Origin: Macrostomum lignano
Lineage: Eukaryota
Reading direction: 5' to 3'
Length of the DNA: 52,947 bases
Assembly: GCA_002269645.1 (NCBI GenBank)
Contig: NIVC01003691.1
Span: 1-52,947 of the forward strand
In this document: piece after piece, positions 1 through 52,947 of the stretch
How positions within the stretch are numbered: position 1 is the stretch's first letter
Layout: the number at the start of each line of letters is the position of its first letter
Made by a program: the position numbers and the translations under genes
The notes under the pieces: generated by a model
What the model was told of the DNA's origin: nothing
Seen by the model: only the letters and a program-made list of their open reading frames with translations
Database searches by the model: none

Positions 1-1532
1 TGTAATCTGAATCTAATCTAAAGCTTTTCCAACAATTTCAACAAGCCTGCGGATGTGTGTTGACAGCGCAGTGGAGACACGTAAGTTCAGTTTGTCTCTG
101 AATTTGCTCGCCTAATTCTTTTTCTATCCCACTGAAAACGTTACCAAGACTCGTACCTTACTATGAGTCGCTAGAGTCTTTGCAAACAACTCTATAATGA
201 CTATAGCAATTCTAGGACGACTCTTGCGACTCTTTAACGACTCAAACGACTGCAATGCTATGGAGAGGCAACTGTTGAGTCACGAGAGCGCATTGAGTCA
301 TGAGTTGCAGAATTGTAAAAGTGTCGCGAAGAAAGTTTTCCAAAAGTTGTGCTAGCGCTCAACTATCTACTAACTCAAGTAGACTAAATATAGAGTTGTT
401 ATAAATGCCAAGTTGTTTCATGCAACGACTCTGAGGCGACCAAAGAGGCTGGGACGCTTCTTGGCCTTGTTAACGTTTTTATCGCGTATTAATAAGCGAA
501 GAAACATGATGCAGACCTAATCTATACTACACCATTGATAATTTAGTGAGTGATCATCATTTTGGTATGTGCTTTTGATTTATTAGTTATTCATCACTGT
601 TTACATTGGCAGGGTCCCCAGATGCTCAACTTAGAACGCATAGTTTAGATTTAAAAAATTGTAAAAGTAAATGTGATGTGATGTGCTTTCTATTATCTAT
701 ACTACACCTCGGATTCACGGTTAGCAACTGACAGGTTAAATAATATCTGATGCCATTGTTATGTGGTTTGTAATTATAAGATTTATTTGCAACTCTCATA
801 AGCTACCCCACTCAGCGCTCATTTCTCTACGAGCTTCTCAATTCCCGTCGAATGTCACAAGAATATTCACTAGCTCTGTGAGCCACTTTGTCCTAACCAG
901 ATTATCCATAGTTTTATCTATGCTATTTATGTTTTTATTAAATAAAATCCTAAGCATCTTTTAGGTACTCAGCGGCTGTAACTGAATTTCAGATCTGTTG
1001 CTCAGGATTAGCAACTAATGCGCCCTTTACTAATATTTCGGCAACATGCAGACGAACAAAAAGGTTTTGTAAGTTATTAAATTTGCTACTTAGTTTCTGT
1101 ATTTGCTAATTGTGAATATAAAATCTAGTACCACAGTATGCACACTGAGTATACACAGTATACTTAGTAGATTCCTAAATTTGGATTAAGTCTAAATGAT
1201 GTACTTAATCTACCTTGTCTTTTGTTCTTTTACAGAGAATTTCTAAATACGCTTAATTTCTCTGATCAAAAATATATTTTGTGCATATGCCAAAATAAGT
1301 TGATGGCTGTTTTTTTACTGGCTAATAACCTTGCTTCTAAGTTATTAATTCTTTTTCCTAATTTGAAGCTGATTATAGGTGCTTTATATATGTCGTATGT
1401 GATTGTCAGAGATTTTAAATACAGCATTTAATTACGAGCTCGTAGTTTTGCCACTTAATTATGATAGGAAATCTGCCATTCTGAAATAATTTTAAGTGCA
1501 TAAATCTGAGACACTATATTCACGAAACTGTA

Positions 1533-1797
1533 GGGGGTTATAGCCCAGTGGTAAGAACGTCGGACCCTCGACTGAAACGTCGGGGGTTCGACTTCCCGAT
1601 CCCACTTGGAACAATGTGTGTCCTTGAGCAAGACACTTAGCCCTGAATTTCTTCAGTTCCCCCAGCTGCAAAAATGGGTGCCAGCATTAGCTGAGGTAAT
1701 TAATGGTGTTTGTGGCAACCCCCAGTCCTTGGACTGAGCACATGCCCATGTGCCAAATCGCACATGCCCATAAGGGCAGGTGCAATAAAAAATGAAA
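1533..1797 (+). mobile_element. tRNA-derived SINE, family A (CORE-like central domain)
   Basis: A box (TAGCCCAGTGG) and B box (GGTTCGACT), then TGTGTCCTTGAGCAAGACACTTAG...CAAAAATGGGT resembling the MIR/CORE domain. Homologous copies at 5396-5697 and 33094-33404. Confidence 0.8.
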
Positions 1798-1924
1798 ACT
1801 GTAATTAAAAATCTTCGCAAAAATATCGAATAGCCGTGTGTTGTGCTAGCGGCTATCGCAAATGTTAAAGTCGCAGTCAGACATAAAAAATTCGTCACAT
1901 TTCAGCCGTCACCAATCGTCTTGC

Positions 1925-4900
1925 ATGGAACTCACCGTGTGGCCTGGCCGATGGGACTCGGCATCCATGGATCCCGACTGCTTAGCCTCTCTCGCCTATG
2001 TCCGCTTCTCCGGCGCCCCGGTGCAAATCCGGCTGCACAACCGGCCAGCTTTGGTCACCTCTGTCACAACTTCGCCGCGCCGCCTGTCTGAGCTGCCCCG
2101 GCTTCGTCATGCTGGCAATTCTATCAACGGCGGCTTCAATCTTGAGCACTTGTTTGCCTATCTACGGAAAGAGAACTATGGTGTTGAGTACGACTTTAGC
2201 GAGGACCAGCTGGTTCGCATGACTGCACTGATGCGATCAACTCGCGCCCGATTGGCGCCCGCTGTTGCTCAATTATTGTGGCTTGAGGCTCGCGTCTATA
2301 CTCGAGTCACTAGGCCGGCCTTTGCTGAGGCTGTTGGCTTGCCAGCCTCCCTAGTGTATCCGGTGTACCGGCATCATGCCACTCGAAACCGGTTGCTAGC
2401 CAGCTTTGGCTACGATTTAGCGCGCGTCAGTGAAGACGCTCTGCTTCAACAGGTTAGAAATTTCTATTGCATCGCCTTGTTTATTACCTACATATACTCA
2501 GCAAAAGTTCCACCCTCCAAATTGCGAAAACTTCACACTCACAATTCAACCCTCAAGTTACGTAACTAAGCCGCCGCGAGGAAGGGAAAGTTGATTGAAT
2601 ATCAATACTCGTAGTAGAATCATAAATTTTTATGCAATATTCAGTTAGAATCGCGATGCGTGTGGGATCCCCTCGCACGCAGAAGTGCGACGACTCTGCG
2701 GGGCATCCCAGGATGAGGCAGCGCAGAAAGTCCTGGGGAAGCTGCTCCGAAGCGTTTTCAATGGCATGACGCAGAGCTCTCCGCAACATTCTATGGTGGA
2801 TTCTCTTTTCGAATGCTACGTTTTAGGAAGTCCCAGACATGCTCGATGGGATTCATGTCTGGGGACCGGGAAGGCCAGCGCAGAGTGCGCAGCTGTAGCT
2901 GTTCCTTCAGTTGACTAACAGCATCGGCTTGGTGTGGGGGGCGTTGTTCCTGGGCTTGGGTCTGCTTAATGTCCAGGCCTGGACCATTAAGCAGACCCAA
3001 GCCACCCCCAAGCGGCAATAAGCTTTGCGCGTGCCGTAGGTTGCGTCACTCGCAATAAGTGAAAAAATCATCTGGCTTAGTGGGGTGGAACATTTGACTG
3101 TTGCAGAGTATATGTAGGAGAGTTCTTAAGCTTGGTTTGGGGGGGGGATCGGCTCAGTGGTGAACTCGTCAGACTCTCGCGCCACTGTCGCGGCTTCGAT
3201 TCAGTGCCTAACCGCATTAATTTTTATGGCTTGAGTTCAATAGATTGGCCGGAGGCTTTTTGTGCGGCTCGCACTCATGTGGGTCATGAAGGCGCAAGGC
3301 ATTACAAAATCAGGGCCTGCTGTACGAGTGTGCGCTTGTATGTGCTCAGGAGTCAGCGGAATGGGTAGAAATGCCTCACCACTGGTTGCAAGACAATGTG
3401 GCTGAAGTTGTTGCGCCAGGGTGCCCGCAGCCCTCCTAAGTTTTGAGTTTCTATTTTTTAGAAAAACATATAGATGCTTACTGCAGAGTGTTGAATTGCA
3501 GGGTTATAAGCAAAACTGCTTAGTCACATATTGCGCATTAATGATTACCCGTTACTTCATGGTTCTATTAAACCTTTTCACGTCCTGTTCGGTTTTTTAT
3601 TCATTCAATTCGGTGCGTGCCCGTCACAAGGACCACTAGAAGAAGAAGGACGGGACACTTCGTTTCTTGGAAAATTTATTAAGGGCTGATTTTCACGGAA
3701 AAATGCACTAGCGAGACAGGAACTTTTCACTTTTTTTCACTTTTAAATGGTGATAGGTTTTTATTGGAAGCAGATACAAAGCTCTTCTTTTGATATAACT
3801 TATAATTCAAAAAACATTTGGCTATAATTATATGCCCAGGTCTAGGCATAGTTAGTATAGCTAAGGTAGCGACATATTTAAATACTTATTTTATATAAAA
3901 AGTATAAAACTAAAATGAATAAGCAGTGAATTGAGCATATAATTATAGCCAACTGTTTTTTTAATGATATATTGCTAATAAATAGATGCATTCGATTAAA
4001 CAGATATTGTAAAATTCAAGTTAGTCACTAGTTAGCTTTAGACTATAATTGCTGCATGATATAGCTAGTAACAAAAATAATATGAAGATCAATTATTCAT
4101 GAAAAAATCTTAATAAAATCCGTCGAAGCAACACGTTTTGTAAGTTATATCAAAAGAAGAGCTTTGTAATCTGCTTCCAATAAAAAGCTATCACCATTTA
4201 AAAGTGAAAAAAAGTGAATGAAAAGTTCCTATCTCGCAAGTGCATTTTTCCGTGAAAATCAGCCTTTAATAAATTTTCCAAGAAACGAAGTGTCCCGTCC
4301 TTCTTCTTCTAGTGGTCCTTGGCCCGTCAGTGCCAGTGTGGCGTGGCAGCGGGGTAAAGATCTGACACAGACTAACCATAAAAAGCCATAGACAACAGAG
4401 ATCAATTTGGTTTTAACCGCGAGCAGCTGGAAGGCATGGCTAAAGCAAGGAATTCTTTAGAAGAAAGCACCAATAGACTGCCAAATGTATTCTCAGCGTC
4501 CTAGAATTGGTTATTTTCAATCGTTCAATAAAAAATACTTTTTTTAATTTGTAGGTGACAGCAAATGGAGTAGATTGCATTGATCAGCTGTCCCAGGTGT
4601 TGGACCAAGCACGCTTTTTTGTGTCCGAGTCTGGGCCCTGCTGCCTTGATGCCATGGTATTTGGCTATCTATGGCCTCTGCTGAAAGCCCCACTAACTCA
4701 GTCCAATCTCAGCTCTGGTGAAGTTCCGGCTCTGTTACGCAAGCTGCGCCAACACCGCAACCTTATAGAATTTTGTCAGCGCATTCAGCGAGTCTACTTT
4801 CCCGAGCTGTCTTCCGCAGTCGGCTCCGCTAGTGCTGCTGGCGGTGATGACGCTTCTTTAAAATCTGGCTCTGATGGCGCTGTGTTGCGAAATGCTGGTC

Positions 4901-4962
4901 TATTTTTGGTCATCACTAGCGCAGTTTTTGGACTTTACGCGTGGCAGTCGGCTGGATTGTAG
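1925..4962 (+). CDS. MTX1: Metaxin-1/3-like mitochondrial outer-membrane SAM-complex protein; join(1925..2452,4555..4962)
   Basis: MELTVWPGRW...DPDCLASLAYVRFSGAP and YLRKENY match the metaxin N-terminus. Exon 2 CLDAMVFGYLWPLLKAPL is the GST-like C-terminal domain, followed by a C-terminal TM helix. Donor CAG|GTTAG at 2453 and acceptor GTAG at 4554 are both phase 0. Confidence 0.9.
2497..3108 (-). mobile_element. Decayed, internally deleted Tc1/mariner element in the metaxin intron
   Basis: Minus strand encodes WPSRSPDMNPIEHVWDFLKR and, after a stop and frameshifts, MPRRVVALLRARGSHT (Tc1 transposase C-terminus). Imperfect TIRs CTCAGCAA..GTTCCACC / GGTGGAAC..TTGCAGAG flanked by TA. Confidence 0.7.
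3139..3435 (+). mobile_element. tRNA-derived SINE, family B
   Basis: A box (GGCTCAGTGG), B-box-like GCTTCGATTC, and body motif CTCAGGAGTCAGCGGAATGGG...GCGCCAGGGTGC shared with the other family B copies. Confidence 0.65.
3627..4321. mobile_element. hAT-type MITE with about 180-bp TIRs
   Basis: TIR CAAGGACCACTAGAAGAAG... at 3627 and its reverse complement ending at 4321. Perfect 8-bp TSD GCCCGTCA at 3619-3626 and 4322-4329. Confidence 0.9.
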
Positions 4963-5395
4963 TGCAACCTTAAGATATGTGGCTATTTTCGTATTCAGCT
5001 TAATCTGTATTCCTAGTGAATATTAAAATGCCGATTATTTTCCTAGAATCGTCAATCTTGTCATCAAATTAAAAAACAGAAGTTCGATGGCCTCTGTTAT
5101 GGGCTTTATATGACATTTTCTGTTTGCTTAGTGTTGCATTCCCATACAGTGTAGGCCTTGGAAGTTCACATTGAAATTATGGTCATTCACCTAGCTCTAT
5201 TAGACTTAATGGTTTAATGTGAAATATATGCAACTGAAGATAATGAGGCAATCTAATCGGCGTAGAGTCTTTTATATTTTAGAACTTTTTCAAGTTGCCT
5301 TTCTAATTGTGAAAATTTCATCATCTTGCTTTTTGTACTTTTGGTATAATAGAATTTTGATAAGTATATAAAAATGGATGTTAACCTAGAGTTTA

Positions 5396-5697
5396 GGGTG
5401 TAGCCTAGTGGTCAGAGCGTCGGATTCACGACTCGAAGGTCGGGGGTTCGATTCTTGACTCACTCGAAACAATTTGTGTCCTTGAGGAGGTCACTTAACT
5501 CTGCATTGCTTCAGTCACCCAACTGTAAAATGGGTAGCAGCATTAGATGGGGTAATTGAGGGTGTGTGGTCCCCCCCCCCCAGTCCTTGGACTGAGCAGC
5601 CGTACGCAGCCTTCAGATGCGCCGCGCAATAGCTGCGGCTGCTCTATCGGTTGCAAATCTGCCCATTGGGGCAGGTGTAATCAATGATGATTAAATG
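5396..5697 (+). mobile_element. tRNA-derived SINE, family A
   Basis: A/B boxes and CORE-like segment; colinear with the 1533 and 33094 copies. Confidence 0.8.
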
Positions 5698-5893
5698 AAA
5701 TATGAATAACAGAAATATGAAACCTACCTAAACTGGAATGTGAAGTCCAAATTCAGGATGTCAGTGACACAAGCTGTGACAAAAAACCTAGACTTTAAAG
5801 TGTGAATGGTATAGGTTCGGCAATCAAACTATGACTCAATGTTATGCTAAGAAAATCTGAATGCCCGCCATGTTTCAGCTGGCAAATGCCAAA

Positions 5894-8800
5894 ATGCATC
5901 TCATTCCTTTGAACTCCGCTAGCCTACAGGAGACAATCGCCACCGAGTCTCAGGGGCATCTTGTCGTGATTATGTTTAGCGCGTCCTGGTGCCAGCCGTG
6001 CAATCGAGCCAAGCCGCTAGTTAACGTTATGGCCTCGTGCCTGTCGGACGTGTCCTTCGGTGTATTAGTGTCGGACGAGAGTCCCGCCAACGAGGCTTGC
6101 GCTATGTCGTTCGACGTCAACGCTTTTCCTACTATCATTCTCTTTCTGGATGGTCAAGAGGTAAATGCATTGTATTTTGGCATAAAATCGCAACTTTGCA
6201 TCAGATAGTAAAAAAATTATTATCATTTTCATTAGTTTTACATGTACAATGATGCTATAAATAAATTGATGAACTACTAGTTCAGTAGTAATAAAGAATT
6301 CGTAAGCTTTTTTTATATAAAAATATAGGCCGTTGGTGTGACTTGCAGACGTAAACTGCTTACTGTTGGGCCCAGCCGTAATGTACATTAGCCAGCGCTT
6401 AATCAGTGAGCAGGGGGGGCGCCCTGATTGCTCCTGAACATGTACAATGACAGCCTTAACAGCGTAGGAACACAGTCACTACGCTCGTATCATTGGTCTA
6501 CAGACATGTGCTTCAGATGAAAAATCCATATCTCGGTCACTTGAACAATTCAATATCAACAGTGTCATAAAGTTACTAATATTTGCCTTGTTTAGCGACA
6601 AACTTAAGCTGCTTTTGAATGAAATTTAAATTGCTACTTTTATCTAAAAGCGATCTAAATACGATCTAATCCTATCTGCAACTTCTGCAACATTTGAAAC
6701 GATTTTGCGACTAATTAAAACATACTAGGTGTGGCGTCAGCGCGGCTTCAACCAGTTAGAACTGATTAACCGTATTCAGCAGCTGAGACCTCAGCTCGAT
6801 GAATGCGTGGCTGCTTTGCTGGAGAATGAGCCAGGGCTGGCCCGGTCTGCCGCTAACATTCTGCTGCGCATAGCGGACAACATCTTGGCGCACCCGATAG
6901 AAGAGAAATATCGCCGATTGAAAGTGTCCAGCAATACCGTGTCAGAGAAGCTGCTGCCAGTGTCTGGCGGCATCGAGTGCCTATTCGCTATGGGCTTCAC
7001 AGACGATGCTGGCGGTAGCAACAATGGCGAGTACTTTGAGCTGGCTCCCGGACCTCTGGTTCGCGTTGCCAAGATACGCAACCAGCTAGTGCGCGTAGTT
7101 ACCGATTCTCGTCATCTGCCCAGTATCTACGTGAACATGATTCCAGCCCTGGCGTCGCCCAAGGCTACCAATCATCAGCTCGTGTTTAGTCTGATGTCTC
7201 ACCTCAGCGGCATGCCAAAATATGAAGATCCCGGCCTGCAGGTAAAGCATATGCTATTTAATGTTTCATGTAGGTTCATTTTTTCATGCTATTTATGGCC
7301 TGCATTGCCTGCTAGCCCGCTTGCTGGGCTGGGAAACGTCCGGCTGGCAAATGGCCGGCTAGGAAATGTCTGGCTGGCAAATGGCCAGCTAGGATACGGT
7401 TGTCTGGCAAATAGCCACCTGGTAAAGGTCTGGCAAATGGCCAGCTAGGATACGGTTGTCTGGCAAATAGCCACCTGGTAAAGGTCTGGCAAATGGCCAG
7501 CTAGGAAACGGTTGTCTGGCAAATAGCCACCTGGTAAAGGTCTGGCAAATGACCAGCTAGGACACGGTTGTCTGGCAAATAGCCACCTGGTAAAGGTCTG
7601 GCAAATGACCAGCTAGGACACGGTTGTCTGGCAAATAGCCACCTGGTAAATGTCTGGCAAATGGCCAGCTAGGACACGGTTGTCTGGCAAATAGCCACCT
7701 GGTAAAGGTCTGGCAAATGGCCAGCTAGGAAACGGTTGTCTGGCAAATAGCCACCTGGTAAAGGTCTGGCAAATGACCAGCTAGGACACGGTTGTCTGGC
7801 AAATAGCCACCTGGTAAAGGTCTGGCAAATGACCAGCTAGGACACGGTTGTCTGGCAAATAGCCACCTGGTAAAGGTCTGGCAAATGACCAGCTAGGACA
7901 CGGTTGTCTGGCAAATAGCCACCTGGTAAAGGTCTGGCAAATGGCCAGCTAGGACACGGTTGTCTGGCAAATGACCAGCTAGGACACGGTTGTCTGGCAA
8001 ATAGCCACCTGGTAAAGGTCTGGCAAATGACCAGCTAGGACACGGTTGTCTGGCAAATAGCCACCTGGTAAAGGTCTGGCAAATGACCAGCTAGGACACG
8101 GTTGTCTGGCAAATAGCCACCTGGTAAAGATCTGGCAAATGACCAGCTAGAAAAATAGGTAGCCAGCTAAGTGTATTTCACTTTGACAGAAAATCTTACC
8201 AATCGGAGTTCGATGTATTTGCAAGGCGGGAGAAAGCGGGAAATGTTTGAGTAAATTTCTGCTCTTTGCTTCTTCCAGTCCCGAGCTCGCGAGTGCATAC
8301 CTTTGACGCGTTTGGAGGAAGCCGCCAGGACGCAGGTGCGCCAGCAGCTGTCAGCTGGCAACAGCGGAGGGTGCCAATTGACTGAGGCGCAAGTCCCAGC
8401 AGCTGAGCGAGATGCACTGCTGTGCGAGTTAACGGCTTGGTTTAAGGTGCGACTCCTGTAATATTTTGTTTTTTATGGTAGTCATTTCTTTTCGAAGTAT
8501 TTATGCAAGAATTTTTAAAAACAGGCATTAAAATTGATTGATTCGGTGAAAAAATGTTTTTTTGAAACAAGATTTTGCCGCTCCCAATATCAAGAACTTG
8601 TGCAGATAAATTAATCTTGTTTCTCCGTCTGAGTTGGTCCGCCTCGACCCCCTTTTTGGTTAGGGGGTGTCTTTTCCATGTTTCCCGTGTTCCTGAGAGT
8701 TGGCCATGCAACTCCTACCACCCAAGTTGGCGCTTTATAGGCTCAGATTTATACTCAAGTTTGCACCAGATCGATGGTCTCCGGCAACGAGCTTTTTCCT

Positions 8801-9148
8801 TGCGCGTTTAATTGCAGCCCAACCGCAGCGATGTTATCATATATGTAATGGCAGGAAGGTTGTGGGCACCCTGGCACAACCGCCTTTGGTGACATTGTCC
8901 CACAGCCAGCGCTGACGGCAATTCTGCCCATTCCGCTGACTCCTGAGCGCATGCAAGCACGGCAGTGCTGTATGCAAGCACGCACTCATACGGAGTGTCA
9001 TCTCTATCCATCCATCTATCTATCTATCTATCTCTATCTATCTATCTATCTATTTATCTATCTATCTATCCATCTATCTATCTATCTATTTATCTATTTA
9101 TCTATTTATCTATCTATCTATCTATCCATCTATCTATCTATCTATCTC

Positions 9149-9202
<54 letters not shown>

Positions 9203-9269
9203 CATCTATCTATCTATCTATCTCTCTATCTATCTATCTATCTATCTATCCATCTATCTATCTATCTAT

Positions 9270-9326
<57 letters not shown>

Positions 9327-9367
9327 CATCTATCTATCTATCTATCTCTCTATCTATCTATCTATCC

Positions 9368-9418
<51 letters not shown>

Positions 9419-12400
9419 CATCTATCCATTCATCCATCCATCCATCCACCTATCTACTATCTATCCTCGTAAACACGCTCACACGGTGTGCACAGCTGCA
9501 CTGACTTCAAATAGTCGAGCATGTACAATTTCATGGCTGTGAATCGCACGTCAACCCTCTGGCCAAATTTTCGTTCATCAGTCCCAGATAAATGTGGCCG
9601 CGCACCGAATAAAATTCGGGGTCTCAGAGTCAGACACTTTTATCGTTGAGCTACCCTGGCCCATTCCACGGCGATATATTCAAAACCGTTTAAACCCATG
9701 TATATTATTGAGTCTCCGTCTAACCCGCAGACTGAGTTCTTCAAGTGGACCAACAGCCCCAAGTGCAGCGTGTGCCATCAGGACTGCCAGTCCAGCAGCA
9801 ACGCCGCCAGCCTGCCGCCTAACGAAGAGGAGCGTCGCTACGGCGCCATTCGGGTCGAATCACACTATTGTCAGCGGTGCCAACGTGTGGAACGATTTCC
9901 GCGCTACAATCATCCAGAGAAGCTGCTGCAAACCCGGCATGGTCGCTGCGGAGAGTGGGCTAATTGCTTTTATTTGCTGTGCCGCGCGCTCAACTTCGAT
10001 ACGCGCTTCACTTATGACGTCACCGACCACGTGTGGGTGGAAGTTTTTAGCGAGCTGGAGCAGCGCTGGCTGCATGTTGATCCGTGCGAAAATCTCATCG
10101 ATGCCCCACTGGTGTACGAGAGCGGCTGGAAGAAGTCGCTTAGTTTTGTATTCGCCATGTCGCATGAAGAACTTGTTGACGTGTCGTGGCGCTATTCAGC
10201 GGAGCACAAGCAGCTGCTGACTAAGCGGCGCGTCAATGAGATCTGGTTGGATCAGGTTGTCGATTGTCTGGAGCGCACCCTTCAGGTTAGGGGGCCAAAT
10301 CATTTTTTAACCATATGCTTTGTGTTGGTTGTTAGCTTGCCAGTCCCATGAGGGCCAGCTCCCAAGCCACAGAGAAAGTCAATGCCACTGTACACCCTGT
10401 GTCCTAAGAGTCCCTTTCTAACCTTGATACGTAATGAGAGGGCGTAGCCCAGTGGTCTAGTGCGGCACTCTGATGTGCTCAATTTCAAGTACAGTCATAT
10501 TACCGGTATTTGGGGGAGGGGGGGGGCTAAATTAGAATCTCGGCTTGACTGCTCGTGCAATTTACGCCCTTGAGAGCCAAGCCCCAAGGCACAGTGAAGT
10601 GTACATGCCTAACGATAAATAAAGTTAGGGCCGCTGTACACTTCTGTGTGAGTGTGTGCCTGTGCGTATGACTGCGTACGTATCCACGCGCTTGTGTGCC
10701 TGCTCAGGGGAGTCGGCGGAATGGGCAGCAATGGCCGGTTGTGACAATGTCGCCTGAAGTGCGCCAGGGTGCACACAGCCCCTTGTCTCTAATACTCGTA
10801 GAAAACCTTGATACGCAACCTTAAAGACAGGAATACCTGCTTGTTTTGCTTTTCACAGTTTATTATATTTCATGTGATCCCCAATGACACAACAGAACGA
10901 TTATCTGCACCTGGGCACCGAACGCAAACGTCTTCTGCGCCTTCGACGCGTTCATGAGATTGTTGAGTTCCTTACGCCGCGTCGACTCGGCGCCAACTCT
11001 GCTGAACTACAGGGCCGTCAGAGCGGCTCCCTTGTTTGGCGCCTGAACCGCGGCGAAACCTCGACCACTGCAGGCTCCAACGATACGTCTAGACACGACT
11101 TCAAGTTTACACCGAATAGCTATGAAGCTGCTGTCGGCAAAATGTGCCTCACCTACGATCCCGTTAAGGATGTCTATCAGCGCGCAGCCGGTAACAATGT
11201 CGATACCATTTCTGGTTGGCATGCCTGCTTAAACCGGTGCAGTAGGCTGGCACGGAAGCTCGAGTCAGACTGGCAGATGGTCTATCTCTGCCGGCCAGAG
11301 GGCTGTCCGTCAGGAACTGATGGCGAGGCTTCCTGGCTGATCGACCTCGCTGGCAGCGGCTTCGTCGTTGGCAAAATCTGTGTAAACGCTGAGGCCAAGA
11401 TTTTTGATGGCTCGGCTAGCGTTCGATGGTCGGTGGAACTTGATGGAAGCCAAGTCGCCGAGTCAAAAGCTGAATGCTTCCGCTTCGAGACTCAGGGTGG
11501 CGGCGCCAAATCTGTGAGAGTCACGGCTCTACTCGCTGGCGGCCAGGGCGACTTGGCATGGCAGAAGTGTCAGTTGTTTCGCCGCTCACTGGACGGGTAC
11601 GGCAATGTGCAATCAAAATCGCCATTTTTGCTTAGTGATAACTAATGTGTAAACTAGGGCAGAGCTATGACTATTAGAAAGTCAGTGCATTTGTACATCC
11701 TGTATGATCGTGTGTATGAGTGCGTGCCTGCGTACAGTATTGGCCTGCTTGCATGTGCTCAGGAGTCAGCGGCACGGACAGAATTACCTTAGCGCTGATC
11801 GTTAGTAAACTATGCCAGAGTTTTTCTACTAAAAAGTAGACGGTAGGGAGAGTGGCGCGATAAGCTTGCTTTGTGGGCAAAGAAATTACGCCATGCGAGA
11901 GCGCTGGAGTATACAACTCGAAGTTTTGTTTAACCTGGCTAATTGAGTCTAGCCTTGGTCTTAGTCTTGGTGTTGACCAGCATCGCCTGGGTTCGATTCC
12001 ACTTTTTGCTTGTTGAGACAAATTTTCTGATAATAAAACACCATCGCAGATCTGGAGGTTCGCCATTCAGTTTCATAGTGGAGCTGCAGCCGGACTCATT
12101 GACTGACGAAAGCGCTTCATCAGCAGTTCCAGCGGCAAAAGCACGGGATGCACGGTCATCAAACACGCCTGCTCCAGCATCTTCATCGTCTGCATCGGGC
12201 AGTGCGTCTGACAATGCTGCATCCAGTCTGAGCACCATCGATCAGTCAGGAAAAGCAGCCAATGTTGATGGCGCTGGCGACAGCGGCCGCGGTGGGTACG
12301 TTATCACGCCAACGGAACGCGAATTAGCCAGCGGTCAGTTGGCCCTGACCTACGACATATTCAGCGATAAGTACACCAGATCTAGCGATGATCATTCGGC

Positions 12401-13133
12401 AACCATCGGTTGGCGCAGTTGCACCTTTTCTACCAGCAACCTGCGCCGCGTTTTAGAGGACAATCCCGGCTGTCCAGGGAGGAAGGTAGTTTTTGAATGG
12501 CAGTTGGCTATGTTTTAAACTAAGTGTATATGTATTTAAGGACTGTGGCCAGTGATATTCTGGTGACTATTCTGTAATCAGCATCGTTGCAAGGCCATGC
12601 TCAGCAGGAAAGGCTATGCAGAACTGAGGCTTGTTTCAACTAGGGACCCCATAGTTGGCGCCTTAGGTACCATGGGCGCCCTTTGCTGTTCAAAATCAAA
12701 AATCCCCACCTATACCTATACCATTGCAATTCACAATTATTCCGTGTAAAAAATCAAGGTTGCCTTTCTTTGCCGCGAACGCGGCGGCTCTGACGAAATC
12801 GGCAGTATTGAATGGCGCGTCGATTTATCCGCTTTGGGCGGCGCCTACCGCCTGGCCAACCTGCGACTTATGCTGTCGCTGGCAGCCAATCACTGCGGAG
12901 TTGTAGTGGAGACCTGCCTGTCAAGCGATACTGGCACCAGCGTCACTGTTCAGGAGAGCTTCTACTCTGGCGAGGTGGCCAACGGCGCCCGCTGGCTGTC
13001 AGTCCGGGCTCAGATTCGCCAGCTGCCAAATGAAACGGGCTCAGATTCTACTTGGGGCCAGCTTTTTCGTGTTGCAGACTCTAGCTGCCCGCTATTGCCG
13101 CTGTCCCTTTCTCTGGACATTGTTAAGGTGTAG
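5894..13133 (+). CDS. NGLY1: Cytosolic peptide:N-glycanase, thioredoxin-PUB-transglutaminase-PAW-PAW, about 1004 aa; join(5894..6160,6729..7241,8279..8446,9731..10285,10896..11596,12050..12485,12759..13133); alternative start at 5861
   Basis: WCQPC thioredoxin; PUB domain ([29 protein letters not shown]); Zn pairs CSVC and CQRC; catalytic triad in [14 protein letters not shown] and WLHVDPCE; two PAW repeats ending ..QLFRR and ..QLFRV. All six introns are GT-AG with matching phases (0,0,0,0,2,0). Confidence 0.92.
7345..8150. repeat. 56-bp minisatellite, about 14 copies, in NGLY1 intron 2
   Basis: Unit CTGGCAAATAGCCACCTGGTAAAGGTCTGGCAAATGACCAGCTAGGACACGGTTGT; period 56 (7404 to 7460). Confidence 0.95.
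8860..9660 (-). mobile_element. SINE family B copy interrupted by a (TATC)n array
   Basis: The reverse complement of 8860-8998 matches the family B 3' body; 9470-9660 matches its 5' half with a degenerate tRNA-like head. Confidence 0.55.
9003..9465. repeat. (TATC)n microsatellite, about 460 bp
   Basis: Read directly; includes CATC and TCTC variant units. Confidence 0.98.
10432..10803 (+). mobile_element. SINE family B copy with 12-bp TSD
   Basis: A box GTAGCCCAGTGG; body nearly identical to 18850-19120; AACCTTGATACG duplicated at 10420-10431 and 10804-10815. Confidence 0.75.
11690..11775 (+). mobile_element. Partial SINE family B fragment
   Basis: GTGTATGAGTGCGTGCCTG...GTGCTCAGGAGTCAGCGG matches the family B body. 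Confidence 0.5.
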
Positions 13134-13262
13134 AAGCTAGATCTTTGTGCAAAAATTGTTCGCATTGTTTTCTTTCCAAACTAGCAGTCACAAGTAGCGA
13201 TATATTTATACTTTTCGATGTGTGAATTCTAACATTCATTTCTCTCTACTAAAGTACGCTTC

Positions 13263-13355
13263 GTAGGGGGCAGAATTGCCTCAGTACTGGTTGTTTCTAT
13301 TCGGGATAAATACGATGTCGCCGAAGGCGTTGCACCCGGGTGCCCGCAATCCTTC
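13263..13355 (+). mobile_element. Partial SINE family B 3' fragment
   Basis: GGGCAGAATTGCCTCAGTACTGGTTG...CCGGGTGCCCGCAATCC resembles 3360-3435. Confidence 0.4.
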
Positions 13356-14661
13356 CGCGAATATTTACTCTTAAAGCATATAGTTTCAATTTTATATCAG
13401 CGGACGTCACGTCCTATAGGCAGGCAACTACAGAGACTTACTAGCGAATGCATGAGTATGCTAGCATGTGGCGTCAGTTCTCGGTTCGATTTTTTCCCCG
13501 AAAAGAAATAATTTTGATCGAAATCTTACGAATAATATGATGATTTGGTTTCCTCATTCGATAGCTGCATGCAGCAATCAGATTTAGAATATGGGTTCTA
13601 ATCTATTCTGATTACAGTCTAGCTGTGTAAATATTTTGAAATTTTAAAGATCGATTAATGAATTTTGTTGGTTTCTATTGTTGCGTATATGGATAAGCAT
13701 TGTTGGTCATAAGTGATTCTGTATCAGTTCTCTTTATTTAGAAATTAAAATTAATAATCATTTCTCATTTTAACCCGACAGTTTTTTTCTTCAGGTTTCA
13801 GGTCTGCTATTACATACTGACTGTGTATGTAATTCTCTTTTTTGTAGCTTCATGTAGGAGCGTGTGTTCGGTCTTGTGACTTTTAATGTCTGTCTACAAG
13901 TGGATCGGAAATGTTGATTCTTTATTACTATAAGAAATTGGTTTTTGATCTCTTCAATTGTGCCAAGCTTGGAAACTGTAAACAATGCTGACACACTTCT
14001 TACGTTGAAATAAATGTATAGTACTTGTTTTTTGTATACTTTCAAATTTCGTGAAAATAACAGTAATTACAGTTTATTCCGACAGACTACAGTAACTTTG
14101 CCTTTTCATTCACTGTATCAGCTCTGTCCCTCTGAAATTTGCAGTCTTATTGATTATTTCACTCTTTAGACTTTCTATTGTGATTAAATTTTTCTCTTGC
14201 ACAAGTCGCATGATTCATTTTTTATCTAATATTCAGATTATCAAGTACTTTGATGCTCTTTAACTGTCTGTGGCGTCTTACAAAATAATAAATAATATTC
14301 TATATGGATTGCTGGCTTTTGAAGCAGAATAAATAGCTTTTATTTCTTATTTTATTTTTGCGATTTTAGAACATGTATATAAGAAGTTAGGAACTATAGT
14401 CTAACTAGTAACTCTACGTAGCTATCTATTCATTAAATTGGTGTGTCATGTCAACTTCATTATCAACTTGTAATGTTTAACATCCAATTTTTCGTTTAGG
14501 CCACTGCAAATCACAGCAAAAACAGATTAAATGTATACTTTATAGTATTGCATTGAAGTTAAAAGAAGTAGAAATACCGGTATCATCAGACAATTTGTGA
14601 CAACAATTTGCTGTTTTGTAAGCTTAGGCACTGTTCAATTGGCACTGTTCAGTTTTTTCAT

Positions 14662-15573
14662 CTAAAAACACGCGGTTACGTATACGGAGTACAGTAGGAA
14701 CAGCAGTGTCAGGTTGATGAGCAGTTTGGCACCCAGGTGCATTGTTTTGCCGATGGCAACTGTTCCACTTCTAGCCAAAGCCAAGACTACTTCATTCGGC
14801 GTTGTCATACTCTGTGGAACACACTTTCCAAGGTTTGCTTTTACTGATGACTTCTGCTCTGGTTCCGCAAAGCAGCATGTTGTAGTTGGTGAATTCTCCG
14901 CTCTTTGAGAATTGCAGTGATAGCTCTTGTACCGGCGCTCGATTGAATTATGCGCTATTGTCCGTTGTGTCGGTTGTTGCTGAAGCAGCAGAAGCAATTG
15001 CTTTAGCAGGTGGCGTAGCTCACGAATGCCGCGGTAGGGTACTGCAGCGCCGTTGCAGATGCTGCTAAGCTCTTGCGCAAACCTGTAAAATCCTGTGCCC
15101 ACTCCGCCACAATCCACACAGTAGACAGATACATTCATACTTGCTAGGACTCGCGCCTCATTGCGCCAGTCCAGGTGATACTTATTGCGTTTGCTGTTTA
15201 GCTCATGTGGCACTGCATCTCCTAGTAGTACCAGCAAACGCGAAACTCCCGGCTGCTTACGCCAGTGCACTTTTGTTGCCGCCTGGTGCAACACCAGCTC
15301 ATAGCACTCCGGGTAATCTTGACCGCAAGTATTAGATGCCTCTTTAAGAAATTTGACGAGCTGGTTGATGCTTTCGGTTGGCTGATATAGTCGCGTCTCG
15401 TACTCGTCACCGTAGTCTCCGTGTAGAATGAGGCCGACTCGTAAATCTGTACCTGCTTTAAATAGACACCGCAAAATTAAACCGAGATCGCGACGAGCTG
15501 CCTCCAGAACGGTGTGCATTGAGGAAGTTGTGTCGAACGAAATTACTAAGTCCACGGCGGACGATGACGTCAT
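14662..15573 (-). CDS. Intronless von Willebrand factor A domain protein (vwkA-like subfamily), about 303 aa; alternative start at 15603
   Basis: DLVISFDTTSSM (MIDAS), VGLILHGDYGD, GQDYPECYELVL, LVLLGDAVPH and DWRNEA are characteristic motifs. The C-terminal about 90 aa is unassigned. Confidence 0.8.
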   Translation of the reverse strand: MTSSSAVDLVISFDTTSSMHTVLEAARRDLGLILRCLFKAGTDLRVGLILHGDYGDEYETRLYQPTESINQLVKFLKEASNTCGQDYPECYELVLHQAATKVHWRKQPGVSRLLVLLGDAVPHELNSKRNKYHLDWRNEARVLASMNVSVYCVDCGGVGTGFYRFAQELSSICNGAAVPYRGIRELRHLLKQLLLLLQQQPTQRTIAHNSIERRYKSYHCNSQRAENSPTTTCCFAEPEQKSSVKANLGKCVPQSMTTPNEVVLALARSGTVAIGKTMHLGAKLLINLTLLFLLYSVYVTACF

Positions 15574-16705
15574 AGGGATTGCTTTTTCTGTATATGTTTG
15601 CAAAAGTTTTTGTTAAGAATCCCAGCGTTTAGTTCTGCCACTTTCTATTTCGTCTATTTTTAAGATGCCGTTGTAGTTTTGATACGGTGGTGCGATGTGG
15701 CACACTTATGCGTGGTATTTATAGCCTCTTCATATACTTCCATCGCGTGCTATGACTCGCGCTTGTCAGTCTCCTTCCTGCCCTCTCTTGCGTGCGTGTG
15801 CAGCCTTCCTATTTCGTATGCATTTCATTTTCCACACACCACCCGCATTCCTCTTCAAAACTGTAGGAGAAGAAAACTAAAGAAATGAAAAGTGGATTGC
15901 TCGTCGCTTGCATTCAAACCTTTGTATTTTCTGTCTTACACTATCTGCCGAAACTAATATCAGTATTTGCCAAAGGCTGGTCTTAGTTATATAGGTTTAA
16001 AAGCGCAGCGTTATGCAGTAATTCTCTATTGCTAATAATAGACTCAAGTTCTGAGTCATCTTAAACAGCTTCTTGCCTGTTTAATTCGGTTTCTGAGCAT
16101 TCTTTGAATTCCATTGCATTCTCAATGAAAATTAACTATGAATTTCAGCTGTTGTGGGGGTGGAGTTTGTTAAAGTTATCTTAGCCGCTGTTCATATCTT
16201 TTAAGGCCATTCATGGCGCTATTCTTTTTGCTGTCTGCTTAGCTACCTAACCCGAACTCTGCCCATCTATATTACCTCAACGAGAAAAGAGTAATTTCAG
16301 AATCCTAAGTTTCGAAGCTTCTATGCTATGATTGAACGTGTAGGCTTTCCATAAATTATTTACTCTCGTACTTTCAAGTGTATCATTTTGGCGGAGTCTT
16401 CAGTATAGAGTACCAGTTAGGCCGAAGATTTGAAGCCGATTTCTCACTTCGAAGCTGGTTTCCAAGCAATATTTCTATGGCCAAAACTGCCATTACCTGT
16501 CTAAATGCGTCAGAAAGCTTTGTACGGCAGTTGCTACATCAAATTTCTAACACCTTGAAAAATGCCGTATCTGATAACCCTTTGACCTTATTGACACTGT
16601 ATGTTATTTTGATCATCTTTTGCGCATTCTTGATTTGCAAACTTGAAAACTGGACTTCATTTTCATTGCATGCACTTTTTACTTGCATGCTAAGATTTGT
16701 AACGC

Positions 16706-18461
16706 ATGACTCAACCGAGTAGCAGTCAAGAAGAGCAGCAGCCTGCAGCTGCGGCGGCTTCTCATCTTCAAACGCATGCTCCTGTGTCCGCCTTCCTGCC
16801 TGGCGGCCAGTTTGCCATGCCACTGTCTGCTTTTGTGCCTGCGGCCACTACAACTGCGCCTTGGTGCAGCGTCCAATATTACGAGTTGAAGACCAAAGTA
16901 GGCGAGAGTTATCACGCTTCTGGGCCGGAGTTCACCATCGATGGGTACACTTGTCCTCTGGCGCCCAATCGATTTTCTGTCGGCGCCCTCAGCAATGTGA
17001 ACCGCTGTCGCGAGGTTGAGAGTGTCCGACGATTGATTGGCCGAGGCGTTCATATTCAACGAAACGCGGATACTGGCGAGGTTTTTCTTACCAACCTGTC
17101 TAATAGTCCGGTGTTCCTTCAGGCCCCGTGCATCAACTACGACAGCAATCCTGGGGTAGTAGTACGATTGGATGTTGGCAGTAAGTTTAATTCGACTTTT
17201 CTTCTCTGAATATATTCAATATTCAATAGTATTATCAAGGACGGCTTTATTAGAAGGACGGAGATCTTCGTTTCTTAGAAAATATTTGGCAGCTGGCTCT
17301 ACGGCTCTACGCTAAAATTTGCTACGGAGACAGGAACAGTCAGACAGGCAGTTTCGCATTAGAAGCGCATCAAAATGCTCAAGAGGCATTTTTCGTTTAG
17401 GACATATGAATGTAAATTAGAATGAGCAATATTTATTCATCTGTTTTTGTGCTGGAATAGTAAAAAGCTTTTTATCTCCATGGAGACAAGACAGCCCCTC
17501 GAAGATTTTCTAAGAAAAGAAATCTCATTATCCTACTCAAACCAATAAGTGCTGATTGAGCATGCTTTTTATGGTTTTGGAGGGCTGATTACTTGATTAA
17601 TTTCAAGTATTTTAAGCCTTAAATCATTGTGTTAGTGTTTCCGTAAATTTTGTGCTCAGTTTTCTATTCAGTGGGATTTATTGAAACCGGCTCTGCACTG
17701 CTTGCAGTCTGTAGCTAAAGCAAATGCTCTCTAATGCTCTCGTAGCTGATAGCTAATGCGTCATCAGTATGCAGTCTCTCTATTAATAAACTAGCACACG
17801 TGTCTTACAAACTCTTGCGGTTTTCTTGGGCTATCCACCTCGGTTTTCTGCACCACTTTTGCCTCTCCTTGTCTGACAGCCTTCTAGCTGTTTTATATTT
17901 AACCTATTGTGACTGTGAGAACGAACTGGCCTTATTGAGCAGAGCCTGTGAAGCTTTGCTTGCTTTTTAATTTATCCGTTTTTACAGCACATATTAAGGT
18001 GATTCTAGCGATTCTTCTGAAGTGAAGTACATGTATGTCCTAGAAATTTACAATTCAATTGCCTGCGAAACAATGAGGACTGCGAATACCTTACTGCAGA
18101 GGATTCAATTATTTAACTCAATAATTCAAGAAGATAGAGACAATAGAAAATATAGCAAATAGTTTAACCCGCCTTTCAACAATTCGCAGGCGACAAGCTG
18201 CTGGTTTTTTCCATGCAAAGCTTTCTTGAAAAAGTGCAACAGCTGCGCGGCCGGTGGCCCCCGCGCGAGGCCCTGAACCGCGCGCAGGCACTGTGCTCCA
18301 TTCGCCTGTCCTTTGTGAAAGGCTGGGGTCATAATTACCAGCTGCAGTGTATCATGTCTACACCATGCCACTGTGAGGTCATCTTCAACGAGGCTTATCG
18401 CGAACTTGACGGCGATCTTACTAATCCTGCTCTCGCTGACATGCCTTCATCAATGTCATAA
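16706..18461 (+). CDS. Smad-family protein with an MH2 domain only and a C-terminal SSMS; join(16706..17180,18190..18461), 248 aa
   Basis: WCSVQYYELKTKVGE, FSVGALSNVNR, IGRGV and CSIRLSFVKGWG..STPC are MH2 hallmarks. Phase-1 intron GTAAGT..GCAG. In-frame TAA at 16700 precedes the ATG. Confidence 0.85.
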
Positions 18462-18774
18462 TTTTGGCGCTGTTTTCAACAATTCACTTTTTATATGCTT
18501 TTCTCTCATTTTATTTTTCGCAACAAAACTGCTAATTGTATTTGTTCAATTGTTTTATTCCACTTCGGCTTGTATCAAGGCGCGAAAAGCACATCTGCAG
18601 GAGTCGGAGACTGTAAGGATGCGGCAGTCCCCAGAAAAAGTGGATTACAATGTCCATATTCAAAGGAAATCGTAAAAAATATCCCTAGCGGGTACATAAA
18701 AGCTACTAGAAGTTGGCTAAGTTTACATGAACTAATGCCTGTACATTAGCGTGCACTGTCATGCTCGTTTAAGC

Positions 18775-19125
18775 GCATTTGTATAATTTATATAAGCGCG
18801 CACTATCATAGGAGGAGCGGCCCAGGCTCGATTCCAAGTGCAGTCACATTAATTTGGGTCTAAATTAGAATCTCGGTTTGGCTCTGCTCCTGCAGTTAAC
18901 GCCTTTGAAGGCCAAGAGCCCCAAGGCACAGTGAAGTGTGCATGCCTAACGATAAATAAAGTTAGGGCCGCTGTACACTCCTGTGTGTGTGTGCCTGTGC
19001 GTATGACTGCGTACGTATCCGCGCGCTTGTGTGCCTGCTCAGGGGAGTCGTCGGAATGGGCAGTAATGCTTCTCGTCGGTTGTGTAACAGACAATGTCGC
19101 TTAAAGTTCGCCGGGGTGCAACTAG
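18775..19125 (+). mobile_element. SINE family B copy
   Basis: B box GGCTCGATTCC; body highly similar to 10525-10770. Confidence 0.7.
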
Positions 19126-19347
19126 CAAAAATCATAAAAGCACATTTTCATAAATGCGCAACTATCGTGTGAGGAAAGTTATGCAAGCACACATCAATTT
19201 AGCCACACCTTGCATTGACAAGCGCGCACTTTTGCTAAAAAAGTTTTTTTTGACTAAGAAGCACTTTTGTGTTGACTAGTTTCGTCAAGCTGCTAAGCTT
19301 GAGTTCGCGCTAATGAAAAAGACCTGACCAGACCTGTACGCGTAAAT

Positions 19348-19734
19348 CAGGGGTCGGCAAACTTTTTTACCTCGAGGGCCAGATGAGAGAGGAAAGGAGA
19401 GGGAATAGAAAATGAGAGATAAGAGAGAAGAGATAAGAAAGAAGACAAGAGAAGAAAAGAGGGGAGAGACGAGACGAGAGAATGCAGTGAGGGAGGCGAG
19501 GAGAGAAAAGGGAAGGGGGGAGAGAGGAGAGAGGGAAGGGGAGAAAAAAGAGAGAGGGGGAACAGAGTGTAAGAGGAGAGAGGGAAGGGGAGAAAGAAGA
19601 GAGAGGGGGGGAGGAAACAGAGTGTAAGAGGAGAGAGGGGAAAAAGACACAAGCCTTGGGCCAAATTGCTATTTTATTAAAGGACCTGAGGGCCGGATAG
19701 AGAGGCTTCGCGGGCCGGAGTTCGCCGACCCCTG
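19348..19734. mobile_element. hAT (Charlie-like) MITE carrying a GA-rich tract
   Basis: TIRs CAGGGGTCGGCAAAC / GTTCGCCGACCCCTG; TSD GCGTAAAT/CCGTAAAT (7 of 8 match). Confidence 0.85.
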
Positions 19735-20453
19735 CCGTAAATGCTGGTTATATAACTATACAGACGCTAAAGATGCTTCTCATTAGTGAAAAATCTTAGT
19801 CTAATCTATAAGATTGGAGAGCAAACCGTTGAATTAAAACTGTGTCTGTGTGGCTCCGCTTTAGGCACAACAGTTAAGACCGACACTGCAAGTGCTGTTT
19901 GCTGGAGGCTTTGGTCCATCAGATTTTGAGGCTTGTTGCTTCGCTTTTACCTACAAATCGTTTCCCTGGTGAGTCGTTATTGGGCCTGGTGTACGCGCAA
20001 TTTCATTTTTTATCATGTTATACGAATCTGTTTTAATTGTGACTGTCAACCACCGCTGATAGTGGTATGTTACTTTGTCTCTATTATTACTCCTATATAA
20101 GAGTTCTTTTCACAATTTTTATATTACATAGATTTTTTACAGTTATAAAAGTGTTCAATAGCGCCAGTCTGTGCTTTTTTAAATTATTTTGCCTCTGTTG
20201 TTAACTGCAACTTATCTTCAAAACACCTTTGTACACTTACATATTGTATTTGTGTGCCCGAACTTCTGTGTAAATGCATTATAATACTTAAATATTTCCC
20301 CGTTGGATTTGTCTTCCTTCAAAATTCGTTCTCAAATCCCCTTTCTATTAACTATATATGCTATTGCACAACCATACATTCTTACGCTTGTTTGGCTACG
20401 CTTGTAATTGCATTTCTTAATCAAAATCAATTCGGAACTGCAAACTAATCCCC

Positions 20454-20920
20454 TTGATCAGATATAAGGGCTACTCATTTTCCTGTATCATTACGCTTGC
20501 ATTACTGACCTGTTAGTTTTTGTCTGCATTGCCACTTAAACTTGCTAAAACTTGCTAAAACTTGCTAAATAAAAATAAATTTTCAATTGCGGAAATTCAC
20601 TTGAAACTCTACATGCATGTGAAACATGCCCTATTTTAAATTATTATTGTGTACTTTTATCATTTCCTAATGAAGCAAAGTACAGGCGGATTGCGAGGGT
20701 GCACAAGTAAAATGCTTTTTATGCCTTATTCGATTCAGACAGTTTATGATGATAGCACCAAGCGGCATGTTCAGCAGTCAAAATGCGCAGTTGAAGACAC
20801 CTTCGGGACTTTGTCCGCCCAAAATGGAAATAAATAGGCAATCCATACGTGCAACTGCATGAAGCCAATAAGAAGCCGCTTCTGGAAATTAAATCTGGAT
20901 GTTTTCGTAACAAGTATTAA
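20454..20920 (+). pseudogene. Possible highly decayed PIF/Harbinger-type transposase remnant
   Basis: Fragments LIRYKGY, LFMPY and SKCAVEDTFGTL resemble the D.GY, tPy and R..VE..FG.L motifs of DDE_Tnp_4; interrupted by stops and frameshifts. Confidence 0.3.
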
Positions 20921-21009
20921 GTAGTCCGCTAAGTTAAGTCCGCCTCGCTCTCCCAATAGACTCAAGCCAACCTTCGCCTCCCGACCGAAAATATTTGTCC
21001 TTTCAAAAA

Positions 21010-21310
21010 CAGTAAGTGTGCCAGTTGTGCCACAAATATGCCCTTTGACAGAGTTATAAATGTCTTTGTATGTCATATTTGGCACACTTGATACAATTGT
21101 ACCAATTGTGCCGTAGCTATGTCATTTGGCACAGCACAGTTTGTAAATGTCGATGTATGTCCTATTTGGCACACTTGACACAAATAGTATTTTTACTGCT
21201 AATTGGCCAACGAAACCAATTGGCACACTTAGCACACTTGCTACAATTGTACCAGTTGTGCCACAGCTATGACATTTGGTCTTTGTCCTATTTGGCACAC
21301 TTGGCTCAAA
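21010..21310. repeat. Cluster of TGGCACA/TGTGCCA motifs
   Basis: More than ten copies of the motif in both orientations; a related cluster lies at 23030-23235. Confidence 0.7.
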
Positions 21311-21692
21311 TAACCTTTTTTATTGCTAATTACCTAACAAAACTGTTTGTCACACACCCGGTGCAACTTGCACTGAGGCTGCGACGTCAGTAGCTTCGAT
21401 TTCGGCAGATGACCGGCAGGTTTTCACTCCCAACTTGCGGCATTATCTGCTCAGACGCTCGAAAATGGCGCAACCGCGTTTGATTGACGCCATTACAAAT
21501 GAACTAAAGCAGCAGATCACGCAGCATCCCACCGTCCATCTAGATCAGCTCGTGGACCCAGCCGTCAGTTGACAACATGCTGGTCGACGACAATGGAAAG
21601 AAATTATACTACGGTAAGAAATTAATAGTCCTTCATTTATGATCGCGCAAATATCCTATTGTTACTCTCAAACGCTCTCCAATCCTTAAAAA

Positions 21693-22060
21693 ACACCTCT
21701 GCAGCCAATCGGTTTCGCCTTTACGTCCAACGTCGCTCGGACCAGGGTCACGGCCCGAGTAAAGATATATAAAGAACCAACGACTCCGGCCAACCTCAAT
21801 GCACTTCTCCGCGAGATGGTGCGGGGGTGCTTCAGCGACGACGAGCTTTTGGTAACGTCGTTGAGCGATCGCGCTACTGAGCCTGGTCGGCCACGCCTGC
21901 TACCTGGCTGGAATCGACATCCCAACCAATATGAAAGCGATTGAAAAGGCCAACGTCCGATGCTCCATCACCGTCAGTCGGCGTGAAAAGCAGTTCGGAC
22001 GTTTGCCTGTAAAGAAACTTCGTCAAGGTGCGGCTGCCAATGTCACTGACACTGTGCAGT
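21693..22060 (+). pseudogene. Possible BEN-domain-like coding remnant
   Basis: Frame starting 21693 reads PTTPANLNALLREMVRGCFSDDELLVTSLSDRATEPGRPRLLP, similar to the BEN motif L..LL...F..eeL...Sl.G.....p.L; then loses frame. Confidence 0.3.
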
Positions 22061-23029
22061 CGGAGGCGGTTAATGCACCTCGCGAGGACTTAGCGCAGAA
22101 TGTCTACTGTTGCATCTAGCAAAACTAAACTTGTTTGGCAGATGCGGGACCCGTCTAGCTTGGCCTGTCTCCCTCATGTTTCTGGTTTTGTTTTCCCCTG
22201 GAAATATGCTCTTTCCCACATAAAGTAACCAACTATATTACTATAGTTAGTTCCAGACTCGTAAATTACAATAGCACCAGGAATCAGGCTTGTTGTCTAA
22301 CTAAAAAAGTATAGGGGTACAGGGGTATTGGAGCTGGTTTCACTAATTGCTTGTTTTTCGTCTAGTTGTTTGTGCTTTTTAAATTAGTGTATACATTAGA
22401 TGTATACATGTTGTTACATTAAACTCCTGTGCCACGTGTAGTCGACTCAGTAGTTAATTTGTTACATTTCATGCTTTGGTTTCAAATGTATTAGAAGTGC
22501 AAACTCTTTGGCTGGCACCACAATTTTCATGCACCGCGCTTTTTAATTACGTTGTTTTTTGTTTCCTGTCCAATGTCCGCTGTCTGTTATGTTTCTTTCC
22601 GTTAACTTCTAGTATGCATTTTTTAATTCCGCAGCCTCCCCCTTTTCCTGTTTTATACATGTTTTTTGTCCTATTTGCTACTTCCCATTAAATATATACG
22701 TATTTATGCAACATCCCTTTTTCCAACTGTTTTAATCTGTTTATGTTCGCGCTCGACATTATTTTAAAGTTTAATTTAAATTCACAACTCTTTTCAATTT
22801 GTCTTCCCTCATTTAAACATGAGAAGGACTTCTCGCAAAATGTTAGCTTCATACACTTCATACACATACACTTCATAACTCGTAGTTGACTAACAGGTCA
22901 ACTATAGCAGCATCAGATAACACATTATGTGCTTAGTTCAACTGCTTTAAACTGCAAATTTACTCGTCTGGCGAATTTACACCAAATAGCACAGTACGCG
23001 CTAGTTTAACTGCTTCTAGCTGCACATTT

Positions 23030-23235
23030 ACTCGTATGGTGCCAAATGGTACATTTATGGCACAGTTGTGCACAATTATAAGCACTCAAAAATAGCTGAG
23101 ACAACTGGCACAGTTGTGGCATAGTTGTGGCACAGCAGTGCACAATTAAAAATTTGATTCTTAATTGTGTCACATGTGCCAATTGGCACAGCTTGGCACA
23201 GTTATATTTGTGCCAAGCTGTGCCACCAATTGTCG
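23030..23235. repeat. Second TGGCACA/TGTGCCA motif cluster
   Basis: Same motif; part of it aligns loosely in inverted orientation to 21080-21130. Confidence 0.65.
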
Positions 23236-24093
23236 ATTCTGCCCAATTTCGTGTCATTTCGACAGTTATTTTGGGATTCCCCCAATTCATTTTTATGTGC
23301 TATTTGACGCATTTAAAGAACAATTATTTCCGGTCGGGAAACCCCACGTTCAATACTTTAAGGGCGAGGCCCGACTCTCTGATTATAAGATACGCCGACC
23401 CACCTACATGTATCACCTGACTTCAGTTTAGGGTTATAAGTGTAGTTTAATCAGTCTGAAATAGTGAAATTTAGTTTAACTTACTTAATTGACAAATAAA
23501 TTTTTAGAGTGCCAACTTATCTAATGAACGCGCTTGTAGTGCCCATGTGGCATTAATGAGCGCCTGTTATTATTGAATTATTGTACATGTACATGTAAGA
23601 GTCGGACACCAAGGATGACACGTTATATTTAGGTTTGACTCAATTAATTGCCTCTTCAAAAGCGTTATTTTAAATTCTGAGAACAGCTAAGAAGATCCTC
23701 TCGGCCCTCGACCAGAGATAAACTTGTCTGATCTTATACAGCCAGCTTAAGAACCTGTTATTCATGTACATGTACATATAACACTGTATTGTTTTAATTT
23801 CTCCGCGACAACACGATAGTGTGACCCCCTACTTTAAGCAATATTCACAATAAAGCCGTGTTTAGTTGCATTTGATTTAATGTGGAAAAACGAAATTCTA
23901 ATTAACTTGGCAAAGCAAGCAGGCGCTATATTCAGACCTAAAATTCACAACTTCTAAGCACACACACGACTTTTAATTCACATTGCCTAACTTTTACAAC
24001 GTCTAATTAAAAACAATACTGCAAACCTCCTATATAAAATCGCCTAAATTTCACAACGCCAAAAATCTCTGCACATAATCCGCTAAATTATGC

Positions 24094-24420
24094 GAAATTT
24101 AGGCGACGTGAAGAGCGCATCACATATATACAATATGTATTTAGTAGGCGTTGTGAAATTTAGGCGACGTGAAGAGAATGCATCACATATACAATGTATT
24201 TAGTAGGCGTTGTGAAATTTAGGCGACGTGAAGAGAACGCATCACATATACAATGTATTTAGTAGGCGTGTGAAATTTAGGCGACGTGAAGAGCGCATCA
24301 CATACAATGTGTTTAGTAGGCGTTGTGAAATTTAGGCGACGTGAAGAGCGCATCACATATACAATGTATTTAGTAGGCGTTGTGAAATTTAGGCGATGTG
24401 AAACGTAGGCGTTGGGAAGT
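24094..24420. repeat. About 55-57-bp minisatellite, about 6 copies
   Basis: Unit GAAATTTAGGCGACGTGAAGAGCGCATCACATATACAATGTATTTAGTAGGCGTTGT. Confidence 0.95.
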
Positions 24421-24707
24421 GTGGCGGTTTTGGCGTTAAAAATTTAGGTCTTATTAGAGATTTAGTATATTGTGATGAAAGCGCGTCCCGTCAGCAAGTC
24501 TACAATACATCGACATTGCGAGCCATTTAACGAAGCAGACACACACTAGAACACACAGCTACGAGTTTAACTACCCCTCGTCTGAGTTTGAGAACCTCTT
24601 GCTCAGAGGTTCTTCCCGAATCAGTCATTTGTTCGTTTAAACCAGTTCAAATTAAAAAGGCACCGATTTAAGTAAAGAAGATTCAATTCAACGGCCCGAT
24701 CAAAACC

Positions 24708-24740
24708 ACAGATACTATAAACACTGTTTATAGTATCTGT
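24708..24740. other. 33-bp perfect palindrome flanked by a 10-bp direct repeat
   Basis: ACAGATACTATAAACA-C-TGTTTATAGTATCTGT; GATCAAAACC at 24698-24707 and 24741-24750. Confidence 0.9.
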
Positions 24741-24791
24741 GATCAAAACCTTAGAAGTTAAGAAAGAAGCATATAAAGAATTAACTCAAAA

Positions 24792-25036
24792 CTGACAAAA
24801 GCAGCTGGAAAAGATCAGATTTACACCGAGACATTAAAATTCTTTGAAGATCAACTGACAGATACTTTATGTTCATTATTCAACAAAATCTTAGAACATG
24901 GAAAGTTCCCAATAGACTGAATAACAAATACTTTGCACCCAATATACAAAAACAAAGGTAGCACAAGGGACCCAAACAATTACAGAGGTATATGCGTTCA
25001 ACCTACTCTTGAAAAGCTTCTATGTTCAATTTATTA
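24792..25036 (+). pseudogene. Non-LTR retrotransposon (LINE) reverse-transcriptase N-terminal fragment
   Basis: KAAGKDQIYTETLK...LFNKILEHGKFPID*..PIYKNKGSTRDPNNYRGICVQPTLEKLL; in-frame stop where a Trp is expected. Confidence 0.85.
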
Positions 25037-25669
25037 AAATTAAAACTAGGCTTGAAGACCTTGCTTATTCAAACAACCTTATCTCAAAGTACCAATATGC
25101 TTCAAACCTAATCATAGTTAATTTGTAAAAATTATCTTATTTAATTTTTAAAAAAATATTATTTATTAATTTATATAAAATTTATTGATTTATAGTCATT
25201 AGCTAATACTATACTATAGGCTTTTCCACATTTGACGACAAGTTTTAGTCCCAATATTATAAAGCTCATTTAGGCCTATATCAAATTATTATCAAGCTAT
25301 TAAGCTTGTCTATAAATGGTAATTGTCTAATTGAGTTGCTTTTTAATATAGTATGCTAGTCTCTTATCTCTTTCCCCTTTCTAGCCTCCACATCTCTTTA
25401 AAGAGACTTCTTAAACTTTTAAGACTTCTTAAATTATTATAGATCTGTTGCAATATTTTAATTGTTAGACTAAGGCCTAGCCCATTAACATTGGTGTCTC
25501 TTCATAGTATATCTTTTAAAGCATTTATTACATTTCAAAAATAATTAGTATAGTTTGTAAGAATGAAATTTTATAGAATTGTTATTAAATCCTTGGTTAA
25601 TATAGTTGTAGCAGCTACTTAGTATTTACTACTGTCTCTAGATTAAAATAATTGCATGTTATTCATAAC

Positions 25670-25841
25670 CATACATGCGCAACCTTGGGAATCACTCGGC
25701 CATTTCTATTGGCAACACACATATGTAAGTCGCTATTGGCTGAGAGCAGTCATGTGACTACTATTCCGTCCAATAGCGACTTACATGTGTGTGTTGCCAA
25801 TAGAAACGGCCGGGTGAATCCCTAGGTTGCGCCCAAGCATG
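25670..25841. mobile_element. Foldback MITE with about 63-bp arms, probably hAT-type
   Basis: GCGCAACC...CGCTATTGG and its near-perfect reverse complement; TTCATAAC duplicated at 25662-25669 and 25842-25849. Confidence 0.75.
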
Positions 25842-25997
25842 TTCATAACATTATACTTTTCTGTCTCAATATTTACACCTATGTTTAGAAGTTGTGGCCC
25901 ATTTTAAATTGTTATTCAGCTTATAATTATAAAACCAAAATGTACTAAAAAAATATATTTATGCATCTTAAGCAGCTTAGCCAGTCTGCTTAGTTTT

Positions 25998-27131
25998 ATG
26001 ATGAATGATTTGCAAGCATCACAATGCTCTCTGTCTGCCCTATCTGATGCAGAATCAAGAATCATTCTGCGGCGATGGTGCCCACTGATTGGCACCAGCA
26101 TCCAAGTGGTTGGCCTGGTTAACAATGACTCTGACTTGACTGCACCTCTGCAAAACCAAACCCAGTCACAAGCCGCAATTTGCACCAGTGCTGCTATTGA
26201 ATACATTCACCAAGGTGGTCGGGTTGTCATTGATAAGAACAAAGTAGCTTACGAACTAATCGGCTTACCTATGCGTTCGATTGGTGAGCTGTGGGCCAGC
26301 CTAGACCTGGGTAGCGCCGAACAGCAGCTCAAGCAGCCATCTGACAAATTCTTTGACGCCTGCAGTGTCAGCTTGTCAGAGTCCTGGCCACGGCTGGCTG
26401 CCACTATGGACGATGATGTAGCTGATTACACCACTACTGCCGACTGCGCTCAGAGCGGGTTAGTTTGCACTACTTATAGTAGCTTATTGGTACCTGGCCG
26501 TTTCTGTTTTCGAGGTTTTAAATTTAATAAATTTTTAAGTTTTGCAACACTAGCGAATATTTTTAAACTACTAAACTAAGTAGCTTAAACGTGTTTATTT
26601 ATTTTTTTCATTTAAAGCGATAATCTACTTAACGAAGTCACCCAGCGGCTAAACAGCGATACCGCAGCTGCCAAATCAGCCGAGCTTGTCAACGAAGCTT
26701 CAACAACTGAAAGCCCAACTGCCAGCCCAGTGATAACTCCGCCCGCGGCTCCGTTAGGCTCCAAGATGGCTCGAAAACGTGCACGCTGGCAAGCCAGTAG
26801 GCAGGAAGCAACAATTGACCTCAGCTCTCGGACGAAATCGTCCAGTCGACGGGGCGGCGGCAGCGAAGAACGCCAAGATTCTCGAACACGTAAGAAGCGA
26901 CATTTGGCGTCGAATGAGACTCCGACGACGCCACAGCCGCCGACACCGCAGCCGCTGATGGCGAAGCGCCGCGAGTCGCTCCGACGCCAGTGCCAGGCGT
27001 CCGCTTCGCCTCTGCCAATTGAAAGCTCGTCAGCTTTAGCGGCTTTGCGCCGGCGCTACGGCTTCTTTGCGGGGCCCGGGCGGCGGAGCCGGCAGAAGAG
27101 CCGGCGGAATACCATGCCCAGCAGAGTGTAA
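25998..27131 (+). CDS. SANTA-domain protein, KNL2/M18BP1-like; join(25998..26458,26618..27131), 324 aa
   Basis: IILRRW..IQVVG..CTSAAIE..AYELIG..KFF....ESWPRL follows the SANTA pattern L..W/I.VEG/S..I/Y.L.G/F..GFP..W. Phase-2 intron GTTAGT..TTAAAG. Basic, low-complexity C-terminus. Confidence 0.55.
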
Positions 27132-27270
27132 AGCCTTTGCCGTGGCTTTTTTGAACTTCAAGTTCAACAAATTTCACTAACTTTACTAGTATTAGTAGTA
27201 TCTTTCATTTTTATCAAAAGTGTGTTCGGTTGCTCGGATTGAATTAGATTAGACCACTGTAAATCTAATG

Positions 27271-27490
27271 TGAGACTAGATCAGCATGAATCAGAATCTC
27301 GTGAGACTAGATTAGTGTGAAACAGAATATCGTGAGACTAGATTAGTGTGAAACAGAATCTCGTGAGACTAGATTAGTGTGAAACAGAATATCGTGAGAC
27401 TAGATCAGTGTGAATCAGAGTCTCCATGAGACTAGATCAGCATGAATCAGAATCTCATGGGGTTAGATCAGCACGAATCAAAGTCTCAGA
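27271..27490. repeat. 31-bp minisatellite, about 7 copies
   Basis: Unit GTGAGACTAGATTAGTGTGAAACAGAATATC. Confidence 0.9.
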
Positions 27491-28309
27491 GAATAAGGCC
27501 CGCATTAGTACAAAATCTAAGATTTGAACTAAAATGGATAGAAAGGCTTTGGCTTTGTATTTAATAAACGCCTCCTAGAGTTCTCAAAGTTGGAAACCTG
27601 CAAGATTTGTAGTAAACTGACACACACCTTTGCACTGTTACTCGTATTTTAAATCTCATGGCGAAGCCATTTAGTTCCAAGCAGCATTTCAACAAAGCAA
27701 AATTGTACATCTTATCCTAATTGTCAATGCAAGTATTCCTCTTTTTCCATTCAAAATTGCATTAGCATATTTCTCTTGTATTTGAGTTGCTATAGACATT
27801 TATCAATGAAGTCTAATAATGTTTTTTTTATTATATAACATTGTAAATTGTAATGAAAATTGGCAAGTTATTATTAGCCCCCGATGCTTCTCCATCTTCA
27901 AGCCAACACACTCTCAATGCTCAAGTCACTTCGCAAACATCGCTGTCAAATATATAATTTGCTTTTGCAACAACGAAACATTTCTTTAAAAATGGACAAA
28001 AATTACTTTGTTTTGTAATAAATTTTACTTGTCGCTCACAGAACTACTTTTAAGTAAGCCAGTCCAGCATTAGTAGCGTTTTTTACGAGTATTAAAAAAT
28101 AAATTATAAAAGCTTGTGTTGCATGTAATTTTGACAGTCTCTGACTGTTTTTACCCTGGTTGCCTCTCTGGTAGCTTGTCTTAGGGTTGTGCGCAATCCG
28201 ATTGGCTATGCCAATTTCTAAGGGTCCGCCCCGGAGGGGCTGTGCCCATCTAAAAATAAGCCCTATTTCTATTTCTATAATGTACATTCCAATTATTTGG
28301 CCCTCGGCC

Positions 28310-29285
28310 TTGGGTTAGGGGTGGTGTACCTGGAGTGAGTTGGAGATCTGGACTGCAGTGTGGCTAGAACGGGACTTGAGCCCCCCGGTCGCACCCGCCC
28401 TGCAGGAAAGACGACCATTCACTAAAGTGTACGGTAGAGCCCAGTTGATGCCAGCCCTGAGGCTGAGCCCGGGTCAGGGTTCAGGTGCTCCTCCCCCAAT
28501 TAAATTCCGGTGGTCACTTTCCAATCTTTGGAGTTATGAGCTCTGCCCTACCTGCCCGGTCCATCCTGCTCTGTCCTTGGTCCATCTGCTGGCTCCTCTG
28601 GTTGTCTCCCTGCTTTTGTGTCTTGGCTCTCATCTCTGACAGTGGATTGGAGTCCTGGGAAGGAAGTTCGTCCGAATCGGGGAAAACCGGCTGAGTCCGG
28701 TTTCCTCTTGCTCCTTGTGCCCCTCCCCCCCCCTTGGCCTGGCCTCCAATATTGAGCTGGATAGGCGATGCCCTTGGGTTGGTAGCAATAGAGGCGTAGC
28801 AATATCCGCCTAGAGTCTCCCCCTCGGATACAAGCCTTCCAGACTCACTCCAAAATAGAGCTGGGTAGTGAAAAGCCTTGAGGCTCGAGTTAACGCTCTT
28901 GGTAAATAGCTGCCCAGACTCTCTCCAATAGTTAGCCCTTTCCAAGACTTCTGGGTTTTCCCGCTCTTGGACGGCTTTTTCAGTAATTCCAATTCTGTTT
29001 TTCGCGCACTCCCAAGGACTTGTCTGCTGGGGGGTGGCCTGGGTGGACTCGGTCCTAGCACCGTCCCTGATTCCACTGTTGGTTTGGCGGTGTCTTGTAC
29101 CGTAGGTTTGGGTCTAACTCGCCCCCCCCCGCGCTTTAAGCCGGGTCCAATCCAATTGCATCCATGGGGTATCTCGGGCCCTGGACAGTTAATGCCTTGG
29201 CCCCTGGAAGTGCCCCTCGCGCAGAGCCCACCCCAGGGCTGATCCGCGGGTCCCCTAGGACCCTTTCGTTTAACAACAACAACAT
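28310..29285 (+). mobile_element. GC-rich interspersed repeat with an (AAC)n tail (retroposon 3' end-like), copy 1
   Basis: About 850 bp colinear with 39012-39845; both end GGGCTGATCCGCGGG..TAACAACAA. Confidence 0.65.
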
Positions 29286-29532
29286 GTAATTTTGTTCGTT
29301 GTTTGCTAAAACTATGATTGGAACAAAATATTTACCAGATGTACTCCTAAAAGTATCAATTTTGATTACAAACAACCAAGGGTTGATTGTGTCAGGTGAC
29401 TCACTCAGTGGGGACGTCCGTTTAAATATTGATTCTTGCAAGTCAAAAATAAATGTCTGTATGGGTGTGTCAATTGTCATAAGCTTTAATAGCAGGCCAA
29501 TAGCAGTTTCGAAAAATGCTCTTACACGTATG

Positions 29533-30400
29533 TCAAGTATTCTCATCTAGCTGTCAAGCATTCTCATCTAGCTGTCATGTATTCTCATCTAGCTGTCATG
29601 TATTCTCATCTAGCTGTCAAGCATTCATCTAGCTGTCAAGCATTCTCATCTAGCTGTCAAGTATTCTCATCTAGCTGTCAAGTATTCTCATCTAACTGTC
29701 ATGTATTCTCATCTAGCTGTCAAGTATTCTCATCTAACTGTCATGTATTCTCATCTAGCTGTCAACTATCCTCACCTTGCTGTCAAATGTGTCCTCATCT
29801 AGCTTTCAGATGTCCTCATCTAGCTGTCAGATATTCTCATCTAGCTGTCAAATATTCTCATCTAGCTGTCATGTATTCTCATCTAGCTGTCAAGCATTCA
29901 TCTAGCTGTCAAGCATTCTCATCTAGCTGTCAAGTATTCTCATCTAGCTGTCAAGTATTCTCATCTAACTGTCATGTATTCTCATCTAGCTGTCAAGTAT
30001 TCTCATCTAACTGTCATGTATTCTCATCTAGCTGTCAACTATCCTCACCTTGCTGTCAAATGTGTCCTCATCTAGCTTTCAGATGTCCTCATCTAGCTGT
30101 CAGATATTCTCATCTAGCTGTCAAATATTCTCATCTAGCTGTCAAGTATTCTCATCTAGCTGTCAAGTATTCTCATCTAGCTGTCAAGCATTCTCATCTA
30201 GCTGTCAAGTATTCTCATCTAGCTGTCAAGTATTCTCATCTAACTGTCATGTATTCTCATCTAGCTGTCAACTATCCTCACCTTGCTGTCAGATATCCTC
30301 ATCTAGCTTTCAGATGTCCTCATCTATACTAGCTGTCAAGCATTCATCTAGCTGTCAAGCATTCATCTAGCTGTCAACTATTCTCATCTAGCTGTCAGAC
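29533..30400. repeat. 21-bp minisatellite, about 40 units, with a 273-bp higher-order duplication
   Basis: Unit ATTCTCATCTAGCTGTCAAGT; the variant unit GCATTCATCT recurs at 29621 and 29894. Confidence 0.95.
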
Positions 30401-30598
30401 TTGCCCTCAAAAGTCAAAACTCTTGCTATCGAACGCCTTACTGTTCAGCTGTTTAGCCTGGCAAGACACACGTGCAACAGTTACGGCCTGAAGTTTAGAA
30501 GTTCTGTACTCATAGGGAAAAAACAATAAATAGTTAACAGCAATGGCATCAGGATGCAGCCGATAAACAAAGCAGGTGTTTGGAATTTAGCAAAGCTG

Positions 30599-30958
30599 TT
30601 AAACAGTAGCTTGCCGCTTGAACTCCTTCAGCGCAACGTTTTCACTGTCGTGTTTTTGGTCATGCTCGTCCTCATTGGTTAAGTCTGTCAGCTTAAGGCC
30701 TGGCACCTGTTGCCGATTCGCAGCGAACCTGTGGCCAAACAGATTCCTTCCCAGCTGGGCTCTGGCCGATACCGGACAGCACTGTCTGTAGATGAGCAGA
30801 AACAGCAGCTGGCCACAACACATCAGTGCTAACAGGCAAGCGCCGCATAGCACTATCATGAGTAGTATGCTGTTCAAATCTATATAATCGTCTTCAACCT
30901 TCAAGTTGAGATTGTCTTCAGGCGGTGGCGCCCAGGTTGATAATAACAGCGGTGGCAT
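30599..30958 (-). CDS. Small single-pass membrane protein, 119 aa, unknown family
   Basis: Single-exon ORF with an upstream in-frame stop. Acidic N-terminus, TM segment ILLMIVLCGACLLALMCCGQLLFLLIY, juxtamembrane CC, C-terminal ATV. Confidence 0.45.
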   Translation of the reverse strand: MPPLLLSTWAPPPEDNLNLKVEDDYIDLNSILLMIVLCGACLLALMCCGQLLFLLIYRQCCPVSARAQLGRNLFGHRFAANRQQVPGLKLTDLTNEDEHDQKHDSENVALKEFKRQATV

Positions 30959-31747
30959 TAGTGTAACAGAATCCGTTTAACTCTTAGTGGTTAGTGACTT
31001 GAAAATGTTCCCCTCCACATTGGCTTTATATATTCTTGTTTACTATATACAGACCGACTTTCGCTTTTAGGAAAAGCGCTATATAGCTTCGACCAATGGG
31101 TATACATGTAGTGCGCTGCGCAGCTAGATAGTGTACATGTATTCTGAGGGGATGGGGTGAAGACCCGTGCGCATGCACAAGCAGTATGAAATATCTATGT
31201 ACAAAGATATCCACACTTGCTCACGTGAAACATGCAGCTGCGCACTGTTTGAATTTCATTTCCTGCAAATAGAATTTGAATCCATTGCAATTTACTTGGA
31301 TTTCCTATGGCATCAGATGTATGTAGTATGTCGACTTAGTGCCTAAAGAGACATCTGTTTGCACGTCATTGCTGCATCCATTTACTATACTGCCTTACCT
31401 ACAGTTCAGTACACTGTTTGGTTGGTTCCTTTTGCGACAGACAGCCGAAAAGTTCGCAATTGCTGTAGCTATTGCAGACTGGAAAATCTAAGGTCTACTA
31501 GTTCGATTTCTGTTTAGTTCAGGTGCAGAAAATTTAATCTACCTAGCGGATTATAGATCCAGTTTCCTACATTTCGATAATTAGTCACGAGTCAAGGAAA
31601 AGCACGGCGGAGTTCCTAGATACAGTACATAAAAAAATTTGCCGTCATTTCCATCGCGCAAATTTCCGTTCTAAAAATTACCCACTAATCTGAGTACAGT
31701 TCTTGAAAAACTTAGTTGCAAATTGTACAAGAGTATACCCTCTAGAG

Positions 31748-32215
31748 GAGATTCAGGATGGGGTAGGGGAGATTCTCAATGGGGTAAGGGAGATTCTAGA
31801 TGGGGTAGGGGAGTTTCAAAATGGGGTAAGGGAGATTCTAGATGGGGTAAGGGAGATTCTAGATGGGGTAGGGGAGATTCTAGATGGGTAGGGGAGATTC
31901 TAGATGGGTAGGGGATATTCTGAATGGGATATTGGAGATTCTGAATGGGATATTGGAGATTCTGAATGGGATATTGGAGATTCTGAATGGGATATTGAAG
32001 ATTCTGAATGGGATATCGGAGATTCTGAATGGGATAGGGGAGATTCTGAATGGGATATTGGAGATTCTGAATGGGATAGTGGAGATTCTGAATGGGATAG
32101 TGGAGATTCTGAATGGGATATTGGAGATTCTGAATGGGATATTGGAGATTCTGAATGGGATAGGAGAGACTGATTGTGATAGGGGAGATTCTGTAAGGGA
32201 TAGTGGAGATTCCAG
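31748..32215. repeat. 21-bp minisatellite with two unit variants
   Basis: GGAGATTCTAGATGGGGTAAG units switch to GGAGATTCTGAATGGGATATT near 31915. Confidence 0.95.
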
Positions 32216-33093
32216 GGAAAGGGGTAAGAGTATGAAATGAGGAAATTACAAAAACAGGAACAGGGAGAATGCAAGTTATTTAGCCCGTCAGTCAAAAGCA
32301 AATTGCAAGCATCATCAAAAGTCATAACAGTGCAGATGAAACAACAACCAGCTTATTTTATTGACATCTCTTATGAACACGAACTCAATGAATAGTTATG
32401 TATTCAATGCAAACGTCAAAACACATTTCTTATTCCCAAAAGCAAAAAAGCCTGCAACGAAGATGGTTATAGTAGAAATAGCATTAATCTAAAATGTACA
32501 CGCAAGCAGTCTGTAATCAAACAAAGAATTATTGATTCATCAAGTAATTATTAAAAGATCTTAATCCATGCTGATTACATTCTGACATCATCGATATATA
32601 TGAAGCGATTAGCAAAAGTTAATTAATCAACAGGAGAATTAAAATATGCACTGTGATTATCAGCTTAAAATAAAAAGCGAATTACATAAGTTGTTAAGCA
32701 ACAAGTCTGGCACAAAGAGGCACTTCCTACTTACTAGAAACAAAAGTAGTATGAATGGAAAATATGAGTCTAGGTCATTAGCGTTTTATAGGTTGCATAG
32801 GAAGTAAGCGAGCTGATGAACAGAAACATTCAAATTTTAAGTGCAAAACCTGTTTGAATCGGCTAAAAACAAAATTTTATGGGAAAATGAATAAAAACTA
32901 CTAAAAATACTAATTAGTAGGCAGATAAGGGTAAAACATGCGAAATTATCAGAAAAGCAAATCAATAAAACATTTTTCACGGGCATGCAGACATTATATT
33001 TCTGATTTCCGATTACTGATCCATTTCTAATTTTAAATGGACAAAAAAATTAATGCCGCAATTTATAGTGATTAAAATATCATTACTGGTTAA

Positions 33094-33404
33094 TAATAAT
33101 AACATTAATAGTAATTGATTACACCTGTGCTAATGGCCAGATGTGCAACCGACAGCTCAGCCGCAGCTATTGCGCGGCGCATCTGAAGGCTGCGAACGGC
33201 TGTTCAGTCCAAGGACTGGGGGGTCGCCACACACCCCCTCAATTACCCCAGCTAATGCTGGCACCCATTTTAGAGCTGGGTGGGTGGGAAATGCAGAGTT
33301 AAGTGTCTTGCGCAAGGACACAAATTGTTCCGGGTGGGGCCGAGAATCGAACCCCCGACCTTTCAGTCGTGAATCCGACGCTCTAACCACTATGTTACAA
33401 CCCC
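33094..33404 (-). mobile_element. tRNA-derived SINE, family A, full length with (ATT)n tail
   Basis: Reverse complement has A/B boxes and the CORE-like segment; TTACTGGTTAA occurs at both flanks (33083-33093 and 33409-33419). Confidence 0.85.
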
Positions 33405-33842
33405 ACTGTTACTGGTTAAACCCAGTGCTTGACTATGATAAATTATAATAAAAAATATTAATAAGCATTCATACAAAAATATATGTTTGCCGATATGTAT
33501 CGAAATAACTTAAATTTCTATAACATACAGGCCAGCATGTCATGGTACCCATAGCTATCCAGCTCACTGTTACAGCCACAGAATCGGATGAATTACTCGT
33601 ATAATATAAATTAAACAAAACCAAAAGCACGAAAACATTTGTAAAACAAAGCATTAAACAAATAAAACTAAACAATCGCACAAGATGCTCAGACGCCAAC
33701 CAGGTTTGATATTTGCAAAAAGATCTTAAGAAAAGAAAGAAATCAAAATAAAAAACACTCACGACCGCATTTTCGCATATGCTACTCATAGTAGAGATGA
33801 TGGGTAATTTAATTTCACTAAAACAGTCGGTCAGACACCGGC

Positions 33843-34797
33843 TCACTGCTTCTGCTCGGCGCCAGCTGCTGCATCGCCGGATGAGGCTGCACCGTCGCCG
33901 CCACTCGCTTCGTTTGGTGGACTTGGCGGGCGAGGCCGACCGGAGCCGAAGATGGAGGCGCTCCTAGTTGAAGCGGCCGCGTTAACCGGAGCGTCCACCG
34001 TCCGGGGCAGCAGGTTCAGCTTTGGCCGGCCGGGCGGCGGATTGTCCGACGGCAGGTCGTCCGAGGACGACAGACGCTGTCGTCTTTGATGGTCGCCACC
34101 AGCGCCGCCGCCGCCCCTGCCGCGGTAGCTGCCGCCGTAGCCTCCGCCACCGCCCCGGTCAGACTGCTGGTGCTGGAAGTCCCTACCGTCCCTATGGTAG
34201 TTTCCGCCCCCTCGTCCGCCCCCGCCTCCTCTTCCGCCGCCACCGCGGCCGTAGCTTTCGCCACCTCGAGCGCCGCCGCCTCCGCGACCGCCGCCTCCGC
34301 GACCGCCGCCTCCTTAACGTGTTTGTGCGCAATTATAAACATTTTGTAACAGACAGTCGATGACCAGAAGCTCACTATTGAAAACGAATATCAGAATTTC
34401 GCTGACTCACCTCGAAATCCCTGGTTACGATTGCGATTACTTTGCGCCCGATCGATTTTCAATTCTCTATTGTCGTAAATCTAAAAATTAGATATTTTTA
34501 AGATATAAAAATGCTTTTTTGCTACTGTTAGTAGAATAAATAAAAAACTGCGAAGAAAAATGCACCTACAGCTTTATTCAGATTCAGTGCAGTCTGCATC
34601 GATTCGTGGTCCTCAAATTCAACAAAAGCGTGCCCTTTAAAGACGTCAGTCTCGCGATCTCGGGCCATTCGAATGCTTTTAATGCGACAGTTGCCGAAAA
34701 TGTGTTCAACATCGCCTTGAATTGAATCTCTAGGCAGGTTGCCAATGTAAACAGTCAACGATTCGGGCTCTTCGTAGCCGAACTCTTCTCTGCTCAT
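33843..34797 (-). CDS. EIF4H: Eukaryotic translation initiation factor 4H-like; complement(join(33843..34312,34411..34480,34570..34797)), 255 aa
   Basis: RRM (TVYIGNLP..QGDV..RDRETDVFKGHAFVEF), RGG-rich middle region and C-terminal RPKLNLLPRTV..SIFGSGRPR motif. Two introns with consistent phases (0,1). Confidence 0.88.
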
Positions 34798-36983
34798 ACT
34801 GGTTCAGGAGTATAATAAAAGCAGGGTTTTCATTTTTTATCAAGTCAAAAGCATTAAACTAGTCTTGTTCCACCCACCTAATAGAACCCTTTCAAACCCA
34901 GTGTTCTGTAATGCCTAAACTACAATCAGCTGCTTTGCTCAGTAAGTTTGTAAGGTCAAAGCAAAAATCATAGATTTTCTTTTTTGACTTGCCAAGACTA
35001 CTGCACTTTAAAAGCATATATGAATTGCTAAATACTGAAAAAACACTTACATTAAAATTTGTATCACAAGATCAAAGTGTTCTGAATTCAAAAAATAACC
35101 TCAGATGCAGCTGGCTGCCAATCTGAGGACCTGCAGATCTGAAATTGTATTGAATGAATATAGAATATATAAAATTAAGCATGACTTGTTAACAGTTTTA
35201 CAAGGTAAGTTAGTTAAGCAGCCAATTGTAGTAATTTAATAGGCTATTATAGCTAGGGTAAAAAATACTGTCTAGAGTATATACTTTAGCTCAGAGCAGC
35301 TTATGTACTATAGTCATAACAGTAAAATATTAGGGCCAAACAATGACCATGAGGGCATTGCTATTACATTTCACAAATTATCAAAATTGATTCTGTATAA
35401 GATGCCAAAAAATGTTTTTTTGTTTGAATGTGCAAATACATTGGGGAATTATTTTTTGTTATAAATGCATAAAGGGGGAATGACTAGGCCTAGTATAGGT
35501 GCAATTTTCATCCCAAAAAAACTCAAACTCAAATAGTCATAAGTCCTACACTCACTTGGTTCTGAATAAAAAAACTTGATTTTGAAATAAGTTACTTATT
35601 TAATAGAATTCCAATAATAGTTTGAAGAGATTTGCTAAGAATGAGAGCTAGAAATTCTATATAAATAAATTCTAAGAATAACACTATTATCATCTCTTTC
35701 TTAGCAATGCCTAAGACTAGAGTAGATAATATATACAATGTATATACTAGTAGCACTGCTATAATCAATGCTTTATTATGATTTTAACATTGACCTTACT
35801 TATCTTCAAAGATTTAACAAAATTATAAGAAATGCTAACAGAACTGATACTAGACATATATTAATTAATAAAAACTAAAGAATTAACTAAGCCTATAATT
35901 TTACAAATATTTTCTTAGAATTTTAAAGATAATTAAGATTTTAAGAGAGAAGTAAATATCTTATAACCACAACCTTTTGATACAAATATAATATCAGACT
36001 ATAGTTATTTTGCTACTATTATATTAGTATTTAGCATCACGACTCTAAATAGACTCCTAGTAGATATTAGGTTTAAGTAAACTATCTATCATGGTAATAT
36101 ATAATAAATTTACTTGATCAAAATTGGCAAAAACATGTTTATTATTAGTTTTGTAACTTTATGAATAATTATTACAAACATATAGTTTATGTTCAAGTTT
36201 AAGTAATTAGACCTAGTCAAACCAACATAAGCCTAGCTAGGCCCAATATAATAAGGGTTAAAAATATAAAAAGCATTAGAAAAATTAAAGCATTATAGTT
36301 TATAGTTATATAAATTCATAGTATTTATACTATGCATAATTTTTTTCAAATTTGCAAAACAATAATGGCAGTTTTCATTTGCATGGTATTGTGTAAATAT
36401 TGTTAATAGTATTTATATGGTAACTGAAATAAAAACCTTATAAATAATTAATTATCATACTAGCAACTAGGCCTAGCAACTTAATATTTTTCCCTGAATA
36501 TTTTATTTTCATAATAGGTTTAAACTACTAATTAAAGCTGGTAAATGGAGTTTTAGGTATGATTTGTATGTTTATAGCTTAACATTTTTAGCTTGTTCTA
36601 TTAATAATGCAAAATACAAAAGGTGTTTCAAAAGGATGGATTTGTAGTCAAATGTAACTTGACCATAGCTATAAATACTACACAGCATATAAAACTTGTA
36701 TTTTTAGTTACTGTGTAAATAATGACAGTACTATTTATATGGTACTAGGCCTATGCAAAAAACAAGTGCCAAGCTAACAATACTAAATAAAGTACATTTG
36801 AAGTAAATGCCAATGAGGTCTATCACCTATGTCATATTGGTCAATGTGGATGGCATTCTATCAACATGGCTTGTTGGTTATTAACAAAGAATTCAAATAG
36901 CCATTAGGCTTAGCCTAGGCTAGGCCCTACTTAGTATGCTTGAATTTCAACATATTGAAAAATAAAAAATCTCAAACAAATTG

Positions 36984-37793
36984 GGTATGAAGTATGAACT
37001 AAATTGCAGAAATGGATGCGGATATAGAATGGATTTATATACTAAAATGCGGATTACTATTTTGTAGAATCAATATGGATATAAATAGCAAATGCAGAAA
37101 ATCTCCAGATTTAGTTCTATTATAACATGGATTTATATTTTGCTTTATTTCTGTTTCTGTTTAGGCCCTATTTTCAGATAAATTGTTTGCATTTAAATTT
37201 ATTGTGAAATAATGATGGAAAATCATTTTCTCTATTTTCAAAAGTAAAGCTGCTCTAAGATATGCTACTGATAGTAGAAAATAAGAAATTTGATTAGGTT
37301 TTAAGTTATTTTTGTTGCTAGATATAATAGAAAAATGTATGTACATAACATGTGTACTTCCAGAGACCACAAGTGTATAAAGTTTAAGTTTGGATTCTAA
37401 ATAGGGGGGCCTAGTTCAACTAGATAGTTCAAGTCTAGATTGACTAGTTTCTTGTTTTCATACCTGTGCCAATTCCATAAAGTACATGTTACTCTCTGGA
37501 TGATTTCCTCATCTTGATTTGTTTTTTAAAAATGGAGACAACAATTTTCTATCATTATTCACAATAAATTTGAAAAAGAAAAATTTATCTAAAAATTAAA
37601 TAGAACTAGATATAAAGCAGAATATAAATCAATGTTTTGAGAGAACTAAATCTGAAGATTTTCTGCATCTGCTATTTATATCCACATTGATTCTGCAAAA
37701 TAGTAACTCGCATCTGTATCCGCATTTTAGTAGGGGCCTATGCAAACCCATCCATTCCATATCTGCATCCATTTCCGCAGTTTAGTTGGTACC
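36984..37793. mobile_element. Mutator-type MITE with about 130-bp TIRs
   Basis: Inverted arms at 36995-37118 and 37642-37790; ends GGTA..TACC; 9-bp TSD AACAAATTG at 36975-36983 and 37794-37802. Confidence 0.75.
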
Positions 37794-39011
37794 AACAAAT
37801 TGAGCAATCATTAAAATCAAATTGCATAAACTTAAAAGGTAACATCCAGGCTGAACTATTAGGCTTCTAGGCCTACAGGACTTTTGCCAGTCTGATCCAC
37901 CTAAGGGCAGATCCACCTGACGCTCATTTAATAACTTAACTAGGCTAGGCTAGGGCTAGCCCGGCTAGGCTACTTTTGATTTCGAAATTAATCCAAATTG
38001 TAAGAAAATTTTTGGAGAAAGAAATATTGGCCTTAGATGTCTGTGATAGGGTCCTCGCGGATAATCGCAGCGTCTGCGCCCCTCGCCAGAAGTAAGTAAT
38101 AATAGGTGTCCAGAGTCCAGTCCAGTTGTCAAGTGTCCGTCGGTAGGAGTTACAGTCATTTCGGCGAAAAGTCATTTCTGCGAAATGACCGGTCGGAAAG
38201 TAAACGATATGCATAACTACTTTTTAATCTTGTCTTTTAATCGTTAAAAAGAACTTTAGTTTTAAGCTTAATTAGATTTTTTCTAAACCATACCTCTTAT
38301 ATACTAAAATTATTATTTACTTTGTTAAACTATTGAAAATAAATTTTCAAATTATGTTTTTATTTGAGCATTCTATATTTAATACAAATTTGATATTATC
38401 TGATTAATACCTATATACTTTTTTGTCACCTACGGGTGAAACTGATTTGCTCAAAATCACAAACTACATACATCAATTTCACACAATGCTTGTCTTTTTT
38501 AATTCCTTACTTTTTCTTCGTTTGTCGTTAAAGCTCGTTCAAAGTTTCGTAAATAACATTTAGGCGCTCTTTCAAATACTATAGTATTACAAATCTCGTA
38601 CGATCGTACTTATGCATAAATATTGCCTTCTACTCTTGAATTATTTTTAAATACACTGAAATATATTGGCCAAACAGGCTTCTTGCCTGAGCCAAATACT
38701 TACTTACTACTTACTACTACTACTACATACTTAAGCTATTCAGCTTGTGCACGCGCGTGCCCGACCCAACGTCGGCCTCAGACTTCAGAGAGATACTACA
38801 AAATAGTTAAGTCCGTGGTCTAAGTGTAGAATACAAATTTTCATCTCTAAAATTGCTGAAGATATTTCTATTGCACAGTTAAGAGCTGTGATGAGAAACC
38901 GGGGACAAACGGCACTAATTACCTTTCCCTGCAACAAATCATGTACATGTATATAGTTATAGTTAGTTCTCTATCAGTTTTCCATGCATAGTGTACATGT
39001 ATACTCCCCTG

Positions 39012-39845
39012 TAGGAAATACGACCATTCACAAAGGTGTACGGTAGAGCCCAGTTGATGCCAGCCCTGAGGCTGAGCCCCAGGTTAGGGTTCAGGTGCTC
39101 CTCCCCCCAATTAAATTCCTGTGTAGGCGCTTCCAATTATTGGAGTTATGAGCTCTGCCCTCCTTGCCTGGTCCATCTTGCTCTGTCCTTGGTCCATCTG
39201 CTGTCTCCTCTGGCTGTCTCCCTGCCCTTGTGTCTCGGCTCTCATCCTGACAGTGGACTGGAGTCCTGGGGTTGATGTTCGTCTCAAATCGGGGATACCG
39301 GCTGAGTCCGGGTCCTCTTGCTCCTCTTGTGCCCCTTCCCGACCCCTTGGCCCGGCCTCCAATATTGAGCTGGATAGGTGATACCCTTGGGCTTGCAGCC
39401 CTGTAGGTAGGTAGTCCTGATCCTGCCTGACAGGAGACTCGCCCTCGGAAACAAGCCTTCCAGACTCGCTCCAAAATTAAGCCATTAATTCCGAGACTTC
39501 AGGGTCTCCCTGCTCTCGGACCGCTTTTCAGTAGTAACCCAAGTATTTTTCAATCCAATTTATTTTTTCGCGCACTCCCGGGATTTGTCTGCTGGGTGGT
39601 GGCTTGGGTGGACTCGGTCCTTGCACCGTCCCTGATTCCACAAATTGGGTTGGCGGTGTCTTAGTCCAAAGGCTTGGGTTAGTAGCCCCAAATTCTCACC
39701 AGGCCTCGAGACCTGGTCCCAAGCGTGGCCTCTCGGGCTATATTATATGCCCCTGGTAGTATGGCCCACAGACAGTCCAGCGGCAGAGCCCTACTTGGGC
39801 TGATCCGCGGGGCCCCTGGCTTCCCATCCTCGTATAACAACAAAG
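39012..39845 (+). mobile_element. GC-rich interspersed repeat with an (AAC)n tail, copy 2 (5'-shorter)
   Basis: Colinear with 28400-29285. Confidence 0.65.
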
Positions 39846-39862
39846 AAAAATTAAAGAACATA

Positions 39863-40135
39863 CAGTGGCGGCGCAGCACCTCCGAATAGGGGGAGGGGGC
39901 GGTGGTTGGGTGCACATGGTCGATCACCCCCCTCCCCCAGCAAATTTTTAGAGTTAGAGCGGCGCGTTACGCTAAAATCTCACAAAAAAAGCATAACAAG
40001 CTCGTACTAAAAAATTATGGTGGGTCACCCCACGGAGGGATGGGAGGGTGCAGTTACCCCCCAGGGGCCAGGGTGGTAGGAGGGTGGTCACCCGGGGGCA
40101 GCAGCCCCCTCTGCCCCCCCCCTGCGCCGCCACTG
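39863..40135. mobile_element. hAT-type MITE, 273 bp
   Basis: TIRs CAGTGGCGGCGCAG / CTGCGCCGCCACTG; perfect 8-bp TSD AGAACATA. Confidence 0.92.
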
Positions 40136-40824
40136 AGAACATATAAAAAGTTGACATCTGCATGCACATTGATGTAGTACATGTACAATCCATCTGTATA
40201 TTTGTGTCAGTTATTCAACATACGAGCGAGCGTACCATGCTATTACACCAAAGTGTAGCGCTAGATTGAATCCAAGTGACTGAATTTCACTGGTTAAGAA
40301 TTCCGAAATAAATGAGAAGACGGAGGAAAATATTATTCAGATCGATTCAATTAATGCCCTCATCACCACAAAGGCAATTAATGCCTTCAATTAATTGTAA
40401 AAGAGAAAATCAAGATCATCTTTAACACAAAGGACCACTGTATACACTGCTATCTATACAGTGGTCCTTGCTTTAACATTGTAATTTAGACTAAGGAAAG
40501 TCGCTACATCATATAGAGATCCTCCAACATTACTTACATGTACTGTACATGTGCTTAATATTTTACTCCAATGTTTCTAGATGTTCTGCTTCGGTATGCG
40601 TACTTTGGCCTTGCACTCGAATTGAACGGCCGCGAGGATGCTACTTGTTGTACATCTACATGAACACAGATGCATATAAAAGTTATTTCCGTTTATTTTT
40701 ATTTCTTTTGATCTGAAGCAAATGCAAAGGATTCGTTTCTTGGCCGAGGCGAAGCCAAGGCCTGCAAGCGAGTCCGAAGCTTTTGTTTCAGACCATAGAC
40801 TAAAATGAACGGAAATAATATATA

Positions 40825-41595
40825 CCTTTTAACAGTGTTGTTGGGCATAAGTGAAATTTATTTAGTCCAAGTGTTCCTACCACTGAGTGAAGTGAGTTTG
40901 ATTTAGTCTAGCTGTTGATTTTGGCCATAGACGATTGATGAAAAGTGAAATATATTTGGTCGCTCTTGCTTAGCGCTGAGCTTACCGTGACTTAAAGTTA
41001 GTCGTAGTGAAATTTATTTAGTCCGCTTAGAGTTCTTGTTTGGCTATAGAATTTGCTGAATCATAGAATTCTTTCCATGGAGGCTCCAGCAGCACAGAGA
41101 CGAGTCGCTGTTTCGCAGCAAGACAGGCGAAGGCTGGTCAATGCCTTTGTTCTCAACGAGGACTGGCTCAATCTGGCAAAACAGCTCAACATACCGCGCC
41201 AGTCTGCAAGGAATGTTATCGTTAAGTTTGAGCGAACTGGTCGTGTCGAGGCGGAAAAGCGAGGAGGCAACAAGCCGAAAGCTCTGAGTGATGAGATGAT
41301 CGAGGCTCTCGTGGGATTTGTGGCGGACACGCCAGCTGCGACACTACAAGACATGCGGAGACATCTTATGTGTTTTTGCGCCTTTTTGAAAGTTTACGAT
41401 CTCGTTGACCATATTCATTTCACTTTGACTAAATAAAAGTCACGATCTCGTTGCGCGCGCTAAAAACGACTATATTGAATTCACCGTCTATGGCTGCAAG
41501 CTAATTGAAGCGACTAAATCAAACTCACTTCGCTCAGTGGTAGGAGCACTTGGACTAGATAAATTTCACTTATGCCCAACAACACTGTTAAAAGG
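40825..41595 (+). mobile_element. Internally deleted Tc1/IS630-like element retaining only the HTH region (ORF 41077-41436)
   Basis: TIRs of at least 85 bp beginning CCTTTTAACAGTGTTG, with TA at both flanks. ORF has a paired-like HTH (LAKQLNIPRQSARNVIVKFERTGRV..RGG.KPKAL); no DDE domain. Confidence 0.85.
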
Positions 41596-41770
41596 TATAT
41601 TTATACCCCGGCTGTTTAGCCAAACTATAACACTGTACACTTTAACCATAGACAAATGTTGATTTGATGCAGTTTACGAAAACGACCGTGTTTGGTGTTT
41701 CAAATTGAGTGGTTGTGGTCTACCTAATTTCTTTAATTTTACTATGTGACACTTTCGCGTTAGTTTCAAC

Positions 41771-42390
41771 TTGAATGATATTGACAGCGTCTGTTTTGAA
41801 TCACTTAGTCTTGCTGAAGTCGAAGCAGTCTTGAGTGCCTTGCCACTGGCTCCCGCAACCGATTACAACGAAGATGAGCAGAGACTCAACGAAATAATTG
41901 CGTCTGTAGTGCCAGAAGCTACAACGAAGAAGTGTAAGTGGATGCTAGAAATCTTTCGATCGTGGCACGAAAGGAAGAAGACTCAATGGGCTAAGGCAGG
42001 ACCGAGTTTGATGGTGTTGGCCGATCTATCCGATATTAGCAAGCACGATCTCAACTACGTTCCTAAGTGGTTTGTCTTAGAGATACGAAATAAGCGTGGT
42101 GATCGCTATGGCGCTCCTACATTGAAGGGTTTTTTCAGCATGTTGCAATACTACTTGGTCAACGAATGCGGAAAGCCATGGAGCCTCTGGAAGGACGTGG
42201 AATTCAATGAGAGCCGACGTACGCTGGATGCTTCGATGAAGATGAGTACCCGTGACGGAAAGGAATCTAGCATCGAAGAGAAGCTCTGGTCTAAGGTGTG
42301 CTTGGTAGTGATAGTCCACGACAACTGGTGAGTTCCGCGATTTGGGGTGTGGGAAAATATTTCGCACTACGCGATGGTTCGGAGTTGTAA
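41771..42390 (+). pseudogene. Crypton (tyrosine-recombinase transposon, DUF3504/ZMYM-KCTD1-like) remnant
   Basis: VPEATTKKCKW..IF.SW, FVLEIRNKRGDRY, F.ESRRTLDASMK; after a frameshift near 42290, GVLGSDSPRQL..KYFALRDGSE contains the first catalytic Arg; truncated at 42390. Confidence 0.75.
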
Positions 42391-43469
42391 TTAGTTGTTG
42401 AATACTCGTAACCGTTAGCTATTGTACAACATTATAATCTATTGCATAAACTTGTTTGATTACTTTTCTGCTGCTTATTCGTTGTCTTATTTATTTGGAT
42501 CGTTTATTTGGCCGGGCCAGATAAACGTTTTTTACATTGGACCGTAGACTTATTCGGCGTGGCCAAAAGGGATATAATAAAAACATTTACACGTAGAACA
42601 GTTGAAAGGCTATTGTTCTGAACGTTGTTAACGTACAATTTGGACATTTTCCGCCGTCCGCATAGTCATTTCCTATTCAAGTGAAAATTGGAACTGCGTG
42701 TAAACTAGCAAACTGGTTTTATTTAGAAACAATCATCTATAATCATGCAAGTAAGCATATACATGTGACTGCATATTCCAATGCAGATTTATACAATCTG
42801 TAGCGTTTCCAAATGCACAACTGCGAGCAATGTCTTGAATTGCAGAACGTTCTGCGTGCAGGTGGTAAATAGTCTCTCTTTAATAATCTCTCTCTCTTGC
42901 GTCTACAAGTGTATACACTTTCCTGACAATCGACTGTGCAGAAACACTGCGAAATCGCCGTCCCCCGGCTACCACGATTTCTCTCCCTTCTCTCTCCTAC
43001 CCGAATTCTGGAATGTACATACAGATTTCATAACAGCTAACAGCTACAACCAACTGCATGCGTCTTATCTGACTTGCATGTTCCTCCTCTGACCCAGAAA
43101 GCACATTTTATTCGTTAGCAACATTAGCTAGCGTTCTAGAATCGTGCACGCATGCTTTAAAGCAAAAATTTCTCTACAAAAGTTAATCTCCGCGGTAAAA
43201 AATCGATTTCCAACCGGAGCCCAAGCGCACAAAACAGGCCAAAAAATCAGATAGACCAAGTGCAAGGTTTATTATTCAGCTTCGCGAGTGAGTAAGTTGC
43301 CTTTGCTGTTGCTGAATGTTTGTTAGAATGTGTGCTCTTAATATTCTACCATTCGTGCCCTAACTTCTTTGTGAAAATTCAGCTGTTAGACTAAAGTCTT
43401 AAATTGTGGAACAGGAAGACGAATGTTGATCAATATGGGGCTGAATTGTCTTAAAGTATAGATTGAGAA

Positions 43470-43990
43470 CCCCCTGAAGCTCTAGATCCTTGAGGATCCT
43501 GAAGCTTTAGATTAAGGACCCTGAAGCTCTTGATTGAGCCCCAGCTGAATCTCTAGAGGATCCTGAAGCTCTAGAGATGGAGGATCTTGAAGCTCTAGAT
43601 GGAGGATCCTGAAGCTCTAGATTGGGGATCCTGAAGCTCTAGATGATGGATCCTGATGCTCTAAATTTAGGACCCTGAAGCTCTTGATTGAGCCCCAGCT
43701 GAAGCTGTAGAGGATCCTGAAGCTCTAGAGATGGAGGATCTTGAAGCTCAGCTAGATGGAGGATCCTGAAGCTCTAGATGGTGGATCCTGTTGCTCTAAA
43801 TTTAGGACACTGAAGCTCTAGATTCAGAACTGAAGCTCTAGACGGAGGATCCTGAAGCTCTAGATTGAGGACCATTAAGCTGTCATTGATTATCATCAAG
43901 CTGTAAATTGAACCCTGAAGCGCTCTTTATTGAGCCCTGAAGCTCTAGATGAAGAATCTAAAGCTCTTGTTTGAAGACCCTGAAGCTGTT
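43470..43990. repeat. Degenerate minisatellite built on GGATCCTGAAGCTCTAGA
   Basis: More than 20 copies of a CTGAAGCT core at 18-23-bp spacing. Confidence 0.85.
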
Positions 43991-44560
43991 CATTGATTAT
44001 CATAAAGCAGTAGATTGGTTCTCATGAAGAAAGTAGCTTAAAAACAGATTAATTGGATTTACATACAAGTTACTCGTAAATAAAAAATCTAATAAATCCA
44101 GCTGTACCAGGTGCTTGTAGAAGGGGGCGCGTCACCCATATGCAGTACAAGTTAATTCCGCGCTCGCGTCAACGTCAAAATTGGGTGGTGCATGTACATA
44201 TAACTCTCCTTTAGAAACTTTCTATAATTAGCTAAACTATAAACACTCACGTGACTCAGACAGCAGTAAGGCAGTGAATTAATCACAATTAAATCTCTAT
44301 TGCAGACCGATGACGCATCGATATGCGCGGAGCTACAGAATTTTGCCAAGATTCCACTTGCACTTATAGCTGAATTAAAATGTGCAGAAAAATCTTTCTG
44401 ATAAGATTTGACCATAGTACAGTGGAAATTTATTTATAAATACGAGTATTTGACACACATGCACGGGTGGACGTTCTTTCTAACTTTCAGTTAAAACCAG
44501 TTTTAAGCTATTAAAACCATTTCAAATTTTCCCTCGTTTCCAAGGTGACAGACTGCAGGC

Positions 44561-45387
44561 ATGAGCGAGAAGGAGCCAATTTATCCACCCAACGAAGCTC
44601 CGCCACCGTACTCCGGCAATGCTGATGGTGCCAGCGGGACCGGCCAACTCACTGGCGAGCCTAAATACCCACCACAGCAATACCCGCCGCAGCAGCAGCA
44701 ACCGCAGCAGCAATACCCACAGCAATACCCGCAGCAATACCCACAGCAGCAGCAGTACCAACCGCAGTATCCGCCTCCGGCTCCCTATCCAAATCAGCGT
44801 GAGTTTAACTTTCACTTTTTAGAATTACATGTACAAAAAAGCCTTCAAAACTTCAAAAACCTACGTCTCCTTGTCATAAGTACATGGCGGAATTCTTAGC
44901 TTCTAGGTTATTAGCGAAAAATTCCGGTGTTATTATCACGACACGGTAATTTACTCTCGTAGTTTCAATCCAAAAAGGATTACCTCTCATGCGAACTAAG
45001 TTTAAATGGGACTATTTTAATCGCAGATAAATTTATCAATCAGTTTAACAACAATCTGTTTTAAAAAGTTAACTTAAGCGAATAAACCCGGAAAATTATC
45101 ACGCAGCGCCGCCCGGATTTGCGGCCAATTACGGCACTCCCGGCCCGCGCCCAGTGCTGCTGCAGGCGCTGCCTCAAGCGGTGACCTGCCAGTTCTGCCA
45201 GCAAGCTGTGGTGACTCAGCTCGGCTACGAGAGCGGCATTCTTACCTGGCTGCTGTGCGGCTCCATCTGTCTTCTGGGAGGATTTCTCGGCTGCTGCCTG
45301 ATCCCGTTCTGCATCGACGGCTGCAAAGATGTGTTGCACAGGTGCCCGAATTGCCACAAAATCCTCGGAAGATTCAAGCGCATCTAA
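44561..45387 (+). CDS. LITAF: LITAF/CDIP1-family protein; join(44561..44798,45107..45387), 172 aa
   Basis: PPPY and repeated YP motifs at the N-terminus; LITAF domain CQFC..hydrophobic helix..HRCPNC; phase-1 intron GTGAGT..CGCAG. Confidence 0.9.
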
Positions 45388-46337
45388 GAGAACTCATCAG
45401 TTATAGATTATTTCCACGTATAACAATGGTTTAAGTACTGTAGACTAAAAGTTCAAGTGTACTTAAGTACGCAACAATATTATAACAAAGCTCGCGGGTT
45501 TTGGACTTGGTGAATGTAACAACAACAATCCACTATATTAACTGCACGCCCTGATTGGTTTCTTCACTATAGAGCTCATTCGCAATGCCAGTCATCATTT
45601 TTTCGCATACTCATACCGAAATTTGTCTATTTTGGTGAAGTCATTTTTCGGCAAAAGTGCCTTGAAATCAACAAAAAGTGCTTATTACGATAACAATTAA
45701 AAGACATATTTTCCCAGTTATTACAATTTGCTTAATTTTGTGAATTGTGAGTCACAGTTATAAATAAATATAAACAATCAATTAAAATACGAAAAGATAT
45801 GCTTATGGGGTACAAAAGTAACGATTCAGGAAAAATAATATTGATTTGATTCAAAAACTTGCTAATTTAACACTAGAATTCCTTTAAGGAGAATTGATTT
45901 TACACACCAGTATGAAAGAACAGGAATCAATTATTAGCGGTATGCTATTGGCATGCGCAATTTTGTGAAGTACTTGTACACGTTTTTATTGTTATTATTA
46001 AATGCGCACAACCAATGTCTCGCAGTCCTCATTGTTTTGCACACCAGTTTATAGTTTTGCTAAAGTGCGCTTCAATTCAAGATTGAGAATTTCTAGGACA
46101 TACCATTTGAAGTTCTAGTAAAATATTGTCTTAGCTTTGCAGAGTTCAAAGTTCAAAACCAGCTTTGTGTGTTCTGATTGATTTCGCTAATCGTCCATGC
46201 TGACAGTTACACAATGACAGTTTCAATGACAGTTTCAAGTCCTGAGTCCGAAGCTCTGACCACTTGGCTACAACTCCCAATAACTAGACAGTTAACAAGA
46301 AACGATAATTAAATGACTTCTACTGTCATGGTCATGA

Positions 46338-52065
<5,728 letters not shown>

Positions 52066-52430
52066 CTTTGGGATTGGAGGAAACGAAATGTGGAAGTAGT
52101 TACTGAGAACCTCTTCACTCGATACGATTAACTTAATCTCTTCTTTCTGAACATCTGCATGTATCTGTTGACAGTAGAACTAGCTCGTACCAAGAATAGA
52201 GCAACTCAGGCTCACGAAATTCCAGAACACGGGCTAACTTGTTTGTTGGCCAGCTTCTCAAAAACGAATCAAGTCGCCATCATGCTGGAACAATTCAACA
52301 ATTCTGAAGGAATGCCTGACGGAATGATGACGGAATGCTTGAGGGACTAGTTGATGATGCCAGAAGTTGAGGCTGGATCAGCGAAACTCGAGAAATTCGC
52401 ATCAGGGTGTCTATAATCACCTGCACAGGG

Positions 52431-52947
52431 AAAGGTGGGCTAACGCCCCGACTGCCGGCAATCCCGCACCGCTGTCCCCTGTCCTTCCTTCGCCCTGCGC
52501 ATAGCCCTGCTTGAACTCAACCGCAGGGACATCAGGGTGGTGACCATGGCCCTCTCGGGGAATGGCTGTTTTGCCAGGCATCGTCACCTCCAGGGTTAAA
52601 TCCGCAGTGAGGAATGTCCATTCTGCCTCTCCGGTGTCGAGAATGCGGAGCACTTTATCTGTGAATGCCCCGCCTTTACTCAGGACAGGCTCACCTACCT
52701 CGGCCCAAACCCGGACCTCTCCGACGTTTTCAGGCCCGAGAATCTCTGCCAGCTCGTCCGCTACCTAAGGGCTACCGGGCGAGCGACCATACACCTACTG
52801 GACTTTCCGAAGGGGGACGCGCTGCGGGACACCGGCACCACCGGAACTCCTGCGCGACACCGCCAGCACTAGCTGCCCGTGATCGCCAGGGGTTAGAGGA
52901 ATGGGGCGGCAACTCCTCCTCGCTGCATCCGGATGCCGGAACTCCCT
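52431..52947 (+). pseudogene. LINE ORF2 3' fragment (LOA/R1/I-group type) plus the start of its 3' UTR
   Basis: [55 protein letters not shown] is a C-terminal CCHC knuckle; contains a stop and a frameshift. Confidence 0.8.

What the first reader, a model, noticed from the sequence alone, without database searches (positions are those of the whole stretch)
16706..18461. R-Smad-like protein apparently lacking the MH1 DNA-binding domain
Seen: only about 52 aa of Q/A/P-rich sequence precede MH2. An in-frame stop lies just before the ATG, and the divergent vWA gene starts 1.1 kb upstream with no MH1-like ORF in between. The receptor-phosphorylation motif SSMS is intact. Established: C. elegans DAF-14 is an MH1-less R-Smad. 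Inference: this may be an independently evolved decoy or adaptor Smad in TGF-beta signalling.
Basis: partly seen in the sequence, partly recalled or inferred. Interest (0 to 1): 0.7.

Follow-up and report, generated by a model that had tools for sequence, protein, structure and literature searches.

The report
Smad signalling gene without DNA-binding domain
This animal genome window holds an intact two-exon gene for a short Smad2/3-like TGF-beta signalling protein that has the partner-binding half and the receptor phosphorylation tail but no DNA-binding half, an architecture already known from a nematode, a tapeworm and an annelid.

Summary
Window 16706..18461 (+) encodes a two-exon, 248-aa protein: exon 1 16706..17180, a 1009-nt GT-AG intron, exon 2 18190..18461. 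A complete MH2 domain (Pfam E=1.5e-44) is preceded by only 51 A/Q/P/S-rich residues, and the protein ends in SSMS.

No MH1 coding potential exists anywhere in the 53-kb window by tblastn, a custom MH1 profile or Pfam. A TAA sits two codons before the ATG. GC jumps from about 0.34 to about 0.58 exactly at the ATG.

The single intron lies at the ancestral Smad MH2 position and phase, so this is a 5'-truncated genomic Smad gene, not a retrocopy. The protein is nearest to Smad2/3 (44-46% identity) but sits on a long, unresolved branch with no close orthologue.

Both pocket arginines (Smad2 R427/R428) are Q and L, and a Trp invariant in 108 of 108 relatives is His. The intact SSMS therefore does not guarantee canonical receptor coupling.

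MH1-less R-Smads are already described (DAF-14, EmSmadA/EmSmadC, Capitella Smad1/5/8), so this is a new member of a known kind. Any decoy or adaptor role is untested. The source organism could not be identified.

The parts
16706..17180 (+). Exon 1 (475 nt): start codon, 51-aa low-complexity N-terminus, and MH2 residues 52-158 plus the first base of codon 159
   Evidence: ORF and splice donor read directly. tblastn MH2 hit 16868-17179, E~5e-25. GC 0.55 against 0.39 upstream.
16706..16858 (+). N-terminal 51 codons, A/Q/P/S/T-rich, no MH1, no PPxY or Ser/Thr-Pro linker motifs, predicted disordered
   Evidence: Composition. AlphaFold pLDDT <50 for residues 1-49. No Pfam domain.
16700..16702 (+). 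In-frame TAA stop two codons upstream of the ATG
17181..18189 (+). Intron (1009 nt, GTAAGT...CAG, phase 1) at the ancestral Smad MH2 intron position
   Evidence: Frame is restored only by this splice. GC is 0.37. A phase-1 intron lies at the same place within one codon in Oppia nitens Smad2/3 and Tetranychus Smad2-like.
18190..18461 (+). Exon 2 (272 nt): rest of MH2, C-terminal tail, stop codon
   Evidence: tblastn MH2 hit 18189-18458, E~2e-11. Translation.
18321..18371 (+). L3 loop codons (GWGHNYQLQCIMSTPCH). Q209 and L210 replace Smad2 R427 and R428; H219 replaces the invariant Trp
   Evidence: Alignment against 108 MH2 domains. Low model confidence for residues 203-214.
18447..18458 (+). 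C-terminal SSMS codons (R-Smad receptor phosphorylation motif)
   Evidence: Read directly. Aligns to the SSxS of R-Smads.
18955..18960 (+). First AATAAA downstream of the stop; candidate polyadenylation signal (about 0.5 kb 3'UTR)
   Evidence: Pattern match only; inference.
15604..16705 (.). 1.1-kb AT-rich spacer between the divergent vWA-like ORF and the Smad ATG; presumed shared promoter region and 5'UTR, with no coding similarity
   Evidence: GC 0.39. No MH1 or any Pfam hit in + frames.
14662..15573 (-). Divergently oriented neighbouring ORF, weakly vWA-like (context, not part of the Smad gene)
   Evidence: Pfam VWA_4 E=0.004, below the cut-off. No PDB sequence match.

Best explanation
This is a real, selectively maintained gene for an MH2-only, R-Smad-type protein. 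It derives from an intron-containing Smad2/3-like ancestor that lost the MH1 and linker exons.

Shown:
- A complete MH2 fold and an intact SSMS tail.
- Conserved trimer-interface residues (D79, R89, D232).
- An ancestral intron retained at its original position.
- No MH1 in the window.

Inferred:
- The protein cannot bind DNA itself.
- If a type I receptor phosphorylates its tail, it would enter Smad oligomers by inserting that tail into the L3 pocket of a partner (a co-Smad or another R-Smad).
- Its own pocket has lost both arginines, so it should be a poor acceptor of a partner's phospho-tail. Its coupling to receptor and membrane is probably altered.
- It would therefore act as a modulator of Smad complexes, like DAF-14 or EmSmadA/EmSmadC, rather than as an autonomous transcription factor. 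Whether it activates or inhibits is unknown.
For: - Domain and fold: Pfam MH2 E=1.5e-44, full length. PDB sequence matches are Smad2/3 at 1e-39 to 1e-40, ahead of Smad1, Smad4 and Smad7. AlphaFold gives a confident MH2 core and a disordered N-terminus. Foldseek target-normalised TM-score is 0.81-0.87 to Smad2/3 MH2.
- Intact gene: the 747-nt ORF is open with canonical GT-AG splicing. Exon GC is 0.54-0.55, like neighbouring coding exons at 0.51-0.55, against 0.37-0.39 for intron and flanks, with a sharp step at the ATG.
- No MH1.
- 5' acceptors: the acceptor-like AG at 16693/4 runs into stops in all three frames, read directly from the sequence printed. No pyrimidine-rich acceptor lies in 16710-16750.
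- Ancestral intron: phase-1 intron at the same site as in mite Smad2/3 genes.
- Key residues mapped. The role of Smad2 W422/Y426/R427/R428 as a cationic pocket is from PMC8567202.
- Precedents for functional MH1-less R-Smads: PMC4711336, PMC10073696, PMC7522025.
Against: - There is no transcript, orthologue or expression evidence. No protein above 46% identity exists in either protein library.
- An MH1 exon more than 16.7 kb upstream, or lost through misassembly, cannot be excluded.
- A phase-0 acceptor-like site exists at 16809/10.
- Loss of an otherwise invariant Trp and of the pocket Arg, together with the long branch, could also mean relaxed constraint.
- Receptor phosphorylation and partner binding are untested.
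Confidence: 0.6

Rival explanations
1. Gene-model artefact. The true gene is a canonical MH1-linker-MH2 Smad whose 5' exons lie outside the window or are missing from the assembly. The ATG at 16706 would then be internal or an alternative-promoter start.
For: - Only 16.7 kb of upstream sequence is available.
- A pyrimidine-rich AG at 16809/10 would join in phase 0.
- Vertebrate Smad2/3 genes produce annotated MH2-only isoforms of 224-230 aa, for example P0043 and P0050.
Against: - Metaxin, thioredoxin, PNGase and the opposite-strand vWA-like ORF fill the upstream 16 kb. An MH1 exon would have to skip all of them.
- The in-frame TAA and the GC step at the ATG.
- Segment 16706-16810 has exon-like GC of 0.57-0.62.
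- No MH1 is detectable in 53 kb.
- The linker motifs are absent as well, and the MH2 itself is non-canonical.
Confidence: 0.15
2. Decaying partial duplicate. This would be a 5'-truncated Smad paralogue that is no longer functional, or only recently inactivated.
For: - R428-equivalent to Leu (Arg in 98 of 108 relatives) and Trp to His (Trp in 108 of 108).
- Long terminal branch of 0.65 against a median of 0.19.
- No orthologue found.
- The L3 loop is modelled with low confidence.
Against: - 248 codons are open after more than 50% amino-acid divergence from any Smad, with both splice sites canonical.
- 48 alignment columns invariant across 41 sequences include the query.
- Only 10 of the columns conserved at 85% or more differ, and 8 of those changes are conservative.
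- Exon composition is still sharply distinct from the flanks.
Confidence: 0.15
3. A dedicated inhibitory or decoy Smad. It would occupy receptors or co-Smad without producing transcriptional output, acting as a natural dominant negative.
For: - No DNA-binding domain is present.
- The tail and trimer interface are kept while the protein's own acceptor pocket is neutralised.
- PMC7522025 describes DAF-14 as an MH2-only inhibitory Smad and suggests a dominant-negative role for the MH1-less Capitella Smad1/5/8.
Against: - The altered L3 loop (Q209, L210, C212) argues against efficient receptor docking (PMC8567202, on R427A/R428A).
- MH2-only EmSmadA/EmSmadC behave as receptor-phosphorylated AR-Smads rather than inhibitors (PMC10073696).
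- No functional data exist here.
Confidence: 0.1

Closest known systems
Smad2/Smad3 (AR-Smads), MH2 domain
   Same: - Best sequence match (139 bits, 44-46% identity) and best structural match.
- SSMS tail identical to Smad2.
- Trimer-interface Asp/Arg/Asp conserved.
- Shares the phase-1 intron in the KIPPG-C loop.
   Different: - No MH1 and no linker (no PPxY or SP sites).
- L3 loop is YQLQCIM instead of YRRQTVT, so both arginines and the subtype Thr are lost.
- The equivalents of Smad2 W368 and W448 are absent or changed.
- The invariant Trp (W437) is His.
Echinococcus multilocularis EmSmadA / EmSmadC
   Same: MH1-less AR-type R-Smads with a C-terminal SXS motif. They are phosphorylated by TGF-beta/activin-type receptors (PMC4711336 table 2; PMC10073696).
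   Different: Orthology was not tested, because their sequences were not at hand. Nothing above 46% identity turned up in the searches of the two protein libraries, the larger of which covers about 15 billion proteins, so the window gene is not a close relative of anything found there. The state of their L3 pocket was not compared.
Caenorhabditis elegans DAF-14
   Same: A Smad with only a well-conserved MH2 and very fast evolution; it is thought to derive from the TGF-beta R-Smad (PMC7522025; PMC2657120).
   Different: No specific affinity to nematode MH2-only proteins appeared in the distance tree. Nematode examples in the hit list (P0214, P0227) keep the pocket Arg.
Capitella teleta Smad1/5/8
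   Same: An R-Smad whose genomic and transcript data show an ATG just 5' of MH2 and no MH1 (PMC7522025).
   Different: That protein is BMP-type. The window protein scores higher against AR-Smads and has neither L3 signature.

Membership tests
Smad family (MH2-containing) | Complete MH2 domain | tested here: met
   PF03166 E=1.5e-44, profile positions 2-174 of 174. Foldseek target-normalised TM-score 0.81-0.87 to Smad2/3 MH2.
Smad family (canonical architecture) | N-terminal MH1 DNA-binding domain | tested here: not met
   No MH1 in the protein or anywhere in the 53-kb window. Exons beyond the window are not testable.
R-Smad | C-terminal SSXS receptor phosphorylation motif | tested here: met
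   The protein ends ...PSSMS, and S245/S246/S248 align to Smad3 S422/S423/S425.
R-Smad | L3-loop basic pocket (Smad2 Y426, R427, R428, plus the B8 Lys) | tested here: not met
   Y208 is kept and Lys is Arg (R154), but R427 is Q209 and R428 is L210. The second position is Arg in 98 of 108 relatives.
R-Smad | Actual phosphorylation by a type I receptor and complex formation with a co-Smad | not testable with these tools
   Needs biochemical assays.
R-Smad / Smad oligomers | Trimer-interface residues (Smad3 D258, R268, D408) | tested here: met
   D79, R89 and D232 are conserved. The residue roles are from memory of the Smad structural literature.
AR-Smad (Smad2/3 subfamily) | L3 subtype residues Arg427 and Thr430 (Smad2 numbering) | tested here: not met
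   Q209 and C212. This is also not the BMP-type His/Asp signature.
AR-Smad (Smad2/3 subfamily) | Phylogenetic placement inside the Smad2/3 clade | tested here: inconclusive
   The smallest distances are to Smad2/3, but neighbour-joining places it as a long basal branch next to other long branches. No maximum-likelihood tree was possible.
I-Smad (Smad6/7) | No SSXS tail; closest similarity to Smad6/7 MH2 | tested here: not met
   It has SSMS. Smad7 scores only 75 bits against 139 for Smad2.
Co-Smad (Smad4) | No SSXS; Smad4-type MH2 with an insert | tested here: not met
   It has SSMS. Smad4 matches at 102 bits in two broken stretches.
MH1-less R-Smads (DAF-14, EmSmadA/C, Ct-Smad1/5/8), an architectural class | Start codon shortly 5' of MH2, no MH1, SSXS-type tail | tested here: met
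   at genomic level only; transcript confirmation is lacking.
MH1-less R-Smads, orthology to any described member | Shared descent with DAF-14 or EmSmadA/C | not tested
   Reference sequences were not retrievable by name. No close relative exists in the libraries.

The most novel reading that the evidence does not exclude
An AR-Smad-derived, MH2-only protein that keeps its phosphorylatable tail and trimer interface but has neutralised its own phosphoserine/PIP2 pocket. It would be a one-way 'tail donor' that can occupy only one position in a Smad heterotrimer. That would make it a new, independently evolved class of Smad-complex modulator in an unsampled animal lineage.
Probability: 0.12. Interest if true: 0.55.

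Novelty: new member of a known kind. Interest (0 to 1): 0.3.

Why it matters
This would add another independent case of an animal lineage discarding the Smad DNA-binding domain while keeping the receptor-regulated tail. It supports the view that MH2-only R-Smads are a recurrent evolutionary solution rather than curiosities of nematodes and tapeworms. The simultaneous loss of the two L3-pocket arginines is a natural experiment on which MH2 surfaces are needed once DNA binding is gone. The gain is incremental: the architecture is already published in at least three phyla, and nothing here bears on a long-standing open question.

Tried and rejected
- Organism identification failed. The Smad query, the PNGase core (best 55-56% identity, unnamed) and the PAW domain (no hits) gave no close relative. 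Rfam and tRNA scans were empty. Cluster look-ups of short MH2 proteins gave scattered nematode, trematode and unnamed metagenome entries.
- The neighbour-joining tree did not resolve placement, showing long-branch behaviour.
- A PDB sequence search of the vWA-like neighbour found nothing.
- Retrocopy origin was rejected because the gene keeps an ancestral intron.
- I-Smad or co-Smad identity was rejected because of the SSMS tail and lower scores.
- One script call returned no answer and was rerun.

Full report
**Observation**

The window is eukaryotic (metazoan) DNA of 42% GC with long microsatellite arrays. At 16706 an ATG opens a reading frame that runs to a canonical donor (CA|GTAAGT) after 17180. 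An acceptor (ttcgcag|) before 18190 restores the frame, and the CDS ends at TAA 18459-18461. The spliced CDS is 747 nt and encodes 248 aa.

Pfam finds one complete MH2 domain: PF03166, E=1.5e-44, profile positions 2-174 of 174, residues 52-225. The 51 residues before it are rich in A, Q, P, S and T, and AlphaFold models them as disordered (pLDDT <50 for residues 1-49). The protein ends in PSSMS. A TAA lies two codons upstream of the ATG.

The nearest upstream ORF is on the opposite strand (14662..15603, first ATG at 15573), 1.13 kb away. It is only weakly vWA-like (no PDB match).

**Is MH1 really missing?**

Three searches were run:
- tblastn with the MH1 domains of two canonical Smad2/3 proteins against the whole window. 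The best E was 0.17, at an unrelated downstream site. The MH2 parts of the same proteins hit only 16868-17179 and 18189-18458.
- A profile built from 104 MH1 domains, run with all heuristics off against 2447 six-frame ORF pieces. The best E was 2, at 5.5 bits.
- Pfam on the three plus-strand frames of 12519-16858 with stops masked. No MH1 appeared even at E<=10.

The upstream 16 kb is occupied by other genes: metaxin (Tom37 plus GST_C_6), a thioredoxin ORF, a PNGase (PUB, transglutaminase core, PAW) and the opposite-strand vWA-like ORF. A hidden MH1 exon would have to skip all of them.

GC content steps from 0.33-0.35 to 0.57-0.62 exactly at 16706. Both exons are 0.54-0.55, like neighbouring coding exons, and the intron is 0.37.

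Only two pyrimidine-rich AG sites lie near the 5' end:
- The site at 16693/4 meets stop codons in all three frames before MH2 (read directly from the sequence).
- The site at 16809/10 would join in phase 0, but it lies in exon-like sequence.

An exon beyond the window or an assembly gap remains formally possible.

**Origin**

The single intron interrupts ...RLDVG|S|DKLLVF in phase 1. I mapped two mite Smad genes exon by exon:
- Canonical MH1+MH2 Smad2/3 of Oppia nitens (P0017 on L003). It has a phase-1 intron in KIPP|G|CNLKIF.
- The Smad2-like gene of Tetranychus urticae (P0118 on L001). It has a phase-1 intron in KIPP|R|CNLKIF.

This is the same loop, the same phase and the same position within one codon; the loop carries a one-residue indel, so the exact register is ambiguous. 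From memory, human SMAD3 exon 7 also ends in phase 1 at this Gly codon; that was not checked here.

The window gene therefore keeps an ancestral Smad intron. It is a 5'-truncated genomic derivative, not a processed retrocopy. The other MH2 intron seen in Oppia (RRHI|GRGV) is absent.

**What kind of Smad**

Against PDB sequences the order is Smad2/3 (139 bits), Smad1 (126), Mad (117), Smad4 (102) and Smad7 (75). Foldseek places the model on Smad2/3 MH2 with target-normalised TM-scores of 0.81-0.87.

Both large protein searches found nothing above 46% identity, and the top hits are ordinary Smad2/3. A distance tree on 108 diverse MH2 domains gives a long terminal branch (0.65 against a median of 0.19). 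It sits near the base beside other long branches, so placement is unresolved.

Of the columns conserved at 85% or more in those 108 sequences, the query differs at ten. Eight changes are conservative. The two radical ones are:
- L210, where 98 of 108 have Arg (Smad2 R428, Smad3 R386, Smad4 R515).
- H219, where all 108 have Trp.

The neighbouring subtype-determining residues are Q209 (Smad2 R427) and C212 (Smad2 T430), which is neither the activin/TGF-beta nor the BMP signature. Smad2 W368 has no counterpart and W448 is Glu. In contrast the trimer-interface residues D79, R89 and D232, the pocket Tyr (Y208) and the B8 basic residue (R154) are kept. AlphaFold is confident for the MH2 core but not for the L3 loop, residues 203-214.

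**Mechanism (inference)**

PMC8567202 shows that Smad2 W422, Y426, R427 and R428 form a cationic pocket. The R427A/R428A mutant lowers binding to PI(4,5)P2 membranes three- to five-fold and halves affinity for the phosphorylated GS peptide of the type I receptor. The same L3 pocket receives the phosphorylated tail of the neighbouring subunit in Smad trimers, according to the structural literature cited there and the PDB entries 1khx, 1u7f and 1g88 listed.

The window protein can therefore plausibly donate a phosphorylated SSMS tail to a partner's pocket and pack through the conserved interface. It should accept a partner's tail poorly, should couple to receptor and membrane non-canonically, and cannot bind DNA. 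The most likely role is as a modulator or co-factor inside Smad complexes. The direction of that effect, positive or inhibitory, is open.

The intact 248-codon ORF after more than 50% amino-acid divergence, the preserved splice sites and the exon-like composition argue against a dead relic. The two radical substitutions and the lack of orthologues keep that rival alive.

**Comparison with known cases**

MH1-less R-Smads are documented in three phyla:
- C. elegans DAF-14 has only MH2 (PMC7522025, citing Inoue and Thomas 2000) and evolves extremely fast (PMC2657120).
- Echinococcus EmSmadA and EmSmadC lack MH1 (PMC4711336 table 2). They are phosphorylated by TGF-beta/activin-type receptors (PMC10073696).
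- Capitella teleta Smad1/5/8 has an ATG immediately 5' of MH2 and no MH1 in genome or transcripts (PMC7522025).

In passing I found that the spider-mite Smad2-like proteins (P0118 at 305 aa, P0120 at 306 aa) are also MH2-only. A transcript assembly for P0118 carries in-frame stops upstream of its ATG.

The window gene fits this architectural class. Orthology to any member could not be tested.

**Verdict**

This is a new member of a known kind, with a degenerate L3 pocket as its distinguishing detail. The source organism could not be identified with the available collections, which limits any claim of independent origin. Interest is modest.

Noticed in passing
window 5861-12518 (+): A PNGase locus with unusual domain content. 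A thioredoxin ORF (5861-6208) sits directly upstream of a PUB domain (6729-7448), a transglutaminase/Rad4 core (9698-10351), a full PAW domain (10884-11645) and a second, partial PAW match (11943-12518). From memory, nematode PNG-1 carries thioredoxin instead of PUB. It was not determined whether these ORFs form one gene or two.
   Followed up: partly
window 1862-2569 and 4555-4962 (+): A metaxin-like gene: Tom37/GST_N_4 in one exon and GST_C_6 in another, about 2 kb apart.
   Followed up: partly
window 48951-52118 and 8951-9504: Very long (ATAG/TATC)n-type microsatellite arrays that read as 'SIYLSIYL...' ORFs of up to 1055 aa. GC skew is +0.77 in 50-52 kb. The shorter array lies inside the PNGase locus.
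   Followed up: no
window 28514-28945 (-) and 39091-39474 (-): Two ORFs share a motif (…SPIQLNIGG[QR]AKG…GARG…), suggesting copies of a dispersed repeat or transposon.
   Followed up: no
window 41053-41436 and 41771-42331 (+): An ORF with a weak HTH_32 (transposase-like) match (E=7.8e-4, 20.4 bits, below the curated cut-off of 33.7) next to an ORF with a near-threshold QRICH1-domain match (E=6.3e-7, 29.9 bits vs cut-off 30.8). This is probably a mobile-element remnant.
   Followed up: partly
window 29577-30332, 31884-32325, 46769-47476, 47760-48445: Several tandem-repeat blocks create long spurious ORFs on both strands.
   Followed up: no
L001 2001-3782; L002 167-1084 (Tetranychus urticae): The annotated spider-mite 'Smad2' (P0118, 305 aa; Panonychus P0120, 306 aa) has MH2 only, with an acidic N-terminus of about 107 aa. 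The transcript contig has several in-frame stops upstream of the ATG. This is another apparent MH1-less AR-Smad, but with a fully canonical L3 loop.
   Followed up: partly
proteins P0243, P0287-P0292 (metagenome/NCBI, 262-265 aa): A family of MH2-domain proteins with a hydrophobic, transmembrane-like N-terminus, no SSXS tail, and Ile at the pocket-Arg position (GWGTEFRIQEV...).
   Followed up: no
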